The translations under genes were made by a program, and so were the position numbers. Below, in pieces: positions 1 through 64,000 of a DNA stretch of 64,000 nt; positions within the stretch are counted from its first letter, which is position 1; the number at the start of each line of letters is the position of its first letter. Location of the stretch: contig DATJBF010000046.1 of the NCBI GenBank assembly GCA_035515475.1, forward strand, positions 917 through 64,916, written 5' to 3'. The notes under the pieces are model-generated. The model saw only the letters and a program-made list of their open reading frames with translations. It did no database searches and was not told the origin of the DNA. This DNA is from Verrucomicrobiia bacterium. Lineage in GTDB: Bacteria > Verrucomicrobiota > Verrucomicrobiia > Palsa-1439.

Positions 1-1051
1 CGGAGACCGCTGATGGTCGGCATCCGCGGGTCGTCCCAGCCGTGGACGATGCCATCCTTGACGAGTTGCATGAGCTTGCGTTTGCTCATGATGGTGTAGC
101 CAACGCTGAGCCGGGCGAACTCGAACTGGTGCGGCAACGGACGCGGCAGGTCGAGGTTCTCCAGAATCCAGTCGTAGAGCGGCCGGTGGACCTCGAACTC
201 CAGCGTGCAGATGCTGTGGGTGATGCCCTCGATGTAATCGCTCAGGCAATGGGCGAAATCGTACATCGGATAAATGCACCATTTGTTGCCGGTATGATGA
301 TGTTCCGAGTGGCGAATACGGTACAACACCGGGTCGCGCATCCAGATGTTGGGCGACGCCATGTCGATCTTCGCTTTCAGCGTCCGCGCCCCGTCGGGGA
401 ACTCGCCGTTCTTCATGCGCACGAACAGGTCGAGGCTCTCCTTGACAGTGCGGTTGCGGAACGGGCTTTCCTTGCCGGGTTTGTCCGGGGCGCCGCGATA
501 GGCATCCGTGTCCTCGGGCGAGAGATCGCACACGTACGCCTTGCCTTTTTGGATCAACTCGATGGCATATGCGTAAATCTGGTCGAAGTAGTCGCTGGCA
601 TAAAATGCTTCGAGAAGCGTGGGACGGGCGTCTCGGCTGTCCATGTTCTCGGATGCGGACGGGCGAGACGCCCGTCCCACGGTCGCCGGCAGATAGAAAT
701 CCGGTTTCCCGTTGCTGGTGATTGTCTCCGGCGTTTTGCCTTTCGGCTTCAGGCCGAGGCAGTGGTCGGCCCAGCCGGCGATCAGCCAGTTCACGTCCTC
801 GGTGATCGAGTCCACGTACTCGACGTCTTCCTTGGTCGGGTTGGTGTCGTCCATGCGCAGGTTGCATTGACCATTGAACTCGCGGGCAATGCCGAAATTC
901 AGGCAGATCGATTTGGCGTGGCCGATGTGGAGATATCCGTTCGGCTCCGGCGGGAAGCGCGTAACGATCTTCTTGTGTTTGCCGGATTCGAAGTCGGCCT
1001 TGACGATGTCGCGAATGAAATCCGACGGCTGAACTGTGGGCTCGTTTGACA
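1..1051 (-). CDS. glnS: Glutaminyl-tRNA synthetase, N-terminal about 350 aa; gene continues past window start
   Basis: Minus-strand translation starting at 1051 gives [54 protein letters not shown]...IMSKRKL. The class I HIGH and MSK motifs are present and collinear with E. coli GlnRS. The plus-strand ORF 42..1049 is its antisense shadow. Confidence 0.9.
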
Positions 1052-1245
1052 TATCAAGCATAGGAAAGTGGATTTTCGGCGTTTTGTCCATAGCGGCTGT
1101 TGGTAAGGAGCGACCCCGCCTGGACCGGGGCGATTTGCGACTGCACCGGACGGACGGCCCGGCGGTCCGTCCCTACCGAAGACACAGCGAGCGTCAGAAC
1201 GCTCTCGCGCTCCGACGCTCCACGCCCCAACGCTCTGGCGGGTAG

Positions 1246-1566
1246 TTACGCCGTCGTCAATTCGTTGACGAGCTTCTCGCGAGACGATTGATCGGCGTAC
1301 CGGTTGGGATCGGCCAGTCCCGAGTCGATCCGATGTTTGCGGGTAGCGTAGTTGCCGCGTTCGTCCGTCAGAATCTGCCACGGATCGGCAGCATCCTGTT
1401 TCGCGGCAGCGATCTTCTCGTTCAATTCCGCGTTGATCATGCTGGCGTGCGAGCCGAACTCGCTGGGGAAAACCGGCGCCTTGCCTTTGCCCTCTTTCTT
1501 TTCTTCTTTCGCTTTGGGTCGGGCGTGGGTGACGCCTGCTTTGGGTGCTGCGGTCGATGTCGCCAT
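1246..1566 (-). CDS. Small hypothetical protein (106 aa), Lys/Glu-rich N-terminus
   Basis: Intact ORF with host-like codon usage, between glnS and nrdJ in the same orientation. No recognisable domain. Confidence 0.45.
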   Translation of the reverse strand: MATSTAAPKAGVTHARPKAKEEKKEGKGKAPVFPSEFGSHASMINAELNEKIAAAKQDAADPWQILTDERGNYATRKHRIDSGLADPNRYADQSSREKLVNELTTA

Positions 1567-1844
1567 AAGTCAAACTCCTGTTGAGAGCGGTGACTGTAGT
1601 CGGCACGCAGGACGGCGTCAAGCCTTGTAGCCGCGAATTTCGCCCCGAAGTTTTCGGGGGCGAGGTCGCGGAGAAAAGAATGGTGGCCTCGAGCGCATTC
1701 GAACGCCAACGCCACACTTGGCAGTACTGTAGTTGCGGCGAGAGCCGCGGACGAAACCGAAGCTCACGCTTCGGCCACAGATAACCCCGGCCGCACCCGC
1801 GGCGCCTTCCGAACGGATGGACAGGCGAGACGCCAATTCTACTG

Positions 1845-1875
1845 AAACAAAAAGCCCTGAGTTTCCTCAGGGCTT
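1845..1875 (-). terminator. Rho-independent terminator downstream of nrdJ
   Basis: On the minus strand GCCCTGAG-GAAA-CTCAGGGC forms an 8-bp GC-rich stem, followed by TTTTTGTTT, about 30 nt after the nrdJ stop codon (1906). Confidence 0.65.
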
Positions 1876-1905
1876 CCTGCACGGCGGGGTGCTCGCCGGG
1901 AAGGG

Positions 1906-4900
1906 CTAGGAGCATCCCATGGAATTGCCACAGTTGAGGCACTTGTAGCAGGAACCGTTGCGGACCGTGATGGCGCCGCAAACGTCGCATGTGGGTGCGT
2001 CCTGCATGAAGTGCTCGAGCGTCTTGCTGAGCTGTTGCACCGGGGTCACGGCCCCGCTGCGCGGAACGGGACGCGCCGGGACCTCGCCCGTCTGCGCCAG
2101 TTCCTGCACCGGCCGATTCACCGCCTGTTTTTCCTGTTCGGCGACTTCCTTGAGCGGCAGTTCGCTCTGGCCGGCGTTGGGCGCGTTGGATTCTCGGTAG
2201 CCAGGAATGAACTGGCAGCCGAGCCAGCGGAACAGGTAATCGCAGATCGATTTGGCCATCGGGACGTCGGGGTTCTTCGTGAACCCGCTCGGCTCGAAGC
2301 GTTGGTGGGCGAATTTGTTGACCAGCGTCTCCAGCGGGACGCCATACTGAAACGCGAGACTGACGAGTGTGCCGATGGTGTCCATCAACCCGCCGATGGT
2401 CGAACCTTCCTTGGCCATGGTGATGAACAGTTCGCCCGGCGACCCGTCCTCGTACAGACCGACGGTGATGTAGCCTTCGTGGCCCGCAATATCGAACTTG
2501 TGCGTGATGGCCTGCCGCGTGTCGGGCAATCGATGGCGCACCGGTGTCCGGGCCTTGGCCCGAAACGACTTGATCTCCCCTTCGAGTTCGCGAATGCGAT
2601 TCTTGAGATCGTCGATCTCTTTGCGGGCGGTTTCAATTTCGGCTTTGCCCGACGCGCCTGATGTTTTCGACGTGCTGAGCGGCTGGCTGCGTTTCGAGCC
2701 GTCGCGATAAATGGCCACGGCTTTCAGGCCGAGCCGCCAGCCTTCAAGATAGCTCTGCATGATGTCGTCGACGGTGGATTCCTGCGGCATGTTGACCGTC
2801 TTGGAAATCGCGCCGCTCAGGAACGGCTGGGCCGCCGCCATCATCTTCAGGTGCGCCATGTGATGGATGCTGCGTTTGCCCCTGGCAGGCTTGAACGCGC
2901 AGTCGAACACCGCCAGATGTTTCTCCTGCAAATGCGGCGCGCCCTCGATGGTATCGTGCTCGTCGATGAACTTCACGACATCGGCGATTTGCTGCTCGCT
3001 GTAACCGAGCCTTTTCAGCGCCATCGGCACTGTGCGATTGACGATCTTCAGCGTGCCGCCGCCCGCCAGCAGCTTGTATTTGACGAGCGCGATGTCGGGC
3101 TCGACGCCCGTCGTATCGCAATCCATCATGAACGCGATCGTGCCCGTCGGCGCCAGCACGGTGACCTGCGAGTTGCGATAGCCGAACCGTCGACCCAACT
3201 CGACCGCTTCATCACCGCACCGCTGCGCCGCTCCCCGCAGGGAATCGGGGCAACTGGGGTGAATCCGTTTCACGGCGTCGCGGTGCATCTCCAGCACCTG
3301 CAGCATCGGCTCGCGATTCTGCGCGAAGCCGTCGAACGGACCGAGTTTCTCGGCAATGCGTGCCGACTGTGTGTACGCGTGCAGGTGGATGATCGCCGTG
3401 ATCGCACCGGCCAACGCCCGGCCTTCGTCGCTGTCGTAAGGCAGGCCCACCGCCATGATGAGCGAACCGAGATTGGCGTAACCGAGTCCGAGCGGGCGGA
3501 AGAGATGGCTGTTGAGCGCGATTTTCTCGGTTGGATAACTCGCGTTATCGACGATGATCTCTTGTGCCGTAATGAAAACCTCGACGGCCGCCTTGAATCG
3601 TTCCACGTCGAACGAGCCGTCCTCGCGCAGGAACTTCATGAGATTGAGCGAGGCGAGATTGCACGCGCTGTTGTCGAGGAACATGTATTCGCTGCACGGG
3701 TTGGAGGAATTGATGGGCCCGGTCGCCTTGCAGGTATGCCAGCGCTGGATCGTGTCCTCGTATTGCACGCCGGGATCGCCGCAGATCCACGTGCCCTCGG
3801 CGATGCCGCGCATCAGCTCCCGCGCTTTGTAGGTTGGCCCGGGTTGGTCCGGGTTGGTGACCCGGTGCGTCGTCCAATCCTTGTCGTCGAGCACCGCATG
3901 CATGAACTCGTCGGTCACGCGCACGCTGAGGTTTTCGTTCTGGAAACAAATCGAGCCGTACGCGTCGCCGTTGAAATCGCCGTCGTAGCCTTCCTCGATC
4001 AGTGCCCAGGCTTTCTTCTCCTCTCTTGCCTTGGCTTCGATGAACTCCTTGATGTCGGGATGCCACACCTTGAGCGTGTTCATCTTCGCCGCGCGCCGCG
4101 TCTTGCCGCCCGATTTCACGACGCTGGCGATCGCGTCATAGACTTTCAGGAACGACAGCGGACCGCTGGGGCGACCGCCGCCCGAGAGCTTTTCCCGTTC
4201 GCTGCGCAACGACGACAGATCCGTGCCCGTGCCGCTGCCGTACTTGAACAGCATCGCTTCGCTGCGGGCCAGTTCCATGATGTCTTCCATCGTGTCGCCG
4301 ACGGATTGAATGAAGCAGGCCGAGCATTGAGGATACTCGTATTGCGACGGCGCGCGTTTCACCGTCTGGCTGGCGCGGTCGAAATAGAAATTGCCCGTGC
4401 TGCCGTGTCGGCCCACTCCGTACTCGTGGTACAGACCGCAGTTGAACCACACGGGTGAGTTGAAGGAACCGTATTGATTGAGACACAGCCAGGTCAACTC
4501 GTCATAAAAGGTCTCGGCGTCCTTGTCGCTGGCAAAATAGCCGTCCCGCCGGCCCCAATCGGCAATCGTGCGGGTAACGCGGTGAATGAGTTGACGTGCG
4601 CTGCTCTCGCGTTGGGCGGTCCCGTTCTCGCCATAGAAATACTTCGACACCACGACCTTGGTGGCGAGAACGGACCAGGCCTTCGGGACCTCGACGTTCT
4701 CCTGTTTGAAAATTACATTGCCAGCGTCGTCGGTTATTTCGGCGGTGCGCCGGTCCCATTCGATTTCGTCGAACGGGTTTCCGTCGCGACGACTGAACAC
4801 ACGGGCAACAGTCAGGCCACGCTGCTTCGATTCTGCGCCCTGGGCACTCCGCTCGGTCGGTCCGCCACGCCGGGCACGTTTGGCGGGCTCGGCAGGTCCT

Positions 4901-5049
4901 GCCGAATCGGCGTCAGAAGCCTTGCGGGCCGATTTCGCCTTGCCGGCGGTGAGTTCCCCCGCTCCTTGCTTCAAATTGATCATCCTACCCCTCCTCAAAG
5001 CCACAAAATTGTAGGTCCGCGGTGGTTCAACGTCTGGGTTGGATACCAC
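1906..5049 (-). CDS. nrdJ: Class II (adenosylcobalamin-dependent) ribonucleotide reductase
   Basis: 1047-aa ORF with the RNR catalytic core (GLGYANLGSLIMAVGLPYDS, SNPCSEYMFLDNSACNLASLNL). The C-terminal CYKCLNCGNSMGCS zinc-ribbon/thiol tail is typical of NrdJ. Confidence 0.92.
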   Translation of the reverse strand: MVSNPDVEPPRTYNFVALRRGRMINLKQGAGELTAGKAKSARKASDADSAGPAEPAKRARRGGPTERSAQGAESKQRGLTVARVFSRRDGNPFDEIEWDRRTAEITDDAGNVIFKQENVEVPKAWSVLATKVVVSKYFYGENGTAQRESSARQLIHRVTRTIADWGRRDGYFASDKDAETFYDELTWLCLNQYGSFNSPVWFNCGLYHEYGVGRHGSTGNFYFDRASQTVKRAPSQYEYPQCSACFIQSVGDTMEDIMELARSEAMLFKYGSGTGTDLSSLRSEREKLSGGGRPSGPLSFLKVYDAIASVVKSGGKTRRAAKMNTLKVWHPDIKEFIEAKAREEKKAWALIEEGYDGDFNGDAYGSICFQNENLSVRVTDEFMHAVLDDKDWTTHRVTNPDQPGPTYKARELMRGIAEGTWICGDPGVQYEDTIQRWHTCKATGPINSSNPCSEYMFLDNSACNLASLNLMKFLREDGSFDVERFKAAVEVFITAQEIIVDNASYPTEKIALNSHLFRPLGLGYANLGSLIMAVGLPYDSDEGRALAGAITAIIHLHAYTQSARIAEKLGPFDGFAQNREPMLQVLEMHRDAVKRIHPSCPDSLRGAAQRCGDEAVELGRRFGYRNSQVTVLAPTGTIAFMMDCDTTGVEPDIALVKYKLLAGGGTLKIVNRTVPMALKRLGYSEQQIADVVKFIDEHDTIEGAPHLQEKHLAVFDCAFKPARGKRSIHHMAHLKMMAAAQPFLSGAISKTVNMPQESTVDDIMQSYLEGWRLGLKAVAIYRDGSKRSQPLSTSKTSGASGKAEIETARKEIDDLKNRIRELEGEIKSFRAKARTPVRHRLPDTRQAITHKFDIAGHEGYITVGLYEDGSPGELFITMAKEGSTIGGLMDTIGTLVSLAFQYGVPLETLVNKFAHQRFEPSGFTKNPDVPMAKSICDYLFRWLGCQFIPGYRESNAPNAGQSELPLKEVAEQEKQAVNRPVQELAQTGEVPARPVPRSGAVTPVQQLSKTLEHFMQDAPTCDVCGAITVRNGSCYKCLNCGNSMGCS

Positions 5050-5143
5050 CGCTAATAGTGAAGGCCCAACTATATGACGCTATATGTTGTATCTTCAAGT
5101 CAAAATTACACCCCGTCGCGTTTTTTTTCAAATGCCGAGAATT

Positions 5144-6562
5144 TTACTGGGCTGGAACGAACTTCCGTCGCTCGCGCTGACGACATTCCAAGACGATGGG
5201 ACAGCCTCTGAACCCCCAAGCGGCGCGGATTTTGTCGATGAGGAATCGCTGGTAGTGTGGCGTCAGACAACCCGCGTGGTTGACGAACAACCGGAACGTG
5301 GGTGGTTGGGAAGCCCGTTGAAGTGCGTAGTAAATCTTGAAGCGTTTGCCCCCGACAAACGGCGGCGGATACGAATCGAGCGCGCGCGCCAACAGTTTGT
5401 TCAGCTGCGGCGTTTCCACGCGGCGCATCAACTCGCGTTCGACCGCCGCAATGTGATCGAACAATTTGTCCAGGTTCTCACCCGTCCTGGCCGATGCGAA
5501 CAACACGGGCGCCCAGTCGAGAAAGAACAATTCGCGCTGCAGCGCCGCCGCGTACTCTTCGCGAAACGTCTTCCGGGCCGGCTTGTGCTGCTTCCTTCCG
5601 CGCTCTTCGCTCTTCGTCCTTTGTTCTTCCTCCGCCGCGAGATCCCATTTGTTGACGAGCACCACGCATCCCCGGCCGGCTTCGGCGATCTGCCCGGCAA
5701 TTTTCTTGTCCTGCTTCGTCACGCCGGCGCCGGCGTCCAGCACGAGCACGGCGATGTCGCACTCCCGAATGCTGCGTTCGGCGCGCATCAAACCGAACTG
5801 ATCAACCGACGTCTTGATCTTTCTCCGGTGCCGCAGTCCCGCCGTGTCGACCAGCAGATAGGGTTTCTCATTCAACGTGAACGGCACGTCGACGGAGTCA
5901 CGCGTGGTACCGGGAATGTCGCTGACAATGGTTCGTTCGCTTTGGAGAATCGCATTGATCAATGACGATTTGCCGACGTTGGGACGGCCGACAATCGCGA
6001 TCCGCGTCGGTCGGGCGGAATCCCGAGCCCCGCCCGTCGGAAACTCCTTCGTCGCCGCGTCCAGCAATTCGGCCACGCCGGTGCCGTGCGCCGCCGCGAT
6101 CGAGAACAGCTGGTGGAAACCGAGTTCGGCAAATTCCGCGGCCCCACGGGCTCGGCGGTCGTTGTCTGCTTTGTTGACTGCCAAAAAAATCGGTTTCCCG
6201 CTGGAGCGAAGTTTGCGCGCAATTTCGAGATCGAGCGGCACGACGCCTTCCGTCACGTCCACCACCATGACGATCACCGCGGCCGCCTCGATCGCGATGT
6301 CCGCTTGGCGCCGGGCCGCAGCGGCCAGGGCATTCCGCGTCTTCTCGTCGTCGAGAAAGGCGATGCCACCCGTATCCATGACCTCAAACCGCTTGTCCCG
6401 CCACGTCGCCGTGGTGCTGACGCGGTCGCGCGTCACACCGGGTTCTTCGTGGACGATGGCGATGCGGCGCCCCGCGATGCGGTTGAACAGCGTGCTCTTG
6501 CCGACGTTCGGGCGGCCGACGATGGCCAAGACGGCATTGGGGTGTTGAAGTGCTGGAGTCAT
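5144..6562 (-). CDS. der: Ribosome-associated GTPase Der/EngA (two tandem G domains)
   Basis: AIVGRPNVGKSTLFNRI and a second IAIVGRPNVGKSSLINAIL G-domain, with a KH-like C-terminus. Start chosen at MTPALQ (6562), inside the longer ORF. Confidence 0.9.
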   Translation of the reverse strand: MTPALQHPNAVLAIVGRPNVGKSTLFNRIAGRRIAIVHEEPGVTRDRVSTTATWRDKRFEVMDTGGIAFLDDEKTRNALAAAARRQADIAIEAAAVIVMVVDVTEGVVPLDLEIARKLRSSGKPIFLAVNKADNDRRARGAAEFAELGFHQLFSIAAAHGTGVAELLDAATKEFPTGGARDSARPTRIAIVGRPNVGKSSLINAILQSERTIVSDIPGTTRDSVDVPFTLNEKPYLLVDTAGLRHRRKIKTSVDQFGLMRAERSIRECDIAVLVLDAGAGVTKQDKKIAGQIAEAGRGCVVLVNKWDLAAEEEQRTKSEERGRKQHKPARKTFREEYAAALQRELFFLDWAPVLFASARTGENLDKLFDHIAAVERELMRRVETPQLNKLLARALDSYPPPFVGGKRFKIYYALQRASQPPTFRLFVNHAGCLTPHYQRFLIDKIRAAWGFRGCPIVLECRQRERRKFVPAQ

Positions 6563-6650
6563 GGAGTACTGGTTGCATTCGGTCTTATACACCCAAGACT
6601 CCAACACTCCAACACTCCAAATCCCCGCGTGGTTGTGCTAGCGTGACGCC

Positions 6651-7889
6651 GTGAACGCCCGTGACGTTGCTCTCGCCCTGCTCGACCGCTGGCAACGCAC
6701 GCGCCGGCTCGCCGATGAGTTGCTGGAAGAACAACTCAACCGGGAGAACCTTTCGTCGGCCGACCGCGCGTTGACGACCGAGTTGTTTTACGGTTGCCTG
6801 CGGCAGAAGCGCGCGCTGGAGTTCTTCATCGGACTGTACGCCGCGAAAACGCCACGCCCACTCGTGGCGAACATCCTCAAGCTCGGTCTCTACCAACTCG
6901 CGGTCATGCACACCCCGCCGCACGCGGCGGTGAACGAGGCCGTCGATCTGGCGACCCGCCGCGCGAGCGCCGCGGAGGCGAGGTTCGTCAACGCGGTGCT
7001 TCGCAAGGCCGCAGCAGCCGACCTTGGGGCGGCGCTGGAGAAAGCCGAGTCGTGGATTCGGGTGTCGCATCCACGCTGGTTGTGGGAACGGTGGCGGGAA
7101 CGTTGGGGGGAACGGGACGCGACCGGGTTGTGCGAGTGGAACAATCGACCGCCGCCGGTGTATCTCCGGGTGAACTCGCTGAAGACGACGACGAAACCCG
7201 GCGAGGTCGATGCCGAGCCGACGAGTCATCCGTTATGCTGGCGCGTGCTCGACCCGGCCGGGTTGTTCGCGACGCAGGCCTGGGCGAACGGCGAGTTCTA
7301 CGTGCAGGACCCGTCCACGTTGATCGCTGTGGACGTGCTCGATCCGCAGCCGGGCCAATCGGTGTTGGACCTGTGCGCGGCCCCGGGCGGCAAGACGACG
7401 TACATCGCCCAGAAGATGCAGAACCGCGGGAAGATTATCGCTTCGGATTCTTCCCGGGCGCGGCTCGGGCTGGTGACGGAAAATTGTGAGCGGCTCGGCG
7501 TCGCAATCGTGACGACGTTCGTGGGCGACGGGACGCGCCTCGACCGCTGTCTGCGGGACGAACGGTTTGACCGCGTGCTGGTGGACGCGCCGTGTTCCAA
7601 CACGGGCGTGATGCGGCGTCGCCCCGATTTACGATGGCGGATCGAGGAGAAAGAGATCACGCGGCTGGCCAGGCTTCAATTGAAGCTGCTCGAACGGGCG
7701 GCGGAGTTTGCCAGGCCGGGCGGGGTGCTGGCGTACAGCACGTGCAGTCTGGAACCGGAAGAGAACGAACGCGTCGTCGAGCAATTCCTCGGTAGCCACG
7801 CCGAAGTCCGGCTCGAAACGACGCGTTCGTTGTTTCCGCCGCGCGACGGGTGCGATGGCGCATTCGTCGCGCGGCTCGTCAAACATTAG
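6651..7889 (+). CDS. rsmB: 16S rRNA m5C methyltransferase, RsmB/Sun (NOL1/NOP2) family
   Basis: NusB-like N-terminus, then SAM motif DLCAAPGGKT and catalytic-Cys motifs DAPCSNTGV and YSTCSLEPEENE. Confidence 0.8.
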   Translation: MNARDVALALLDRWQRTRRLADELLEEQLNRENLSSADRALTTELFYGCLRQKRALEFFIGLYAAKTPRPLVANILKLGLYQLAVMHTPPHAAVNEAVDLATRRASAAEARFVNAVLRKAAAADLGAALEKAESWIRVSHPRWLWERWRERWGERDATGLCEWNNRPPPVYLRVNSLKTTTKPGEVDAEPTSHPLCWRVLDPAGLFATQAWANGEFYVQDPSTLIAVDVLDPQPGQSVLDLCAAPGGKTTYIAQKMQNRGKIIASDSSRARLGLVTENCERLGVAIVTTFVGDGTRLDRCLRDERFDRVLVDAPCSNTGVMRRRPDLRWRIEEKEITRLARLQLKLLERAAEFARPGGVLAYSTCSLEPEENERVVEQFLGSHAEVRLETTRSLFPPRDGCDGAFVARLVKH

Positions 7890-8413
7890 TCTCCGGAGGG
7901 CGTGTCGGTGTTGCCCGGTCCGCCGGACGGAGGCGGTGGACCCCAGCGGTGACCGAACCGCTCGCGGGCATTGTCCAGGGTCTTCTTCTGGGCGTCCGTC
8001 AACAGCGCACGCACTTTGTCCATGGAGGCCCGGCGCAGATCGAGGAGCGGTTTTTCGTACGGCATCAGTTGCGCACGCAGCTCCCGCATCTTTTCCCGGT
8101 CTCTGGCTTCACGCGCAGCCTTTATTTCGTCGCGCAGCTTGGTGATGGTCGGGTTGGTCTTCTGATCGGCAAGGATCTTGTCGCGTTGCTGGGCGAAGTC
8201 GGCCGCGATGGCGTCGACGTTCGTCTTCTGATCAGCGGTGAGGGCTAGGTCAGCCATCAGTCTGGGAGGGATCAACGGCATCTCGAAGCGTGGCCCGCCG
8301 GGGCCACCCGGGCCACCGGGGCCGTACGCGGGGCGGTTGGTTTCGTCGGCGGCTCGCGCGGCGTCGGCTGCTAGCAGCGCGACGACGGCGAGAGCGATGG
8401 TGAGTCGTTTCAT
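7886..8413 (-). CDS. Periplasmic Spy/CpxP-family (LTxxQ motif) protein with signal peptide
   Basis: Signal peptide MKRLTIALAVVALLAADAARA. LTADQKTNV and LTDAQKKTL LTxxQ repeats in a helical, charged protein. Confidence 0.65.
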   Translation of the reverse strand: MKRLTIALAVVALLAADAARAADETNRPAYGPGGPGGPGGPRFEMPLIPPRLMADLALTADQKTNVDAIAADFAQQRDKILADQKTNPTITKLRDEIKAAREARDREKMRELRAQLMPYEKPLLDLRRASMDKVRALLTDAQKKTLDNARERFGHRWGPPPPSGGPGNTDTPSGD

Positions 8414-8438
8414 GTGTGCTTCTCTCCTTGGGTTTGGG

Positions 8439-8945
8439 TTACTCTGTCGATTCAGTCGTCGGCGCCGGGGGCGGCGGCGGTGGCGGCGTCGGCTTGGCTT
8501 GCGAACGGAACAGGAACGGCGGCGGGGGCTCGTTCGGATGCTCCTGGCGCCATTTCTCTTCGAATTCTTTGCGTCGCTGGCGGAATTGTTCGCGGGCCTG
8601 TTGGCGTTCCTCGGGCGTCATTTTCTGCCAGCGTTCGATGTTCCTCCGGATCCGATCGCGGTCTTCGGCCGACATGTTGAGGAAGCGCTCGATGCGATCG
8701 TGAAGGAATTTTCGTTCTTCGGGAGGCATTTGGCTGAGCGCGCGATGGAGGCGCATGATGCGCGCCTTGGATTCGAGCGGGAGTTTGTTCCACGCATCGT
8801 TGAGTTGTTGCTCTGTCTGGGCGCGCTGTTCCTCGGTCAGCGACGGCGGGTTGCTCTTCGTATTGACCTGGTTCGTCGGTCCCTGGCCGAGGGCGAGCGT
8901 GGCCGTAGCCAGCATCGCGATCAGTGGGAACAGGATTCGCTTCAT
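8439..8945 (-). CDS. DUF3106-like secreted protein (ECF-sigma accessory)
   Basis: Signal peptide, then repeated ...PEER/QQARE helical motifs typical of DUF3106. Overlaps the anti-sigma gene stop by 4 nt. Confidence 0.55.
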   Translation of the reverse strand: MKRILFPLIAMLATATLALGQGPTNQVNTKSNPPSLTEEQRAQTEQQLNDAWNKLPLESKARIMRLHRALSQMPPEERKFLHDRIERFLNMSAEDRDRIRRNIERWQKMTPEERQQAREQFRQRRKEFEEKWRQEHPNEPPPPFLFRSQAKPTPPPPPPPAPTTESTE

Positions 8946-9379
8946 AATTTGTTGCCCTCTTTCAGCTGATCGAGGTTCGCGATTACATCAAAGTCCTCCA
9001 GATACTCCGCCTGCCGCACGCTCGCATAAATTTCCACGCGGCGTTGCTCGAGCACCCGTTCGCGTCCGATCCACGCGCCCACGGCGAGCGCGATGACGGC
9101 CGTCGCCAGCGCCGCCCAGCGGAATGCCGGCTGCCAGAACCGGGTCCGAACGGCTGTGGGCGGTTCGTCCAATCGCCGCAACGTGCGCTCGACGAATCCG
9201 AACGACGGTTCGATGCCGGTGTGACGTTCCATCACTTCCCACGCGCCCGCGTACGCCTCCCACTCGCGACGGCAATCGGCGCAGGTGGCGACATGTTCGT
9301 CGAACGCCGCCTGTTGCGGGTCGCTCAATCGTCCGTCGAGCCGTTCATCGAATTGGCCTTTGATGGTTTGGCAACTCAT
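8942..9379 (-). CDS. Anti-sigma factor (zinc-finger type, one transmembrane helix)
   Basis: N-terminal H..C..C motif (HVATCADCRREW), a central hydrophobic helix (AALATAVIALAVGAWI), and position directly downstream of the ECF sigma gene. Confidence 0.65.
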   Translation of the reverse strand: MSCQTIKGQFDERLDGRLSDPQQAAFDEHVATCADCRREWEAYAGAWEVMERHTGIEPSFGFVERTLRRLDEPPTAVRTRFWQPAFRWAALATAVIALAVGAWIGRERVLEQRRVEIYASVRQAEYLEDFDVIANLDQLKEGNKL

Positions 9380-9431
9380 CTCGATTCCCTCTGCATTCGT
9401 TCAAACACCGCAGCCGATGGATCGTTTCGCG

Positions 9432-10019
9432 TCAGTAGTAGCCACGCAATTTCTCCTTCAGCGTCAGGCGGGCCCGATGCAACAGCGACTTGGTGGCCGA
9501 CACCGAACAACCCAGCACCTGCGCGATCTCCTCGTAGGAAAGCCCTTCGTAGCGGCAGAGGATCACAGCCGTCCGTTGCGCCTCGGGCAACTGTTGGACC
9601 GTTTCCATGATTTTTTCCTGCAATTCGCGTTCGGCCACTTCCTGCGCGGGGTTGGGCGTGGTGGTATCCGGCGCTTGCCAGCCGCTTCCGTCCGCCGCCT
9701 CGCGCGGGCTTTGCAGCGCATCCAACGACACGGCGGCGTGCCGGGCCCGTCGACGATGTTCGTTGAGAATCGTGTTGCGCGTGATCGTAAACAGCCACGT
9801 CGTAAATTTCGCGGTGGGCTGGTAGCGTTTGGCCGAGCGATACACCTGCAGGAACACGCGCTGGGCGAGGTCTTCCGCCTCCCACGCATCGCCGATGGCG
9901 CGCTGGATCGTGTTGATCACCGCGCGCTGATGGCGTTCGATCAATTCGCGGAACGCATCCGTGTCGCCGTCACGCACGCGCGCCATGAGCGCGACATCGG
10001 ATTCGCTCGAGGTCATAGG
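9432..10019 (-). CDS. ECF (sigma-70 family) RNA polymerase sigma factor
   Basis: Region 2 (FRELIERHQRAVINTIQRAIGDAWEAEDLAQRVFLQVY) and region 4 (VILCRYEGLSYEEIAQVLGCSVSATKSLLHRAR). Start taken at MTSSES. Confidence 0.85.
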   Translation of the reverse strand, partial: PMTSSESDVALMARVRDGDTDAFRELIERHQRAVINTIQRAIGDAWEAEDLAQRVFLQVYRSAKRYQPTAKFTTWLFTITRNTILNEHRRRARHAAVSLDALQSPREAADGSGWQAPDTTTPNPAQEVAERELQEKIMETVQQLPEAQRTAVILCRYEGLSYEEIAQVLGCSVSATKSLLHRARLTLKEKLRGYY

Positions 10020-10253
10020 GGACAATGCTAGCGTAGGGCATTGAACACCGCAACCGTGCAAAGGTTGCGCCAGCATCGTGGTTGATCGGCTTCAGTGATG
10101 AAGAGCGCCCCAGCGGCGAACAGTATACCGGAGAGCCAATCCTCCCGCCGCCCGGCAAACTTATGGAAGTCCCGGAGCCCGGGGCAGCGGATGGTGGCTG
10201 CCGCGAATTCTTGACTTGCCGGCCGTTCGGTCTATGGTTCACCTGCCTAACGG

Positions 10254-10736
10254 TTGCAGTTGACAACTAATATGGTCGCCACGGTTGACAGGTGCGCTCG
10301 CGACGTCATGGACACGGTCCCGTTGATCCTGCGGTTCATTCGTTCCCAAATGCGCCGGCACCGGATTGCGGGTCTGTCGGTCACGCAGTTCCGGGTGTTG
10401 CTGTTCATCAGCCGCTGTCGTGGCTCTTCCCTGTCCGCCGTGGCCGATCACGTGGGATTGTCGCTGCCCTCGGTGTCGCGGATGGCGGACAATTTGGCAA
10501 CTCGCGGCCTGCTCGTGCGGCGGCCGCGACCTGACGACCGCCGCGGGATTTCGCTCAGGGTCACACCGCGTGGAGAGAGAGCGGTGCGCGCGGCACTCAA
10601 TGCCACGCAAGCGGATTTGGCGGAGAAACTCGGCAGGCTGAACGGCCAGCAACGGACGGTGGTCGTCCGCTCCATGCAGGCGTTGCGGCCGGTGTTTGCG
10701 AGCCCTCTCTCGCCAAAGCGGAGATCGGCAGGGTGA
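10254..10736 (+). CDS. MarR-family transcriptional regulator
   Basis: Winged-HTH LSVTQFRVLLFI...LSLPSVSRMADNLATRGLLVRRPRPDDRRGISLRVTPRGE. Sits immediately upstream of the RND pump genes. Confidence 0.85.
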   Translation: MQLTTNMVATVDRCARDVMDTVPLILRFIRSQMRRHRIAGLSVTQFRVLLFISRCRGSSLSAVADHVGLSLPSVSRMADNLATRGLLVRRPRPDDRRGISLRVTPRGERAVRAALNATQADLAEKLGRLNGQQRTVVVRSMQALRPVFASPLSPKRRSAG

Positions 10737-10740
10737 CACG

Positions 10741-12000
10741 ATGACGAAGAGCAACCAACTTCAGAACAACCGGCAGTCGGACCAGTACACCATTGCCCGG
10801 GATGATTCTCCCGCTGGCCAACCGAAGAATGCGGTGCCGATGTCCAGCCGGCGGAAACGGATGCTGGTCGGCGCCTTGGCTCTGGTGTTCGTCCTCGGCA
10901 TCCTGTGGGTCATCTACAGAAACCACGCGGCTTCCAGTAAACGGGCGGCATTGGCCCACGCCGGACCGCCTCCCGTGCCGGTAGTGTCCGGCCGGGTCGT
11001 CCGAAAAGACGTCCCGATCTACCTCGATGGACTGGGCACGGTCCAGGCGCTCAACACCGTGACCGTCCATGTCCAGGTCGACGGCCAACTCCAGAAGATC
11101 GCGTTTGTCGAGGGACAGGACGTACACGTGGGAGATCTGCTGGCGCAGATCGATCCTCAGCCATTTCAGGCGCAGTTGGCGCAGGCCGAAGCCAGGAAAG
11201 CGCAAGATGAAGCCCAACTTGCTGAGGCCCGGCTCGATGAGCGACGAGACAGCGAGGAGTTGGCGGCCAAGATCATCGCGCAGCAGGTGTATGACCAGCA
11301 GAAGGCCCTAGCCAATCAGCTTGCCGCAACGGTGAAAGCCGATCAAGCGGCGATCGACATCGCCAAGGTGCAGCTTGCCTATACCACGATTGTCTCGCCC
11401 ATCGATGGTCGGACTGGTATTCGATTCGTCGACCAGGGAAACATCGTACACGTCACCGACCCGAACGGTCTCGTGGTGATCACCCAACTGCGTCCGGTCT
11501 CGGTCGTGTTCACCCTGCCCGAGCAGACGCTGGGTGAGATCCAGGAACAACACGCCTCGGGTGCCATCGCCGTCTTGGCCGTCGGTCGTGACAACAGCAC
11601 CGTGTTGGACGAAGGCCAATTGGCGGTGATCGACAACCAAATCGACACCACGACGGGCACAATCCGGCTCAAAGCGACTTTTCCCAACGCGGATCTGCGG
11701 CTGTGGCCGGGCCAGTTTGTGAATGCGCGGCTGTTGCTGACGACACGCAAAGGCGGACTCGTCGTTCCCGCCTCCGTGGTTCAGCGGGGACCGGAAGGAC
11801 CGTACGCGTTTGTGATCGGGCCCAACCTGACCGCCGAAGTCCGCCCCGTGAAAGTGGCGCAGATCGCGCAGGGCCAGGCGTTGATCGACGAAGGCCTGCG
11901 CGCCGGAGAATCGGTCGTCGTCGATGGCCAATACCGGTTGCAGGACGGCTCGCGGGTGAAAATCAACTCCTCGGGCAAAGCCGGCGATTCCGAACCATAG
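10741..12000 (+). CDS. RND efflux periplasmic adaptor subunit (MdtA/AcrA-like)
   Basis: N-terminal transmembrane anchor, then lipoyl/beta-barrel segments (TVQALNTVTVHVQVDGQLQKIAFVEGQDVHVGDLLAQIDPQPFQAQL...). Confidence 0.85.
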   Translation: MTKSNQLQNNRQSDQYTIARDDSPAGQPKNAVPMSSRRKRMLVGALALVFVLGILWVIYRNHAASSKRAALAHAGPPPVPVVSGRVVRKDVPIYLDGLGTVQALNTVTVHVQVDGQLQKIAFVEGQDVHVGDLLAQIDPQPFQAQLAQAEARKAQDEAQLAEARLDERRDSEELAAKIIAQQVYDQQKALANQLAATVKADQAAIDIAKVQLAYTTIVSPIDGRTGIRFVDQGNIVHVTDPNGLVVITQLRPVSVVFTLPEQTLGEIQEQHASGAIAVLAVGRDNSTVLDEGQLAVIDNQIDTTTGTIRLKATFPNADLRLWPGQFVNARLLLTTRKGGLVVPASVVQRGPEGPYAFVIGPNLTAEVRPVKVAQIAQGQALIDEGLRAGESVVVDGQYRLQDGSRVKINSSGKAGDSEP

Positions 12001-12012
12001 CGGCGAAGCGGC

Positions 12013-15000
12013 GTGAACATTTCCGCGCTATTCATCCAACGGCCGGTGGCCACGTCGCTGTTGATGACCGGCGTGCTGCTGATGGGATTGCTGGGGTACA
12101 TGTTGCTGCCGATCTCGGCTCTGCCTTCCGTTGACTTTCCTACGATCGAGGTGGTGGCCCAGTATCCCGGGGCGAGTCCGGACGTGATGGCTTCCTCGGT
12201 CACAACACCGTTGGAGCGGCAATTCGGTCAAATCAGCGGCTTGGCGCAGATGACCTCCCAAAGTTCGTTTGGCACATCGACCATCATCCTCCAGTTTAAT
12301 CTGGACCGGGACATCGATGCTGCTGCACAAGATGTCCAGGCCGCCATCAACGCCGCCGGCGGGGTTCTGCCGGCCAACATGCCGAATCCACCGACCTACA
12401 ACAAGGTGAACCCCGCTGATACGCCCATTCTCACTTTGCAGATCACCTCAGGCACTCTGCCGCTGGAAAAGGTCAACGACTTGGCTGATACCGTCCTGGC
12501 ACAAAAGCTCAGCGAAGTGAGCGGGGTTGGACTCGTCACCATCGAAGGCAACCAGAAACCCGCTGTCCGCGTCCGCATCAATCCGGCGGTGATCGCCGGG
12601 CTGGGGCTGAGCCTTGAAGACGTGCGCACCGCGCTAATGCAGAACAATATCAACGCGCCCAAGGGCAGCTTCGACGGCGCGCGCCAAGCCTATGCGATCG
12701 GCGCCAACGACCAGATTCTGTCCGCGGCGGAGTATAAACCCATGATCGTGGCCTATCGCAGCGGTCGGGCCATTCGTCTCGGCGACATCGGCGACGTGGT
12801 CGACAATGTGGAAAACGTGCGGCTGGCCGGCTGGGTGGGCAACCAGCCATCGGTCATCCTGGACATCCAGCGACAACCTGGGGCCAACATCATTGAAACC
12901 GCGGACCGCGTCAAGGCGCTGTTGCCAAGGCTGCGCGCATCGATTCCGCCAGCGGTGAAGGTGTCGATCCTGTCGGACCGCACGGAAACGATTCGGGCAT
13001 CGGTCCACGACGTGCAATTCACGCTGATCCTCACCGTGTTTCTGGTTGTCATGGTGATGTTCATTTTCCTCCGAAAATTCTGGGCCACGGTCATCCCGAG
13101 TGTCGCGCTGCCGCTGGCCGTGATCGGCACGTTCGGGGTCATGAAGCTGGTCGGGTTCAGCCTCGACAATCTTTCGCTGATGGCCCTGACGATCTCTACC
13201 GGGTTCGTTGTCGATGATGCCATCGTGATGATCGAGAACATCGTCCGTTTCATCGAAGCCGGGGATCCCCCGTTGGAGGCGGCCCTCAAGGGCGCGAAGC
13301 AAATCGGCTTCACGGTCATCTCGTTGAGCGTGTCGCTGATCGCCGTGTTCATTCCGCTGCTGTTCATGACCGGCATCGTCGGGCGACTGTTCCGCGAATT
13401 TGCCATCACGTTGAGCGTGGCGGTGGCCTGGTCGGCCATGGTCTCGCTCACGCTGACGCCGATGATGTGCGGCCGGTTGCTGAAGCCGGAGAAGGAAGAG
13501 CATCACGGCCGGCTCTTTCATTGGAGCGAGCGGATGTTCAAAGGCTTGCTGGACGGGTACGACCGCGGCCTTCGCTGGGTGCTGCGACACCAGGCGCTGA
13601 CGTTGGGCGTTGCCATCGCGACCTTAATTGCCACGATCGGGCTGTACATCATCGTGCCCAAAGGGTTGCTGCCGCAGCAGGACACCGGCATGATCATCGG
13701 CGTGACCGACGCCGCGCAACCCATCTCGTTCAAAGCGATGGTCGAGCGCCAGCGGACCCTCGCCGAGGTCGTGCAGAAGGATCCCGACGTGGTCAGTGTC
13801 GCCTCGTTTGTCGGTGCCGGCACGGTCAATGCCACGATGAACACCGGCCGGCTCTACATCAACCTCAAACCGCGAGACCAACGCCGGGCCAGTGCCACGG
13901 CGGTCATTGACCGGTTGCGTGCGGCGACTGAGAACGTCGAGGGAATTTCCCTGTACATGCAGGCGGTGCAGGATGTCCAGATCGACAGCCGCATTAGCCG
14001 CACCCAGTATCAATACACGCTGGAGGATACCGACGCGGCCGAGTTGTCGCGCTGGGCGGACAAATTGCTCGCCAAGCTTCGCACGTTGCCGGAGTTGACT
14101 GATGTGGCCACCGATGAGCAGAACGGCGGCCTGGAACTGGCAATTGACGTCGATCGCGACACCGCCTCGCGCCTGAATGTTCTGCCACAGGCCATCGACG
14201 ACACGCTCTACGATGCGTTCGGGCAGCGCCAGGTATCGATCATGTTCACCCAGCTCAACCAGTACCGGGTCATTCTCGAAGCCGAACCGCGGTTTCAGAT
14301 GGCGCCCGCGTCGCTGGACAAGATTTATGTCAAGTCCACCACCGGCCAGATGGTGCCGCTCAGCGCGTTCGCCCGGCTGTCGACGCGGACCGCTCCACTG
14401 GCAATCGTGCATCAAGGCCAATTTCCGGCGGTGACGTTGTCCTTCAACTTGCAGCCGGGCAGTTCGCTCGGCGCGGCGGTGGACGCCATCCAACGGGCCG
14501 GGGCCGAAATCGGCCTGCCCGAAACGGTGATGACAACCTTCTCTGGCAGTGCCGCCGAGTTCCGCTCATCGCTCAAGAGCGAACCGTTCCTGATTCTGGC
14601 GGCAATCGTCGTGATCTACATCATCCTCGGTGTATTGTACGAGAGCTACATTCATCCGATCACGATTCTTTCCAGCCTGCCCTCGGCGGGCGTCGGCGCG
14701 TTGTTGGCGCTGTTGGTCTGCCGGATCGACTTTTCGATGATCGCGCTGATCGGGATCATCCTGTTGATCGGGATCGTGCAGAAGAACGCGATCATGATGA
14801 TCGATTTCGCGTTGGATGCGGAGCGCACGGAAGGATTGCCGCCGGAGAGATCGATCTATCAAGCCTGCCTGCTGCGCTTTCGCCCCATCATGATGACGAC
14901 GATGGCCGCGTTGCTCGGGGCGGTGCCGCTGGCGCTGGGAACCGGCACCGGCTCGGAGTTGCGCCGCCCGATGGGCATCTCGATCGTCGGCGGCTTGCTG

Positions 15001-15144
15001 TTGTCGCAGACCCTCACGCTGTACACGACGCCCGTCATCTATCTTTACTTGGATCGCTGCGGAAAATGGATCCGCCAGCGGCGCGCTTCCGCAGGCTTAC
15101 CCGCGAGCGAATTGACTGTCGATACCGATCCCTCGGTGTCATGA
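12013..15144 (+). CDS. RND multidrug efflux permease (MdtB-like)
   Basis: 1043 aa with 12 transmembrane segments plus large periplasmic loops, with AcrB/MdtB-like motifs throughout. Confidence 0.9.
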   Translation: MNISALFIQRPVATSLLMTGVLLMGLLGYMLLPISALPSVDFPTIEVVAQYPGASPDVMASSVTTPLERQFGQISGLAQMTSQSSFGTSTIILQFNLDRDIDAAAQDVQAAINAAGGVLPANMPNPPTYNKVNPADTPILTLQITSGTLPLEKVNDLADTVLAQKLSEVSGVGLVTIEGNQKPAVRVRINPAVIAGLGLSLEDVRTALMQNNINAPKGSFDGARQAYAIGANDQILSAAEYKPMIVAYRSGRAIRLGDIGDVVDNVENVRLAGWVGNQPSVILDIQRQPGANIIETADRVKALLPRLRASIPPAVKVSILSDRTETIRASVHDVQFTLILTVFLVVMVMFIFLRKFWATVIPSVALPLAVIGTFGVMKLVGFSLDNLSLMALTISTGFVVDDAIVMIENIVRFIEAGDPPLEAALKGAKQIGFTVISLSVSLIAVFIPLLFMTGIVGRLFREFAITLSVAVAWSAMVSLTLTPMMCGRLLKPEKEEHHGRLFHWSERMFKGLLDGYDRGLRWVLRHQALTLGVAIATLIATIGLYIIVPKGLLPQQDTGMIIGVTDAAQPISFKAMVERQRTLAEVVQKDPDVVSVASFVGAGTVNATMNTGRLYINLKPRDQRRASATAVIDRLRAATENVEGISLYMQAVQDVQIDSRISRTQYQYTLEDTDAAELSRWADKLLAKLRTLPELTDVATDEQNGGLELAIDVDRDTASRLNVLPQAIDDTLYDAFGQRQVSIMFTQLNQYRVILEAEPRFQMAPASLDKIYVKSTTGQMVPLSAFARLSTRTAPLAIVHQGQFPAVTLSFNLQPGSSLGAAVDAIQRAGAEIGLPETVMTTFSGSAAEFRSSLKSEPFLILAAIVVIYIILGVLYESYIHPITILSSLPSAGVGALLALLVCRIDFSMIALIGIILLIGIVQKNAIMMIDFALDAERTEGLPPERSIYQACLLRFRPIMMTTMAALLGAVPLALGTGTGSELRRPMGISIVGGLLLSQTLTLYTTPVIYLYLDRCGKWIRQRRASAGLPASELTVDTDPSVS

Positions 15145-18100
15145 ATGTTTCCGAGCCATTCATTCGCCGCGCGGCGGGGACATCCTTGTTGGCGGCAGGC
15201 TTATTTCTGCTGGGCATCGTGGCGTATCGGTTCCTGCCGGTCGCGGCGATCCCGCGGGTCGATTTTCCCATGATCTCCGTTTCGGCGTCGTTGCCGGGCG
15301 CGGACCCGGAGACGGTGGCCAGTTCACTCGCCGCTCCGCTGGAACGGCGGTTGGCCCAGATTTCCGGCGTCACCGAGCTCACCTCCGTCAGCACCCTTGG
15401 CGGCACGAGTATTACGATCCAGTTCGACCTGAACCGTAATATCGACGGCGCAGCACGCGACGTGCAGGCGGCGATCAACGCCGCCGCCAGCGAGTTGCCC
15501 ATCAACCTCCCGAACCCACCGACCTACCGGAAAGTGAACCCGGCGGACGCGCCGATCATGGTGCTGGCGATGACTTCCGACACCTTGCCGTCCTCACAAG
15601 TGTACGAGTATGCCGACACCATCGTCGGCCAGAAGCTCAGCCAGGTGGAGGGCGTCAGTCAGGTGCTCATTCCCAGCGCGGAAAAATCGGCCGTGCGCGT
15701 TCAGGTCAACCCGGCAGCGCTGGCCTCAACCGGATTGAGTTTGGAGGATGTCCGCTCGTTTCTCGGGCAGATCGCCGTGGATCAGCCCAAGGGGAGCCTG
15801 GACGGTCAACAGACCTCCTACACGCTGGTAAGTAACGACCAATTGCAGGAAGCCCGGGAGTTTCGGCCGCTGATTCTTGTCCAACGACACAACGTTCCGA
15901 TCAAGCTCACCGCCCTGGGCAAGGTCGTCCAGGGCGGTGAGAATGCCCGGCTGGCGGGTTGGGCAGGCACGAAGAGAGCCGTGCTGCTCATTGTGTTCAA
16001 GCAGGCCGGGGCCAACGTCATCGAGACGGTGGACCGCATCAAGGCGCAAATGCCCCAGCTCGAGAAATGGATTCCGCCGTCGGTGAAACTCTCAGTGTTG
16101 AATGACCGGACGGTGACGATTCGCTCCTCGGTGTCCGACGTGGAAGTGTCCCTCTTGGTCAGCATCAGTCTCGTGGTGATGGTGATCTTTTTGTTTCTGC
16201 GGCGGCTGTGGCCGACGTTCATCGCCTGCGTGACCGTGCCGTTGGCGTTGGCCGGCACATTCGCCATCATGTACCTGCTGCATTACAGCGTGGACAACCT
16301 GTCGTTGATGGCGATCACCATCTCTGTTGGGTTTGTGGTCGATGACGCCATCGTCGTCATCGAGAACGTGTACCGATACATCGAGCAGGGCCAACATACG
16401 ATGGAAGCTGCGCTGAACGGGGCCAAGCAGATCGGGTTCACGGTGATCTCAATCAGTACGTCGCTGGTCGCGGTCTTCATTCCCCTGCTCTTCATGGGCG
16501 GGCTGATCGGTCGGTTGCTCCACGAATTCGCGGTGACCCTCAGCCTCGCGATTCTGGTGTCCGGCATCGTCTCCCTGACGGTGACGCCGATGATGTGTTC
16601 GCGATTTCTGAAGCCCGAGTCGGCTTACAAAACCGAGGGGCCATTTTATCGGGCGTGTGAAAAGGCGTTTAACTGGATGCTCGCGGGTTACGAGCACGGC
16701 CTCAAGTGGGTGTTGCGCCACCAAGGGTTCATGCTGTTGGTCGCCCTGGCAACTCTCGTCGCCACCATCGGGCTGTACCTGGTCGTGCCCAAGGGCTTTT
16801 TCCCGCAACAGGACACCGGCGTGATGTTCGGCACCACCGAAGCGGCACAGGATATTTCCTTCACCGCCATGGCGCGGCTCCAGCAGCAGGTCGCCCGAAT
16901 TGTTCTGGCCGATCCGGCCATTGACACGGTGGGCTCGTTCATCGGCGGCGGTGGCGGCTCGACCCTCAATAAGGGGCGCATGTTCATCACCCTCAAACCT
17001 CGCTCGGCCAGAAAGGTCGGCGTGGACGAAGTCACCCGGCGGCTCCACCGCAAACTGGCCGACGTGGCAGGCATTACGTTGTACCTGCAACCGGTTCAGG
17101 ACATCCGAGTCGGTGGACGGCTGAGCGCAGCGCTGTACCAGTACTCGTTGCAGTCGGCCGACCTGGACGCGCTCAATCATTGGTCCTCCCTGCTGGTGAA
17201 CAGACTCCGCACAATCCGGCAGCTGACGGATGTCAACAGCGATCAGCAAATGCGCGGCTTGCAGAGCAACGTCGTCATCGATCGCGATTCCGCGGCCCGT
17301 CTCGGCGTTTCGCCAGAGGCCATTGACAACACGCTGTACGACGCCTTTGGCCAGCGGCAGGTGGCGACCATCTACGAGAAATACAACCAGCACCACATCG
17401 TCATGGAAGTCGATCCACAGTATCAACTGGATCCGTCCTCGCTGAATAAAATCTACGTGGCCTCCAACACGGGGCACCAGGTTCCGCTCTCGAGCGTGGC
17501 GAAGTTTACGACGAGCAACACTGCTTTGTCCGTCAATCACCAGGGCCAGTTCCCCGCCGTCACCCTCTCGTTCAATCTGGCTCCCGGAGTCTCACTGGGT
17601 CAGGCGACGGAACTGATCCAGAACGCCGCGCAAGAGATGAGAATGCCGTCGAGCGTGCAGGGCAGCTTCCAGGGCACGGCCCGGGTGTTTCAATCTTCAC
17701 TGGCCACCACTCCCTTGCTGTTGATTGCGGCGCTCATTGCGGTGTACGTGGTTTTGGGAATGCTCTACGAGAGCCTGATCCATCCGATCACGATTCTCTC
17801 GACACTTCCCTCGGCGGGCGTCGGCGCCTTGCTGGCAATGATGTTTTTCGGGTTCGATCTTTCGCTGGTATCGTTTATCGGCATCATTCTGTTGATGGGC
17901 ATCGTCAAGAAAAACGCCATCATGATGATCGACTTCGCGTTGGAGGCCGAGCGGCACGAAAAGTTAAGCCCCGAGAACGCGATCTATAAAGCCTGCGTCA
18001 TCCGTTTCCGCCCGATCATGATGACGACGATGGCGGCACTGCTGGGCGCTGTCCCGTTGGCCATCGGACTCGGAACCGGCTCCGAGCTGCGCCAGCCACT

Positions 18101-18245
18101 GGGGATTGCCGTCGTGGGCGGCCTGCTTTTCTCCCAGGTGCTGACGCTGTATACCACGCCGGTGATCTACCTCGCCTTTGAACATCAACGGCAGAAATTC
18201 CGTCTCCGACGCCTGCAGGCTGTGGGCGAACCCGTCCCGGCATGA
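15141..18245 (+). CDS. RND multidrug efflux permease (MdtC-like), second tandem copy
   Basis: Paralogous to the upstream permease (MNVSEPFIRRAAGTS...). The ATG at 15141 overlaps the upstream stop (ATGA). Confidence 0.9.
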   Translation: MNVSEPFIRRAAGTSLLAAGLFLLGIVAYRFLPVAAIPRVDFPMISVSASLPGADPETVASSLAAPLERRLAQISGVTELTSVSTLGGTSITIQFDLNRNIDGAARDVQAAINAAASELPINLPNPPTYRKVNPADAPIMVLAMTSDTLPSSQVYEYADTIVGQKLSQVEGVSQVLIPSAEKSAVRVQVNPAALASTGLSLEDVRSFLGQIAVDQPKGSLDGQQTSYTLVSNDQLQEAREFRPLILVQRHNVPIKLTALGKVVQGGENARLAGWAGTKRAVLLIVFKQAGANVIETVDRIKAQMPQLEKWIPPSVKLSVLNDRTVTIRSSVSDVEVSLLVSISLVVMVIFLFLRRLWPTFIACVTVPLALAGTFAIMYLLHYSVDNLSLMAITISVGFVVDDAIVVIENVYRYIEQGQHTMEAALNGAKQIGFTVISISTSLVAVFIPLLFMGGLIGRLLHEFAVTLSLAILVSGIVSLTVTPMMCSRFLKPESAYKTEGPFYRACEKAFNWMLAGYEHGLKWVLRHQGFMLLVALATLVATIGLYLVVPKGFFPQQDTGVMFGTTEAAQDISFTAMARLQQQVARIVLADPAIDTVGSFIGGGGGSTLNKGRMFITLKPRSARKVGVDEVTRRLHRKLADVAGITLYLQPVQDIRVGGRLSAALYQYSLQSADLDALNHWSSLLVNRLRTIRQLTDVNSDQQMRGLQSNVVIDRDSAARLGVSPEAIDNTLYDAFGQRQVATIYEKYNQHHIVMEVDPQYQLDPSSLNKIYVASNTGHQVPLSSVAKFTTSNTALSVNHQGQFPAVTLSFNLAPGVSLGQATELIQNAAQEMRMPSSVQGSFQGTARVFQSSLATTPLLLIAALIAVYVVLGMLYESLIHPITILSTLPSAGVGALLAMMFFGFDLSLVSFIGIILLMGIVKKNAIMMIDFALEAERHEKLSPENAIYKACVIRFRPIMMTTMAALLGAVPLAIGLGTGSELRQPLGIAVVGGLLFSQVLTLYTTPVIYLAFEHQRQKFRLRRLQAVGEPVPA

Positions 18246-18315
18246 CGCGGGTTGTCGAACGGCGCGAGCCTGGACTTGTCCCCGCCTCGTCGCACGTGGT
18301 AGATGCCTGTGCATC

Positions 18316-19944
18316 ATGAGCGGTTCTCATTCCTGGAATTTATCCGCCCGTACGTTGTCGAGGAACTTCAACGGGCGATGGCTCGCCTGTCTCTGCGTGC
18401 TGCTCGGCGTTTCGGTCTCCGCAGCCGCGGTGGCGGACGATCAATTTCAAATGCCGCAGGTCAAGGAGCCGGCGATTCCCGCACGGGTTGTGAATCTGGC
18501 CGACGTCGGCGGAAGACCAGACGGGAAAACACTCAACACGGAAATCATCGCCCGGGCCGTTTCCTCGCTGGCCGAGAAGGGCGGCGGGAAACTCGTGGTT
18601 CCGGCAGGGATCTGGCGCACGGGCCCGATCCGCCTCCAAAGCAACCTCGAACTGCATTTGGAGGAGGGCGCATTGGTTCAATTCACGTCCGACTTCAAGC
18701 AGTATCCCGAAGTGACGTTCGACGTGAGGGGCGAGAAGGAAACGCGGTTGATGTCCCCGCTCTATGGCGAAAACCTGCAGAACGTCGCCATCACCGGGCG
18801 CGGCGTGTTCGACGGCGCGGGCGACGCGTGGCGGCCTGTAAAAAAAATCAAGATGACCGCGAGACAGTGGAAACAACTGCTGGCCTCGGGCGGCGTCCTG
18901 GAGGATAACGGCAACATCTGGTGGCCTTCGGAGGAAGCCCGGAAAGACCGGCGACCGGTTCTGTTGAAGCTGGTGAATTGCCGCCAGATCCTGCTGCAGG
19001 GCGTGACGTTCCAAAACTCGCCGATGTGGAATCTGAATCCAACCCTGTGCGCGGACGTCACGATTCGCGACGTGACCGTGCGCAACCCGTGGTATTCGCA
19101 GAACGGCGACGGCCTCGACCTCGAACATTGCCGCAAGGTCGTCGTGCGCAACTCGCGATTCGACGTGGGCGACGACGCCATCTGCCTCAAGTCGGGTGCC
19201 AACGAGAAAGGCCACCGCATCGGCGTGCCAACCGAAAACGTGCTGGTCGAGGATTGCATCGTCTATCACGGCCACGGCGGGTTCACCATCGGCAGCGAAA
19301 TGTCGGGCGGCGTGCGCAACATCCGCGTCAACAATTGCCTGTTCATGGGCACCGACGTCGGGTTGCGGTTCAAAAGCCAGCGGGGCCGCGGCGGAATCGT
19401 CGAGAAGATCTACATTTCCAACGTGCGGATGACGGACATCGCAACCGACGCAATCGGCTTCAACATGTATTACAGCGGCCAAGCCCCGCTCGACGAAAAC
19501 GGCGACCTGACGACGGGCGAATCAAAGGCGGTGCCGGTGAGTGAAGAGACGCCGCAATTTCGCGACATTTATTTCGACGACATCGTTTGCCGTGGCGCGC
19601 GCTCGGCTGTCGTGCTTGAAGGTCTTCCCGAAATGCCGATCCGCGGCGTCCATTTGCACAACGTCTCGATTACTGCTGAACGCGGCCTGGCCTGCATGGA
19701 TGCGGAAAACATAACGTGCGAGAACGTGGAGATCCTAAACAGCAAAGGTCCGGTGGTGAATCTGTTCGACACGAAGAACGCCGTGCTGGATCACCTGATT
19801 TTTCCGAAAGGCGCGGAGGCGGTCATCAAAGCCCAGGGCGACAAGAACGGTGGCATCGTCATCCAGAACACCGACCTCAAATCCGCCGCGAAAGATTTCA
19901 TCCTGACCGGTGGGGCCACCACAAACGCGTTTCAGATCAAATAA
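18316..19944 (+). CDS. Glycoside hydrolase family 28 (polygalacturonase-like), secreted
   Basis: Signal peptide, then GH28 catalytic motifs NPWYSQNGDGLDLEHC, RFDVGDDAICLKSG and GHGGFTIGSE, with parallel beta-helix repeats. Confidence 0.8.
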   Translation: MSGSHSWNLSARTLSRNFNGRWLACLCVLLGVSVSAAAVADDQFQMPQVKEPAIPARVVNLADVGGRPDGKTLNTEIIARAVSSLAEKGGGKLVVPAGIWRTGPIRLQSNLELHLEEGALVQFTSDFKQYPEVTFDVRGEKETRLMSPLYGENLQNVAITGRGVFDGAGDAWRPVKKIKMTARQWKQLLASGGVLEDNGNIWWPSEEARKDRRPVLLKLVNCRQILLQGVTFQNSPMWNLNPTLCADVTIRDVTVRNPWYSQNGDGLDLEHCRKVVVRNSRFDVGDDAICLKSGANEKGHRIGVPTENVLVEDCIVYHGHGGFTIGSEMSGGVRNIRVNNCLFMGTDVGLRFKSQRGRGGIVEKIYISNVRMTDIATDAIGFNMYYSGQAPLDENGDLTTGESKAVPVSEETPQFRDIYFDDIVCRGARSAVVLEGLPEMPIRGVHLHNVSITAERGLACMDAENITCENVEILNSKGPVVNLFDTKNAVLDHLIFPKGAEAVIKAQGDKNGGIVIQNTDLKSAAKDFILTGGATTNAFQIK

Positions 19945-20756
19945 TGTGGGAGGGGCCTCCGTGCCCCGACCGGATGTGCTTCGTGGCTGTCATCCTGCTT
20001 GTCCGCCGTAGCTTGAGCGAAGGCGGAAGCGAAGCGAAGGATCTCTGTCGTTGAAGCCGAGAGCGCAGAGTACTCACCACGAAGAGCACGAAGAGCACGG
20101 AGCTGTTGATTGCTGATAGACTTCTCCCTTCATCCCCTTGCGCTCGGCTTCCCGTACTTCTTACCTGGCTTCTCACGCACCACGGTCGTTTCGGCGCCGA
20201 GAAACCAGCCGCGGCGACGATTCAACATCTGGTGATATCTCTTGCGCCCCACGCGTCGCGCCTCCTGCTGGAGTCCGGAACGAATACGGCGCACTTCGGT
20301 GACAGCTTTGGGTTCTTTCCCGGTCTTCATAACCCCATGACTACTTGTGGTGTTTCCACGCGGATCGCCGGATACGGTTCAAAGTTTCCCCAAGCAAGCT
20401 CCAGGTATTCCCTCAAGAAGATTGTCATTTGAGAGCATGACCTTTCAGGTAATATATCATTTTGAAAACTGAACGCTTCACAATACGATTCCTGTATGGC
20501 ATGTTTCACCCGTGCCTACCCGCGTAAGGAAGGAAAAGACAAAGGTGGGCGCCCTGGAAGGAACCGCTATGATTGCGCTTCGTATCTTTGCGCAAGCGAC
20601 CGGGCACCGGATCGGGCCCAATGACCTTGGAGCCGTCGCACTTGGGAAGCCGGGAGCAAGTAAGAGCGGAACAACGAGAACAGCTAAACTCTCTGGGTGA
20701 AGAGCGCAGAAAGATTCTAGGAAACGCCGCTCAAGCACGATGACCAAGGAAATAGC

Positions 20757-22058
20757 ATGACAGCAGAAATAGCCGTTCTCAATAAGTCTGCCGTGGCTCT
20801 CGCGGCTGATAGTGCGGTGACCATTCAACACGAGATGGGCTACAAGGTTTACAATACGATGAACAAGTTGTTCGCACTGCATAAGCCGCGGCCGGTGGGC
20901 GTTATGATCTATGGCGGTGCAGAATTGATGGGGATTCCTTGGGAAACCATAATCAGGGTCTACCAAGCACGCTACTCCCAGGTAAAATTTAACCGTCTCG
21001 CTGCTTATGGGAAGCACTTTATTTCGTTTTTGGACCGCCGCAATCCGCTTTTCCCGCTTCGCAGTCAGCGTGAACACTTCGAGTCTATAGTCGAGGCACA
21101 TTTTACAGTAATTAGGCAACAGCTAGAGGATGTAGTCAAGGAGGAGATCGACAAGAAGGGTCAGGTTGATAATTCTCGCATCACGGTTCTCGCCGACGAA
21201 ATGGTTGCCTCTCATCTCCAAAAATGGCGGCAGTTCAAACGCATAAAAACGTTTCCCAGAAATCATCGGCGAAAAGTCCTGAAGAGACATGGGAGAGCCG
21301 TCTCCAAGACGCTGAAAAAGGTGTTTCAGAAAGTGCCGCTCTCCGGCAGGGCCAGACGGGGTCTAAGAAGTGTAGCGATTGATTTTTTCTGCAAGAACAG
21401 ATTCTCCAGTAATTCTTCCGGGGTGGTGATTGCGGGATTTGGAGAAAAGGATGTGTTCCCTGCGTTGGTGTCTTTTGAAGTGGAGTTGGTTGTCAATGAC
21501 CGACTCAAGTATCAAGAGGGCAGGAAACACCAAGTAGCCCTCGATGACCCGGCGTGTGTTATTCCGTTCGCGCAAGAAGATGTGGTTGTCACGCTGGTTG
21601 AAGGAGCCGACCCTTCATATCAAGAACTCGTCCGATCTTCATTTTCAGAAATACTCAGGCGCTATGCCGAGGGCATGGTCAAGGGCTTAAAACTGGCGGA
21701 CAAGAAACGCGAGCAAAGACTATTGGATGCCCTACTGAAATTCGGGATAAAGTTGGAAGAGGGGTTTACGGGGGAACTCAGGGTCTATAAAATTGAGAAT
21801 CACATAAGACATTTGTTGGATGTTGTCCGCATGCTTCCAAAAGACGAACTTGCGGCAATGGCTGAATCGTTAGTAAATCTAACATCCTTGAAGCGGAAGA
21901 TGTCCTTGGCGACAGAAACCGTTGGCGGCCCAATCGATGTAGCGGTCATTTCTAAGGGCGAGGGCATGATCTGGATCAAGCGAAAACATTATTTCACGAA
22001 GGACTTGAATCCGCAGTTCTTTCAGCGGTATCATAAGGAAAGCCAAACTGAGGTGTGA
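20757..22058 (+). CDS. Proteasome-beta-like (Thr1 Ntn-hydrolase) domain fused to about 230-aa unknown C-terminal domain; low-GC island gene
   Basis: The N-terminus MTAEIAVLNKSAVALAADSAVT...NKLFAL aligns residue-for-residue with the 20S beta-subunit TTIVALKYKDGVVLAADRRAT...KIFKI (Thr1, Asp17, Lys33). Codon usage is AT-rich and non-host. Confidence 0.6.
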   Translation: MTAEIAVLNKSAVALAADSAVTIQHEMGYKVYNTMNKLFALHKPRPVGVMIYGGAELMGIPWETIIRVYQARYSQVKFNRLAAYGKHFISFLDRRNPLFPLRSQREHFESIVEAHFTVIRQQLEDVVKEEIDKKGQVDNSRITVLADEMVASHLQKWRQFKRIKTFPRNHRRKVLKRHGRAVSKTLKKVFQKVPLSGRARRGLRSVAIDFFCKNRFSSNSSGVVIAGFGEKDVFPALVSFEVELVVNDRLKYQEGRKHQVALDDPACVIPFAQEDVVVTLVEGADPSYQELVRSSFSEILRRYAEGMVKGLKLADKKREQRLLDALLKFGIKLEEGFTGELRVYKIENHIRHLLDVVRMLPKDELAAMAESLVNLTSLKRKMSLATETVGGPIDVAVISKGEGMIWIKRKHYFTKDLNPQFFQRYHKESQTEV

Positions 22059-22249
22059 AGGTGAAAAGAGAACAGAAATCACATAAACCGTTGCGCTCGG
22101 TTGAGGAGTATCGAAGGCGGTTCTTCCCTCAGTCATCCCAAAAGAAGAAGGCCGAAATCGACCCAAAGCAGTTGGGCCTTATTCTCGCCGATGAAGTGTT
22201 TGAGAAAGCCAAACCCGTTCTCAAGGGAACCGTCTTGGCCCAAGCATAG
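22055..22249 (+). CDS. Small basic ORF (64 aa), GTG start overlapping upstream stop
   Basis: GTGA overlap with the preceding gene. Lys/Arg-rich. No homology recognised. Confidence 0.3.
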   Translation: MKVKREQKSHKPLRSVEEYRRRFFPQSSQKKKAEIDPKQLGLILADEVFEKAKPVLKGTVLAQA

Positions 22250-22370
22250 CGGTCTGCAATTCGCCCGTAGCGCATCGGGGAAGGTCGGCAGAGTCAACCC
22301 TCCACTCGACACGCTGAGCCGACGACAAGCTGGGACAGGGTGGCGGTCGGTATCGACGGAGATCAGCCCG

Positions 22371-22907
22371 TCACCACTTCACCTTGACGCTGCGTTTCTG
22401 GCCGAGGCGGTCGATGTAGGAAACTTCACCGTGGCGTTGGCCGTATTCGTGGAGTTCCTTGGTGATTTTCACGTCGAAGCAACAATACTCGGCAATCTCC
22501 ACGATCTTGCCTTCCTTCCACCATTTCAGCGCCATCATGCCGTCGGCAATCTTCGGCGCGTGGAGCGTCGCCTTGGCCAGCGCATCGAGTGACAGCCGGT
22601 GGCCGAGCTTCTGTTCGAGATCGGCCATCAGGTCGAGCGTCGGCACGGCGCGCAAATCGAGCGGCGAATAACCCGCCAGCACCTCGTAATCAAAATTCAG
22701 GATGTTGAATCCCACGACCCGGTCGGCCCGCATCAGTTCCTTGATGAGATCGTTGACCCGCGTCTCGTGGAAAATCCGGTACTGATTGTCGCCCGTGCTG
22801 AAGGTCACGCCGACCGACATCTTCATGTCGCGTTTGCGGTTCCAGCCGCCCACTTCGGCCGCGCTCTTCTGCGTTTCCAGGTCGAAATAAACGAGGTTTG
22901 ACATCAA
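22371..22907 (-). CDS. DEDDh-type 3'-5' exonuclease (DnaQ/Orn-like fold), island gene
   Basis: Exo motif I VYFDLETQ, motif II GFNILNFDYEVL, motif III AEYCCFDVKITKELHEY, in a 178-aa single-domain protein. Confidence 0.7.
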   Translation of the reverse strand: MMSNLVYFDLETQKSAAEVGGWNRKRDMKMSVGVTFSTGDNQYRIFHETRVNDLIKELMRADRVVGFNILNFDYEVLAGYSPLDLRAVPTLDLMADLEQKLGHRLSLDALAKATLHAPKIADGMMALKWWKEGKIVEIAEYCCFDVKITKELHEYGQRHGEVSYIDRLGQKRSVKVKW

Positions 22908-22908
22908 A

Positions 22909-23030
22909 AATCCGAAATCCGAATCTCGAAATTCGAAACAAATCCGAATGGCGGCAAATCCAAATTCCTGTCTTCGGAATTCGAGTTTCCTTCGGGCTTC
23001 GGGTTTCGGACTTCGGATTTCCTCTTCATT
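22909..23030. repeat. Imperfect 50-nt-arm palindrome built from TCCGAA/TTCGGA repeats at the right edge of the low-GC island
   Basis: AAATCCGAAATCCGAATCTCGAAATTCGAAACAAATCCGAA ... CTTCGGAATTCGAGTTTCCTTCGGGCTTCGGGTTTCGGACTTCGGATTTCC. Confidence 0.5.
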
Positions 23031-24030
23031 GTGCCACCCGAGGCAGGGTCAGGGTCCGCATCGTGTGCAGGCCGGGTTTCGCTTCGAGCAGCCGCGGAAT
23101 CATATTCACCAGGATGGCCGGCGTGGCAATGTCGCCCGGCGTGCCGCCGTGCAGCACCAGATGGAGCGGCGGGTCGCCGTCGATCTCGACCTCGTCGCGC
23201 GGCACGGGTGCGCCGACATACATCTGCAATTCCAGCCGCAACACTTCGTGTTTGTCGTGCCCGCCCCGCTCCGAGCGGGACCAGCCCCGCGCGATTTGCC
23301 GCACACCGGCCACGGCGTCGCGTTTGACGGTCAGGTACTCCGTCCGCACGTCCTTCACCGAGAGCACCGGCGCGATTTCTTCTTCGACCCGCTCCAAATC
23401 CCACCCGAGCGCGTCGGCAATAAACACCAGCGATTCCGTGAGACCGACGTGGCGGATTTTCTTTTGTTGCGCGAGCCGGTGGAATTCATCCTCGGTCAAA
23501 CCCGCTCCAACTTTGCGCTGCAACGCCTCCCGCCGGGTGCCGGCGTCCACGATGCGCACTACCCGCACCGCATCCACGCGCCGACACACGGCCGTCGCCA
23601 CGACCGCCAGCGTATCCATCACAAAACCGGGATTAACCCCGGTGCCGACCGCGGCCACTCCGTGCCGGGCGCACACCTGGTTCAATTTCTCCGCCAGTGC
23701 CCGATGGCGATAATAAGGGAACAAGGCTTCTTCGCACGACGTGACGCAATGCATGCCCGCACGCGCGATCTCGCCGATTTGCGCGGCGCATTCCGCAAAG
23801 TCCGACGTCGTGCAATGAACGACGGCGTCCGCCGCCGGGAGCTCTTGGCCGACGGCGATGCCGAGCTTGTGTTTCAAACCAAGCACCTCTCCGAGGTCGC
23901 GCCCGGCCAAATTGGGGTCGCGGTCTACCGCGCCGACCAATTCCAATCCCGATCGATCCAGAACCAGCCGTGCGGCCGCGCATCCGATCGCTCCCAGTCC
24001 ATATTGAATGACTCGAATGGGTTTGTTCAT
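23026..24030 (-). CDS. DapB-like NAD(P)-binding oxidoreductase (dihydrodipicolinate reductase / amine dehydrogenase family)
   Basis: Rossmann N-terminus IRVIQYGLGAIGCAAARLVLDRSGLELVGAVD with a DapB-like C-terminal domain. Start taken at MNKPIRV. Confidence 0.6.
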   Translation of the reverse strand: MNKPIRVIQYGLGAIGCAAARLVLDRSGLELVGAVDRDPNLAGRDLGEVLGLKHKLGIAVGQELPAADAVVHCTTSDFAECAAQIGEIARAGMHCVTSCEEALFPYYRHRALAEKLNQVCARHGVAAVGTGVNPGFVMDTLAVVATAVCRRVDAVRVVRIVDAGTRREALQRKVGAGLTEDEFHRLAQQKKIRHVGLTESLVFIADALGWDLERVEEEIAPVLSVKDVRTEYLTVKRDAVAGVRQIARGWSRSERGGHDKHEVLRLELQMYVGAPVPRDEVEIDGDPPLHLVLHGGTPGDIATPAILVNMIPRLLEAKPGLHTMRTLTLPRVAQ

Positions 24031-24194
24031 GATGGCGCGTCGCATCGGCTCTTGTATCGCCAATGGGGCGGTGCTTCAACGAAAAAGCCGGGCGGCGACT
24101 GTAGCCGAAACTCGGCAGTTGCCGCGAGCAGCCCCGACAAGATCGGGGTGAACCTCGCGGCTACAATCCGGCAGCAGCGTCAAGACGGATCATT

Positions 24195-24482
24195 TCAGTG
24201 CCCGACTTCGCGCATGCTGCAGGGGCCATGGTGATCGTCGTGCACCGTGCCACGGGACGCGGGGTCAAGCGTCGGCACGTGGTCCACGAGAAACCGGTAG
24301 AGATAGCGGCCCCGGGCCAATTCCAACGTGACGTGCCAGGTGCCATCGATGCCTTTCTGCAGGGTGTGTGTTGACGGCGAACCCCCCTTGATCGGACGGA
24401 TGACCAACAAGACCTCATGCGCCTTCGGTGCGTTGAGGCGGAATACGGTGGGTTTGGTGAACGCTTGATGGCGTGGCGGCAC
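24195..24482 (-). CDS. Small CBM48 / AMPK-beta glycogen-binding-domain-like protein (95 aa)
   Basis: WHVTLELARGRYLYRFLVDHVPTLDP matches the CBM48 core (..Y.F.VDG....DP). Confidence 0.5.
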   Translation of the reverse strand: MPPRHQAFTKPTVFRLNAPKAHEVLLVIRPIKGGSPSTHTLQKGIDGTWHVTLELARGRYLYRFLVDHVPTLDPASRGTVHDDHHGPCSMREVGH

Positions 24483-24642
24483 GGCGGGAACCTCTCAGGA
24501 ATAAAACGCCGCCACGGCGCGCTCCAGCACGCCCCATCCGCAGTCAATGATCCGAATCGGCCTGCTCATGTCGACCCTCGATAAGCCACTTGTATCGCCC
24601 CCTTGTGTTCGCATCAACGAAAAATCGGGCGCCCACCACTGC

Positions 24643-25818
24643 TCACCTCTTTTGCAGCCGCCAGACGGCCAGGGCACCCGCAGCAAACAACGCCGTGCTG
24701 TAGGCGAACGCCGCCAGCGTTCCCCACACGGCCCACAATGCGCCCACCACGATGCTGGAGAGAAAATCGCCGACCCCGTTGACCGTCGCCAGCATGCCGA
24801 AGCCCATGCCGTGATGCGCTTGGTCCACCAATTCAGCGGCGAGCGAATCCTCCAGCGCTTCCTCGGTCGCCACGTAAATGCCGGCGAGCACGAACACGCC
24901 GGCCAGAACCGCCAGGGTCAACGTCGCGAACATCAACACGAGTCCCATCACCGCAGCCAGCGCGTAGCCGCCGGCCAACAGCGCACGTTTGTTGAAGTGA
25001 TCGGCGAGCCAGCCGGCCACGAAGGCAAATCCTGCGTACAGCACGTTGTGCAGGACATACAACGATATGGCGACGCTCGCCGCCTTCGCGGCACCGAATT
25101 GCGGCGTGAGTTTTTGCGTCGCCAGCAGAATCAACATCGTGTGGGCAAAATCACCGGCGCCAAACAGCCCCACTGCCAGCAGAAACTTCTGAAACGGTTT
25201 TGGCAACGCCGTCAGGCCCGCGCGAAAGGAAATGTATTTCACATGAACCCGTTCCCGTTCCTCGACCAGAAACCCGATCGCGGCCGCCGCCAGCAGTCCC
25301 GGTATCAACGTCAGCAGCAACACCCGGGAGAAATTGCCGGCGAACACCGCCAGCAGGATCGTGGCGGTCACCGGACCGACAATCGCCCCGCACGTGTCCA
25401 TCATCCGTTCGAAACCGAACGCGCGTCCGTACGTCTCCGGCGTGACCGCCGCCGCCAGCAACGCCTTGCGCACGGGCGTGCGCACGCCGCGCCCGAGCCA
25501 CGCGCTGGCCCGGCACAGCAACACGTGCCACGCCTGCGTCGCCAGCCCGATGCACGCCGTGCCGGCGGTCGTGACGATGTAACCAGCGACCGCAATCGGT
25601 TTCCGCCGCCGCAGTTGGTCGGTGAAATAACCCGATCCCATCTTGGCGAAGCTCGACAGCCCATCGGATACGCCTTCGATGATGCCGAGCCAGGCCGCCG
25701 CCGCGCCCATCGTGGCCAGGAAGGCCGGCATCACCGCCGTCGCAATCTCGTGGGACCAATCGCTCAACAACGACGCCAACCCGATGCCCAGCACGGTACG
25801 ATTGATCCAGCGGCTCAT
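24643..25818 (-). CDS. MFS transporter
   Basis: 12 predicted transmembrane segments, with the MFS loop motif GYFTDQLRRRKPIAVAG. Start MSRWINRT overlaps the upstream stop (ATGA). Confidence 0.8.
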   Translation of the reverse strand: MSRWINRTVLGIGLASLLSDWSHEIATAVMPAFLATMGAAAAWLGIIEGVSDGLSSFAKMGSGYFTDQLRRRKPIAVAGYIVTTAGTACIGLATQAWHVLLCRASAWLGRGVRTPVRKALLAAAVTPETYGRAFGFERMMDTCGAIVGPVTATILLAVFAGNFSRVLLLTLIPGLLAAAAIGFLVEERERVHVKYISFRAGLTALPKPFQKFLLAVGLFGAGDFAHTMLILLATQKLTPQFGAAKAASVAISLYVLHNVLYAGFAFVAGWLADHFNKRALLAGGYALAAVMGLVLMFATLTLAVLAGVFVLAGIYVATEEALEDSLAAELVDQAHHGMGFGMLATVNGVGDFLSSIVVGALWAVWGTLAAFAYSTALFAAGALAVWRLQKR

Positions 25819-26411
25819 GGCCGGTGGCCCTCGGCTTTCTTCTGCCAGATCTGCCAGCGTTCGCGGCCGGCGAACAACGGGAGCGAGTCTGTCACTGCCT
25901 CGTCCAGAATGCGGGTGAAATTGGCCCCGAACAACGCCTGGGCCTCGGATTCGGTCAGCGGATACGGTGGCGGCTCGTCCTCGTGCCCGTAAAGGAAGAA
26001 CCCCACCAACCTTCCGCCGCTCACCAACAACTCCGCCACGCGCTGCACGTACTGCGGCCAAACCTCCGGCGGCAGTGAGCAAAGGAAGGTTCGTTCATAA
26101 ACCACGTCAAACTTCTGCCCGCTAAAGTCGTGAGTGAAGAAATCGGCGAGCACAATCCTTTCAGCAAGCGTGCCCAGGACGCGACGGGCACGCTCATTCG
26201 CAGCCGGTGAATAGTCAACAGCCCAGACGTCCCAACCCCGTGCGTGGAACTCCCGCACCTCGTAGCCCGAACCAGATGCCGGAATCAGTGCGCGTCCCGG
26301 CGAGGCCGTCGCCAGCCACCTGATCAACGCAATCGGTACGCCACCAAAATCCCACGGCGTCTTGCCGATGCGGTAGCGGCTGTCCCAGAATTTCATGTCG
26401 GTGCTTTTCAT
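25815..26411 (-). CDS. Thiopurine-S-methyltransferase-like class I SAM methyltransferase
   Basis: MKSTDMKFWDSRYRIGKTPWD...ALIPASGSGYEV...VDYSP...FDVVYERTFLCSLPPEVW is a TPMT-type fold. Confidence 0.7.
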   Translation of the reverse strand: MKSTDMKFWDSRYRIGKTPWDFGGVPIALIRWLATASPGRALIPASGSGYEVREFHARGWDVWAVDYSPAANERARRVLGTLAERIVLADFFTHDFSGQKFDVVYERTFLCSLPPEVWPQYVQRVAELLVSGGRLVGFFLYGHEDEPPPYPLTESEAQALFGANFTRILDEAVTDSLPLFAGRERWQIWQKKAEGHRP

Positions 26412-26611
26412 CTCATCAATGCGACAACCAGGCCGATGATTGCGCCACCCAACACCAGCCACGCCGAATTCACGCGGCAACGCAATAACAGGAAAGCGGG
26501 TCCCGCCGCCAACCCGACAGCGACCGGATCTACCAACGCCGCAGCTCCCAACCGCCAGGTGACCACGCTTATGCTGCCAATCTTCTTAGAGTGCGTGCTG
26601 TTCATAATCAT
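26408..26611 (-). CDS. Small hydrophobic protein (about 67 aa)
   Basis: Two hydrophobic segments. Stop overlaps the downstream methyltransferase start (ATGA), which suggests translational coupling. Confidence 0.3.
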   Translation of the reverse strand: MIMNSTHSKKIGSISVVTWRLGAAALVDPVAVGLAAGPAFLLLRCRVNSAWLVLGGAIIGLVVALMR

Positions 26612-27387
26612 GGGCCACACGTGAACTGGTACGCAACGTACAATTGGAATTGGGTCGGGCCGTGAATGGACCGGCCCGCGGAAAACAGCAGGTGGTGGTC
26701 GTCGCTGAAATCAACGACCGTGCCGAGGTTGAACGCAGTGTCGGTCCGTCCGCCAGCTTCCGCGACGGTGCTGTGGGACAGCTCGCCGCCAATCAGGACG
26801 TTCTTGCGGATCTGGCGCTGCAACACCATGCCGAAGAATCCCCAGTCGTGGTTGCCCGCGCCCGGATTGATGTGGTAACCGCCGCCGCCGTAGACGGTCC
26901 ACGCGCGGTCTTCCGTGCCCCAGCTTTTCTGCAGCCAGACCGGCAAAAAAGCTTGCACGTGCCCGCTACCCAAATTGTCGTCGGCGTTGCCGGTGGGAAT
27001 CTCCAGCAACGGGAAAATGCCCGCCTGCGGAAGACGAGCCGTTTCCTGAAGAAACCGATACTTGGCACCGAGTTCTGTGTCGCCGTAGCCGTAGTGCCGG
27101 CTGCCCCGGGTTGGCGAGTCGTAGGCCAGCGGCGCGAGCAGATGAAGCTGCAAGTTGCGGATCACTCCGTAGTTCACCTCGAAGTGCGGGGCGGTCCCCG
27201 ACCAATCTTCGGCGGTCTTGGCGTCTTGCGATGCGACGTAGAATTCCCAGTGCCGATACTCGACCGGCTCCGGGTCATCCGTGACGAAGGGCGGCCCGCC
27301 TAGCAAACGCAATGGGTGAACCAACAGCGCCGCGGCCAACCACAGCAAACCGGTGACGAAATCTCGCCCGTTGATTTCGCCGTTCAT
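26608..27387 (-). CDS. Outer-membrane beta-barrel protein (MetA-pathway / phenol-degradation-like transporter family)
   Basis: Signal-like N-terminus, with alternating amphipathic beta-strands rich in G/Y/N. Ends ...LYVAYQFTCGP (C-terminal aromatic). Confidence 0.5.
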   Translation of the reverse strand: MNGEINGRDFVTGLLWLAAALLVHPLRLLGGPPFVTDDPEPVEYRHWEFYVASQDAKTAEDWSGTAPHFEVNYGVIRNLQLHLLAPLAYDSPTRGSRHYGYGDTELGAKYRFLQETARLPQAGIFPLLEIPTGNADDNLGSGHVQAFLPVWLQKSWGTEDRAWTVYGGGGYHINPGAGNHDWGFFGMVLQRQIRKNVLIGGELSHSTVAEAGGRTDTAFNLGTVVDFSDDHHLLFSAGRSIHGPTQFQLYVAYQFTCGP

Positions 27388-27487
27388 TTCTCGTCGGGCG
27401 GCAGGAGAAGAGAGGAAGCGTCGCCACCATTGGGGGAATTTCGGTGCCGATGGCAAACGCACAGCCTCGCCAGATCGCCAGGTTTGT

Positions 27488-27982
27488 TCATGACGCCTGG
27501 CGCCCTTTTCGGCCGCCCCGGGCGGCGTCGATCGACCAACGCCCCGGACCGACGATCAGCAGGAAAACCAATCCGAGGAACATGGAGAAATCGGTGCGCG
27601 CCTCGTGGATCATACTCAGGAATCCGTAGTGCGACAGCTTCATCACGGTGAACGTCCAGAAACCGTGGCCGAGCAGGACCGGGATCTTCGTCGAGACAAT
27701 GGCGACCGAAATGTCGATCAGCAAGGGGATCGCCGCCAGCCGCGTCAGCAACCCGATCAGGACGAGTGTACCGCAAACGATTTCCACACCGCCAACAAAT
27801 GGGCCCATCACCTGGGGCCAGGGGATTCCGATCTTCTCGAATCGACCGCCGGCCAACTCGGCGGGGTAAAGGAATTTCAGGATACCTTCAACGAGGAAGA
27901 CGCTGCCCACCATCAAGCGGATCAGAACGAACGCCCGACGTCCGCCGCCAGCCTGCCGTTGTTGTGAAGGTTGTGACGTCAT
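27488..27982 (-). CDS. DoxX-family membrane protein
   Basis: Four transmembrane helices with the DoxX pattern RLMVGSVFLVEGILKF...PFVGGVEIVCGTLVLIGLLTRLAA. Confidence 0.8.
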   Translation of the reverse strand: MTSQPSQQRQAGGGRRAFVLIRLMVGSVFLVEGILKFLYPAELAGGRFEKIGIPWPQVMGPFVGGVEIVCGTLVLIGLLTRLAAIPLLIDISVAIVSTKIPVLLGHGFWTFTVMKLSHYGFLSMIHEARTDFSMFLGLVFLLIVGPGRWSIDAARGGRKGRQAS

Positions 27983-28085
27983 GCTCGGGAAACCCCGATT
28001 CCGTGTCCGCCTTCCTCTGCACAGTAGGCATGGACGGCTCGGTTTTCAACGCCAATTGCCGGCGCCCCTCCGTCAACCGACAGCG

Positions 28086-31196
<3,111 letters not shown>

Positions 31197-31205
31197 GGCG
31201 AACTG

Positions 31206-31856
31206 CTATTCCCCGAATTGGCTCTTGAGCAATTCGGACTTCAGAAGAGAGCTTCCCTTGGTTACCACGTGCTCGCCGTCTTTGAGGCCATCGAGGATTT
31301 CAGCATTTCCGTTCTGGGCACGACCTGTCTTGATGACACGCTTGGTGAACGTGTGGGCGTCGGTGGCGACAAACACAATTTCCTGATCGTCCAGCCGCTG
31401 CACTGCTTCGTCGGGAATCACAACGACGTTGTCCACCGTGCCGGTGACAATATCCACGTCGGCGAACATGCCGGGTTTGAGTCGCGCGGTTTGGTTGTCG
31501 GTTTCGATCCGCACCGGCACCGTCCGTGACTTCTCCTCGACTTCGGGGTCGATCAGAACGACCTTGCCCGTGAACGATTCATCGGGATACGCTGTCGTGT
31601 GGACGGTCGCTTCCTGGCCGACGCGCACGGCAGCGATGTCACTCACGTTTACGTCGGCGATGACCCAGACGTTTGTCGGGTCGCTAATGGTGTAGAGGTC
31701 TCTGGTCTTATCCACCGTCTCGCCGACCGTACCGAGCCGCTCGACGACGAGTCCGCTGATGGGGGCTTTCAGTTCCAAAAGTTTGAGTAATTCGGGGCTG
31801 TCGACGAGCGCCATCACATCGCCTTGGTGGACTGCGGCGCCGACGTCGTAATTCAT
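31206..31856 (-). pseudogene. C-terminal fragment of CusB/CzcB-type adaptor, severed by transposon insertion
   Basis: Only the distal 216 aa of a membrane-fusion protein (..ALVDSPELLKL...). The N-terminal lipoprotein part lies 2.7 kb upstream at 34601..34882. Confidence 0.8.
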
Positions 31857-32022
31857 CGTTGCAATACGACCCTCAAATGTCGGTAGTGCGTCAGTTTGAA
31901 ATCAGATAGTTTTCCGTATCCCTTTAGCCCGCCAGTAAAATCCTCTCTTCGCGGTCGTTTGTTCGACCCATTGTGCCCATGAGGGGCCGATGCACCGTGC
32001 GGAATAGAGGATATGGTAAAGG

Positions 32023-32379
32023 CTACCTTGGTTGTGTCGTTGGTAACGCTGGCGCTGATTGTGTTGGTTGTGGTCGGGAACTATCGCTTGGACCAGCGGG
32101 TGCAGAAGCTGGAAACCATTTGCGGATTACGGGCCACGCAGCAATAGCGGCGAATATCATCGTAAGCAGCGCTATCCAAAAACCCAAACTGTGCGGTTCT
32201 GGTTTGGTGACTTGCTCTTGTATCTTTTCCAAGTGTAGGCGCTGGCGCTCTGCCTGTCGTCGGTCCAACTCTGCGCGACACGCCTCGAAAGCCGGCGAGG
32301 GATACCGGGATTGAGACATCCGTTTGTGTAGCTCTTCGTCTGTATCACCACGATAATCGAAGTCATTAGGGAAGGCCAT
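32023..32379 (-). CDS. Hypothetical small membrane protein (transposon cargo)
   Basis: 118-aa ORF with one transmembrane helix (FWIALLTMIFAAIAAWPVI). No homology recognised. Confidence 0.3.
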   Translation of the reverse strand: MAFPNDFDYRGDTDEELHKRMSQSRYPSPAFEACRAELDRRQAERQRLHLEKIQEQVTKPEPHSLGFWIALLTMIFAAIAAWPVIRKWFPASAPAGPSDSSRPQPTQSAPALPTTQPR

Positions 32380-32391
32380 TTGCTTTGCAGT

Positions 32392-33216
32392 TCAGTCTAG
32401 CAAAGCAACGATTTCTTCCAAGCTCCAAACGTGATCGGCAACGCCCGCTTCCATTGCTGGCGTCACACGCAGACTCTGGTGTATGCGTGCGTAGTTGTAG
32501 TGCATGTAGTGGAGCGCAATCGCGTGTTCCAGCATAGTGACTTTCTTTGAGAAGGCGTTGGTTAGCCGCGTGAATCGGCGCATCTGCATCCGCATCGTCA
32601 GGTTTTGGCGCTCGGTGTAGCTGGTTGAGATGTGCGCGGGGTCGGGGTCGCCGGAGACTCGCAGGGTCGTGCAACCAGTGCATTGTGGCGGGCTGTAATG
32701 GTGCTCTGTGCCCGTTGGGTTGCCGTACATCTTGACCAGCATGGCGTAATCAATCTCACTGCCGAAAGCATCCTCGACGGCTGACAGATAAGCCTTGTGG
32801 CCGTCAGTAGTGAGTTGCACACGATTCACAAGGCGGCTTTTGAGATCGTGGATGAAGTGATAGGCGGCGCCCGCATCGCGGCTACTGACCAGCCAGCAAG
32901 GAACGAGTTTTGTGTCAGCATCCAAGGCGACCCATGTCCACACGTCGCCATAGCCCCACTTGCCTTTTAATTCATCGGGCAGGTTGCGCTCCTTCGCGTG
33001 GCAATAAGTCCAGATTTCGTCACACTGAATCTTGGTGGACGTTAGGCCCCGCAGGTGTTCATCTTGATACTCGGCGCAAGCCCGGCCCAGATCGGCCAGC
33101 AGCTTGGCAACGGTGTTCTGTGCTGCCCCTGTCATGCGCTGGACGGCCCGCATCGAGTTGCCTTCGACCAGTGCGGCAACGATTGCGACTCGTTTATCTG
33201 TACTGAGCTTGTTCAT
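32392..33216 (-). CDS. DDE transposase, IS1595/IS1-related
   Basis: N-terminal HTH, IQCDEIWTYCHAK (like the IS1595 VEvDETY motif), TDGHKAY, and a C-terminal TERQNLTMRMQMRRFTRLTNAFSKKVTMLEHAIALHYMHYNYARIH that resembles the IS1 InsB tail. Confidence 0.8.
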   Translation of the reverse strand: MNKLSTDKRVAIVAALVEGNSMRAVQRMTGAAQNTVAKLLADLGRACAEYQDEHLRGLTSTKIQCDEIWTYCHAKERNLPDELKGKWGYGDVWTWVALDADTKLVPCWLVSSRDAGAAYHFIHDLKSRLVNRVQLTTDGHKAYLSAVEDAFGSEIDYAMLVKMYGNPTGTEHHYSPPQCTGCTTLRVSGDPDPAHISTSYTERQNLTMRMQMRRFTRLTNAFSKKVTMLEHAIALHYMHYNYARIHQSLRVTPAMEAGVADHVWSLEEIVALLD

Positions 33217-33319
33217 AGATCAAAGGTAGCAGCTAATGCTTGAGCGGTCAAGCATAAAATGCATAACAATTCTTCAGCTTTGAACAAGCGCGGAAGCCGC
33301 GCTCGGAGGGGCTTGGAGT

Positions 33320-33631
33320 CTAGGTTAAGACCTGATCGAAGGCTTGCTCTAACTGACTCTTACGAATTCTGGATGCGGAGCCGAAGCGAGTACGGGCCGA
33401 TTCAAATACACGTTCCGCCTTCTTCACAAGCACGCGAAAACCCACTTGTGCAATGTTGTGCTTATTGAAGTTTAGGATGCGGAAACCAGTGGGCATACCG
33501 GTGAATATGCCGATTTCCATGAGCAACACATCGTCAATCTCTTCTACGATTGACGGCTCTCCCGTTTTAAATGTGACATAATAAATATCATCTTCCTGAT
33601 CGTAGTGCTCAGAGAAGTCGATGTTCATTAT
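33320..33631 (-). CDS. DUF2283-like small protein (putative antitoxin-like), low-GC cargo
   Basis: MNIDFSEHYDQEDDIYYVTFKTGEPSIVEEIDDVLLMEIGIFTGMPTGFRILNF matches the DUF2283 Y-D-x-E-x-D-x-L-Y...G-I-E-I-L pattern. Confidence 0.45.
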   Translation of the reverse strand: MMNIDFSEHYDQEDDIYYVTFKTGEPSIVEEIDDVLLMEIGIFTGMPTGFRILNFNKHNIAQVGFRVLVKKAERVFESARTRFGSASRIRKSQLEQAFDQVLT

Positions 33632-33657
33632 TCCTTTTTGGCCCTTCATTATCATCC

Positions 33658-34026
33658 TCATGCGGGTTTGAATTCCTTCCCATCTTTCGGCTTCACAACC
33701 GGATAAACGGTACAAATCCGCTTTCTGTTTTCATCAATTACGACAGCAAAATATACACCATCGTTGAACGTTGTCGATATGGTCGGAGCTATCATTATGG
33801 TGCTGAACCGCTTGTAATACATGAACTGTGTCGGCTCATGCTTGTGGTGTCGTACCACATCTGGATTGATCAACGTCGTAGGAATTTTCTCCCCATTGAG
33901 AGGGTAATAATACCTCTCTGGCTCTGAACAGATCTCATCCCACTTGTTCTTGGAGAGCGTAACGCTACCATGATATTTCGTTGGGAAAGTTACTTTCCCG
34001 TCTGCTCCAAATGCGATTCCTGCCAC
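33658..34026 (-). CDS. Hypothetical protein, upstream partner of the DUF2283-like gene (low GC)
   Basis: 122-aa ORF overlapping the downstream gene, with AT-rich codon usage. Function unknown. Confidence 0.35.
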   Translation of the reverse strand: MAGIAFGADGKVTFPTKYHGSVTLSKNKWDEICSEPERYYYPLNGEKIPTTLINPDVVRHHKHEPTQFMYYKRFSTIMIAPTISTTFNDGVYFAVVIDENRKRICTVYPVVKPKDGKEFKPA

Positions 34027-34300
34027 TGGCGGATACCTCGAATCCTAGATTTGCAAAGAACAACAAGACAGACCCAAGCCCCGAATGTTTAGCCCGAGTA
34101 GCCTTCTTTGTAATCTTTGCCTTTTGGTTGCGGTCAGTTTGCTGTCGTCCATTTGCACCGTGAACGCTCCAAGCCGATTGGCATATTACGGAGCCACTGA
34201 ACCGCTCAGGCGAGAGAGAGAATGACATGACGCACCGGACCATGCAAGCTATTTTATTGCGAAATGTGGCGCATCGCGGACTTGTCTGCCTGAATGCGAA

Positions 34301-34540
34301 TTAGGGTGCTTTCGACCAGCGAGATTTTGCTGCTTTTCGTGCAATTTCTGCACGTTTTCTGGCCGTAAGCTTCTTTGCCCTTGCCTTGCCGCCCTTTAGC
34401 CCCCCAAGTCTCCCTAGATACACCGCAGCCGGGTTCTTTTCTGGCTTTGGCTGATCTGTCTGCCCGGTAGATTGCGCCACGATACGAGCAGCAAGCTGGT
34501 TTATGTCCTCGGATTTGGGCTTCCTTGACCGCTTAGGCAT
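34301..34540 (-). CDS. Small basic hypothetical protein (about 80 aa)
   Basis: MPKRSRKPKSEDINQLAARIVAQ...KGGKARAKKLTARKRAEIARKAAKSRW is highly basic and plausibly nucleic-acid binding. Confidence 0.3.
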   Translation of the reverse strand: MPKRSRKPKSEDINQLAARIVAQSTGQTDQPKPEKNPAAVYLGRLGGLKGGKARAKKLTARKRAEIARKAAKSRWSKAP

Positions 34541-34600
34541 ACCTGCATCATGGCACAACGCGGGACGGCTGGCAAGGGCCGCGAGATTCAAACTGACGCA

Positions 34601-34882
34601 CTACCCAAATGTCGAAGTGACCTTGGCAGTGTGATTGAGGTTGAAACTGACATGGCCCGGCGCCCGCAATGTGAGGCTCAGCTTTCCGTGGCCGACGGTA
34701 ATGCTGTTGATGGTTACCAGCTTCAGGCTTTCGTCGCTTAGTTGGACAGTGTCCTTCTGCTCCGGGGCCGGCTGAGTCACGGGATTCTTCCCCGGTTCGT
34801 CAACGTCTTTCTTGCCGCAGCCCGTCAGCAGCGCCGCGCAGGCGGCGGCAATCCCCAGTTGGATGAGATCGTGTCGAGTCAT
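34601..34882 (-). pseudogene. N-terminal lipoprotein fragment of the CusB/CzcB-type adaptor, truncated by the transposon
   Basis: Lipobox LLTGC, then ...VTINSITVGHGKLSLTLRAPGHVSFNLNHTAKVTSTFG*. The stop codon is created inside the transposon terminal repeat. Confidence 0.75.
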
Positions 34883-36147
34883 TTCGCTTTCTCCTGCAGT
34901 TCCGACAATGGCATGCCCGCTGCCGTTTCGAGCGCCGCCTGCGCGTCGTAAAGTTTCTGCAACGAATCGAAGTAGTCCGCCCGGGCGTCGAAGTAGGTGC
35001 GCTGGGTTTCGAGGTAGATCAACAATGGCGTGCGCCCCCCGGCGTAGCCCTGGCCAGCGTCATCCAGTGCGCGCTTGAGTTTGGCAAAGAACTCCGGAGT
35101 GAACAGCGCCAGTGATTCCCGGGCGGAAACGAGGTTGTGATACGCAGTCGTGACATCGCGGAGGACCTCCTGCTGCAGTTTTTCCAGTTCCGCCAGCGCG
35201 CTTTGCTGTTCTGCGGTGGCCGTGGCGATTTCGCCGCTCTTCCGGTCCCACAACGGCAGTGGCAACGTGATGCCGAATTGGTAGGTTTGTTCGTCGGGAA
35301 GATACTCGACGCTCGGGCCGACCGTGAAATCCGGCAACCGCGATTTGCGGACAGACCGGAGATTCAACCCCGTGCGCTCGACTTCGGTCACCTGGATCTT
35401 AAGGCTCGGATTGGACGCCGCCACCTGTTGCAGCAGAGTTGTTTCCGGCGGCACAATCACCACGGCACTGAGCGCGCCCGTCACCTCAAAGTCTGTGTCG
35501 GGCCTGCGACCGAGCAGAGTACTCAACGCCGCGCGTGCCGCCGCCCGTTGGGCTTGCGCATCGCCGAGCGCCTTCTGGGCCGTCACTACTTCGACTTCGG
35601 CCTTCGTCGCATCAAACTCGGACGCAAAGCCATTGGCGACCCGTTTGCGGGCCGCTTCCAGGAACGTCTTGGACAACGTCACGCCCTGCTCTTTGAGCGC
35701 GAGCACCTGTTGGAAGACCAAGAGCGTGTAAAAAGAGCGGCGAACCTGTATGTCGAGTTGCTCGCGAAACGCCGTCAGCGCCAACTCGCGGAGTTCCACG
35801 TCCTTCTCGGCCAGGGCCCGTCGCAGGCTGCGTTTGCCCGGAAACTCGAAGGTTTGGGTGAGTTCGAAGACGCCGTCAAACTCGCGTGAGGAGGGGCCGC
35901 CCGACGGCTCTGATCTTCGCAGGCCGGGAAGGGCGGACAACGACGGGTTGTCCCACGTGTTGGCAGTGGTCACCTCACCGCGCGCGGCGGCAACGCCCGC
36001 CGAGAGAGCCCGGATTTCCGGATTATTCTCTTGCGCTTCGCGGACGGCGGCCGCCACCGTCAGAGCCGGAGGTGGCGCAGACCACGCTGTCGTACACGCG
36101 ACCACGGCCCAAGCGAGACGTGTCAGCCGAATCGTACCATGAGCCAT
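34879..36147 (-). CDS. TolC-like outer-membrane efflux factor (CusC/CzcC family)
   Basis: Signal peptide, then paired OEP repeats (..LTLPLPLWDRKSGEIATATAEQQSALAELEKLQQEVLRDVTTAYHNLVSARESL..). Confidence 0.8.
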   Translation of the reverse strand: MAHGTIRLTRLAWAVVACTTAWSAPPPALTVAAAVREAQENNPEIRALSAGVAAARGEVTTANTWDNPSLSALPGLRRSEPSGGPSSREFDGVFELTQTFEFPGKRSLRRALAEKDVELRELALTAFREQLDIQVRRSFYTLLVFQQVLALKEQGVTLSKTFLEAARKRVANGFASEFDATKAEVEVVTAQKALGDAQAQRAAARAALSTLLGRRPDTDFEVTGALSAVVIVPPETTLLQQVAASNPSLKIQVTEVERTGLNLRSVRKSRLPDFTVGPSVEYLPDEQTYQFGITLPLPLWDRKSGEIATATAEQQSALAELEKLQQEVLRDVTTAYHNLVSARESLALFTPEFFAKLKRALDDAGQGYAGGRTPLLIYLETQRTYFDARADYFDSLQKLYDAQAALETAAGMPLSELQEKAK

Positions 36148-36234
36148 TTTCGTTTGTATACTTATACTCACAGGTCCAAAACGCCAGAACGCGACCGATG
36201 AAACCAGCGAGACCGCCGGAGACCCAGTCAACGT

Positions 36235-37152
36235 TCAGAACCGAAATGAAAGCTGCATTCCCACCGTATCCTGAGTGATATAGGGCTGAAGAACGCCTTC
36301 AGTGTCATGCCGATAGTGGAAGTGAACGACGTTCTTGCCGACAACGTGACCGAGAAGTGCGCCGCCGACGACGTCGCTGAGCCAGTGTTTGTCGTCATTG
36401 ATCCGCTGGGCAGCGGCAGCTCCCGCAAGAATGTACAACGGCCATGTCACCCACGGGTTTTGCCAGACCTCGCTGACGCTCGCCGCAAAGGCGAAGGCCA
36501 CGGTCGATTCTCCTGAGACAAAGGACGAATTGAACGCCCCCCCACCGGGGCCATGAAACTGGTACTGGTCCCTACCTGAAGCCGGCCGCTCCCGACCCGT
36601 GAGGAACTTGATCCCCCGCGCCAAGCCCCCCGCGTAAGCAACCGATTCCAGCGCCAAGAAACCGGAGTCGGCCAGCTTCTCGTCGTGCACGACGAGGCCT
36701 GAACCGAATAACGCTCCGCTCGCCGCGAAGTAGTACAGCCCACCCCCCGTCACGTCGCGGACGGTGTTCAAGGCAGAATCGAGTGACCCGGAGCGGTTGT
36801 CCTGGGCAAAATCGCGTGCGGTGCCGTCAAGGGGCAGGAGCGCGCCCGTAGCGCTCGCCTCGATGCCGAACGTCATCCACCGCTCGCCTCGCCAATACAT
36901 CGGACGCGTGACGAGGTTGATCGGATCTTTCCACAGCCACTCCAGGTATTTCTGCGGCCACTTGTCTGCGTCGTACGACAGCAAATACGATTTGCGTGCG
37001 GGCGGCGTATCCTTCTGGTCGATTGCAGCAGTGGCCAACTGCAACTGGCTCTGGAAGACCTCTTCAGCAAGACCTGACACCGATAAAGTGAAGAGCGTCG
37101 TCAGCGCCACCATTATCCACCGCCATCGCATATGCGGTTTAGGGTTGCCCAT
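36235..37152 (-). CDS. PAP2-family (acid phosphatase / lipid phosphate phosphatase) protein, secreted
   Basis: Signal peptide, with the PAP2 C-terminal motif DDKHWLSDVVGGALLGHVVG. Confidence 0.7.
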   Translation of the reverse strand: MGNPKPHMRWRWIMVALTTLFTLSVSGLAEEVFQSQLQLATAAIDQKDTPPARKSYLLSYDADKWPQKYLEWLWKDPINLVTRPMYWRGERWMTFGIEASATGALLPLDGTARDFAQDNRSGSLDSALNTVRDVTGGGLYYFAASGALFGSGLVVHDEKLADSGFLALESVAYAGGLARGIKFLTGRERPASGRDQYQFHGPGGGAFNSSFVSGESTVAFAFAASVSEVWQNPWVTWPLYILAGAAAAQRINDDKHWLSDVVGGALLGHVVGKNVVHFHYRHDTEGVLQPYITQDTVGMQLSFRF

Positions 37153-37237
37153 CTCGAATCAGGCGTTTTCAAGAGCGTGATATTGGTATTCTTTGGACCT
37201 CGGTCTTGGTTGCGGCGCCACACAAGGCTCTTCCGTT

Positions 37238-38227
37238 TCAATCTTCCGCACCGGCGACTGGCGGGCTGAAGGTCGGTTTATCTACGCCGGTCGTGTGTAG
37301 AATCCGAATCTCATTATGGATGGTCTTCTGAAAAACGTGCACCCATCGGCCCGTTTCATCGACGAACCGCACCGTCGCGATCTCGGGAGTCAGTTTGATA
37401 TGAACGAAGCCGTGAAGTGCGCGGGCAAACGGCCCCCGGTCTGATCGCTCGATTGAATAGAGCGGCATCCCCCCGCCTCCTGACACAAGAAAGCTGGTGT
37501 GCTTCTCACGAATCTCCAGATGCTCCAGGTCATGATCGTGTCCGCACACGTAGAACGCCACACGGTCTTTCTCAAACATCGGTCCCCAGTCCCCCAATAG
37601 TTTGGGCGTATCGCCGTGATGCCCGCTGCTATACAACGGAAAATGCGCGCAACAAATCGTCCATGGCGCCCGGTTGGTCTTGGCCAATTCCTGTTCCATC
37701 CACTTCAACTGGGCCGTCCAGTCCTCGCCTTCGACCATGCTGTCGAGCATGAGCACGGTGACCAGCGGTTGATCGCCTGGCAAATCCAAGCGATACCACT
37801 TGGCGGGCATTTTCCAGCGGGAGTTCGGATATGCGCGGCCATAATCGAGTTCAATGCGCGCCAGTCCGCCACGCTGCGCGTAGTCGTGATTGCCCAAGAG
37901 CGCATAAAACGGCATGTCCAGGACGCGCGGATCGTACATGCTCTCGAACCGCTGGTTCCACGCGGGGTCGCGGACGCCGCGGACTTTGACGTGGCAAAGG
38001 TTGTCGCCCAAAACCAACACGCCATCAAACGGTCTTCTCCCCGCCACTTGCACGTAGTCGGCCATTGCGGCCGCCACGGCGCGTTGGTCCTTGCTGCCAT
38101 TCCCCCAGTCCCCAAACGCCAGGAGATTGACTTCGCGAGTAACAACCCGCGGCTGCGCGCCAACAGTGACGACAGCCACGCTCAACGTCCCCAGGGCGCA
38201 GAGAAACCCACGGGTCAAGCCTTTCAT
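37238..38227 (-). CDS. Calcineurin-like metallophosphoesterase (purple acid phosphatase-like), secreted
   Basis: Signal peptide, with motifs GDWG, GDNLCH, GNHDY and CGHDHDLEH. Confidence 0.8.
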   Translation of the reverse strand: MKGLTRGFLCALGTLSVAVVTVGAQPRVVTREVNLLAFGDWGNGSKDQRAVAAAMADYVQVAGRRPFDGVLVLGDNLCHVKVRGVRDPAWNQRFESMYDPRVLDMPFYALLGNHDYAQRGGLARIELDYGRAYPNSRWKMPAKWYRLDLPGDQPLVTVLMLDSMVEGEDWTAQLKWMEQELAKTNRAPWTICCAHFPLYSSGHHGDTPKLLGDWGPMFEKDRVAFYVCGHDHDLEHLEIREKHTSFLVSGGGGMPLYSIERSDRGPFARALHGFVHIKLTPEIATVRFVDETGRWVHVFQKTIHNEIRILHTTGVDKPTFSPPVAGAED

Positions 38228-38397
38228 CTGGTCTTCCTTTCTTGAGCGGCGGGAAGGATGCCAGAAGCATTGTTACGGAAAGATTATCGCGTCAGCGGCA
38301 TTTCCCCGGGTGAAGCCGGTTTGCGGGGCCCTGGCGTGCAGGGCCCTCGTGGGTCATCGGTGCTGCCCAGCGAAGCAATGCCACACCGCCCCGCCGA

Positions 38398-40131
38398 TCA
38401 CGGCGCTTTCGGTGCTGGCAACAATGCAGCCGACCAACCGCCGAAGAGATTCGTCACGGTCGCGCCCCGGGCCGCGGCGATCGCGTCGAGTTTTTTCCGC
38501 GTGTTGAGGCGCGCCAGCAACAGCACCGGCTGGGTGCGCGACGCAAGCCATTGATCCCGCTGGTCGAGCGGAACGACACCCGGGGGCCATGGGTTGGTCT
38601 TCTTGAGCATAAACACGATGTAGTTGCTCGTGAACTCGCGGCCGGCGTCGGTGAAAACGGTCAGCAACTGTCTCCGGTAGAAGGGCAGACCATTCGGGAA
38701 ACATTCGAGACAAGCCAACTCAGTGTGGGCTGGCAAGGGTGGAATCTGGTCGGCCAGAGCCCGCGCGGACCGGTCGTTCGCATACAGTCGGACGCCGTCA
38801 AAGCCCATTGTCAACACGGCCAGCGGGACGCCGACGAAAACTGCCAGAGACGCTGCCGCGCTACGCCGCCACCACGTCGCTGCGGCCGCCGCCGCGCCCA
38901 ACAGGAGCACGATGGCCAGACGCGTCAGGACGGCGCCGAGGCGCATGGCGCTCCCGTTCGGCATTTCGATTGCCGCCTCCAACCTACTCGGATGCGCCAA
39001 CAGGGCCACCAAGCAGCCCGTCCCGGCCAGACAGACGAATGCGAGCACCGCGGTATCACGTCGCAGCAGACGCGCGGCCGGGCCGTCCCGCGTTTCGAGG
39101 GCGAGCGCCAACACCCGCGCGGTGAGCGCCCCAAGGACCACGATGACGCTCAGGATGTAGTCCGGCCGCTTCGACTTCGAGAGCGAGAAGAAGACGATCA
39201 CGACGATCGTCCAGACGATCAATAATCGGTCGGCACTTGTCCATCGGCGGCGCGCCCGCCATGCGGCCACGATGGATTCCGGAAGCAACACACTCCACGT
39301 AAACAGTCCGATCACAATCCACGGCACGTAGTAATAAAACGGTCCGACCCGCCGGAATTCCGTTGTGGTGTACCGGTGCAAGGACTCTTCGACCAGACCA
39401 TAGTAGGCGAAATCCCGGTACTGATGATTCACTCCGAGAAACCACGGCAGCGTCAGTCCAAAAAAGACCAGGAGATTGGCCGGCGCAAAGAACCGTCGCA
39501 GCGCATCCCAACGGCGGTCGAGCACGTGGAACGCGCCCAACACCAGCGCCGGCAGAATGAATCCCACCGGCCCCTTGACCAACGTGGCCAATGCCGAAGA
39601 CGCTGCGCCGAGCAGGTACCAACCGGCGCGGGCCCGCCCCCGTTTTTGTTCGGCAACATAGCCGGCAAAGATCGCGCCGCACGCGAACAACGTCAGCATC
39701 ATGTCGAAGATCACCAAACGGCTGAACGCGAGAAACAGCGGCGACGTGGCGACGACAATCGCAGCCAGCGCGCCGGTCGGCGGTCCGTATTCGCGCCGCA
39801 CAAACGCGAAAGTCAGCACCAGCAGCAGGAAACCCGACAATGCCGACGATAGCCGTGCCGCCGTTTCCGTATCGCCGAAGAGCGCGAACGAGAGCGCCAC
39901 CGTCTTGAAGTAGAACGCCGGTTTGTCGAGATATGGCAACCCGTTGTAAGTCGGCACGAGCCACGAGCCAGAATCTTTCATTTCGCGGGCGACCTCGGCG
40001 TTGCGGCCCTCGTCCGGTTGCGTCAGAGGGAGTTGGCCAAGCCGGGCGAAGATCAGCGCCCCCGCCAGCAGGAAAGCCAGCGCGGCGAGCAGACGAGTAC
40101 GCGAACTATCCATCGCCTCCGAGACTAACAC
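38398..40131 (-). CDS. GT39 / ArnT-like lipid-carrier-dependent glycosyltransferase
   Basis: Polytopic membrane protein with PDEGRNAEVAREM and YLDKPAFYF motifs in the first periplasmic loop. Confidence 0.75.
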   Translation of the reverse strand: MLVSEAMDSSRTRLLAALAFLLAGALIFARLGQLPLTQPDEGRNAEVAREMKDSGSWLVPTYNGLPYLDKPAFYFKTVALSFALFGDTETAARLSSALSGFLLLVLTFAFVRREYGPPTGALAAIVVATSPLFLAFSRLVIFDMMLTLFACGAIFAGYVAEQKRGRARAGWYLLGAASSALATLVKGPVGFILPALVLGAFHVLDRRWDALRRFFAPANLLVFFGLTLPWFLGVNHQYRDFAYYGLVEESLHRYTTTEFRRVGPFYYYVPWIVIGLFTWSVLLPESIVAAWRARRRWTSADRLLIVWTIVVIVFFSLSKSKRPDYILSVIVVLGALTARVLALALETRDGPAARLLRRDTAVLAFVCLAGTGCLVALLAHPSRLEAAIEMPNGSAMRLGAVLTRLAIVLLLGAAAAAATWWRRSAAASLAVFVGVPLAVLTMGFDGVRLYANDRSARALADQIPPLPAHTELACLECFPNGLPFYRRQLLTVFTDAGREFTSNYIVFMLKKTNPWPPGVVPLDQRDQWLASRTQPVLLLARLNTRKKLDAIAAARGATVTNLFGGWSAALLPAPKAP

Positions 40132-40368
40132 AGACAGTTGGTGGTTGCATGCGCCTTACGGCGTTGCGTTCTCCACGGGCGCAGGGCGTTCGGTGAAGGG
40201 AGCGGCAGAACCAGGTCCTTCATCGCCCGTCGCACCGTCGAGCACTTGGCCTGCGCCACGGATTGTCGTCGGTCACGGGCGCATCTTCACACGGGGAGCA
40301 TTACCGGATCATTACCACCGGCCGCGGGGTCGCTTCCGTCGCCAGGGAGAACCCGGGAACGCCTCGCG

Positions 40369-41787
40369 CTAGCTGGTCGCCGGGGCTTCCAGGGACAGAA
40401 CGAGTGTATCAGGGAGAACGAGTTCGGCGCGAATCTTCATTCCCAGCAATCCGGCAAACGCCCGGGCCAGCGCGAGCCCTAGGCCGGCGTGTTCGGAGGA
40501 CGTGCGGGAGGCCTCCTTGCGCCAGAACCGTTGAAATAGGTGCGGGAGATCGTCCGGACCAAGATCGTCGACAGTGTTGGCGACCGACAGTGTGAACAGA
40601 CCGTCGCGTTGTTCGGCGCGGATGCACACTTCGCCCGCGACCGGCGTGTATTCCACCGCATTGGAGAAGAGGTTGGCCAGAAGCAGGCCGAACAAGGCGC
40701 GGTCGGTCGTCAGACGAATTTCTGAGGGGAGATCGAAGGCAACGCGGAGTTGTCGGCGACCGGCCTGACCGACCAAAGGCTGCCACACGGTATCAACCAA
40801 CTTTTTGATGTGGATCGTCTCGCGGGAGACGGTTTGTTTGCCGGCTTCGCATCGGGCCAGCGTCAGGAGTCCCGTGGCGATCGTCTCCATTTTCCGGGCA
40901 ATCTCGAGGGTATCGTGAAAGGCCTGCATCGTGGTCTCGTTACCTTCGGGCCATTTCAAAGCAACTTCGGCCAGCGACCGGAGTTCGGCGATGGGGGTGC
41001 GCAGTTCGTGAGCGGCATCGGCGGTGAATCGTCGTTCCCGCTCGAAGGATTGTTCCAGCCGGGCGAGCAGGTCGTTCAGGCGGTGGCCGATGGGCAGCAA
41101 CTCGGCCGGCAGCGGCTCCGTGTCGAACCGTTGTCCCAATGACGAGGCATCGATGCGCGCCGCGCGGTCGGCAACATCGCCCAACGGGATCAGGCCCCGG
41201 CGGACGACCAGGCGGATGATGACGATCATGCCCATCGCGACGACGGCGGCCGCCAGGAGCAGTGCGCTGGTCAACGCGCCCAGCGTGTGCGTCACATCCC
41301 GCAAGCTGCGGGCGACGACCAACGTCACGATTCGATTGGGAGCCGCGGCGGTGGACGGCGGTCCGTTCGTCCCGCTTTCTTCCGGCGCAAACTGAAAGCC
41401 GATGGCCCGGCCCCTGTGACCATCGGGCAGGTTCAAATTCCACAACCGGGGAGAGTTCATCGTGCCGAACAACCGGGCCAGGTCATTCGTCCCCAATGAC
41501 GCCGAGCGGGCGAGTGTCCGTCCGTTGGCGTCCGTGAGTTGAAAGTATTCGGCGGAATGGGGGCGCGAGAACTCTTGCAGGAGTTCGTCAGCCAGATCGA
41601 ACTCGACCACGCCCCTATTCACATCGGTTGCCGCGGCGAGCGCCATGGCCTTGGCCCGCAACGTGGCATCAAATTCCCGGAACAACAGGGCCCGGGTGGC
41701 GAAATGAATCACGGCTGCGCCGATGCCGAAAACCAACAGACTGCTGCCTAGCAACCCCGCCATCAGGCGCATTTGAATGGATTTCAT
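40369..41787 (-). CDS. Sensor histidine kinase (HAMP-HisKA-HATPase)
   Basis: H-box FTADAAHELRTPIAEL, N/G boxes, and two transmembrane helices. Start at MKSIQ overlaps the response-regulator stop (ATGA). Confidence 0.85.
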   Translation of the reverse strand: MKSIQMRLMAGLLGSSLLVFGIGAAVIHFATRALLFREFDATLRAKAMALAAATDVNRGVVEFDLADELLQEFSRPHSAEYFQLTDANGRTLARSASLGTNDLARLFGTMNSPRLWNLNLPDGHRGRAIGFQFAPEESGTNGPPSTAAAPNRIVTLVVARSLRDVTHTLGALTSALLLAAAVVAMGMIVIIRLVVRRGLIPLGDVADRAARIDASSLGQRFDTEPLPAELLPIGHRLNDLLARLEQSFERERRFTADAAHELRTPIAELRSLAEVALKWPEGNETTMQAFHDTLEIARKMETIATGLLTLARCEAGKQTVSRETIHIKKLVDTVWQPLVGQAGRRQLRVAFDLPSEIRLTTDRALFGLLLANLFSNAVEYTPVAGEVCIRAEQRDGLFTLSVANTVDDLGPDDLPHLFQRFWRKEASRTSSEHAGLGLALARAFAGLLGMKIRAELVLPDTLVLSLEAPATS

Positions 41788-42461
41788 TCGCTCGGTCCGT
41801 CCATCACATAGCCGAGGCCGCGTTTGGTTCCGATGAGCGGCGGCTTGCCGGCGGGCGTGATCTTCCGGCGCAACGTGCAAATCGCCGAGTCCACTACGTT
41901 GCTGAGCGGATCCACCGACTCGCCGTAGATGTGTTCTTCGATTTCGCTGCGCGACACGACTTCGCCACGGCGCAGCGCCAGGTACTCCAACAACCGGTAC
42001 TCGCGCGCCGTGAGGTCGATGGCCGCACCAGCCCGCGTCACCGTCCGGGCCGTCATGTTGATCTCCAGGTCGCCGATGCGTAATCGTGAGCTTTTCCGTC
42101 CGTATCCGCGGCGGCAAAGGGCCTGCACACGTGCCAGCAATTCCTCCAACGCAAACGGCTTGATCAGGTAATCGTCTGCGCCGGCCTGCAGTCCGCGCAC
42201 GCGGTCCGCAACGGTGTCCTTCGCCGTGAGAACGAGAACGTGCGTCTCCCGGCCTTGGGCGCGTAAGCGGCGGAGCAACGTCAACCCGTCCATCCCCGGC
42301 AACATCAGGTCGAGAATAATTGCGTCGTACTGGTTCGACTCTGCATACCAGAGGCCTTCCGCCCCGTCCCCGCTCACGTCCACCGCGTAACCGGACTTAC
42401 GCAATCCCGTGGAAACGGAACGCTGCAGATGTCGGGAATCCTCGATCAACAAGATTCTCAC
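41784..42461 (-). CDS. OmpR-family response regulator
   Basis: Receiver domain (ILDLMLPGMDG, LTAKD) with a winged-helix C-terminus (REYRLLEYLALRRGEVVSRSEI...LGYVM). Confidence 0.9.
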   Translation of the reverse strand: MRILLIEDSRHLQRSVSTGLRKSGYAVDVSGDGAEGLWYAESNQYDAIILDLMLPGMDGLTLLRRLRAQGRETHVLVLTAKDTVADRVRGLQAGADDYLIKPFALEELLARVQALCRRGYGRKSSRLRIGDLEINMTARTVTRAGAAIDLTAREYRLLEYLALRRGEVVSRSEIEEHIYGESVDPLSNVVDSAICTLRRKITPAGKPPLIGTKRGLGYVMDGPSE

Positions 42462-42552
42462 GGCGCTGACATTCTACCAAACAGAGCTGTAATTCGGCAC
42501 CACACCGAAACGTTCCCGACCCCTTCTTACGGGCGGCCCGGCTGTATTTGTC

Positions 42553-43059
42553 TCAGTCCGTCTCGGTTTGTTTTCCGTCTTCGGTGAGTTTGAGGGCTGT
42601 CTTCTTCCCGTCTTTCTTGCCTTCGACTTCGTAGAAGGTCTTGCTGTTCTCGACTTCCTTGCTGGCTTGGAGACCCGTTGCGCTTCCAAAATACTTCTCC
42701 GCAACCGCGCGCGCGGCGGCCGGCAGCGAGGCGAACGGTACGCTTTCCTCGCGGGTCAGAACTGTCCCATCGCCGGCGACGTCCATCTCGACATGTTTGC
42801 CCTTCCAGTTCGCTTCCACGTCATAAACGATCTTTCCGCGTTCCTTTTCCTTCTCAATCCGGTCGATTCTTGCGCCCGGGAACTCCTTGTCGATTGTCGC
42901 GCGAACCGGCGTCGGCAGGTCCGCCAGCCTGACCTTCTGCGCGTCGGGTTCAGGTTTCGTCCCAATCTCCTTTTCAGACGCGGCGCTTGCAACAGTGGCG
43001 ATCGCGAGTCCCAAGATCGGAACCGCCACCACGAGGTTCCGTCCGATCCGATTTTGCAT
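42553..43059 (-). CDS. PepSY-domain periplasmic protein (two repeats)
   Basis: Signal peptide. Two ...KIVYDVEANWKGKHVEMDVAGDGTVL / ...TFYEVEGKKDGKKTALKLTEDGK PepSY-like repeats. Confidence 0.65.
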   Translation of the reverse strand: MQNRIGRNLVVAVPILGLAIATVASAASEKEIGTKPEPDAQKVRLADLPTPVRATIDKEFPGARIDRIEKEKERGKIVYDVEANWKGKHVEMDVAGDGTVLTREESVPFASLPAAARAVAEKYFGSATGLQASKEVENSKTFYEVEGKKDGKKTALKLTEDGKQTETD

Positions 43060-43212
43060 GGTTTTCTCCTCTATTCGTTTTGTCGAACGTGACTGCGCGC
43101 AGGATACGCGGCGGGAGATTACCGAATGATTACGCAGGTGGGAACTATCGCGTGGTGTCGGTCCCGCTTCTCGAAATCTCTCGTGAGCCGCTGGAGCGGG
43201 GTGGAAAGCGCT

Positions 43213-43890
43213 TCAGGGCAGGTCCAGTTCCTTGATCCGCCGGTCCAAATTCAGCAAACGCGTGTCGACGTGTCGACCGAAGATGTAATGCCCTCGTTTG
43301 GCTTGCTGGCAAAGTTCCCTAAGAATGTGGAGATTGTGGCCCGTAATTCGCAGCACTTCGGTCTCGAACCGTTCCGGGGCCGGCACGCGGAGCTTGAGTT
43401 GCTTGATCTGCGCGCGAAGCACCTGCAGGGTCGCGTCGTGGGCGAGGGGCGCCAACTCAAGTTTGTCAAAATCCCACAGAATCATTTTCAAGTGGCCCAT
43501 GTCCGACCACGCGAGGCTGCGGGTGACGACAATCATCGGGTGCGACTCGTGAATGTTGTCCAAGAGCGATGCCAGCTTCGGGCCAACCCGGCCGACGTGG
43601 TCGAAGACAAAGCTACGGTTCGTGCCAGCAGTTGCCTTGAGGATCGTGCGCTTGCGGACGATGTTGTCGGCCTTTGAGACGGCGAGATTGAGCTGCGCGA
43701 GCAACGATTCGCACGCTGTCTTCAACGTCGCTGTGTCAGCGCAATACAAGACATTCGGCTGACTCCGGCTCGCTTCGGTCACCAGCGCGGTCTTGCCGAC
43801 TCCTTCGGCACCAAACACGACGAGGTTCCTGCCCGCACACAGGTGCTCACGCACGGTCCGTAGTTCGCGGTCTCGACCGAAAAGGTTCAT
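43213..43890 (-). CDS. AAA+/P-loop ATPase, hypothetical
   Basis: Walker A VVFGAEGVGKTAL near the N-terminus (start at MNLFGRD). Last gene of the operon headed by leader copy 1. Confidence 0.5.
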   Translation of the reverse strand: MNLFGRDRELRTVREHLCAGRNLVVFGAEGVGKTALVTEASRSQPNVLYCADTATLKTACESLLAQLNLAVSKADNIVRKRTILKATAGTNRSFVFDHVGRVGPKLASLLDNIHESHPMIVVTRSLAWSDMGHLKMILWDFDKLELAPLAHDATLQVLRAQIKQLKLRVPAPERFETEVLRITGHNLHILRELCQQAKRGHYIFGRHVDTRLLNLDRRIKELDLP

Positions 43891-43897
43891 GGGCAGT

Positions 43898-44245
43898 TCA
43901 GCCCACCTCCACCACGCTGTGGAATCCGCCCAAGTCATCCGACACGCGCGCGATGGCCTTCGGGTCCAGTTGGGGCGTGCCATCAACGAGGAAATGGTAT
44001 TCGTGGTGGCCGCGCTTCAATTCGACGGAGCATTCCCAATAGCCATCGACGGTCCTCTTCATCAGGTAGCTCTTGAATCCCTCGCCGGTGAACTTCCCGA
44101 CGAGCCGGACTCTTTTCGCCTTCGGGGCGCGGAACCGGAACACGACGCATTTCACCAGTGGGAGCACGGGCCGCCTCTCGACAATGTGTTCGTCGAACAC
44201 ATAGAGGTCCGGCTTGTGGATGTAGGTTGAGGGCCGTCTTTTCAT
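43898..44245 (-). CDS. Small CBM48 / AMPK-beta glycogen-binding-domain-like protein (115 aa), paralogue of 24195..24482
   Basis: VRLVGKFTGEGFKSYLMKRTVDGYWECSVELKRGHHEYHFLVDGTPQLDP is a CBM48 core. Confidence 0.5.
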   Translation of the reverse strand: MKRRPSTYIHKPDLYVFDEHIVERRPVLPLVKCVVFRFRAPKAKRVRLVGKFTGEGFKSYLMKRTVDGYWECSVELKRGHHEYHFLVDGTPQLDPKAIARVSDDLGGFHSVVEVG

Positions 44246-44254
44246 CGTTGCTCC

Positions 44255-44965
44255 TCACGCGTCCGTTCCGCCGCTTTCCAAAACCATAGCGAGTCGATCG
44301 GAGACGTGCGGCGGCAAGGGACAAGCGCGCAGTTTCTCGATTGTCTTGGCGGTATCGTATTTCGTCCTGCGCAGCTTGACGACCCCCTCGTCCCACACCG
44401 CATAGCTGGCGCGCGGATCGCCGTCGCGGGGTTGACCGACGCTGCCGGGGTTCACGAAGAGTTTTGTTCCCACTTTGCGAATCATTGGGAAATGCGTGTG
44501 GCCGCAAAACACCACGTCGGCCAGGATCCCTTCCATTTCGCCGGCCAGTTCGATGTCGGTGATGCCCGGTACCAGGTACCGGTACAGGTTGCCGTTGGGG
44601 GCTGCGTGCGCGAGATGAAACCGGCAATTCTGTAGCACGATCTCTTCCGTCCCTGGCAAGAGTTGCAGCCAGGCGATTTGTTCGGCCGTCAGTAAATTGC
44701 GATTCATCTGGCGCGACGCCACCGACAATTCGCGGAACCGTTTGCCGCAGTGGCAGTCATCGTTGAACGCGAGTGCAAAGTCGTGATTGCCTCGCACGCA
44801 GAACTGCGTGTGATGACGGATCCACTGGACGACCTCAGCCGGCTGCGGACCGTAATCGACAAGATCGCCCAGGCACCAAATCTGATCGACGTGCTTTTCC
44901 GCGCTGGCGACGGCGAGCAACGCCTCGTAGTTGCTGTGAATGTCGGAGATGATGAGGATTTTCAT
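44255..44965 (-). CDS. YfcE/MJ0936-type metallophosphoesterase (phosphodiesterase)
   Basis: MKILIISDIHSNYEAL...LGDLVDYGP...RGNHD...CGHTH motifs. Confidence 0.8.
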   Translation of the reverse strand: MKILIISDIHSNYEALLAVASAEKHVDQIWCLGDLVDYGPQPAEVVQWIRHHTQFCVRGNHDFALAFNDDCHCGKRFRELSVASRQMNRNLLTAEQIAWLQLLPGTEEIVLQNCRFHLAHAAPNGNLYRYLVPGITDIELAGEMEGILADVVFCGHTHFPMIRKVGTKLFVNPGSVGQPRDGDPRASYAVWDEGVVKLRRTKYDTAKTIEKLRACPLPPHVSDRLAMVLESGGTDA

Positions 44966-45300
44966 GCCGCCACGTTCGATTCACGGGGCTTTTTGTGGCC
45001 GTCGTACAGAAAGCAGCCGCAGTATGGACACGATGCCAACATCTCGCTGGCCTCGCGCACCATCCACACGTCGCCGACCGGCAACTGCAGGTGACAGGCC
45101 CCGCAGGCACCCGATTCGGAGATGGCGGCGACCGCGACGCGGCGTCGTTGCAGCAAGCGGTCAAACCTCGTGAGGTACAGCTCGGGAATCCCGCCGCGCA
45201 ACCGGAGGATGCGCCTCCCAACGCCCGTTGCAACAGCTGCGCGACGTGCGCGTAGCGTCAACTCTTGGAGTCTAATCATCATCGCTAACGTCCTGTTCAT
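44962..45300 (-). CDS. C4 zinc-ribbon domain protein
   Basis: CGACHLQLP ... CPYCGCFLY is a four-Cys ribbon after a helical N-terminus. First gene downstream of leader copy 1. Confidence 0.55.
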   Translation of the reverse strand: MNRTLAMMIRLQELTLRARRAAVATGVGRRILRLRGGIPELYLTRFDRLLQRRRVAVAAISESGACGACHLQLPVGDVWMVREASEMLASCPYCGCFLYDGHKKPRESNVAA

Positions 45301-45317
45301 GACGACCTCTGCGAATT

Positions 45318-45396
45318 AAAAAACTCCTACCGAAACTTTCGTTTCAGTAGGAGTCATTAGTCGTCGGTAGAACGACGTTGGGCGAACTCCATCGCC
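45318..45396 (-). promoter_or_regulatory. Conserved structured 5' leader element, copy 1 of 3
   Basis: Plus-strand AAAAAACTCCTACC-loop-GGTAGGAGTCAT ... GGCGAACTCCATCGCC. The same blocks recur at 52201-52295 and 58118-58202. Confidence 0.6.
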
Positions 45397-45477
45397 ACTA
45401 TTTACAGCATTAGGTTGCCAGTACTCGACCGCAAAGTCAACCTCGCTGAACAATGCGGTTGGCGTTAGAGTTCCGGG

Positions 45478-46329
45478 ATGCCGCTTCCGGAAATCTGGAA
45501 AAACCCGCGTGATGAATCGGTGTTGCGGCTGATCCCGCTGGGCACCTTTGTGATGGGGTCGACGGCCGAAGACATCGCGGCGGCGACGCGCATGGACAAG
45601 GAAGGCCCGGAGTTTGGGTTGCGCCACGAAACGCCGCAGTTTCAAAGCCGGACGCCGCTCTATTATATCGGCGTTCACCCCGTGACGAATGAACAATACG
45701 CTCGCTTCCTTTCGGAGACACGACCAGCGCACGATCAACTCGATTACTGGCTGCCTTGGAACGAACGCATCGCCCCGTCCGACTCGACGAACAAATCGTA
45801 TCGCGTGGTGGCTGGCTTCGGGCGGCATCCCGTCGTCAACGTCTCGTGGTTTGGCGCGGAGGCGTACTGTCGTTGGGCTGGGTTACGGTTGCCGACCGAG
45901 ATCGAATGGGAAAAAGCCGCGCGCGGCACGGATGGCCGCCTCTTTCCGTGGGGTAACGACTGGCGGCCCGATGCGCTGTGTTGGTGGAGCAATCGCGGTC
46001 GCAATGAAACCACCGCACCAGTGGATGCTTTCGCCGAAGGCCGCTCGCCGTACGGCCTCTACCAGATGGCCGGCAACGTCGAGGAATGGTGCGTCGACTG
46101 GTACCAGCCCGACGTTTACCAGCGTTACGCCACCGGCGACCTGCGCCCGCCGACGCACGGCGTCGGTCGCGTCGCACGCGGCGGCGCGTGCCTGCGTCGG
46201 AACAAACTAGAGTTCCGTTGCGCCATGCGCCGCGCCAACCCTCCCGCCCTCGTCAACATCCTCTACACCGGTTTGCGCTGCGCCGCGGATGCGCGTATCG
46301 CCGAGCAGTCGGTTGCTGGCTACGATTGA
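45478..46329 (+). CDS. FGE-sulfatase (SUMF1/formylglycine-generating-enzyme-like) domain protein
   Basis: RLIPLGTFVMGS...HPVTNEQYARFL...HPVVNVSWFGAEAYCRWAGLRLPTEIEWEKAARG...YQMAGNVEEWCVDWY are FGE signature blocks. Confidence 0.8.
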   Translation: MPLPEIWKNPRDESVLRLIPLGTFVMGSTAEDIAAATRMDKEGPEFGLRHETPQFQSRTPLYYIGVHPVTNEQYARFLSETRPAHDQLDYWLPWNERIAPSDSTNKSYRVVAGFGRHPVVNVSWFGAEAYCRWAGLRLPTEIEWEKAARGTDGRLFPWGNDWRPDALCWWSNRGRNETTAPVDAFAEGRSPYGLYQMAGNVEEWCVDWYQPDVYQRYATGDLRPPTHGVGRVARGGACLRRNKLEFRCAMRRANPPALVNILYTGLRCAADARIAEQSVAGYD

Positions 46330-46472
46330 CAAGCCGCCAGCTCGTTGGTACTGATATGTCAACCAGTCTGGAGCGTGGTTCTGCTCCAGAAGGTGATGGA
46401 GTCCACCGCAATCGCCGGTTGGCTGATGACTCCTGTTGAGGCTGAAGTGCCTCAGTCAGGAGCGGTCAGCGA

Positions 46473-48281
46473 ATGCAGATCGACAATGTGGACGCCACCG
46501 AGCCGGCGGAGATTACCACTACCGGCAGAATTCCCTTGCCCAACCTGCTGCGCGATGCCAGCGAACGCGTCGGCGCGCTCGGCGCGGAATTCGAGGCCGA
46601 CCGTGACCGCTTGGACGGGTTGCAGCAGCGGTTGCGCGAGGAGCGGTGTCATCTCGCTGTGCTCGGCCAGTTCAAACGCGGCAAGAGCACGTTGATCAAC
46701 GCGTTGCTCGGCGCGCCGGTCTTGCCGGCCTCGGTCGTACCGCTCACGTCGATCCCGACATTTCTGCACGGCGGAGAACAACTCACGGCCCGGGTGGTTT
46801 TTGAAAACGGGAAGCCGGACGAGCGGTTTGCCGGTCCGGACGCGGATGCGCTCGGTGAGTTCCTGGGGAGATTTGTCACCGAAGAAGCCAACCCGCACAA
46901 CCGGCTTGGCGTTAAACAGGTCGAAGTCACCTACCCGGCCACGGTACTGCGCCAGGGGCTGGCATTGATCGACACGCCCGGTATCGGTTCAACGTTCCGG
47001 CACAACACCGAGGCGACCTTGAATTTTCTCCCGCAATGCGACGCGGCGGTGTTCGTCGTGTCGGCCGACCCGCCGGTCACGGAGGTCGAAATTGAGTTTC
47101 TCAAACACGTGCGCGGCAAGCTGGCGCGTGTGTTTTTCATCCTCAACAAAATCGACTACCTCGATGCCGATGAACGCGTTACCGCTGTCGCGTTTCTCCA
47201 GCGGATGTTGCGTGAACAAGCCGGGTTCGAGTCGCCGGCAATCTTCTGTACTTCCGCCCGGCAAGGCCTGAATGCTCGGCAGGACCAGGATGCCGCCAAC
47301 TGGCAACGCAGCGGCGTGGCGGAGATCGAACACCGGATCGTGGAATTCCTGCTCAACGAAAAGACCGACGTGTTGAACCACGCGATTTCCCGGCAAGCGG
47401 ACGACATTCTCGCCGATGTGCAGAGCCGGTTGGAACTGACCCGTCGCTCCCTGCAACTGCCGCTGGCAGACCTCGGCGACCGCGTCCGTCAATTCGAGCA
47501 AAGTCTGACCCGCGTCGAAGAACAACGCATTATCTTGTTGAATCGGCTGGCCCAGGAAGAAACGCGTCTAGCCAAATCAATCGGTGAACGCGCCGACCAA
47601 TTGCTGCCGAAGAGCTTCAAATTTCTGTACGGGATCGTGCAGGCGACCGCGGAACGCGAGGGTGCAAGGTGGACCGAAGACTCAACCCGCAAGGTTATTG
47701 CCGAGGCCATTCCCAGCTTCTTCGAGCGCGAATTTGGCGATGCCCATCAATTGTGTGAGCGGGAATTGCAGGAAGCCCTGCTGCCGCACCGGCGCCGGGC
47801 CGACGAACTCATCGCTTCCGTTCATCATCTCGTGGCGAAATTGTTCGAGCTGCCCTTTGAACCGCCACCGGCTAAGATTGGACTCGCCAGCAGTCGGCCT
47901 TACTGGCGCACCCGGCAATGGATCTTCACCTCGATCAGCTCGATCCCGCCGTCTTGGATTGACCGACTGCTCTCGCAACGGCTGCGCCACGCCCGCATTC
48001 GCCGGCGCGTCATGGAACAGGTGGACTATCTCGTCACCCGCAACGTCGGCGACCTTCAGTCAGGTCTTGTGGAGAACTTGGCAACGAGCGTTCAGAACTT
48101 CCGCACCACGCTCGAAGATCGTCTCCAACGGGCCATTCAAACGACCCGCGCCGCCATCGAAAACGCCCGGCGTCGTCGCACGGAAGATTCCGCCAGCGTC
48201 GCCCCCGAAATCGCGCGACTCGAATTAGCCGCGGCGGATCTGCAAACCCTCCGGCAAGGTCTCGCGCCGGTTCGGCGATGA
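46473..48281 (+). CDS. Bacterial dynamin-like GTPase (BDLP/DynA family)
   Basis: G1 VLGQFKRGKSTLINALLG, G2/G3 LIDTPGIGS, G4 ILNKID, with long helical stalk/paddle regions. 602 aa. Confidence 0.8.
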   Translation: MQIDNVDATEPAEITTTGRIPLPNLLRDASERVGALGAEFEADRDRLDGLQQRLREERCHLAVLGQFKRGKSTLINALLGAPVLPASVVPLTSIPTFLHGGEQLTARVVFENGKPDERFAGPDADALGEFLGRFVTEEANPHNRLGVKQVEVTYPATVLRQGLALIDTPGIGSTFRHNTEATLNFLPQCDAAVFVVSADPPVTEVEIEFLKHVRGKLARVFFILNKIDYLDADERVTAVAFLQRMLREQAGFESPAIFCTSARQGLNARQDQDAANWQRSGVAEIEHRIVEFLLNEKTDVLNHAISRQADDILADVQSRLELTRRSLQLPLADLGDRVRQFEQSLTRVEEQRIILLNRLAQEETRLAKSIGERADQLLPKSFKFLYGIVQATAEREGARWTEDSTRKVIAEAIPSFFEREFGDAHQLCERELQEALLPHRRRADELIASVHHLVAKLFELPFEPPPAKIGLASSRPYWRTRQWIFTSISSIPPSWIDRLLSQRLRHARIRRRVMEQVDYLVTRNVGDLQSGLVENLATSVQNFRTTLEDRLQRAIQTTRAAIENARRRRTEDSASVAPEIARLELAAADLQTLRQGLAPVRR

Positions 48282-48985
48282 AACCAATCCCGCCAGCAGC
48301 AGTTGATGTTCATATCGCCGGGCTGCGCGTCCCGAATTGGACGGTGCGTTGGCAAGCCGCGAAGACGCTGGCGGTCATCGGTGGCCAGCGTGAAGTCGAG
48401 CCGCTGATCGCCGCGCTGAGCGACGCGGATATCTGGGTGCGTTGGGAAGTGGCGCACGCATTGGGAAACATCGGAGGCGCACGCGCCCTCGAAGCGCTCG
48501 TCTCGGTCATGCGCGATCCGGATAGTTGGGTGCGTTGGGAAGCGACGCGAGCACTGGGAAACATTGGCGGGACACGTGCAGTCGAACCGCTGCTGGCAGC
48601 CCTGGGTGATACGGAGGCGCAAGTCCGCTGGGAAGCGGCCGTGGCGCTGGGAAAGATCGGCGCAGAGCGCGCAATTGCTGCGTTGGTCGCCGCTCTCAAC
48701 GACCGTGAAGAGCGCGTGCGGTGGGAAGCGGCCCACGCCTTGGGCAACGTCGGTGGCGCACGCGCAATCGAGGCCCTGATCGTCGCTCTCCATGACTCCG
48801 ACGATCGGGTGCGAGGTGAGGCGGCGCGGGCGTTGGGGAACATCGGCGATGCTCGGGCATTGCCCGAACTTGACCGCACTTCACGCGAGAACAACGGGAT
48901 GACGGGGTGGGATGCCGAAGTGGCTGGTCAGGCGCGGGCGGCATCCAAGCAGATCCGGCAACGGATGAGATCTTCGATCCACTGA
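48278..48985 (+). CDS. HEAT-repeat (PBS-lyase type) protein
   Basis: Six or more repeats of VRWEAAxALGNIGGARA(I/L)E(A/P)L(I/L)AAL. ATGA-coupled to the dynamin gene. Confidence 0.8.
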   Translation: MKPIPPAAVDVHIAGLRVPNWTVRWQAAKTLAVIGGQREVEPLIAALSDADIWVRWEVAHALGNIGGARALEALVSVMRDPDSWVRWEATRALGNIGGTRAVEPLLAALGDTEAQVRWEAAVALGKIGAERAIAALVAALNDREERVRWEAAHALGNVGGARAIEALIVALHDSDDRVRGEAARALGNIGDARALPELDRTSRENNGMTGWDAEVAGQARAASKQIRQRMRSSIH

Positions 48986-49024
48986 TTCTCGTTGTCCGGC
49001 ACGACGACGTCCTGACTACGAAAG

Positions 49025-50590
49025 TCAGCCGGTCCCGACGCTCTTCGCCGCACCGTCGAATATCTCTCGATACAAGTCCACCCCAAAGCTGGTTGGCAAC
49101 GGCTCGCCCGGAAGCAATTTGAAGGTCCGCGTCCCATCGGCTTGGCGTTCGGCGCGCAAGAACAGGACGCCGTCGGTCTTGTCCCCATCGAGGTTGTGGG
49201 CGAATTCATACATGTGTGTCACGAAGAAGATTTTGACGCGTGTTTCCAGCAACGCGCGGACGATCTGCCGGGCGATCTCCGAGCCTTCCCGTTCGTTGGT
49301 CGCGGCAAAAGATTCGTTGAACAGCAAGATCGAGTCCGGCGTTAGCGCGTCGGCGATGGCGCTCATCCGCTTAAGCTCTTCATCGAATTTCCCGCTCGTC
49401 ATGGTGGTGTCTTCCTCGCGCTTGTAATGCGTGAACAGGCCGCGGCAAATATCGGCAGTAAATGACTCGGCGGCCACAAACATGCCGCATTGCATCATGA
49501 GCTGCGCCAGCCCCACGCCGCGCAAGAAGGTCGATTTTCCGCCCTGATTGGCGCCGGTGATGATGAAGAGTTTCTTCCCGTCGGCACCCAAGTCGTTCCC
49601 GACGACACCTGAATCGGTTGTGAGCGCGAGACAGACATCGCGCAGTCCGACACACGAGTGCTTGCGAGCAGCGGGTGGTGCCGGAACAGGGAAGCACACC
49701 GGCACTCTTTTCAGGGCAAGCTGGTGGTGCAAGTTCACGCAGCCGAGATAGAACGCCAGTTCGGCCCGCAGCATCACAAAGAAGCTCAGCATGTGGTCGG
49801 CGGACTGGGCAGCCGCATTCGCCACCAGATTGATTCCCCGGTTCTGCATCTCGGACAACGCCCGCGCGCCGGCTTCGTCGCGCTCGGCGAGGCGGTAGGT
49901 GTAAGCGGGCGGCCTCCGAGAGAAGATCCGCCGGATCCAGCCCGGCTTTCCGCGCAGCGATTGGCGCAGGACGTAGTTGATACCTTGGTTGCCTTTCCCC
50001 AGTTCGGCGCTCACCAAGATGCCATCGCGGAACTTCAGTTCCTTGAGACGAGCTTTGATGGCAGCGAAATAATCATCCGTCAATTCCATTGTGAGCATCT
50101 TGAAAAACGCCGTGAAGCCCTCCGACTCAAATTCGGCGGCATGTTCATCGCCGACGGCCTTCAACCTGCCGAGAACATCCGTGAAGATCTGCAGCAATTC
50201 GCCCGCCTCATACAATATGCTGCGCGGAAATGCGCTGGAGAGGCTCAGCCAACGCCGTTGTTGGCGTTCGATCGCCTCGACGGCAAGACCGTAAATGGTC
50301 TTGACGATGGAATCGTGTTGCAGACAGTCCTTGAGGACAGCGTGACGGTAACGAATGGTTTCAGCATCGTCACGCAGACCCGAGAGGACCGCCTGCTTTG
50401 CCACCTGGAACAGAAATTTATCGCCACGCGCCATGGCGTTGAACAAGGTGTTGAGTTCCAGATCCTGCATTAATGTTTCTTCGTGTGATAGCAGTTTCGG
50501 TCTCACATCGAAATCCCTGTGGCGAGACCACGACGGCGGTTCCTCCTCAAAGTGGAAATCACGATCCCGATACATCAGGTGCGCTTTCAT
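49025..50590 (-). CDS. MutS-domain-V (ABC-type) ATPase, MutS-like without mismatch-binding domains (downstream copy)
   Basis: Walker A ITGANQGGKSTFLRGVG, Walker B/D-loop ILLFNESFAATNEREGSEIA, and a core/lever-like N-terminal helical region. Confidence 0.75.
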   Translation of the reverse strand: MKAHLMYRDRDFHFEEEPPSWSRHRDFDVRPKLLSHEETLMQDLELNTLFNAMARGDKFLFQVAKQAVLSGLRDDAETIRYRHAVLKDCLQHDSIVKTIYGLAVEAIERQQRRWLSLSSAFPRSILYEAGELLQIFTDVLGRLKAVGDEHAAEFESEGFTAFFKMLTMELTDDYFAAIKARLKELKFRDGILVSAELGKGNQGINYVLRQSLRGKPGWIRRIFSRRPPAYTYRLAERDEAGARALSEMQNRGINLVANAAAQSADHMLSFFVMLRAELAFYLGCVNLHHQLALKRVPVCFPVPAPPAARKHSCVGLRDVCLALTTDSGVVGNDLGADGKKLFIITGANQGGKSTFLRGVGLAQLMMQCGMFVAAESFTADICRGLFTHYKREEDTTMTSGKFDEELKRMSAIADALTPDSILLFNESFAATNEREGSEIARQIVRALLETRVKIFFVTHMYEFAHNLDGDKTDGVLFLRAERQADGTRTFKLLPGEPLPTSFGVDLYREIFDGAAKSVGTG

Positions 50591-52200
50591 GGCGTCTCGC
50601 CCGTGCGGCTTCGCACCCGCTCCTTCAGCCGGTCGTAAGTCACCCGGTATTTCTCGGCAATTGCCAGGGCGTAGGCAAGGCCGTCGGCCGGTCTTCTCTC
50701 GATCTTATAGGTGCGCAAGGTCGGATTGTCCGGCACGACTCCGGCGACGACGCTGACGGTTTTCTCGTTCAAAGAGGCAAGTTCATCCAGGAAGGTCACG
50801 CAAACGCACAGCAGATCAAGTTGCGATATGGTCTCCAGAACCTTTCTGGTCAGGCAGATGGCATCTTTCACAGTCGTCGAGGAAACCATCTCGTTAATGA
50901 CAATGATGCTGTTGGGCGTGGCGTCGGTGAGAATCTGATGAATCCTGACCAGATCGTCCTTCAGTTTCCCGCGCAGCGTCGCGATGTCCTCCCGGCGCTC
51001 GAAGTGCGTGAAGAGGCGGTCAAAAAGAAAGAGTTGCGCCTCTGAACCGGGCACAGGACAACCCAGGCTCGCCAGATAGTGCAGTTGCCCGAACGTGCGG
51101 GCGAAGGTCGTCTTTCCGCCCTGATTCGGGCCGGAGACGACGAAGATGCGCTCCTTGCCGCTCAAGCTGAAATCATTGCACACGACTGGTTTTTTTTCGC
51201 GTATGAGTTGGCCCGCCAGCGCCAAGTCAAAGCCCTCGCGGTTGCTGATGTTCTGGCACGTGTCGGAAACCCGTGGATGGCAGAACTTCAGGCCATTGCG
51301 CTTGAATGTTTCGGCATAATCCAGATACGCGATGTAGAATTGAATTTCCCGGTCGAAAACAACAATCGTGTTTTCGAGAAAACCTCCGTTCTTCGTGCTG
51401 AACCCGTCGAGTGCGCGAAAGGCATCGGGGTTTAGGAGCGCGACCCGGTCCAGCACGGCGGCTTCGACGTGGTTCAGGTTCGTATAGGATGGGAATCTGA
51501 CCCGGTAATCCTTCACGGCACCTTGTTTGAACTTCGCGAACGTCTCCTCGACGACAACGCTGTAATCGGGTTCGGCCTCGTAGTCGCAGACGGTGACGCT
51601 GCCGCCTTTGATGAGCAAGCAGTAGACAATGGCCGCGAGGCCGGATTTCACAGCTTTCGCCTCTTGGAGGAGCGCTTGGAAGCGGTCCGATTCGGTGTAC
51701 TGCGTCAGAAACGTCCGGAAGGACAGAAGGCCACGCGAACTCGGCTCCGCCAGATCGAGATTGTGCCGCAACTCCGCGACCGATTCACAATACAGTTCCG
51801 CGGCGTCCAGTAACCAGGCTTCCTGTTCGTATTTGTAGGAGAGCTTCTCCGCGGCGGTCAGACGCTCCCGCACGGCGCGCATTTGCTTCGAGAATGATTT
51901 GATGCTATCGAACAGCGGTTTGCCTTCGATGTCGCGCATGACTTGCTGGCGATACTCAATCGCCCCGAGATCGGTCAGGCGGGAGTAAAAGAACGGTTTG
52001 AGATTATACTCATCCCTGCCGTCCGTAATGGCGTCCACGATCTGATCGAGATTCAAATCGCGAAAGAAATCCGGCGGCTCGACCGTTTCCCCACTACGTG
52101 CGTTGTCCGTTCCGTCGAAAAGGATGCTGTGGAAACTTGGGGGTGAGACGGCGACAGCCGTCTCGCGTTCGCAACCCTGGCCAGCGCTTAACGTTTGCAT
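50587..52200 (-). CDS. MutS-domain-V (ABC-type) ATPase, MutS-like (upstream copy), ATGA-coupled to its paralogue
   Basis: Walker A VSGPNQGGKTTFARTFG and D-loop IIVINEMVSSTTVKDAI. N-terminal region paralogous to 49025..50590. Confidence 0.75.
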   Translation of the reverse strand: MQTLSAGQGCERETAVAVSPPSFHSILFDGTDNARSGETVEPPDFFRDLNLDQIVDAITDGRDEYNLKPFFYSRLTDLGAIEYRQQVMRDIEGKPLFDSIKSFSKQMRAVRERLTAAEKLSYKYEQEAWLLDAAELYCESVAELRHNLDLAEPSSRGLLSFRTFLTQYTESDRFQALLQEAKAVKSGLAAIVYCLLIKGGSVTVCDYEAEPDYSVVVEETFAKFKQGAVKDYRVRFPSYTNLNHVEAAVLDRVALLNPDAFRALDGFSTKNGGFLENTIVVFDREIQFYIAYLDYAETFKRNGLKFCHPRVSDTCQNISNREGFDLALAGQLIREKKPVVCNDFSLSGKERIFVVSGPNQGGKTTFARTFGQLHYLASLGCPVPGSEAQLFLFDRLFTHFERREDIATLRGKLKDDLVRIHQILTDATPNSIIVINEMVSSTTVKDAICLTRKVLETISQLDLLCVCVTFLDELASLNEKTVSVVAGVVPDNPTLRTYKIERRPADGLAYALAIAEKYRVTYDRLKERVRSRTGETP

Positions 52201-52295
52201 GACTCGTTACCGATTCTCATTGCGTTTCGGTAGGAGTCATCAACCGGAGGGCGGTTCCCCCGAAATGCTTCGGGGCAGGCAAACTCCATTGCCTG
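52201..52295 (-). promoter_or_regulatory. Conserved structured 5' leader element, copy 2 of 3 (abuts the start codon)
   Basis: GACTCGTTACCG-loop-CGGTAGGAGTCAT ... CAGGCAAACTCCATTGCCTG. The second hairpin carries a compensatory G-C to A-T change relative to copies 1 and 3. Confidence 0.6.
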
Positions 52296-52410
52296 AACAA
52301 ATTCTATCATCCTTTCAGGTGAATGCAACCATCCCGGCAGCCTGCCCGGATGTCGAGGGGATTCGCCAGCGGTGTCGAGGCAACGGCGCTCCCCAATCAG
52401 TCAATCACTT

Positions 52411-54164
<1,754 letters not shown>

Positions 54165-55851
54165 ACAGCTCGATTGCCAACCAGATGGGTGATGGCCCGC
54201 AGGTAGGCGTCCTGCTCGTCCTCGTTGCGAAGATACCGGCGGAGCGCGTCGGTCTTCAGGGCAAACGCCTGCATGTCCTCACCGACTTCCTCGAAACAAC
54301 GCGCGGCTTCGGTCAGGAGAAATCGCACAACCTCTTGGTCGCTCGTTGCGGCAATCATCATCGCCAAGTGACGGAGACAGGCTCCTTGCGAGCGGGTGTA
54401 GATTTCGCGCCCCGCAGCTTCGGCCAGAAATCCTGCGAGCTTTTCCACGTGGCTCTTCTCGGCCTCGCGCAGTAAACAGCACACGCGACAGTTCTTCGAG
54501 TCGCGGGCCAACTCGCGCACGACCTGTTGTGCATCGGACGAATCAGATGCCTGCGCCAGCAATCGCGAAACACGTTCGACGAGCTTGGCGTAGCCGACCG
54601 ATGCGCCGACCGGCGACGACAGCATGTTCAACTGCCACGTATGCAGCGGACAGAAACCCAACTCAGCCGCAAACTCGATTTGCGCCTTCTCGTCGGTCGA
54701 GATCGCGTATTGCCATTGTGAGAAGAAGTCGAACGCGACGCGATACAAGTGGTCGCAGACCGGGCAACTGCGCGTCTTCATGGCGGCGGTTGGTTCCGGT
54801 GGCGCGGGTTTCAGGATGACCGGCATTGAGACTTCCGTCGTGGCCGGCGGCGCGGGAGCGGCCGGCAGGTTCAGAATCTCACGCTGCGCGGCCAGAAGAC
54901 AGTGGCGAATGGCCGGTAGCCGCGCGTCGTCGGCTTGGATTTCGCTCAGGTGGAGCGCGCGTTCAGCAATGGCCGCCAGAAAGGTGGCGGCCTTCTCGTC
55001 GGAGAGGAACCGACTCAGTTCCTCCTGCAACGGCGGAAGGCCCGACCCGTCTTCTTCAGCAAGGGCGAGTTTGCAGGACAGCGGGAAGATGCGCAGGCCG
55101 TCCGCACCCATCTGCTCATGGAGGGTCTTGGTGATGAAGTCCAAGACCTCCCGCCGTTCGTGTTCGGCGAGCAGGTCGGTCTTGTTGACGACGAAGAAAA
55201 TCTTATGAACGTGCTGCCGAATGCTTTCTAGGAACTCCAACTCGGCACTGGTGAGCGGGGAGTCCACGCTGGTGACGAACAGCACGGCATCGCATTGTGG
55301 GATGAAAGCGTAGGTGGTGGCGGTATTGGCGGTGATCGCCGAGCCGACGCCGGGGGTGTCCACGAATTCCAAGCCACGCCGCAGAAACGGCACTGGCACC
55401 TCGACGGTGGCCGTCTTGACCTTCTTGCGATTGCCAGGGTTGCCCCGCTCGGTCACGTAATCTTCGAGTTGCGAGAGCGACACGATCTCGGGCCATTGCA
55501 ATCCCTCGCGCTCCACCACGAGCCGTTCCTGCGGTCCGAATTTTAGCACGGTGATCGCCGAGGTGAGCGGCAGCACGCCGGTGGGGAGCAGTTCGCACCC
55601 GATGATCGCATTCATCAACGAGCTCTTGCCGCGCTTGAACTGACCAAGCACGGCCAGCGTGAACCGGTCCTCGGCGAGTTTCACCATCAACTCCTCGCAT
55701 TGCCGGTCGCGCCCTTCGTCGCCACATTTCTTGAGCACATCGCGCAACAGGCGCAACTGGCTGGCGAGAGACAGCTTGATTCGGCTGTACGCCTTGAGTT
55801 TCTCCTGATCGGGAGCGGTTTCGCGGCGATCAACCGTTATCTGGTCGGTGT

Positions 55852-56154
55852 TCATGTTTTGCCGCTGCCGACCGGATGTTGCGTGCGGCGCGCGGATTTG
55901 TAGCTCGTGGAAAAGTAGTCGCCGCCCAGACTAGTGAGGCCATCGATGTCACCCGACCGCAGTTTGTTGGCCATCTTTTCGAAGAATCGCGTCACGTCCT
56001 CGTCAAAACTCGTTTGGCGGCAGGAGCGGCAAACCCAGCCCTCGGTGTTGACGACCAGGATGTGCGGCCAATGCATGATGCTGTGCTCGACCTTCTGCCA
56101 ATGCACTGCCCAGCTTTGACAATAAGGACACCGTTTGAATCCCTGAGCGCTCAT
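55852..56154 (-). CDS. Small zinc-ribbon protein (100 aa)
   Basis: CPYCQSWAVHW ... CRSCRQTSFD. ATGA-coupled on both sides. Confidence 0.5.
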   Translation of the reverse strand: MSAQGFKRCPYCQSWAVHWQKVEHSIMHWPHILVVNTEGWVCRSCRQTSFDEDVTRFFEKMANKLRSGDIDGLTSLGGDYFSTSYKSARRTQHPVGSGKT

Positions 56155-57653
56155 CGGCCGATCATCTCCCGGTGGCCGACGAATTTCTCGATGACGCGCC
56201 GCCAGGAAGTTTGCTCTACACCCTTGGGTTCATTGGCGTGGCGGTAGTCGCGTTTGCGGTCAAACTCCTGGAGTTCAGTTTGCAGCGCAGCAAGCCGCCC
56301 GCGCTCGGCTCCGAGCAGTCGCTGAAGTTGCGGGTGATCGGGAGACTCGTCCAACGCCATCTGCAGGTGCGGCAGGCAGATGCCGAACGAGTCGTGATAC
56401 TTGGAGGCGAAATCGGGATCGTCGAAGAAGTCGAGAAGATTCGACAGGGTGAGGTATTCGGTCGAGGAGTTCCAATCGCACATCGGACAGTTGGCGGTGG
56501 CCGGATACAGAAGCGGAGCGTCGGATGCCCGTCGCTTGGCGCGCGGCTTGGTCGGCTCGGTAACGGCGGCGCTGCGCTCGATCACGGTTGCCAGAAGTTC
56601 CTCGTACACGACGGCGAGGCCCGCCGGGGCGGTGGGCGTGCGCGCTGCCAACCAACCGTGTGAGTTACAGAAGCCACCCGAGCGCCGGAGCGCCAGGCGA
56701 ACGCCCGGGTCCATGATCCCTTCGTGGAAGAGAAGTGTCATCTGTCGTTCGGACTCGCGCTCGATCAGGGCGCAGATCACGCAGCAGTCGGCATCCAGCG
56801 CGTCACGAAGCCGATACAACGGCAGCCATTTCGACGCGGGCGGCTCGCGGGGGAAGACGAGGTTGAGTGCAGACCTCTTCGTGCGTCGTGGCCGGTCCCT
56901 ATGAAAAACCTCGCGCTTGCCGACGAAGAGTTCGATGGCGCGCCGCCGCGCGGCTTGGTCCGTATCCTTCGGCTCGTTGGCGAGGCGGTCATCGCGTTTG
57001 CGGCTGAACTCCTTCAGTTCGGTTTGGAGCCCGGTGAGTTTTTCGCGTTCGGTAGCCAGCAACTCCGGTAGGTGTGGGTGGTCGGGAAATCCTCGCATCG
57101 CCAGGTCAAGGTGTGGGAGACACAGGCCGAAGGACCGTTGAAATGCCGTACGCAATTCGGGATCATCGAACCATTTCAGTAGTTCGCCGAAATAGACCCG
57201 CTCGTTAAAGCGCGCCGTTTCGCATACGGGACAGGGGGCAGTGGTCTCCAGCACGGACGCGGATCGCCCGCGACGACGGGACCGGTGCAAGCGTCGAGGC
57301 GACCCGGCGGCTGCCAGTTGGCGGACCTGGGCCTCGGTCCGCTCAATCACGGAACGCAGCAAATCGCCGTAGATGATGGCGATGCCGGAGTCGGTGTGGG
57401 GGATGCGAGTGGCCATCCAGGCATGCGCATTGCAGAACCCTTTTGACTTGTAGAGGCGCAGCCGAACGCCCACATCGCTAACGTTCTCGTAAAACAAGTT
57501 GTCGAGTTGCCGGTAACAAGCGCGTTCGACCAACGTGCAGATCGGACAACCCGCCGCATCGAGCGCATCGCGCAGATAGATGAAGTCCAGCCACTTGACC
57601 GGCTCATTTTGTGGACGAAGAATGCTCATGCTTGGAATGTCCGCGACCGACAA
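56151..57653 (-). CDS. Tandem-duplicated CPxC...GFCxxHxW / CPxC...GLCLPHL domain protein (two roughly 250-aa repeats), function unknown
   Basis: Repeat 1 GCPICTLVERACYRQ...GFCNAHAWM...CPVCETARF...SFGLCLPHLDLAM...ANEPKDT. Repeat 2 CCVICALIERESERQ...GFCNSHGWL...CPMCDWNSS...SFGICLPHLQMAL...ANEPKGV. Confidence 0.7.
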   Translation of the reverse strand: MSVADIPSMSILRPQNEPVKWLDFIYLRDALDAAGCPICTLVERACYRQLDNLFYENVSDVGVRLRLYKSKGFCNAHAWMATRIPHTDSGIAIIYGDLLRSVIERTEAQVRQLAAAGSPRRLHRSRRRGRSASVLETTAPCPVCETARFNERVYFGELLKWFDDPELRTAFQRSFGLCLPHLDLAMRGFPDHPHLPELLATEREKLTGLQTELKEFSRKRDDRLANEPKDTDQAARRRAIELFVGKREVFHRDRPRRTKRSALNLVFPREPPASKWLPLYRLRDALDADCCVICALIERESERQMTLLFHEGIMDPGVRLALRRSGGFCNSHGWLAARTPTAPAGLAVVYEELLATVIERSAAVTEPTKPRAKRRASDAPLLYPATANCPMCDWNSSTEYLTLSNLLDFFDDPDFASKYHDSFGICLPHLQMALDESPDHPQLQRLLGAERGRLAALQTELQEFDRKRDYRHANEPKGVEQTSWRRVIEKFVGHREMIGR

Positions 57654-58110
57654 AACCCTTCCTGTCCAGCAAGCCGGTCAGTTCAGAAAGCAGGGACTGC
57701 AACTGCGGCAGTTCGGCGTTGAGGAACTCGGTGGTCGCCGGGTCCACCGCGCCGTAGCCCCGCAAGTAGCGGGGCTTGATCTCCTCAATGCTCACGTTTG
57801 CCAAAACGAGCGCGGCGAGCGCCGAGCGCAGTTGCGGCTCCTGCTGAGGTTCCAAATCGAGTCGATCGCCAAGAATCTGCATCTTGGCCTGAATCTTCGA
57901 GATGAGATCGTCGACCAAGTGCGCCTGCTCGCGGGGCAGTGGCTCGCTGTGGCGGGTTAACACACCCTCGGTGGGAGGGCAGTGAAACACGTGTCGCAGT
58001 TGCAGCAATCGGCTCTCGATGTCGGCCAACGTGATCGAAATCGACCTGCGCTGTGGCTCGCGGAGGTCGAGGCGGTTGATGTTCATGAGGACCGATCTTT
58101 CTGTTCGCAT
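57604..58110 (-). CDS. Hypothetical protein (168 aa), first gene of the long minus-strand operon
   Basis: ORF immediately downstream of leader copy 3. Its 3' end overlaps the next gene by about 50 nt. No recognisable domain. Confidence 0.45.
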   Translation of the reverse strand: MRTERSVLMNINRLDLREPQRRSISITLADIESRLLQLRHVFHCPPTEGVLTRHSEPLPREQAHLVDDLISKIQAKMQILGDRLDLEPQQEPQLRSALAALVLANVSIEEIKPRYLRGYGAVDPATTEFLNAELPQLQSLLSELTGLLDRKGFVGRGHSKHEHSSSTK

Positions 58111-58117
58111 TTGCCCG

Positions 58118-58202
58118 ACAAAAAACTCCTACCAACGCTTGCGTCGGTAGGAGTTATCACCCCGAACGCTTTCGGGGAAAGTTGCCGGCGAACTCCATCG
58201 CC
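58118..58202 (-). promoter_or_regulatory. Conserved structured 5' leader element, copy 3 of 3
   Basis: ACAAAAAACTCCTACC-loop-GGTAGGAGTTAT, CCCCGAA..TTCGGGG hairpin, GGCGAACTCCATCGCC. In mRNA sense it reads hairpin + UUUUUU about 15 nt before the AUG. Confidence 0.6.
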
Positions 58203-58265
58203 GTCTACCTTTAGCTTACCGTTGTCCGGCCAACTGTCAATCTGTCGGTGGCGCCAATGCTGCGT

Positions 58266-60413
58266 CTACAATCGTGACAGCAACAATACCATCACCAGCG
58301 ACAGCAGCGCGTAGGCAATATAGACGTTGATCCTCCCCCGATGCAACGTGGCCAGACCTCTGGCAATTGCCAGCGCCGCGCTTTTGAACGGCTGCCCGAC
58401 AGCGCGATCGATGATGTACACCTCCTCCCGCTCGCGATGGATCGCCGTCCGGAAATGTTGAGCTACGGTCTGCGGCGTGTCCTCCGTGGTGGCGGGGCGA
58501 AAGACCGCGTCGAAGATCACACGCACGGAATTGGAGAAACCGGTCGCCGTGTAGGTCATTTCCGGCAGGAGCCGCCTCACGCCGCCGTCCCAACACGCTC
58601 GCCGCGCGATGTGACGCTTGCGCGCGGACGCAAAACGCACGACAAGGTAGGTCAATCCCAGCAAACCGCACAGTACCACCAGCATGTAGGAGGTGGACAT
58701 GGCGAACACCACAGGGTTTTCCTTGCCGCCGCGGTGCAACACCACCAAGCCGCGTCCGGGCACGACGGACTGACCCACCTGCGCGCCCAGATCGTGAAAT
58801 TCCGCCACGAGCGCACGGGGCAATTGCTCGTGCTCGGGACTGTTGGCGAAGAACGGTGGCACGAGCGCGTCCGCCGTGTTCGCGCCGGTCAGCGGCGAGA
58901 ACGTCTCGTTCAGAACGGGGATCACATACGTCGGCAGCACGCCGAGAGCGAGGCAGAGCACTGCGAGCAAACCCATCGACACAATCGTGGACCGTTGCGC
59001 TTCGACCGCTTTTTCGGCAGGCGCGGAGCGGGTCATGCCGAGAAAGCCCATCGCGAATGCTTTCACGAAACACGTCACCGCCAATGCTGCCGTGAGCGCG
59101 AGGCCGGCGCCGCAAAGTGCAAAGACGGTTTTCACCCCGGTCGATGACAACTCCGCGCTGCGCAACATCGTTTGCAGCGTCAGCCATTCGCTCACGAAAC
59201 CGCTGAACGGCGGCAGCGCCGCGATGGAGAGCGCGCCTGCGAGAAACCCCAGCGCCGTCCACGGCATCCGCCGAATCAATCCGCCCAGCCGGTCGAGGTC
59301 GCGTGAGCCGACGCGTTCCTCCACCGTACCCGCGCCGAGGAACAGGAGCGCCTTGTAGACGGAGTGGTTCGTCAGGTGATAGAGCGCGGCGACGAACGCG
59401 ATGCCGGCCGGCACCGTCAGACCGTACGCCATGAAAATCATGCCCGCGCCGAGGCCGACGGCGATGATGCCCGCATTCTCAATCGAACTGTGCGCGAGCA
59501 TGGTCTTCAGGTCATTGTCGGTCGTCGCGTAGAGGATTCCCAGCAGCGCCGAGATTGTGCCAATGATCATCACGACCACGCCCGGCCCGACCATCGACAT
59601 CGGGAGGAGATCGGCGTTGACGCGCACGATGCCGTAAAAGCCGAGGTTCAACGTGGCTCCTGCGAGTATCGGAACAAACGCGGACGGAGCGGCGGCGTAG
59701 GCCCGCGGCAACCAGAAATTGACGGGTACGAGTCCGGCTTTCACTCCGAACCCGAAGAACGAAAGCAGGAACACCGCCCAGCGAGCGCTCGCGCTCAGCT
59801 CGGCGGCGGACGCCTTGAGCGCGGGAAAACCGAGCGACCCCGCCGCCACCACGAGGATCAGGAACGCCACCACCGCCGCCAGCGCGCCCGCCTCGCTCAC
59901 TGCGAGCATGAGGTAGCCTGACCGGGTGTGCTCGGACTCCTCGTGTTCGTAATTGACGAGGAGGTAACAGAGAATCGACATCGCTTCCCAAGCCAGCAAG
60001 AACAGCAGCACGTCCGCCGCAATCAACACCAACACGATGGACGCAAACAGCGCGAGGTACATCACGGAAAAGGCTTTCAAGCTGTAACGGCCCGCGTAAC
60101 GCGGCAGGTTGCCGGCCGCGAAAATCGAGACCGGCAGGAACACCAGCCCGGTGATGAAGGCGAACAACGCCGACAGGCGGTCCACGTTCAGCGTCAGCGT
60201 GCCCAAGTTGGGCACGATCCACAGCGACATGGCCCACGTGTTCCCGTCGAACAGCGTTTGCCCGCTCGCGCCCAGCAGGACGAGCGAGGCCAGCCCGCCG
60301 ATCCACGCGAGCCATTGCGGATTCCGGCGGTCGGGAAGCAGCAGCGCGAGCACGATGCCCGCGCCGCACAGCGCGAAAAATGTGCCTGTCCATGCGCCAA
60401 TGTCGCTCACCGT
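58266..60413 (-). CDS. Proton-conducting membrane transporter subunit (NuoL/MrpA/HyfB family)
   Basis: Polytopic antiporter-like motifs (WLPRAYAAAPSAFVPILAGATLNLGFYGIVR...). GTG start at 60413 has an AGGAGG 7 nt upstream. Confidence 0.8.
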   Translation of the reverse strand, partial: TVSDIGAWTGTFFALCGAGIVLALLLPDRRNPQWLAWIGGLASLVLLGASGQTLFDGNTWAMSLWIVPNLGTLTLNVDRLSALFAFITGLVFLPVSIFAAGNLPRYAGRYSLKAFSVMYLALFASIVLVLIAADVLLFLLAWEAMSILCYLLVNYEHEESEHTRSGYLMLAVSEAGALAAVVAFLILVVAAGSLGFPALKASAAELSASARWAVFLLSFFGFGVKAGLVPVNFWLPRAYAAAPSAFVPILAGATLNLGFYGIVRVNADLLPMSMVGPGVVVMIIGTISALLGILYATTDNDLKTMLAHSSIENAGIIAVGLGAGMIFMAYGLTVPAGIAFVAALYHLTNHSVYKALLFLGAGTVEERVGSRDLDRLGGLIRRMPWTALGFLAGALSIAALPPFSGFVSEWLTLQTMLRSAELSSTGVKTVFALCGAGLALTAALAVTCFVKAFAMGFLGMTRSAPAEKAVEAQRSTIVSMGLLAVLCLALGVLPTYVIPVLNETFSPLTGANTADALVPPFFANSPEHEQLPRALVAEFHDLGAQVGQSVVPGRGLVVLHRGGKENPVVFAMSTSYMLVVLCGLLGLTYLVVRFASARKRHIARRACWDGGVRRLLPEMTYTATGFSNSVRVIFDAVFRPATTEDTPQTVAQHFRTAIHREREEVYIIDRAVGQPFKSAALAIARGLATLHRGRINVYIAYALLSLVMVLLLSRL

Positions 60414-61180
60414 GTCGTTACCTCCTGATTGGCGAAGGTTGCCGGAGAAACCATGGCCGCCGGTGGTTTTCGACCAACCGCCACAAGCAATCCGTGCAGG
60501 ATCGACAGCGGCGGAGGAGGATTGCCCGGCACTTCCACGTCCACAGGCAAGACATCCTTTGCGCCCCCGCAGCAAACGAAGCTCGGTCCGAACACACCGC
60601 CTGACAACGCGCACGCGCCGACAGCGACCACGCGCTTCGGCGTCGGCATCGCGTCGTACGTCTTCTGCAACGGCAACCGCATGTGATCGGTGACCGGCCC
60701 GACGACGAGCAGGATGTCCGCCAATCGCGGGGTCGGCGTGAGGAAAAACCCAAGGCGGTGCATGTTGTAGTACGGGTTGTTGAGTTGCTTCACCTCATGG
60801 AGGCACGCACCGCAGTCGCCAGCGTCCACGACGATGATATTAATCGAACGGGCGAATGCGCGACCGAATTGACGCTCCGCAGCGGTTGGTCCGGCAACCA
60901 GCGCCGCCCATTCGTAGCCCGGCTGCCAGTCAAGCGGAGCGGCCACCCCCCGTGCGCATCGAAAACAGTGGACGCAGCGACGATAATCCACCTCGACCGA
61001 GCGGTCGCTCGAGCGGATCGCGTCGGTCGGACAACGGTCAGCCAGCAACGAAGCCGCCGCTGTCAGATACGCTCCGCCCACCGGCAGACCCGGCGAGACG
61101 CCGGGGGCGGTTTCCTCTGCCGCGGGATAGCGCGTCGTCTTGATCCCGGTCCGAATTCCTTTGCGAACCCATTGGCTCAT
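60407..61180 (-). CDS. NuoB/HycG-like small subunit with N-terminal ferredoxin-like motif; degenerate cluster ligands (Ehr-type)
   Basis: CVHCFRCARG ferredoxin motif. NuoB-like VVDAGDCGACLHEV, GACALSGGVF and VEVPGNPPPP, where PGNPP replaces the canonical PGCPP. Confidence 0.75.
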   Translation of the reverse strand: MSQWVRKGIRTGIKTTRYPAAEETAPGVSPGLPVGGAYLTAAASLLADRCPTDAIRSSDRSVEVDYRRCVHCFRCARGVAAPLDWQPGYEWAALVAGPTAAERQFGRAFARSINIIVVDAGDCGACLHEVKQLNNPYYNMHRLGFFLTPTPRLADILLVVGPVTDHMRLPLQKTYDAMPTPKRVVAVGACALSGGVFGPSFVCCGGAKDVLPVDVEVPGNPPPPLSILHGLLVAVGRKPPAAMVSPATFANQEVTTR

Positions 61181-61201
61181 GTTGTGTCCCTCATCTCGTC
61201 G

Positions 61202-62785
61202 TCAGCGATCGTTCTCGGCCACCGAAAGATCGAACGTGGCCAGGATGATCGGGAAATCCTGAAACGCGAAATTCTCAGTCGCGAAATGTAAGCCGTGCCA
61301 GTTGGCAAACGACGGCGGCATGATCCGGTAACGGGCGACCGTTCCGTCCTCATTGACGCGCACCCAGTGAAAGGCCGCGCCGCGCGGAGCTTCTACCAGG
61401 CCGAAAGCTGCGCCGGATTTAATGCTGCACGGTGTATGTACCGGCCCAGCGGTTAAAGCGCCTGCCGCTTGCTCCATGATCAGCACAGACTGCCCCGCTT
61501 CAGCGAAGAGAATGCGCAGCCGCGCGTAACCGTCGCCTTCGCGTTCCGCAGGAACGTCGAACTCGAAGTCGTCATAACCTGAATACGATTGCGCCTTCCG
61601 CAGGTCACGGACAACTCCCGAGGCCCGGGCGACCGGCCCGACCAGACCATGGCTGAGGGCTTCCTTCCCGGAGACAGACCCGACCTCTTCCAACCGGTCG
61701 AGAAAACTGCTGGAAAACCGCAGCATCGTCTCAATCTCCTGCAGCCGTTTCAGAACATCCTGTGCCGTTGCGAGCGCCTTTCGACAAGCTCCATCGTCGA
61801 AATCACGGGTCAGCCCGCCCGGCGCGAGCAGGCCGAACAGATAGCGGTGGCCGGTCAAAGCGCCGCACAGCCGCAGCAGCTCTTCCTGAAGAAGCGCGGT
61901 CTGGCTGGCGGCCACAGAGAGTGCAGTCGACTCGCAAATTCCTTCAATCGCTGCGACGTGATGGCGGAAGCGTTCCAGCTCGGCAATAAAGATACGCAAT
62001 GTCCTCGCCCGCTGGGGCGCCTCAGCGCCGCAAATCCATTCAACGGTCTGACAAAACGCAAATCCATGGGCGAAGGCTGAAGTAGCGCAAAAACGTTCGG
62101 CCAGTAGCAGCGCATCTTCCACCGGGCGACCCTCGGCGATCTTCTCGACGCCGCGATACTTATAGAAGAGGCGCGGGATGAAGTGAATGATGTCTTCGCC
62201 CATGGTCTCCAACTGGAAGTGAACGGACTCGGCAAGCCCTGAGAAAACCGGACCAATCGGCATCACGAACGCGCCGGGCGCCTCGACGATTTTGCACGGG
62301 GGCCACCAGTTGAGGTAGGACTCGCCTTGTCTGACAATCCTCCGCCCATCGAAACGACGTCGCATCGGCTCTAAGTCCTCCTGCCAAATGTCATCGTGCA
62401 GGACAAAATCACCCAGGCGCGGATGCCCCTCGAACACCAGTCCGAAATGGTCTTCCACTTCACGCTCATGCCAGTCTGCTGCGTGCACATGCTCGCTGAT
62501 GCTCGGGATTGTGCGCTCTGCCAGCGGGCGGCGCACCAGAACCTGAACCTGACCGTCATCCCTGTCGCCGTAGAATACATAGCGGAGCTCCCACTCGCGT
62601 TGACCCTCTTCCACGACCAGGCCACCAAAGCTGTAATTCAATTCTCCAAAGAGCCAACTGGACAACTCGACGAGCGCGTCTGGTGCACATTCCACTTCGC
62701 ACAGCGGCTGTTTCGGGTCGAGGCGGGACTGCGCTCTTCCGTTCCAACGTTGAGCGATTTGTTGTGATAAGTCTGCTGGTTTCAT
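61202..62785 (-). CDS. Fused NuoC-NuoD-like (hydrogenase large-subunit-like) protein lacking NiFe-binding cysteines (Ehr-type)
   Basis: NuoC-like N-terminus. The NuoD-like part has RFCATSAFAHG where the RxCGxC motif would be, and ends ATFDLSVAENDR without DPCxxC. Confidence 0.75.
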   Translation of the reverse strand: MKPADLSQQIAQRWNGRAQSRLDPKQPLCEVECAPDALVELSSWLFGELNYSFGGLVVEEGQREWELRYVFYGDRDDGQVQVLVRRPLAERTIPSISEHVHAADWHEREVEDHFGLVFEGHPRLGDFVLHDDIWQEDLEPMRRRFDGRRIVRQGESYLNWWPPCKIVEAPGAFVMPIGPVFSGLAESVHFQLETMGEDIIHFIPRLFYKYRGVEKIAEGRPVEDALLLAERFCATSAFAHGFAFCQTVEWICGAEAPQRARTLRIFIAELERFRHHVAAIEGICESTALSVAASQTALLQEELLRLCGALTGHRYLFGLLAPGGLTRDFDDGACRKALATAQDVLKRLQEIETMLRFSSSFLDRLEEVGSVSGKEALSHGLVGPVARASGVVRDLRKAQSYSGYDDFEFDVPAEREGDGYARLRILFAEAGQSVLIMEQAAGALTAGPVHTPCSIKSGAAFGLVEAPRGAAFHWVRVNEDGTVARYRIMPPSFANWHGLHFATENFAFQDFPIILATFDLSVAENDR

Positions 62786-62795
62786 TATTATGACC

Positions 62796-64000
62796 TCACT
62801 TTGCCAGGGCTGCTGCGGCCAGCCCCAAAAGTTGGTGCAAAGGCTCCGGCAGGTATACGCCGAATACGACGATCGGAACGGCTGCAAGGACCAATGCCAA
62901 CACACAACTAAACGGCAAATGCGCCCGCGGCGGAGAGGGATTTCCATCGGGACGGCCAAATACGATGCCGTTGATGTGGACGAGGATGCTGAAGAATGCT
63001 ATTGCGATGAACAGCGCGAGCAACGCCGTCACCAGGTAGCGGCCCTGGGTCAACCCCGCCCTCAGGATCGAAAATTCACTGAGGAAAACCGCAAAGGGCG
63101 GCGCTCCCGCAATCGCCAGGCCGCCGAAAAGCAACGCCGCGCCCGCTGCGGGCGAGGTGCGTATAAGGCCGCGCACGGACGCAATTTGCCGCGTATCGAC
63201 AGCAAGCAACGCGGCGCCGGCGGCGAGAAAGCAGAACGATTTTGTGATGCTGTGGGTCAGTATCTGCATCATCGCTCCGTAATGACCGCCTGCGGCGCCG
63301 ATTCCGGCGGCGGTGAAAATAATTCCCATGTGTTCGACGGTCGAGTAGGCAAACAGGCGTTTGTAGTCACGCACCTGCAGCAACAGGAAGGCGGCAACGC
63401 CAACTGAGATGAGGCCGATTGTCAGTAGCCATTCTTGCATATCACTCAGGGACAACAGCGGCAGTAAGCGCAGGATCACGTAAAGCGCCGTGGTTGTCTT
63501 GACACCCGAGAGCAATGCGCATACGGGCGAAGGAGCCTGGCTGTGCGCATCGGGCAACCATGTATGAACAGGAACAAACCCGACCTTAATGCCGAAACCG
63601 ACAAGGATCATCAGGAATGCGGTCTTGACCAGCACAGGCGGCATTTGAGGCGCGGCAGCGCGCAACCCTTCCCATGTGTACGTTTCGCCGCCGCCGGTTT
63701 TGAAGGCCCAAAAAAGGATGAGAAAACCGAACAAGGCGATGGCCGCGCCCATGAACATCAGAGTAATATATTTCCAGGCCGCTTCCAGAGACTCGTGAGT
63801 GTTTTCATAGGCGACGAGAAGCACGGAGAAAAGCGCCGTCAGTTCGAGGGCGATCCACTCGATATTCGGCTCAACTGCTGAGGGGACGGCGATGAGCGCG
63901 AAGAGAAACAGATTGAAATGAACGTAGTACAAACGCAGCCGCTTGTCGCTGCGCGCGCTTCTTTCCATATAACCCCAGGAAAACAGAGCTGAGGTCGCGC
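62796..64000 (-). CDS. Proton-conducting membrane transporter subunit (NuoN/NuoM/HyfF family), 5' end beyond window
   Basis: About 13 transmembrane segments with antiporter-like motifs (GFGIKVGFVPVHTWLPDAHSQAPSPV). ORF is open to the window edge. Confidence 0.7.
   Translation of the reverse strand, partial: ATSALFSWGYMERSARSDKRLRLYYVHFNLFLFALIAVPSAVEPNIEWIALELTALFSVLLVAYENTHESLEAAWKYITLMFMGAAIALFGFLILFWAFKTGGGETYTWEGLRAAAPQMPPVLVKTAFLMILVGFGIKVGFVPVHTWLPDAHSQAPSPVCALLSGVKTTTALYVILRLLPLLSLSDMQEWLLTIGLISVGVAAFLLLQVRDYKRLFAYSTVEHMGIIFTAAGIGAAGGHYGAMMQILTHSITKSFCFLAAGAALLAVDTRQIASVRGLIRTSPAAGAALLFGGLAIAGAPPFAVFLSEFSILRAGLTQGRYLVTALLALFIAIAFFSILVHINGIVFGRPDGNPSPPRAHLPFSCVLALVLAAVPIVVFGVYLPEPLHQLLGLAAAALAK

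Follow-up and report, generated by a model that had tools for sequence, protein, structure and literature searches.

Gene content and composition of the locus

The stretch of DNA analyzed here, referred to as the window, spans 64,000 nucleotides of a contig from a Verrucomicrobiia bacterium. Family searches identified a GH28 gene on the left flank of the locus and a DapB/DAP_DH-like gene (DapB_N/DAP_DH_C; 23026-24063, reverse strand) on the right, in agreement with the flanks named in a preliminary description of this DNA. Between them, the forward strand carries a gene for a PMI-4-type proteasome homolog of 433 aa (20757..22058; NCBI HUI06795.1), with a single Ntn (Thr1) hydrolase fold and helical insertions, followed by a small partner gene encoding 62 aa (22061..22249; NCBI VL486_07300). 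A gene for a DEDDy-type 3'-5' exonuclease-like protein of 177 aa (22371..22904) lies on the reverse strand, convergent with these two genes and 312 nt from the PMI-4 gene. Upstream of the PMI-4 gene is a spacer of 812 nt (19945..20756) with an intermediate GC content (0.554), in which none of the ORFs had a Pfam match. This spacer contains a promoter-like site on the forward strand (20462-20489) and presumably carries the promoter of the two-gene cassette. An Rfam scan of positions 19500-23500 returned chance-level matches only, none of them credible.

The PMI-4 gene has a GC content of 0.486, against a mean of 0.604 for the window (sd 0.033, 1300-nt windows), and is among its two lowest-GC stretches. 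The GC content at third codon positions (GC3) was 0.555 for PMI-4 and 0.587 for the small ORF, compared to 0.798 for the exonuclease and 0.76-0.82 for host genes. The island of atypical composition consists of PMI-4 and the small ORF only. The GC dip that had been described as an island of about 3 kb is thus real, but its extent was overstated, as the exonuclease gene has a host-like GC3. The borders of this island had also been described as repeat-rich, while the only notable repeat we found is a 42-nt imperfect inverted repeat (22908-23020), which lies beyond the exonuclease gene and occurs a single time in the window. A repeat scan detected no repeats above chance bracketing the cassette; an inverted pair of 16 nt at 20563/22238 is no more than would be expected by chance.

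The large protein is a member of the PMI-4 family

In 2021, Fuchs, Alva and Lupas used bioinformatics to define PMI-4 (Proteasome homolog with Multiple Insertions, variant 4), which with 501 sequences was among the largest families in their catalog of proteasome homologs (PMC8665760). The 433-aa protein belongs to this family: it shares 44% identity with the PMI-4 representative HDY66466.1 over 99% coverage (E 3.1e-117), and also matches phrog_5990. It has the insertion sites of PMI-4 (after H1/H2, and between H3 and H4), lacks a propeptide as PMI-4 does (PMC8665760), and shows no difference that would set it apart from the other members. The family, which now counts more than 7000 cluster representatives, had therefore already been cataloged, contrary to the initial impression that nothing of this composition had been described. 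The closest homolog of the window protein is 56% identical.

The start codon at 20757 (ATG) is the earliest one downstream of an in-frame stop, which places a threonine directly after the methionine and leaves no room for a propeptide. Across 36 diverse homologs, M1, T2, and D18 were invariant, as were K30 and K37 (29 and 36 when counted without the methionine), G48, and G53. Of the three catalytic residues that had been placed in register with those of 20S beta subunits, Thr1 and Asp17 are invariant at these positions, while the invariant lysines fall at 29 and 36 rather than exactly at 33. K37 lies in the sequence NKLF, which we take to resemble the KKLF that surrounds Lys33 in the archaeal beta subunit, and G48 and G53 are the candidate equivalents of Gly47. 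Residues 20-43, which span both candidate analogs of Lys33, were modeled with a pLDDT below 50.

The structure model has the four-layer alpha-beta-beta-alpha architecture of proteasome beta subunits and can be superposed on those of the 20S particle. Together with the invariant M1, T2, and D18, this agrees with the assignment of the protein as an Ntn, proteasome-like Thr1 hydrolase, and settles the structural check proposed for it in favor of an Ntn fold. In contrast, the fusion to an additional 230-aa domain that had been proposed is not seen. The model instead predicts a single fold with two helical insertions, one after H1/H2 (approximately residues 95-212; helices at 101-212, between the H1/H2 pair and the next sheet) and one between H3 and H4 (approximately 286-383; helices at 286-383, between strands 267-272 and 393-399), and the proteasome motif GGPIDVAVISKGxG is found in the C-terminal strands. 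As modeled, PMI-4 is shown to have a complete proteasome-beta Ntn fold that lacks a propeptide and carries insertions at both the ring and the ring-ring contact sites.

Searches with the sequence itself gave less. Neither PMI-4 nor the small ORF had a meaningful match in Pfam, NCBIfam, or PADLOC, a single-sequence search of the PDB with PMI-4 gave no match, and a Foldseek search against BFVD gave no useful one. A profile search of the PDB did find a sub-threshold proteasome-beta match at the expected C-terminal strand, and an hhalign comparison with an archaeal beta sequence aligned only the 20 C-terminal residues. Matches of the helical insertion to cullins in the PDB profile search (E ~0.007) were regarded as compositional or coiled-coil noise.

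A small gene accompanies PMI-4

Fuchs et al. found neither an informative genomic context nor a co-occurring AAA+ partner for PMI-4 (PMC8665760). The 62-aa ORF directly downstream of the PMI-4 gene is a conserved small partner that was previously overlooked. It encodes 62 aa when read from the GTG at 22061, which has a GAGG 7 nt upstream, or 64 aa from the GTG at 22055, which overlaps the PMI-4 stop codon as GTGA. As a rule, the start codon of the partner gene at the various loci overlaps the stop codon of PMI-4 or lies right next to it; this arrangement makes translational coupling likely, and the small partner is, judging from the sequence, probably coupled to PMI-4 in this way.

A same-strand small ORF was present directly 3' of PMI-4 at 75 of 79 genomic and 82 of 83 viral loci. 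As 42% of random positions also met the criteria for a downstream ORF, its presence is weak evidence, and we relied on a profile test instead. The partner profile matched at 74 of 80 genomic PMI-4 loci, in each case in the segment immediately downstream, and had no matches among 14,561 segments elsewhere. Applied to the viral loci, the profile built from genomic loci matched at 1 of 83. Position and size alone are kept there; in most phage loci, the partner sequence is beyond profile recognition. In a reciprocal look-up, all 3 of 3 small proteins were encoded directly after PMI-4. Clustering of 1059 flanking ORFs revealed no other conserved neighbors, with PMI-4 alone being common to the loci.

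The small protein begins with a basic N-terminal region, contains the conserved motif S..E[FY]..[KR][FY][FY]P, and ends in a long helix; an AF2 model places helices at residues 14-21 and 35-61. The aromatic-aromatic-Pro part of the motif is nearly invariant within an otherwise fast-evolving sequence, but many of the partners encoded by phages have it in weak form or not at all. No DNA-binding fold could be recognized in the AF2 model or by Pfam. Stand-alone proteins of 50-73 aa related to the partner formed 371 clusters, and a Rosetta-stone search returned no informative fusion. Two proteins of about 155 aa match the partner at their C-terminus, which we suspect reflects mis-called start codons.

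The cassette is scattered and carried by mobile elements

PMI-4 is patchily distributed over Bacteria, Archaea, phages, and plasmids, and its members are still about 40% identical between the prokaryotic domains. In 2021, the family was likewise reported to be widespread, with members in PVC bacteria and Euryarchaeota (PMC8665760). The low GC3 of the PMI-4 gene (0.555, compared to about 0.8 for host genes), the 56% identity to its nearest homolog, and the scattered distribution of the family indicate that it was acquired horizontally, as had been proposed for the large protein.

Homologs of PMI-4 were found in 13 phage or satellite records, on 10 plasmids, and on 147 IMG/VR contigs. The two-gene cassette occurs in temperate phages, in satellite prophages of Streptococcus, and on plasmids, with bearers that include elements of Enterococcus faecium, Streptococcus, Morganella, and Proteus. 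In phages, it is located between the antiterminator Q and the lysis genes, beside CI-type repressors, or after the endolysin gene, and Q-like antiterminators (8), CI-like and other repressors (5-7), and holins (3) recur among its neighbors. The Streptococcus satellites carry PMI-4 homologs of 401 aa (45.3 kDa) at the ends of the element. Carriage by temperate phages, satellites, and plasmids is best explained if the cassette is an accessory, moron-like module.

At the PMI-4 loci, the families of the nearest neighbors were heterogeneous. Among 142 nearest neighbors (raw counts), approximately 3-6 matched restriction-modification methylases or mad2 and 2 matched transposases, while the remainder were diverse housekeeping genes. 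As the chromosomal neighbors are mostly housekeeping genes, an association with defense islands is not demonstrated. A search of PADLOC-DB 2.0 (E up to 0.1) returned no match for PMI-4, the small partner, or the exonuclease, which answers the suggestion to look for the protease and the nuclease in a database of defense systems.

Relation to known proteases and a proposed role for the cassette

We consider it likely that the locus represents a compact, horizontally acquired cassette of two genes, PMI-4 and a probably coupled 62-aa partner, which is located between resident genes and does not include the exonuclease. The nearly obligatory small partner gives PMI-4 a genomic context, and this context is new here, as is the finding that temperate phages, satellite prophages, and plasmids carry it at accessory positions. 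PMI-4 can thereby be recast as a testable, regulated protease cassette for inter-genome conflict or element maintenance.

Several steps of its function can be envisioned. Methionine aminopeptidase would expose Thr1, which would serve as nucleophile in the hydrolysis of peptide bonds. The insertions may take the place of the self-compartmentalizing ring and its AAA+ partner in controlling access to the active site. The small protein might be largely unstructured on its own and fold onto PMI-4, serving as its dedicated regulator. The most plausible form of this is a pseudo-substrate inhibitor that offers the active site its aromatic-aromatic-Pro motif; the small protein could also be a substrate of PMI-4. 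Any assignment of the partner as inhibitor, substrate, or adaptor is purely inferential.

PMI-4 shares the positions of Thr1 and Asp17 with the 20S beta subunit, HslV, Anbu, and BPH (MEROPS T1), as well as the GGxIDVAVIxxxG strand motif near the C-terminus. Unlike these T1 proteases, it contains about 230 extra residues, with helical insertions at the ring-contact sites, and lacks a propeptide, an alpha subunit, and an AAA+ unfoldase (the last two judged from the neighbors at 80 genomic loci); furthermore, it is mobile and patchy rather than a core gene. The shared fold and catalytic residues, along with the many chromosomal copies amid housekeeping genes, would suit a housekeeping quality-control protease in the manner of HslV, Anbu, or BPH, next to which the small ORF would be incidental. 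A general-purpose role is also the interpretation given in a preprint on Rrp, a possible relative discussed below. We consider this reading unlikely, given that the family is patchy and about 40% identical across both prokaryotic domains, that its gene is compositionally foreign in this window, and that phages, satellites, and plasmids carry it at moron positions. Moreover, no AAA+ gene or other neighbor is conserved (80 genomic loci; PMC8665760) except the small partner, which is itself conserved at 74 of 80 loci, and the contact sites needed for ring formation are filled by insertions (model; PMC8665760). Rather, we infer that the cassette serves inter-genome conflict or element maintenance instead of housekeeping proteolysis.

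Connectase (MJ0548/DUF2121) is a monomeric proteasome homolog that ligates proteins. If PMI-4 were likewise a sequence-specific transpeptidase or ligase, its partner would be the substrate and the aromatic-aromatic-Pro motif the recognition site, which would fit the presence of one short, near-invariant motif within a fast-evolving protein. This, too, seems improbable. The insertions of PMI-4 are not at the S3/S4 site of the Connectase insertion, H1 and H2 are present in PMI-4 and missing in Connectase, and in many partners from phages the motif is absent or only weakly kept. Connectase is also limited to methanogens, whereas PMI-4 is widespread and mobile, and a Pfam-type family search gave no Connectase match for the window protein. 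Rrp, if it is a PMI-4 protein, would further argue against ligation, as it is described as a hydrolase of relaxed specificity.

Rrp (SP_1145) of Streptococcus pneumoniae TIGR4 is, according to a 2026 preprint, a 44.8-kDa proteasome-beta/Anbu-like Ntn protease with additional extended domains; its gene lies on an element resembling a phage satellite, and structurally related proteins occur in phages (10.64898/2026.08.10.744006). There, it is reported to cleave with relaxed specificity, to be detected in purified ribosomes, and to slow the growth of Escherichia coli when expressed alone, and it is interpreted as a ribosome-rescue protease. We liken Rrp to PMI-4 by description and size only (about 45 kDa, as for the 401-aa PMI-4 of Streptococcus satellites). 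SP_1145 was not a member of the 90%-identity clusters to which four PMI-4 proteins from Firmicutes and enterobacteria belong, and Rrp could instead belong to the Firmicute-specific clusters of proteasome homologs, FC1-FC5. The neighboring locus tags SP_1144 and SP_1146 were not found in the preprint, and the sections consulted make no mention of a small partner gene (10.64898/2026.08.10.744006). Studies that express the protease alone, as with Rrp if it is of the same family, may miss its natural regulator.

In its layout, the cassette resembles two-gene toxin-antitoxin modules, including those of type II, and abortive-infection modules, which combine an enzyme and a small, fast-evolving protein in a compact operon. 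Like the genes of such modules, PMI-4 and its partner are adjacent and travel together, with an overlapping or abutting start that suggests translational coupling, and the cassette is foreign in composition, scattered, and found at moron positions of temperate phages and satellites. It differs from toxin-antitoxin modules in that the partner has no recognizable DNA-binding fold, and no PADLOC model matches. The slower growth of E. coli upon expression of Rrp alone would be an indirect hint at toxicity if Rrp is a PMI-4 protein. The role in conflict that had been suggested for the protease and nuclease together does not hold for that pair, but is still plausible for PMI-4 and its 62-aa partner. 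A bolder version, which we put forward as a speculation with a low chance of being correct, is that the cassette represents a class of mobile conflict modules not recognized before, in which a Thr1 protease of relaxed specificity is restrained by a pseudo-substrate mini-protein with an uncleavable aromatic-aromatic-Pro, and is freed upon phage infection or loss of the element. If so, the freed protease would lead to abortive infection, superinfection exclusion, or addiction, possibly by targeting ribosome-associated or nascent proteins, as reported for Rrp. It would then be the first proteasome-family effector in a prokaryotic immune or addiction system.

The neighboring exonuclease is a resident gene

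The exonuclease ORF (22371..22907, reverse strand) encodes 178 aa, although ATG 22904 is the likely start, giving 177 aa. A stand-alone 178-aa exonuclease of the DEDDh type had been reported at this position; the ORF was correctly recognized, but its third motif reads EYCCFD (Y-x3-D) and lacks the H-x4-D of Exo III, which makes it a DEDDy-type protein. It matches the RNase_H_2 (Pfam, 4.5e-6), PolB-exo, and PolA-exo families, as well as PHROG families of DNA polymerase exonucleases (2e-10), while a PDB sequence search gave no match. Thousands of homologs exist, and the best 120 are mostly 76-93% identical; the named ones among these 120 are from Verrucomicrobia.

The PHROG matches of the exonuclease, and the fact that PMI-4 is itself a PHROG family, raise the question of whether the locus is a prophage remnant with ordinary replication genes, in which a proofreading exonuclease of a DNA polymerase is accompanied by an accessory protein. 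This is very improbable, as the roughly 10 kb to the left and to the right contain no further phage gene, and the genes found there encode RND transporters, GH28, MFS, and a methyltransferase. The exonuclease is a conserved verrucomicrobial gene of host composition, no tRNA gene was found in the window, and neither an integrase (among the genes examined) nor att-like repeats were found around the cassette.

The exonuclease was absent from all other PMI-4 loci retrieved (tblastn, E up to 10), which amount to about 170 loci and 2.2 Mb and comprise 80 genomic loci, 83 viral or phage loci, and a few from plasmids and metagenomes. The proposal that hydrolase and exonuclease form a protease-plus-nuclease defense system on one acquired islet, which draws on their convergent adjacency (312 nt apart) and the foreign composition of the hydrolase, can in effect be set aside, given this failure of co-conservation, which the preliminary description had itself named as a refutation, the host-like GC3 of the exonuclease (0.798), the lack of a PADLOC match for either protein, and the exonuclease-DapB/DAP_DH-like synteny kept in relatives without PMI-4. 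For this window, the protease-nuclease system almost certainly does not exist, and the sequence comparisons identify the exonuclease as an ordinary resident gene that is unconnected with PMI-4. It is instead associated with the DapB/DAP_DH-like gene: in two relatives with no PMI-4 within 6 kb, an exonuclease 83-85% identical to the one in the window is encoded directly downstream of the same DapB/DAP_DH-like gene.

Assignment and fold of the proteasome-like protein

The 433-aa ORF at 20757-22058 (+) opens with an ATG (20757), the first start past an in-frame stop, with AAGGAAA ahead of it. [quoted passage not shown] Among the 22 new proteasome homologues described by Fuchs, Alva, and Lupas in 2021 is PMI-4 (Proteasome homolog with Multiple Insertions, variant 4), characterized by insertions after H1/H2 and between H3 and H4, the lack of a propeptide, and a broad distribution (PMC8665760). 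The published PMI-4 representative, HDY66466.1, matched the window protein with an E-value of 3e-117, 44% identity, and 99% coverage. By this similarity, the window protein is assigned to PMI-4 as a new member of a family already catalogued without an assigned function. The family corresponds to phrog_5990, annotated as unknown function, and a literature look-up under the name PMI-4 found no functional work after the 2021 paper.

In the AlphaFold model (pLDDT 76), strands and helices follow one another as in a proteasome beta subunit, except where helical insertions intervene at about residues 95-212 and 286-383. Because this order is kept around the insertions, the protein is predicted to be one Ntn fold carrying two insertions. 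The proteasome-like fold proposed in the preliminary description was thereby confirmed; its fusion of an N-terminal Ntn module to an unknown domain was replaced by a single fold interrupted by helices. The insertions fall at ring-contact sites, and Fuchs et al. argued that insertions at these two sites would clash with ring and double-ring assembly (PMC8665760).

Residues of catalytic type are conserved: M1, T2, D18, S19, K30, K37, G48, and G53 were invariant or nearly so in 36 diverse members, as were the strand SGxVIAGFGE and the segment ETVGGPIDVAxISKGxGxxWIKRKHYF. Thr1 and Asp17 had been identified correctly, but the lysine placed at 33 corresponds to mature position 36 (in NKLF) or 29. 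Near the C-terminus, GGPIDVAVISKGxG aligned to GGMIDVAVITRKDG of the archaeal subunit. No propeptide is present. Some database homologues (P0003, P0007, and P0104) carry extensions of 10-32 residues ahead of the invariant MTAEI (columns 1-32 of the homologue alignment); as all other members begin exactly at Met-Thr, the extensions probably reflect wrongly called starts, not propeptides.

A small protein accompanies PMI-4

Directly after the 433-aa gene lies a small ORF on the same strand, starting at a GTG at 22055 or 22061 and ending at 22249. Same-strand ORFs of about 50-70 aa, starting a few bases from the PMI-4 stop codon and often overlapping it, were found at 75 of 79 genomic and 82 of 83 viral loci. 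With criteria this permissive, 42% of random positions also have such an ORF, and sequence conservation was therefore tested with a profile, built from database proteins and the window small-ORF sequence (threshold E up to 0.1). The profile matched 74 of the 80 genomic PMI-4 loci, each time in the segment directly 3' of PMI-4, with no match among the remaining 14,561 six-frame segments. In the reverse look-up, all three independently queried small proteins directly followed a verified PMI-4 gene. These matches argue that the small ORF is an almost obligatory partner of PMI-4.

An exhaustive profile search yielded 371 small-protein clusters, nearly all stand-alone and of 50-73 aa, with no informative fusion. 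At its N-terminus, the small protein is basic and probably disordered. A short helix follows with the motif S..E[FY]..[KR][FY][FY]P, the proline of which is kept in more than 90% of sequences, and the third part is a long amphipathic helix. Across PMI-4 loci, no other conserved neighbor was found, nor an AAA+ partner. Fuchs et al. found no informative genomic context for PMI-4 (PMC8665760), for which the frequent non-annotation of small ORFs may be the reason.

The convergent exonuclease is a resident gene

The preliminary description had paired the proteasome-like protein with a convergent exonuclease (22371-22904/22907 (-); 177 or 178 aa, depending on the start chosen) as a protease-nuclease defense system on a low-GC island flanked by GH28 (left) and DapB_N/DAP_DH_C (right) genes. 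The dip in GC is real, but narrower than claimed: GC3 was 0.555 for the 433-aa gene and 0.587 for the small ORF, against 0.76-0.82 for resident genes, while the exonuclease gene (0.798) is indistinguishable from the host in composition. The 812-nt upstream spacer is intermediate (GC 0.554); a 66-aa basic ORF called there publicly (20130-20330 (-)) had no family match, and whether it is coding is doubtful. The gene arrangement is identical in three public contigs of the same Verrucomicrobiae MAG, with VL486_07295 and VL486_07300 annotated as hypothetical proteins. There were no tRNA genes within the window, an integrase was absent from the genes examined near the cassette, and its borders are marked by no bracketing repeat above chance.

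The exonuclease has homologues in the thousands. The best 120 listed were mostly 76-93% identical and nearly all 177 aa long (a few 180-246 aa), and the named organisms among them were Verrucomicrobia; in contrast, the closest PMI-4 homologue was only 56% identical. In two relatives, with exonucleases 83-85% identical, the gene lies immediately 3' of or overlaps the same DapB_N/DAP_DH_C gene, with no PMI-4 gene within 6 kb. Conversely, tblastn (E up to 10) detected no exonuclease homologue in the other PMI-4 loci, which comprised 80 from genomes, 83 from viruses or phages, and several from plasmids or metagenomes. The exonuclease is thus a resident gene, and its motif III (Y-x3-D) makes it DEDDy rather than DEDDh. 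The original observation was partly right; its reading as a protease-nuclease system was wrong, as the two genes are not co-conserved across the loci searched.

In Verrucomicrobia, the exonuclease-like gene and the DapB_N/DAP_DH_C gene (22371-24063 in the window) are tightly coupled as a conserved pair. The product of the latter is 2,4-diaminopentanoate dehydrogenase-like, and the pairing suggests a functional association of an amino-acid dehydrogenase-like enzyme with a nuclease-fold protein. In the window, the two genes are separated by an AT-rich spacer of 121 nt (22905-23025; GC 0.455). What had been described as repeat-rich DNA on the right is one imperfect 42-nt inverted repeat in this spacer, outside the foreign segment (arms 22908-22949 and 22979-23020, 76% complementary) and unique in the window. 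Since relatives (L084-L087) have the two genes directly adjoining or sharing 4 nt, this spacer resembles either a small insertion or a hairpin of the attenuator or terminator type.

A second stretch of low GC (about 0.48, level with the PMI-4 gene) lies at 32392-34026. It encodes an IS1/IS240-like DDE transposase (32392-33216 (-)) and two overlapping small ORFs (33320-33715 (-) and 33658-34026 (-)), the first with a weak DUF2283 match, and may be a second mobile insertion with a toxin-antitoxin-like pair.

PMI-4 cassettes are carried by mobile elements

The lasting result is a conserved cassette of PMI-4 and a mini-protein, carried by phages, satellites, and plasmids. Deposited genomes of 13 phages or satellites contain it, as do 10 plasmids and at least 147 contigs of IMG/VR. 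In annotated phages, its positions are accessory. In a Providencia phage, it separates antiterminator Q/Dam from the holin-lysozyme genes, and Stenotrophomonas phages have it next to their holin-lysozyme genes. In Streptococcus, phages Javan84 and Javan85 carry it 3' of the endolysin, where the prophage ends, and satellite prophages have it terminally or nearly so. A plasmid of Enterococcus faecium also carries it, with an overlapping 56-aa ORF. Families that recurred among 127 neighbors from IMG/VR loci were Q-like antiterminators, CI-type and other repressors, and holins. Chromosomal copies sit amid unrelated housekeeping genes, plus a few restriction-modification methylases and transposases.

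Such cassettes are common in clinically relevant bacteria (e.g., E. faecium plasmid NZ_CP059741.1 and Providencia phage MW358929.1). The Enterococcus faecium/durans/mundtii version occurs on 975 contigs, and the enterobacterial version is present in Morganella morganii and Proteus mirabilis genomes. Among the few defense-candidate neighbors is a trypsin-like peptidase gene directly 3' of the cassette in a Melioribacter MAG (L004, 1971-2879), which matches PDC-S45, a candidate system in PADLOC (E 3.5e-27).

A possible mode of action

Methionine aminopeptidase would expose Thr1 as the nucleophile of a peptidase, and the small partner could bind PMI-4 as a regulator or as a substrate. An attractive specific guess is a pseudo-substrate role, in which proline comes after a hydrophobic P1. 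The cassette may serve mobile elements in conflict or in maintenance.

A 2026 preprint (10.64898/2026.08.10.744006) describes Rrp (SP_1145) of S. pneumoniae, an Ntn protease of 44.8 kDa that resembles proteasome beta, has extra domains, and is encoded on a satellite-like element. Rrp was reported there to cleave after hydrophobic residues with relaxed specificity, to be found in purified ribosomes, and to slow growth when expressed alone in E. coli. As Streptococcus satellites encode PMI-4 homologues of 401 aa (45.3 kDa), Rrp is probably a PMI-4 protein, judged by description and size.

Follow-up and report, generated by a model that had tools for sequence, protein, structure and literature searches.

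Within the 64-kb window (the whole stretch of verrucomicrobial DNA that was analysed), a CzcB/CusB-type adaptor gene lies in two pieces between the other genes of a heavy-metal-type efflux operon. This locus raises the question of what separates the two pieces, to which family the intervening DNA belongs, and which of its genes are cargo. The overall explanation that we favor, at a probability of roughly 85%, takes the intervening DNA for a transporter insertion sequence (IS) of 2,724 bp from the IS1 family, of a single-ORF type lacking the InsA/InsB' frameshift.

Interruption of an efflux adaptor gene

The 5' part of the adaptor gene (34606..34882, minus strand) comprises codons 1-92, including a lipoprotein signal (...LLTGC), and is annotated as "hypothetical protein" HUI06811; as it stands, this ORF spans 34601-34882 and its stop codon falls inside a terminal inverted repeat (TIR). 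The 3' part (31206..31881, minus strand) matches the HlyD_D23 and CzcB profiles, and the ORF called there (31206-31856) encodes 216 aa from an internal Met, without a signal peptide. In the NCBI annotation, this 216-aa fragment passes for an ordinary adaptor subunit. The insertion point lies inside codon 92/93, and excision of the element together with one repeat copy joins ...KVTSTF in frame to EGRIATMNYDVG..., yielding a 314-aa ORF. Its product is a lipoprotein adaptor collinear with intact homologues of 311-316 aa (100% coverage; best identity 84%, P0121), in line with the earlier proposal that the reading frame can be restored; no intact adaptor allele of more than 84% identity was found in the homologue search.

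Both neighboring genes are intact, namely, an outer-membrane efflux protein gene upstream (34879..36231, minus strand; 450 aa listed, 422 aa called; Pfam OEP, E = 2e-52) and a CusA/CzcA-family RND permease gene downstream (28086..31196, minus strand; 1036 aa; TIGR00914, 1276 bits versus a cut-off of 701). The C-terminal adaptor fragment alone scores 140 bits against TIGR01730 RND_mfp (cut-off 94.9), and none of the CzcB, CusB, and IhpB equivalog cut-offs was reached by the adaptor in the profile scan. As is characteristic of a CusB/CzcB-type RND periplasmic adaptor, the reconstructed protein is full-length, has the domain series, and is encoded between the outer-membrane-factor and RND genes. 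The same OEP-adaptor-RND (ACR_tran) gene order was observed at four intact loci (L005-L008), so that profiles and synteny bear out the prediction of an interrupted adaptor gene flanked by genes for an outer-membrane factor and a CusA/CzcA-type RND permease.

The element is bounded by 19-bp TIRs, with GGTAGTGCGTCAGTTTGAA at its right end in transposase orientation (31882-31900) and the reverse complement at its left, small-ORF end (34587-34605), the two matching at 19/19 positions; the identical 19-mer bounds relatives in L009-L011. A scan of the 64-kb window allowing up to 3 mismatches retrieved these two matches only, relative to 0.04 expected, and 0 of 100 shuffles reached two. The direct repeat CAAATGTC adjoins both TIRs (31874-31881 and 34606-34613), reading GACATTTG in the sense of the gene; by arithmetic, a chance 8-mer match at a fixed position has a probability of ~1.5e-5. 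All coordinates reproduced exactly on re-check, confirming the transposon with perfect 19-bp TIRs and an 8-bp target-site duplication (TSD) that had been proposed. The mobilised unit extends from TIR to TIR, cargo included; the TSD brackets the whole element. Empty sites were found at L005 and L016, which read ...ACTTCGACATTTGAGGGTCGT... with one GACATTTG only; the L005 flanks share nucleotide identities of ~90% and ~81% with those of the split locus.

Insertion left an 8-bp staggered-cut duplication in the adaptor gene. The adaptor would thereby be divided into a lipid-anchored stub of 92 residues and a fragment of 216 residues without an export signal, so that the tripartite pump would be unable to assemble even with its RND and outer-membrane genes intact. 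The insertion is a real but ordinary event, and it has likely inactivated the pump. In this genome, public annotation shows as intact an RND efflux operon of heavy-metal type that is probably disabled, and three "hypothetical" genes plus one unannotated gene are parts of a mobile element.

Family assignment of the transposase and its relatives

The transposase gene (32392..33216, minus strand) is a single ORF of 274 aa that, according to Pfam and NCBIfam scans, encodes a DDE transposase with an N-terminal helix-turn-helix (HTH) and the catalytic residues D66, D137, and E202; this triad is kept in 13 family members except L109 (D137N). The protein scores 25.6 bits against Pfam DDE_Tnp_IS1, marginally above the gathering cut-off of 24.1, and also passes, again marginally, the cut-off for DDE_Tnp_IS240. 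Its best NCBIfam model is IS1 (45.7 bits, below the cut-off of 100), which outscores the IS6 and IS1595 models, the latter (NF033547) giving 28.4 bits (E = 1.4e-6, residues 3-150; below the cut-off of 75); no match to Pfam DDE_Tnp_IS1595 (PF12762) was obtained at E ≤ 0.01. Consistently, the InsA HTH (residues 53-89) aligns to transposase residues 9-45 and InsB residues 117-161 to 196-238, the family profile matches E. coli InsA 53-89 and InsB 121-162, and BLASTP of InsB against the window transposase returns 39% identity over 46 aa of the E-region (E = 1e-5). No Cys-rich zinc-finger motif was found in residues 1-60, the N-terminus being the HTH that aligns to that of InsA. More than 8,000 homologues exist, many of them named "IS1 family transposase" (NCBI, JGI, RefSeq), and all named ones carry the IS1 name. 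The IS1-family TIR consensus is GGnnnTG; the TIRs of the element begin GGTAGTG, compared with GGTGATG and GGTAATG in IS1A (NC_000913.3). Thus, an InsAB'-type DDE transposase, GGnnnTG ends, and an 8-bp target duplication, which are the marks of the IS1 family, are all present. As in other members of this family, the transposase would bind the TIRs via its InsA-like HTH and catalyse DDE strand transfer.

E. coli IS1A (NC_000913.3, 19796-20563) likewise encodes a DDE transposase with a homologous HTH and E-region, and the ends of both elements begin GGTnnTG. Both also have a small basic protein gene at the left end with a promoter in or near the inverted repeat, although this likeness is one of position only; between the element's small left-end protein and InsA, no similarity was found. 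The IS1 target duplication, typically 8-9 bp, is similar in size to the 8 bp seen here. In contrast, IS1A measures 768 bp rather than 2,724 bp, IS1 relies on a -1 frameshift from insA into insB' to make its transposase whereas the element has a single 274-aa ORF without the InsA zinc finger, and the element, unlike IS1, carries cargo genes between the small left-end protein gene and the transposase gene. The canonical IS1 group is marked by an insA/insB' overlap with a programmed -1 frameshift and a length of ~770 bp; with an uninterrupted 274-aa ORF in 2,724 bp, the element therefore belongs to the single-ORF subgroups, if anywhere, and not to the canonical group. The IS1-family single-ORF or "ISMhu11" subgroup of ISfinder spans 900-4600 bp, with passenger genes in some members. 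The element would resemble this subgroup in its single-ORF IS1-type transposase, a size range implying passenger genes, and a wide phylogenetic spread; the term "ISMhu11" was not found in the literature searched.

The ends are strikingly conserved: at least 119 genome stretches from ~15 phyla contain the exact 19-bp TIR, which is also present on plasmids of cultured strains and viral contigs. This repeat bounds both MITE-like derivatives and elements of 1.9-3.6 kb with their own 8-bp duplications, and 17 of 34 TIR pairs in genome tiles are flanked by perfect 8-bp TSDs. Examples include el9 (L009; 3,021 bp, identical TIRs, TSD TGAATGCC), el12 (L012; 2,864 bp, TSD GCGCCACC), and plasmid copies in Acidiphilium (TSD AAGCCGAG) and Mesorhizobium (TSD CGCTGGTG). 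The lineage is very abundant and poorly annotated, with at least 8,000 clusters each for the transposase and the small protein. Cultured Acidiphilium multivorum and Mesorhizobium loti carry complete copies on plasmids, which makes the lineage open to experiment. MITEs and mobile insertion cassettes are non-autonomous IS derivatives (PMC3129680), and derivatives of the same kind were detected in this family, namely transposase-less TIR pairs, 67-700 bp in size and flanked by perfect 8-bp TSDs (L027, L069, L082, L113, L127, and L141); none is present in the window.

In transposase orientation, the element consists of the left inverted repeat, a putative terminal promoter, the gene for a 79-aa protein, a cargo slot, a palindrome with a putative promoter, the transposase gene, a short variable slot, and the right inverted repeat. 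Its GC content is 52%, versus 60% for the 64-kb window, and falls to 41-47% in the cargo region. Homology to el9 is confined to element nt 1-305, 1340-2212, and 2660-2724. Relatives with the same ends occupy unrelated sites, each with its own 8-bp duplication and different cargo; the interval from the small ORF to the transposase gene holds, among them, restriction-modification (R-M) systems, PD-Lambda-2_B, SDH proteases, NTPases, and toxin-antitoxin (TA)-like pairs. Judging from this anatomy, relatives would swap cargo through recombination within their conserved flanking sequences. Transporter ISs are defined by TIRs enclosing passenger genes (PMC3129680, PMC7986276), and because the element carries such genes inside its inverted repeats, where they move with it, the original designation as a transporter IS holds.

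Alternative readings of the locus

We weighed this explanation against three others. If there were no real insertion, with the adaptor naturally split or the junctions an assembly artefact, the NCBI annotation of the 216-aa fragment as an ordinary subunit and a second 216-aa call in L016 would be accounted for. However, dozens of adaptor homologues are single ORFs of 311-316 aa that span the junction, and a check of relatives for a natural split found none. L016 itself reads through the target site, as does L005, and its short gene call therefore has another cause. Moreover, identical insertion junctions are present in five metagenome assemblies, including contigs of 134.7 kb and 170.7 kb, although the five possibly derive from overlapping read sets and their independence is uncertain. 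A naturally split adaptor or an assembly artefact is in effect refuted by the read-through homologues and the five-assembly junctions. A decaying or domesticated relic, in which cargo and small ORF arrived by nested insertions and an immobile copy is kept by the cost of losing its TA-like pair, appears unlikely to us. The window holds a single copy, all sampled genomes of the lineage carry the element at the identical site (the two full copies compared, L001 and L002, differ at 0 of 2,724 bp), and this copy has a weak -10 box (TACCTT) in its transposase promoter; decay is also evident in other members, such as L109, with D137N and a nested IS630-like ORF, and L108, a shell occupied by IS3 and IS110 elements. 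Against this stand the perfect TIRs and TSD, the intact 274-aa ORF with a full DDE triad, the finding of no third TIR inside the element, where nested insertions should have left one, and the close relatives el9 and el12, intact at other sites with perfect TSDs; the flanking pump genes, still intact, argue for a recent event.

Rather less probable still is an IS1595-family transporter IS of the ISPna2+/ISNwi1+ type, with the 8-bp duplication as family signature. Transporter ISs were, it is said, first described in IS1595, a distant relative of IS1, by Siguier et al. in 2009. Like the element, the transporter ISs of IS1595 and other families have TIRs enclosing genes unrelated to transposition and 8-bp TSDs, the latter found throughout the element's own family, and the NCBIfam IS1595 model gives a weak match. 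Yet the 8-bp duplication does not discriminate, because it is shared with IS1. An N-terminal zinc finger (ISXO2-like) is a defining IS1595-family feature, whereas the N-terminus here is of InsA type and lacks the Cys-rich motif; the IS1595 catalytic domain has no Pfam match at E ≤ 0.01, the NCBIfam IS1 model scores higher, the InsB E-region aligns, and named homologues are called IS1 throughout. The element also differs from IS1595 transporter ISs in its transposase clade, and the relatives examined keep their cargo at one fixed position, with a conserved gene on either side. On these sequence comparisons, the transposase belongs to the IS1 family and not to IS1595, so that, of the "IS1595/IS1-like" label originally given, the IS1 part stands (Pfam DDE_Tnp_IS1, InsA/InsB alignment) and the IS1595 part falls.

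Core gene, putative regulatory sites, and cargo

Adjoining the left end of the IS1-type element is a gene for a 79-aa basic protein (34301..34540, minus strand; MPKRSRKPK...GRLGGLKGGKARAKKLTARKRAEIARKAAKSRW). A small basic protein (~80 aa) occupies this position in every transposase-bearing relative examined, and its ORF precedes the transposase gene, in the same orientation, in 13/13 transposase-bearing members and 9/9 genome tiles, at a distance of 724-2389 bp. The family has ~8,000 or more homologues, with 23 invariant columns in the alignment and, among them, neither a Pfam match nor a name. Structure prediction gives four helices (pLDDT 74), and a fold search with the predicted structure returned no match. 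The protein is annotated as "histone H1" in M. loti and as "hypothetical" elsewhere in public records, and its gene is missing from the NCBI record of this metagenome-assembled genome. By its conservation, ORF 34301-34540 is a core gene and not cargo; the original prediction had counted "small ORFs" as cargo, which fails for this one, kept in all 13 members examined.

A promoter-like site (34547..34575, minus strand; TTGCCA-17-CATGAT, TG-extended) lies upstream of the small ORF and 12 nt inside the left TIR; it comes from a consensus scan, and such sites are no more numerous in this region than chance would give. In most relatives, a -35-like TTGAC/TTGCC box is found at an equal distance from the TIR. 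A perfect palindrome (33236..33255; ATGCTTGA-N4-TCAAGCAT), which we consider a putative promoter/operator, lies 20 nt upstream of the transposase ATG and overlaps a -35-like TTGAC box. Homology to el9 resumes at this palindrome, and a ATGCTTGAC...AAGCAT block upstream of the transposase gene is kept in most of the 13 members. Both putative promoters would be regulated, via shared palindromic half-sites, by the small basic protein, by the transposase HTH, or by the two together.

The first cargo slot (~33266-34300, 47% GC) opens with a non-conserved spacer (34027..34300, minus strand), el9 homology stopping directly after the stop codon of the small ORF. Cargo gene 1 (33658..34026, minus strand) encodes a 122-aa protein of a rare family (48 representatives among 1.84 billion), in which 11 of 33 members match PBECR2 (best E = 1.8e-6) and 5 match PBECR3; the window protein itself has no such match. 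We take it for a putative, divergent BECR-fold RNase toxin (PBECR2/3-like). Its AlphaFold2 model has a pLDDT of 95.8; a Foldseek search of the model against the PDB gave no significant match (best E = 0.14), and PADLOC returned no match. Cargo gene 2 (33320..33649, minus strand) encodes a 109-aa protein with a sub-threshold match to Pfam DUF2283 (E = 0.003, 18 bits; cut-off 23), and DUF2283/YuzE is a predicted antitoxin (PMC12521503). The two genes are co-oriented with an 8-bp gap, and the pair is kept in L136 (66% and 48% identity; partner E = 4e-36), where the genes overlap by 4 bp. Adjacent, co-oriented genes with a conserved small partner are the arrangement of a type II TA module, and we regard the pair as a putative PBECR-like RNase toxin and a putative DUF2283-like antitoxin. 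The "DUF2283-like pair" of the first description is thus correct for the 109-aa protein, at that sub-threshold score, and wrong for its partner, whose family matches PBECR2.

Such TA-like cargo would stabilise the element by addiction or act in phage defence. For TA-type pairs inside the transposition module of the Tn3 family, a stabilising effect on the transposon has been proposed (Lima-Mendez et al. 2020, PMC7157771). The likeness is that TA-type gene pairs lie within the transposition module and not among ordinary passengers; Tn3 is, however, another transposon family with another mechanism, and the element has neither resolvase nor res site, its TA identity being predicted. It is conceivable, though we would put it below even odds, that an IS1-type lineage extending across phyla has in the gene of the ~80-aa protein an obligatory and hitherto undescribed second core gene, that the interval to the transposase gene is a dedicated cargo bay exchanging TA, R-M, and defence cassettes, that both promoters are under a shared palindromic operator, and that the lineage is a minimal "defence-shuttling" transposon. 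If the small basic protein turned out to regulate transposition, and the slot to serve generally as a vehicle of defence and addiction genes, these elements would offer a simple model of how immune cargo is spread by the smallest transposons.

Downstream of the transposase gene lies a second variable slot of ~490 bp (31901..32391, minus strand) with uncertain coding status. It contains a 118-aa ORF with one transmembrane helix (32023-32379, minus strand) and a 44-aa hydrophobic ORF (32013-32147, plus strand) that some gene callers prefer; neither has a Pfam match, and gene calls differ between assemblies. Except for its last ~65 bp, the slot has no similarity to the counterpart region of el9 or el12, and in most relatives it measures only 39-84 bp.

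Insertion site and consequence for the efflux operon

The terminal inverted repeat (TIR) GGTAGTGCGTCAGTTTGAA occupies 31882-31900, with a perfect reverse-complement copy at 34587-34605, and both are abutted on their outer side by the target-site duplication (TSD) CAAATGTC (31874-31881 and 34606-34613). Upon re-reading of positions 31700-34800 and recomputation by script, we reproduced every one of these coordinates as they had been put forward in the original prediction. The TIR pair is the longest inverted repeat in the region (I1 of the repeat finder), and the 19-mer, allowing up to three mismatches, matched twice in the 64-kb window (0.04 matches expected; 0 of 100 shuffles reached two). 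The element so bounded is 2,724 bp long and has a GC content of 52% versus 60% for the window, with values of 41-47% for its cargo genes. We detected no internal third TIR, the mark of a composite origin, within the element at up to three mismatches, and searches by TIR, transposase or small ORF revealed no further copies in the window. A separate intergenic site, GGTAATATATCATTTTGAA at 20448-20466 (+), agrees at 17 of 19 positions with the el12-type TIR GGTAGTGTATCATTTTGAA (chance expectation ~7e-4 by our estimate; el12 is described below); as it lacks both a partner end within 6 kb and a nearby transposase, this site may be the solo-end remnant of a related element.

All relevant genes at the locus lie on the minus strand. 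The interrupted adaptor gene is preceded upstream by a gene for an outer-membrane efflux protein (Pfam OEP, E = 2e-52) and followed downstream by a CusA/CzcA-family RND permease gene (1036 aa; TIGR00914, 1276 bits vs cut-off 701). The adaptor 3' fragment, a 216-aa ORF at 31206-31856 (-), comprises CzcB/CusB-type barrel-sandwich, beta-barrel and C-terminal domains, with the RND_mfp profile alone passing its cut-off. Excision of the element and one TSD copy yields a 314-aa ORF with a lipoprotein signal (...AALLTGC), in which the restored junction reads ...KVTSTF-EGRIATMNYDVG... and which is collinear with intact homologues of 311-316 aa, bearing out the earlier proposal that the reading frame can be restored. 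The same proposal had named adaptor homologues naturally split at this point as a refuting finding. We found, however, that the best of >1,000 homologues of the reconstructed adaptor are single ORFs (311-316 aa, 100% coverage; 84% identity for the best, P0121), and that intact homologues sit in OEP-adaptor-RND operons (database stretches L005-L008). In L005, the two flanks from the window fall on neighbouring positions that overlap (~90% and ~81% DNA identity), and the empty sites in L005 and in another stretch, L016, read through as ...ACTTCGACATTTGAGGGTCGT... with one GACATTTG only. Given these single-ORF homologues and read-through empty sites, the short adaptor, almost devoid of an alpha-hairpin, represents a natural subfamily, and its split is not natural. 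Among the adaptor homologues found, no intact allele from the same lineage exceeded 84% identity.

The insertion is common to five assemblies with contigs of up to 134.7 kb, which may share read sets and are not counted as five independent observations; an exact protein look-up adds a 170.7-kb contig, and the two full element copies compared differ by 0 mismatches. In the public record (NCBI proteins HUI06805-HUI06814, Verrucomicrobiae MAG), the 216-aa fragment is annotated as an ordinary subunit of an adaptor, the 93-aa stub is called hypothetical, and the transposase is labelled a generic DDE-type integrase/transposase/recombinase (HUI06806-HUI06811), and a 79-aa small ORF of the element is uncalled, the accession numbering leaving no gene between the 122-aa cargo gene and the adaptor stub. 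The L016 adaptor (1-206; 77% identity) is uninterrupted at the target site, yet its gene call is 216 aa; at a distance of ~90 nt upstream, the end of another ORF replaces the adaptor N-terminal region, which suggests that this lineage underwent a truncation or rearrangement of its own.

The adaptor stub retains its signal peptide and lipobox and stops one codon into the TIR, and the 216-aa fragment, which begins with an internal Met, is devoid of an export signal. Such a fragment would be unable to reach the periplasm, so that the RND and outer-membrane components would not be bridged, and loss of pump function is likely. As the element has the orientation of the operon, read-through could still transcribe the 216-aa fragment and the RND gene. 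The intact flanking genes, together with the perfect ends and duplication, argue for an evolutionarily recent event. The metal specificity of the pump is not assignable, since no equivalog cut-off was reached. Disruption of an efflux gene by an insertion sequence is an ordinary event; of more interest is the lineage of the element, with its ends shared across phyla, a constant small protein without a Pfam domain, a modular slot for addiction and defence genes, MITE derivatives, and copies in cultured strains.

Transposase and family assignment

The 274-aa transposase (Tnp; 32392-33216, minus strand) passes the Pfam gathering scores for DDE_Tnp_IS1 and DDE_Tnp_IS240. In the NCBIfam ranking, IS1 (45.7 bits) came before IS6 (37) and IS1595 (28.4), with all three below the curated cut-offs. 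With IS1A from E. coli K-12 as reference, a profile of the family matched the InsA HTH (InsA 53-89 vs Tnp 9-45) and also the catalytic-glutamate region of InsB (aligned segment TERQNLTMRMQMRRFTRLTNAFSK; 39% identity, E = 1e-5). The IS1A ends read GGTGATG and GGTAATG, compared with GGTAGTG in the window element. Based on the InsA-HTH and InsB matches and the IS1A-like ends, Tnp is an InsAB'-like transposase encoded in a single ORF and lacking the zinc finger of InsA. The residues D66, D137 and E202 are intact in Tnp and are kept in 13 divergent members, except for D137N in one of them (L109). Close and distant homologues carry the name 'IS1 family transposase' in public sources.

The element had been assigned to IS1595, in part on account of its 8-bp TSD. 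The 8-bp length is real, but it does not tell IS1 from IS1595, and membership in IS1595 is ruled out by the catalytic-domain profile (DDE_Tnp_IS1 in Pfam, with IS1 outscoring IS1595 in NCBIfam) and by the N-terminal domain type, an InsA-type HTH. The idea of a transposon with passenger genes held up: besides the reproduced ends and duplication, two related elements, el9 and el12, carry differing sequence between conserved blocks and have TSDs of their own. We thus regard the element as a probable IS1-family transporter IS, a novel member of a type that is an established concept (PMC3129680, PMC7986276). Neither the IS1-subgroup name 'ISMhu11' nor the TIR sequence appears in the literature searched.

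Conserved small protein and variable cargo

The TIRs of el9 (L009-L011; 3,021 bp; Tnp identity 87%) and el12 (L012-L014; 2,864 bp; 81%) are the same as those of the window element or nearly so, and the two occupy unrelated sites with their own 8-bp TSDs (TGAATGCC and GCGCCACC, respectively). At the DNA level, the window element and el9 are homologous in three blocks only (1-305, 1340-2212 and 2660-2724 in Tnp orientation), corresponding to the left end with the small ORF, the Tnp gene plus the 50 bp before it, and the right end; all sequence between them differs. The small ORF (34301-34540, minus strand; 79 aa from ATG, MPKRSRKPK...GRLGGLKGGKARAKKLTARKRAEIARKAAKSRW) had been counted as cargo in the original prediction. 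We retain that term for the two-gene pair in the slot between the small ORF and the Tnp gene; the small ORF itself belongs to the core, since it adjoins the left end on the Tnp strand in every one of the 13 members with a transposase that were inspected. In nine of nine genome tiles in which both genes were detectable, it precedes the Tnp gene by 724-2,389 bp.

The small protein has at least ~8,000 database relatives, each without a Pfam domain and unnamed or 'hypothetical', and the copy in Mesorhizobium loti is annotated 'histone H1'. It gave no Pfam match even at E <= 10, and BLASTP found no similarity to InsA, so that homology to InsA was rejected. The alignment has 23 invariant columns. 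AlphaFold2 models the protein as four helices with moderate confidence (pLDDT 74), and the best Foldseek match of this model in the PDB reached only E ~9. From its position, basic charge and conservation, a putative role as a DNA-binding regulator is the most economical guess. In most members, a -35-like TTGAC/TTGCC box lies ~12 nt inside the left TIR and is followed by a -10-like box, with the small-ORF ATG at nt 62-66. A ATGCTTGAC-N17-TAnnnT block is conserved upstream of the Tnp gene and overlaps with the palindrome ATGCTTGA-N3/4-TCAAGCAT (33236-33255), and a near-copy of the palindrome half-site (repeat I6, 34524-34540) overlaps the small-ORF start codon. These putative sites are compatible with a regulatory role of the small protein. 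A cargo protein of the P63C type in L035 (5211-7652; element 358-1524, minus) starts with the small-protein motif GG-ARA-x2-LTPE-R-x-EIA-x-RAA-x-ARW; being common to both proteins, this motif may be a portable, possibly DNA-binding module.

The cargo slot of the window element holds two co-oriented genes, 8 bp apart. The putative toxin (122 aa, 33658-34026) comes from a rare family, of which 48 representatives were found at E <= 1e-3 among 1.84 billion, and itself matched no Pfam model; PBECR2 is matched by 11 of 33 aligned relatives (best E = 1.8e-6) and PBECR3 by 5. Thr106, near-invariant and placed in the last strand, agrees with the C-terminal Thr/Ser known from PBECR-type domains. AlphaFold2 modelled this 122-aa protein with very high confidence (pLDDT 95.8); a Foldseek search against the PDB gave no significant match (best E 0.14; E. 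coli HigB at rank 47), and a sequence-profile search of the PDB gave none. The putative antitoxin (109 aa, 33320-33649) has a sub-threshold match to DUF2283 (E = 0.003), and DUF2283/YuzE is a predicted antitoxin (PMC12521503). The pair, formerly described as DUF2283-like throughout, thus keeps that label for its 109-aa member, the 122-aa partner being PBECR-like through the profile matches of its relatives. In L136, the pair is kept as a unit (66% and 48% identity) ~250 nt from the TIR-like sequence GGTAGTGTCCTAATTTGAA. This conservation and the profile matches lead us to read the cargo as a toxin-antitoxin (TA)-like module, with a PBECR-like toxin, assigned with moderate confidence, and a DUF2283-like antitoxin. 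The L136 pair is the closest homologue, and as its neighbouring end variant GGTAGTGTCCTAATTTGAA (L136:100-140) recurs just outside el12 (GGTAGTCCCCTAATTTGAA, L012:7436-7454), a sister TIR type may carry the same cargo pair. TA modules inside the transposition module are already known in Tn3-family transposons (PMC7157771); in the window element, the TA-like pair occupies the cargo slot. A second variable slot of ~490 bp (31901-32391) lies downstream of the Tnp gene, and gene callers disagree on whether it is coding.

Relatives carry an Eco29kI-type GIY-YIG restriction enzyme with a methylase-like gene (L060), an N6/N4 methylase fused to Mrr_cat (L119), ClpP-like SDH proteases (L088 and L092, the former also with an NYN-domain protein), an AAA/STAND-type NTPase with an 8xMP membrane protein (L106), an HTH/Peptidase_M78 protein with a PD-Lambda-2_B match at E = 7e-44 (L103), DUF7689 pairs (L073, L109), the P63C protein (L035), and an HTH_3 protein with a 144-aa partner (L009). 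We dropped a blanket 'defence island' label, because PADLOC gave a strong match on the cargo proteins for the L103 gene (PD-Lambda-2_B) only. The restriction-modification systems and PD-Lambda-2_B alone are firmly 'defence'; the other cargo is TA-like or of no assigned class, and we claim no enrichment.

Distribution of the family

When one genome per species was scanned, the exact TIR 19-mer was present in at least 119 8-kb stretches (~95 assemblies by our own count of record titles), relative to a chance expectation that we estimate at ~4 in 596 Gb. The assemblies carry the labels Acidobacteriota, Verrucomicrobiota, Nitrospinota, Nitrospirota, Latescibacterota, Planctomycetota, Alpha-, Gamma- and 'Delta'-proteobacteria, Binatota, Gemmatimonadota, Bacteroidota, Chloroflexota, Spirochaetota, Bdellovibrionota and Eremiobacterota. 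Pairing of ends among the stretches listed gave 34 elements, 17 of them with a perfect 8-bp TSD, and including MITE-like pairs of 67-700 bp, three pairs without transposase (946-3,149 bp), and ten elements with transposase (1,880-3,594 bp). As just 20 of the 119 stretches listed encode a transposase, most ends either stand alone or belong to non-autonomous derivatives or to elements truncated at tile borders. The transposases encoded there are only 45-62% identical to Tnp despite at least one identical end, which is partly an ascertainment effect, as the scan demanded an exact end. Complete copies flanked by perfect TSDs reside on plasmids of the cultured strains Acidiphilium multivorum JZ-6 (2,634 bp) and M. 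loti 582 (3,370 bp), and viral contigs hold one full copy and one 345-bp MITE.

The exact TIR recurs in at least 15 separate 8-kb stretches of a Nitrospinota groundwater MAG, JACQZB01 (L020, L022, L027, L029, L032, L036, L044, L045, L086, L098, L104, L111, L124, L128 and L131), and in 6 stretches of a Gammaproteobacteria MAG, CAXBFG01, among the matches listed, which points to bursts of the family, mainly of MITE-like copies, in some genomes. The 3,149-bp pair without transposase (L108, 3767-6915), considered as a mobile cassette, is really a short shell, TIR-bounded with a perfect TSD, that was invaded by IS3-/IS110-type elements, and the member bearing D137N (L109, 2922-6515) contains a nested IS630-like ORF; some members are in decay or act as landing pads. 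A full-length member in a predicted viral contig (L140:177-3082; IMG/VR UViG_3300028573_000017) has perfect TIRs and differing flanks (TATAATCG / GAAGGTCA), consistent with recombination between two copies or a deletion beside the element.

Elsewhere in the window, four fluoride riboswitches (RF01734; Rfam, 40-49 bits vs gathering score 34) lie at 45341-45405 (-), 46383-46442 (+), 52224-52302 (-) and 58141-58211 (-); this unusually dense cluster within ~13 kb suggests a fluoride-responsive gene island.

Follow-up and report, generated by a model that had tools for sequence, protein, structure and literature searches.

Organization of the locus

The stretch of DNA analysed here, which we call the window, comprises 64,000 nucleotides of a Verrucomicrobiae genome and carries four short structured leaders, RS1 to RS4, placed 5′ of four operons (Table 1). 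The three minus-strand leaders on which the preliminary description was built (RS1, RS2 and RS3) each lie directly 5′ of a minus-strand ORF, whose start codon is at 45300 for RS1, 52200 for RS2 and either 58110 or 58086 for RS3. Its count of three real copies had overlooked a fourth on the plus strand, RS4, and a low-stringency search with our own model (R1) found no further copies in the window beyond these four. The 97%-identical contig L081 carries a fifth copy (E-value 1.9e-7) in sequence just past the window's right end; its score is slightly below the 34-bit Rfam gathering cutoff.

Table 1. Leaders, expression platforms and genes of the locus
Feature	Positions	Strand	Basis or detail
RS1 aptamer	45341–45405	−	RF01734 45.1 bits; R1 47 bits
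RS1 expression platform	45318–45355	−	15-bp terminator hairpin using the ACUCCUAC pseudoknot strand, then U6
RS4 aptamer	46383–46442	+	RF01734 48.6 bits, best of four; R1 56.9 bits
RS4 expression platform	46418–46474	+	ACUCCUG–CAGGAG helix; sequence, MFE fold (z = −4.7)
RS2 aptamer	52224–52302	−	RF01734 46.9 bits
RS2 expression platform	52199–52240	−	Helix AUGACUC–CUACCGA with UCGGUA–GAGUCAU
RS3 aptamer	58141–58211	−	RF01734 39.9 bits
RS3 expression platform	58118–58155	−	14-bp terminator hairpin on the ACUCCUACC strand, then U6; fold
Fifth copy (contig L081)	24–90 of L081		Rfam and R1 32.8 bits each; upstream of FHL-like operon, with terminator
RS1 operon	43213–45300	−	Pfam
Zn_ribbon_9 protein	44962–45300	−	Pfam
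Metallophos_2 phosphoesterase	44255–44965	−	Pfam
CBM48-like protein	43898–44245	−	Pfam
AAA_16/STAND ATPase	43213–43986	−	Pfam
RS4 operon	46473–48985	+	Pfam
Dynamin-like GTPase, 602 aa	46473–48281	+	Pfam Dynamin_N, 6e-27
HEAT-repeat protein, 235 aa	48278–48985	+	Pfam HEAT_2, 8e-48
RS2 operon, tandem MutS-domain-V-only ATPases	49025–52200	−	Pfam MutS_V only
MutS-like ATPase, 537 aa	50587–52200	−	Pfam MutS_V
MutS-like ATPase, 521 aa	49025–50590	−	Pfam MutS_V
RS3 operon	52411–58110	−	Pfam; L081 gene calls agree
168-aa protein	57604–58110	−	No Pfam match
DUF6062 protein, 500 aa	56151–57653	−	Pfam
100-aa protein	55852–56154	−	
Dynamin-like GTPase with C-terminal DUF6062, 575 aa	54128–55855	−	Pfam
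Zn-ribbon+HEAT protein, 154 aa	53700–54164	−	Pfam
Enolase, 430 aa	52411–53703	−	Pfam
Formate-hydrogenlyase (FHL)-like / group-4 NiFe-hydrogenase-like membrane complex genes	58266–64000	−	Pfam
IS-like transposase ORF	32392–33216		

The genes of the FHL-like complex lie upstream of RS3, carry the Pfam domains Proton_antipo_M, Oxidored_q6 and Complex1_30kDa plus 49kDa, and continue past the right end of the window. Of roughly 50 ORFs of the window that were scanned, none contains a domain of the fluoride exporters CrcB or CLC-F. The two ATPases behind RS2 cannot be assigned to the MutS1 or MutS2 repair proteins, whose full domain architecture, with mismatch-binding, connector, core and clamp domains or Smr, is absent from them: MutS_V is the only Pfam domain, the NCBIfam scores of 62–84 bits compare with cutoffs of 400–640 and yield no equivalog, and the PDB matches are confined to the MutS ATPase domain (residues ~306–526). 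Dynamin-like GTPases stand under riboswitches here, some fused to the DUF6062 domain, whose Cys-rich pattern reads CPxC...CPLH...CRVC...CLRH; an AlphaFold2 model of the 575-aa fusion protein reached a mean pLDDT of 65, with a poor C-terminal domain. A reading of the dynamin and MutS-like operons as defence systems was rejected, because the PADLOC matches to LeoA/LeoBC, the anti-phage ‘Dynamins’ (LeoABC-type), are superfamily-level only (45–64 bits, GTPase domain), and PADLOC returned no matches for the DUF6062, MutS-like and small proteins.

Identity of the leaders

RS1 to RS3 share ordered blocks as first described, namely a GGCGAUGGAGUUCGCC hairpin, which becomes GGCAAUGGAGUUUGCC in RS2, then AU(G/A)ACUCCUAC, and further 3′ a stem that GGUAGGAGU closes, with a U6 run after the stem in RS1 and RS3. 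The change from GGCGA/UCGCC to GGCAA/UUGCC is a genuine compensatory replacement of G-C by A-U at the fourth P1 pair. A variable GC-rich hairpin is likewise present in each of these three copies, but that of RS2 is an extra insertion, and the Rfam alignment places the true P2 of this copy in a short GCC/GGU stem 3′ of it. The 12-mer by itself is weakly significant (three matches against 0.58 expected, a number reached in 2 of 100 shuffles). Judged by Rfam E-values, the repeats are far above chance (7.5e-10, 2.9e-09 and 1.4e-07, for the 64 kb window against 4227 families).

The preliminary description did not recognise the element as a known riboswitch. All four copies match Rfam RF01734, the fluoride riboswitch or crcB motif, above the gathering cutoff and over model positions 1–64 of 64. 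They show the 8-nt loop AUGGNGUY closed by P1 together with a P2 hairpin (consensus alignments), the conserved GAUGG and UGAUGACUCCUAC blocks visible in their RF01734 alignments, and a pseudoknot in which the P1 loop GGNGUY pairs with the 3′ tail RACNCC. The last pseudoknot pair is U-A in RS3, C-G in RS4 and U-G in RS1 and RS2. In RS1, P1 is formed by GGCG/CGCC, P2 by GUCG/CGAC and the pseudoknot by GGAGUU with GACUCC; in RS2, P1 is the variant GGCA/UGCC, and an additional hairpin of 18 nt separates it from P2; RS3 has a 7-bp P2 and a GAUAACUCC tail, the A of which pairs with the loop U. The leaders are thus cis-regulatory RNAs, as proposed, of a known class that a routine Rfam scan annotates, and not a new riboswitch.

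Comparison with 100 distinct related aptamers brought out the covariation that had been proposed as a check. P1 and the pseudoknot are together 99.3% paired, with double compensatory changes in seven of their ten pairs. For P1 alone the pairing is 99.2%, with double changes in three of four pairs, and for the six pairs of the pseudoknot, which was absent from the search model that gathered these aptamers, it is 99.3%, with double changes in four (GC/AU, UA/CG, CG/UA). None of 500 shuffles matched the observed pairing and covariation values, and slid registers of the pseudoknot drop to 35–75% paired.

Expression platforms and proposed mechanism

The ligand-free leaders fold into terminators (RS1, RS3) or into helices that sequester the ribosome-binding site (RBS) or AUG (RS2, RS4), with z-scores of −3.8 to −5.2, and in all four copies the alternative helix uses the ACUCCU strand and so competes with the pseudoknot. 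The suggested pairing of the loop UGGAGU with ACUCC, in competition with the terminator stem, holds, and it is the defining pseudoknot of RF01734. The RS1 and RS3 sites are the two best terminator-like sites between 44 and 59 kb in a terminator scan, that of RS3 ranking first, and the RS1 hairpin appears in the MFE fold (z = −5.2). A hairpin followed by a U-run is also present in 41 of 108 related aptamer matches. The RS4 helix buries the Shine-Dalgarno sequence AGGAG (46458–46462) and extends to the AUG at 46473. In RS2 both the RBS region and the AUG at 52200 lie under the helix, which is not followed by a U-run; here the MFE fold equals the centroid fold (z = −4.3). Aptamer identity, structure and alternative helices are established by the present analysis.

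That RS1–RS4 bind fluoride, and in which direction they switch, is inferred from what is established for the family. Fluoride, bound via Mg2+, would lock the P1 loop (GGAGUY) and the 3′ tail (RACUCC) together in the pseudoknot, which would make the tail unavailable to the competing downstream helix. Where that helix is an intrinsic terminator (RS1 and RS3), fluoride would give read-through; where it hides the ribosome-binding site or start codon (RS2 and RS4), fluoride would allow translation initiation. In the B. cereus crcB riboswitch, the fluoride-bound pseudoknot between L1 and the 3′ strand slows terminator nucleation (PMC10687018). We put the probability that these are four fluoride riboswitches (RF01734), each an ON switch for its own downstream operon, at roughly 0.96; in effect, the preliminary description had re-derived the published mechanism from sequence alone. 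A promoter scan found no consensus sigma-70 promoter upstream of any copy, and two candidates picked by eye, TTGACA-N16-TAAGCT (RS3) and TTGCAT-N16-TAGAAT (RS2), fail its criteria. RS3 and RS2 may be internal parts of longer transcripts produced by read-through.

Alternative readings

One could suppose that these aptamers, while resembling the fluoride riboswitch, have drifted in specificity towards a different small anion or ion, and that the unusual operons answer to a non-fluoride signal. The extra hairpin and P1 variant of RS2, the GAUAACUCC of RS3 in place of GAUGACUCC, and dynamin and DUF6062 genes without a fluoride link in the accessible literature would all suit such a drift. Yet the deviations are either compensatory, with the A paired to the loop U, or fall at an insertion-tolerant site: Rfam aligns the RS2 hairpin as an insertion, and the 2010 seed alignment has insertions there. 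The same aptamer types also stand 5′ of enolase, CrcB and Na+/H+ exchanger genes in related islands, and we consider the drift very unlikely.

Even less can be said for an undescribed class of riboswitch or leader with an unknown ligand. This proposal arose because the element was not recognised, and dynamin-like, MutS-like and Zn-ribbon/phosphoesterase genes are indeed not textbook riboswitch targets. Nevertheless, every copy passes the curated RF01734 threshold at full model length, the fluoride aptamer has the same core nucleotides and pseudoknot, and enolase and FHL-like genes lie nearby, as do CrcB and Na+/H+ exchangers in relatives; a match to a known Rfam family is, moreover, the outcome that the proposal itself had named as its refutation, and its chances are close to nil. 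Nor is there any realistic prospect that the leaders are dispersed mobile-element repeats or a recent duplication without regulatory role, as several similar copies within 13 kb and the IS-like transposase ORF might suggest, because the similarity is limited to the aptamer core while flanks and P2 differ, each copy is sense-oriented in a 5′ leader with a matching expression platform, and the arrangement is kept in distant phyla with compensatory changes; in related genomes the opposite of a random orientation to genes is observed.

A probable fluoride-response island and its gene content

With RS1–RS4 read as fluoride riboswitches, these copies and the fifth outside the window define a fluoride-response island of about 21 kb. 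The earlier proposal that the copies tie the downstream operons into a single regulon stands, except that the regulon is the fluoride regulon. Its enolase, FHL-like and MutS-like genes within the window fit a fluoride-toxicity regulon and are published associations of the fluoride riboswitch: mutS and the genes for formate hydrogen lyase have been linked to the crcB motif (PMC2864571), and enolase, FHL and Na+/H+ antiporters appear in a review's list of genes associated with the riboswitch (PMC11139923). At related loci, the same aptamer is found 5′ of CrcB, Na_H_Exchanger, enolase and NADHdh/FHL genes.

The remaining gene content is less familiar. Of 80 related loci, which span more than 10 phyla, 69 have a riboswitch near the dynamin-like GTPase genes, a count taken around dynamin genes rather than all fluoride riboswitches and thus subject to ascertainment bias. 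The module consists of dynamin-like GTPases, often fused to or adjoining DUF6062, HEAT-repeat partners and MutS-domain-V ATPase pairs. Its genes co-occur with enolase, metallophosphoesterase and FHL-like genes in multi-riboswitch islands of Verrucomicrobiota, Planctomycetota, Acidobacteriota, Chloroflexota and Desulfobacterota, and also of Negativicutes, Eremiobacterota, Bacteroidota and Proteobacteria. The association of module and riboswitch is strongly supported. In the accessible literature, which did not include the supplementary gene list of Baker et al. 2012, we found no paper tying dynamin to fluoride riboswitches and none on DUF6062; the riboswitch-controlled GTPases are absent from titles and abstracts on fluoride riboswitches and GTPases, and the Weinberg 2010 supplements contain neither ‘dynamin’ nor a crcB-related ‘GTPase’. 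The dynamin link may therefore be under-described, and we tentatively suggest, at somewhat less than even odds, an undescribed, widespread fluoride-response module controlled by a known RNA. If so, fluoride tolerance would extend beyond export and enzyme over-production, the candidate roles being to remodel or repair membranes, or to handle Mg-F or metal-fluoride species by means of NTPases.

Since the leaders belong to RF01734, they carry no weight as a new riboswitch, and the value of the locus lies in the controlled gene content, not in the RNA. It was riboswitch–gene linkage that revealed CrcB and CLC-F to be fluoride exporters. By the same logic, three protein groups without a known role are flagged here as putatively fluoride-induced: the dynamin-like GTPase/DUF6062/HEAT modules, the MutS-domain-V ATPase pairs, and the Zn-ribbon/metallophosphoesterase/CBM48/STAND operon. 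The dynamin link across many phyla is a directly testable lead.

Comparison with known systems

The present copies do not differ in RNA class from known RF01734 members such as the B. cereus crcB and Thermotoga petrophila aptamers, with which they share the architecture of P1 loop, P2 and 3′-tail pseudoknot, the GAUGG and UGAUGACUCCUAC blocks, the terminator overlapping the 3′ strand of the pseudoknot (ON switch), and the position upstream of enolase, FHL-like and MutS-like genes. What is peculiar to this locus is the density of copies (four within 13 kb, five over about 21 kb), the use of RBS sequestration in place of termination by two of them, the extra linker hairpin of RS2, and the lack of a controlled exporter gene within the window. 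Streptomyces cattleya and Methylobacterium DM4 likewise have many fluoride riboswitches per genome, which control a multilayered response (PMC11139923), whereas here the riboswitches are packed in one island that includes dynamin-like GTPase/DUF6062/HEAT modules, unmentioned in the accessible literature.

Both riboswitch-controlled dynamin-like proteins resemble the bacterial dynamin-like proteins (BDLPs) Nostoc BDLP (2j68), M. tuberculosis IniA (6j72) and Campylobacter DLP1/2 (5owv) in their GTPase domains (1e-16 to 1e-23). BDLPs often occur in pairs or operons, as they do in these loci. The proteins described here differ from known BDLPs in that they have no NCBIfam equivalog match, that their C-terminal half consists of the Cys-rich DUF6062, without a solved relative, and that their genes are predicted to be regulated by fluoride riboswitches.

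Identity of the leaders

The leaders belong to a known class of RNA. When the whole window was scanned with the 4227 families of Rfam 15 at curated thresholds, four matches were obtained, every one of them to RF01734, the fluoride riboswitch aptamer (crcB motif; gathering score 34 bits). The preliminary description had presented three of these, the minus-strand leaders RS1, RS2 and RS3, as an unrecognised, candidate new riboswitch; that claim of novelty is wrong, because the RNA is an already known class found by a routine Rfam scan. The underlying observation is correct and the structural and regulatory reasoning largely right. All three copies are Rfam matches, but a fourth, the plus-strand RS4, had been overlooked, and a low-stringency search with our own covariance model found no copies in the window beyond RS1–RS4.

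The RF01734 alignments of RS1–RS4 cover all 64 model positions and contain the conserved GAUGG and UGAUGACUCCUAC blocks. Inspection of the minus-strand sequence bore out the ordered blocks described for RS1–RS3, namely a GGCGAUGGAGUUCGCC hairpin in RS1 and RS3 (GGCAAUGGAGUUUGCC in RS2), a GC-rich hairpin, AU(G/A)ACUCCUAC and a stem closed by GGUAGGAGU, with a U6 run shortly 5' of the start codon in RS1 and RS3. The three leaders lie directly 5' of minus-strand ORFs, and the change from G-C to A-U in RS2 keeps a pair of the first helix intact and is truly compensatory. In the RF01734 alignment, the conspicuous GC hairpin of RS2 is an 18-nt insertion between the aptamer helices P1 and P2, the real P2 being a short GCC/GGU stem 3' of it. 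An aptamer subtype with a GGCAA/UUGCC P1 and an extra hairpin in the P1–P2 linker recurs, especially upstream of MutS-like pairs; judged by eye from the sequences, the hairpin varies in sequence between genomes and keeps a self-complementary stem.

Coordinates of riboswitches, genes and related elements (window positions unless a related locus, L, is named; E-values of RS1–RS4 refer to the scan of the whole window with 4227 families)
Feature	Position	Strand	RF01734 bits	E-value	Content
RS1	45341-45405	-	45.1	2.9e-09	Operon: Zn_ribbon_9, Metallophos_2 phosphoesterase, CBM48-like protein, AAA_16/STAND ATPase
RS2	52224-52302	-	46.9	7.5e-10	Operon: two tandem proteins, MutS domain V ATPase only
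RS3	58141-58211	-	39.9	1.4e-07	Operon: 168-aa protein without Pfam match, 500-aa DUF6062 protein, 100-aa protein, 575-aa dynamin-like GTPase with C-terminal DUF6062, Zn-ribbon/HEAT protein, enolase
RS4	46383-46442	+	48.6	2.1e-10	
RS4 operon	46473-48985	+			602-aa dynamin-like GTPase, HEAT-repeat protein
DUF6062	54128-55855; 56151-57653	-			
Genes downstream of RS1 operon	36235-43059	-			PepSY-like protein, HisKA sensor kinase, PMT_2 glycosyltransferase, second metallophosphoesterase, PAP2 phosphatase
RND efflux system	28086-36231	-			AcrB-type pump, HlyD/CusB-like adaptor, OEP outer-membrane factor
Transposase ORF	32392-33216	-			IS1/IS240-like DDE
Region matched by L081	50407-62527				97.3% identical
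Region past the alignment end	62527-64000; L081 ~2150-3628				
Fifth aptamer	L081 24-90	+	32.8 (slightly below cutoff of 34)	1.9e-7	
Tandem aptamers	L046 7729-7789; 7871-7929	+			
Aptamer subtype	52224-52302 (-); L001 13013-13077; L006 10227-10293, 7090-7156; L075 3245-3321				

Pseudoknot and covariation

The complementarity of the UGGAGU loop with ACUCC, previously read as a possible antiterminator pseudoknot, is the pseudoknot by which the fluoride aptamer is defined; it forms between the P1 loop (L1) and the 3' tail and is supported by covariation. In the B. cereus crcB riboswitch, it links L1 nucleotides 12–17 with nucleotides 42–47 (PMC10687018). From the window and related loci, 101 matches were aligned, and their 100 distinct sequences were used for covariation. 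Pairing reaches 99.3% over P1 and the six pairs of the pseudoknot, with both-sided changes in 7 of the 10 pairs; none of 500 shuffles reached any of the observed measures, and sliding the 3' partners by 1–3 columns lowered pairing to 35–75%. Our covariance model, built on 34 aptamers, has P1 as its sole annotated structure, and because the pseudoknot is absent from it, this support does not depend on the way in which the sequences were aligned. The last pseudoknot pair covaries even inside the window, being U-A in RS3 (GAUAACUCC), C-G in RS4 and U-G in RS1 and RS2.

Expression platforms and switching

All four leaders fold more stably than their shuffles (z −3.8 to −5.2). In the ligand-free folds, the ACUCCUAC strand enters a 15-bp hairpin in RS1 and a 14-bp hairpin in RS3, each followed by U6, and a terminator scan ranked these as the two strongest terminator-like sites between 44 and 59 kb. 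In RS4, the partner of ACUCCUG is CAGGAG, the Shine-Dalgarno sequence that lies 10 nt ahead of the AUG at 46473, and in RS2, which has no U-run, AUGACUC-CUACCGA pairs with UCGGUA-GAGUCAU, covering the AUG at 52200. These alternative helices are present in the leaders themselves, and the response to ligand would follow from family membership: Mg2+-bound fluoride would stabilise the docked pseudoknot and withhold the tail from the competing helix (PMC10687018; PMC11139923); transcription would then read through at RS1 and RS3, and ribosomes would gain access at RS2 and RS4. A promoter scan found no consensus sigma-70 promoter upstream of RS1–RS4.

Genes of the island

RS4 and its operon, which encodes a second dynamin-like GTPase, are transcribed divergently from RS1, with predicted control via Shine-Dalgarno sequestration. 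A Verrucomicrobiae MAG encodes a "dynamin family protein" that matches the 575-aa protein of the RS3 operon at 100% identity. In an 18-sequence alignment, the Cys-rich domain DUF6062 has invariant CPxC, CPLH, CRVC and CLRH motifs, a pattern that suggests two metal sites; no solved relative was found for this domain, and the AF2 model is poor across it. Identification of the RS2-operon proteins as MutS1 or MutS2 was rejected, as was a LeoABC-type defence system for the dynamin operons, which are not recognisable as such. Co-directional genes continue downstream of the RS1 operon, and the island is flanked on its left by genes of an RND efflux system, which a transposase ORF interrupts.

Upstream of RS3 on the same strand, a formate-hydrogenlyase-like (FHL-like) membrane complex (Proton_antipo_M, Oxidored_q6, fused Complex1 30/49 kDa) runs past the window end. 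The near-identical contig L081 carries the start of this operon, preceded by a fifth aptamer and terminator at a point that corresponds to DNA some 2 kb past the window's right end. The minus-strand order is therefore riboswitch, FHL-like operon, RS3, DUF6062/dynamin/enolase, RS2 and MutS pair. Both short contigs with the fifth aptamer region stop about 25 nt upstream of the aptamer. The megablast alignment of window and L081 ends inside the Proton_antipo_M gene, which may mark local divergence or a recombination boundary.

Dynamin-like loci in relatives

A scan of one genome per species with a dynamin/DUF6062 protein alignment yielded 580 relatives, from which 80 loci were retained. Since the loci were selected by the dynamin homologue, the figure to read is what share of the dynamin loci carries a riboswitch, rather than what share of the riboswitches precedes dynamin. 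Our model gave 122 riboswitch matches, at least one in 69 of the 80 loci. In 44 loci, a match stood on the strand of the dynamin gene and no more than 500 nt upstream of it, and the eight weakest such matches all reach the Rfam gathering threshold (38–51 bits). Of the 88 dynamin-like genes, 45 have a riboswitch no more than 400 nt upstream; with the limit set at 4 kb on the same strand, the number is 64. Matches are densest in L061 (seven in 17.7 kb), other examples being L006 and L023 (five each) and L004 and L029 (four each); in L046, two tandem aptamers precede one dynamin-like gene.

The first ORF 3' of the riboswitch encodes Dynamin_N in 47 of 114 cases scanned, with 10 more excluded by a size limit alone, other first ORFs including MutS_V (10), NADHdh (5), enolase, Na_H_Exchanger and Metallophos (4 each) and CRCB (2); the exporters and antiporters among them confirm the related-locus elements as ordinary fluoride riboswitches. 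Dynamin-like GTPase homologues occur in multi-riboswitch islands across more than 10 phyla, and these islands also hold MutS-like pairs, enolase, metallophosphoesterase and FHL-like genes. The modules that recur, in many cases with a riboswitch for each, are dynamin A, dynamin B, the MutS1-MutS2 pair, metallophosphoesterase plus enolase, Zn-HEAT and FHL-like genes, found in Verrucomicrobiota, Planctomycetota, Acidobacteriota, Negativicutes, Eremiobacterota and Syntrophobacter. No paper linking dynamin or DUF6062 to fluoride riboswitches was found in a search that did not extend to Baker et al. 2012 or its supplement, so we make no priority claim; the association may be under-described. As the RNA class is already known, what remains of interest is that the fluoride island is conserved and closely packed, and that its dynamin-like/DUF6062, HEAT and MutS-domain-V proteins are uncharacterised; their putative role in fluoride stress is testable.

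Comparison with the published fluoride regulon

A 2010 study described the crcB motif in front of mutS-like, K+/Cl- transport and formate hydrogen lyase genes, in many cases overlapping a terminator (PMC2864571), and later work showed that it senses fluoride (reviewed in PMC7266159, PMC5473149). According to a 2024 review, the genes commonly associated with the riboswitch are exporters, Na+/H+ antiporters, pyrophosphatase, HAD phosphoesterases, enolase and formate hydrogen lyase (PMC11139923). Because of these published associations, the enolase, FHL-like complex and MutS-like pair are expected company. The proposal that one regulon unites the operons thus holds, but that regulon is not new: it is the fluoride regulon.
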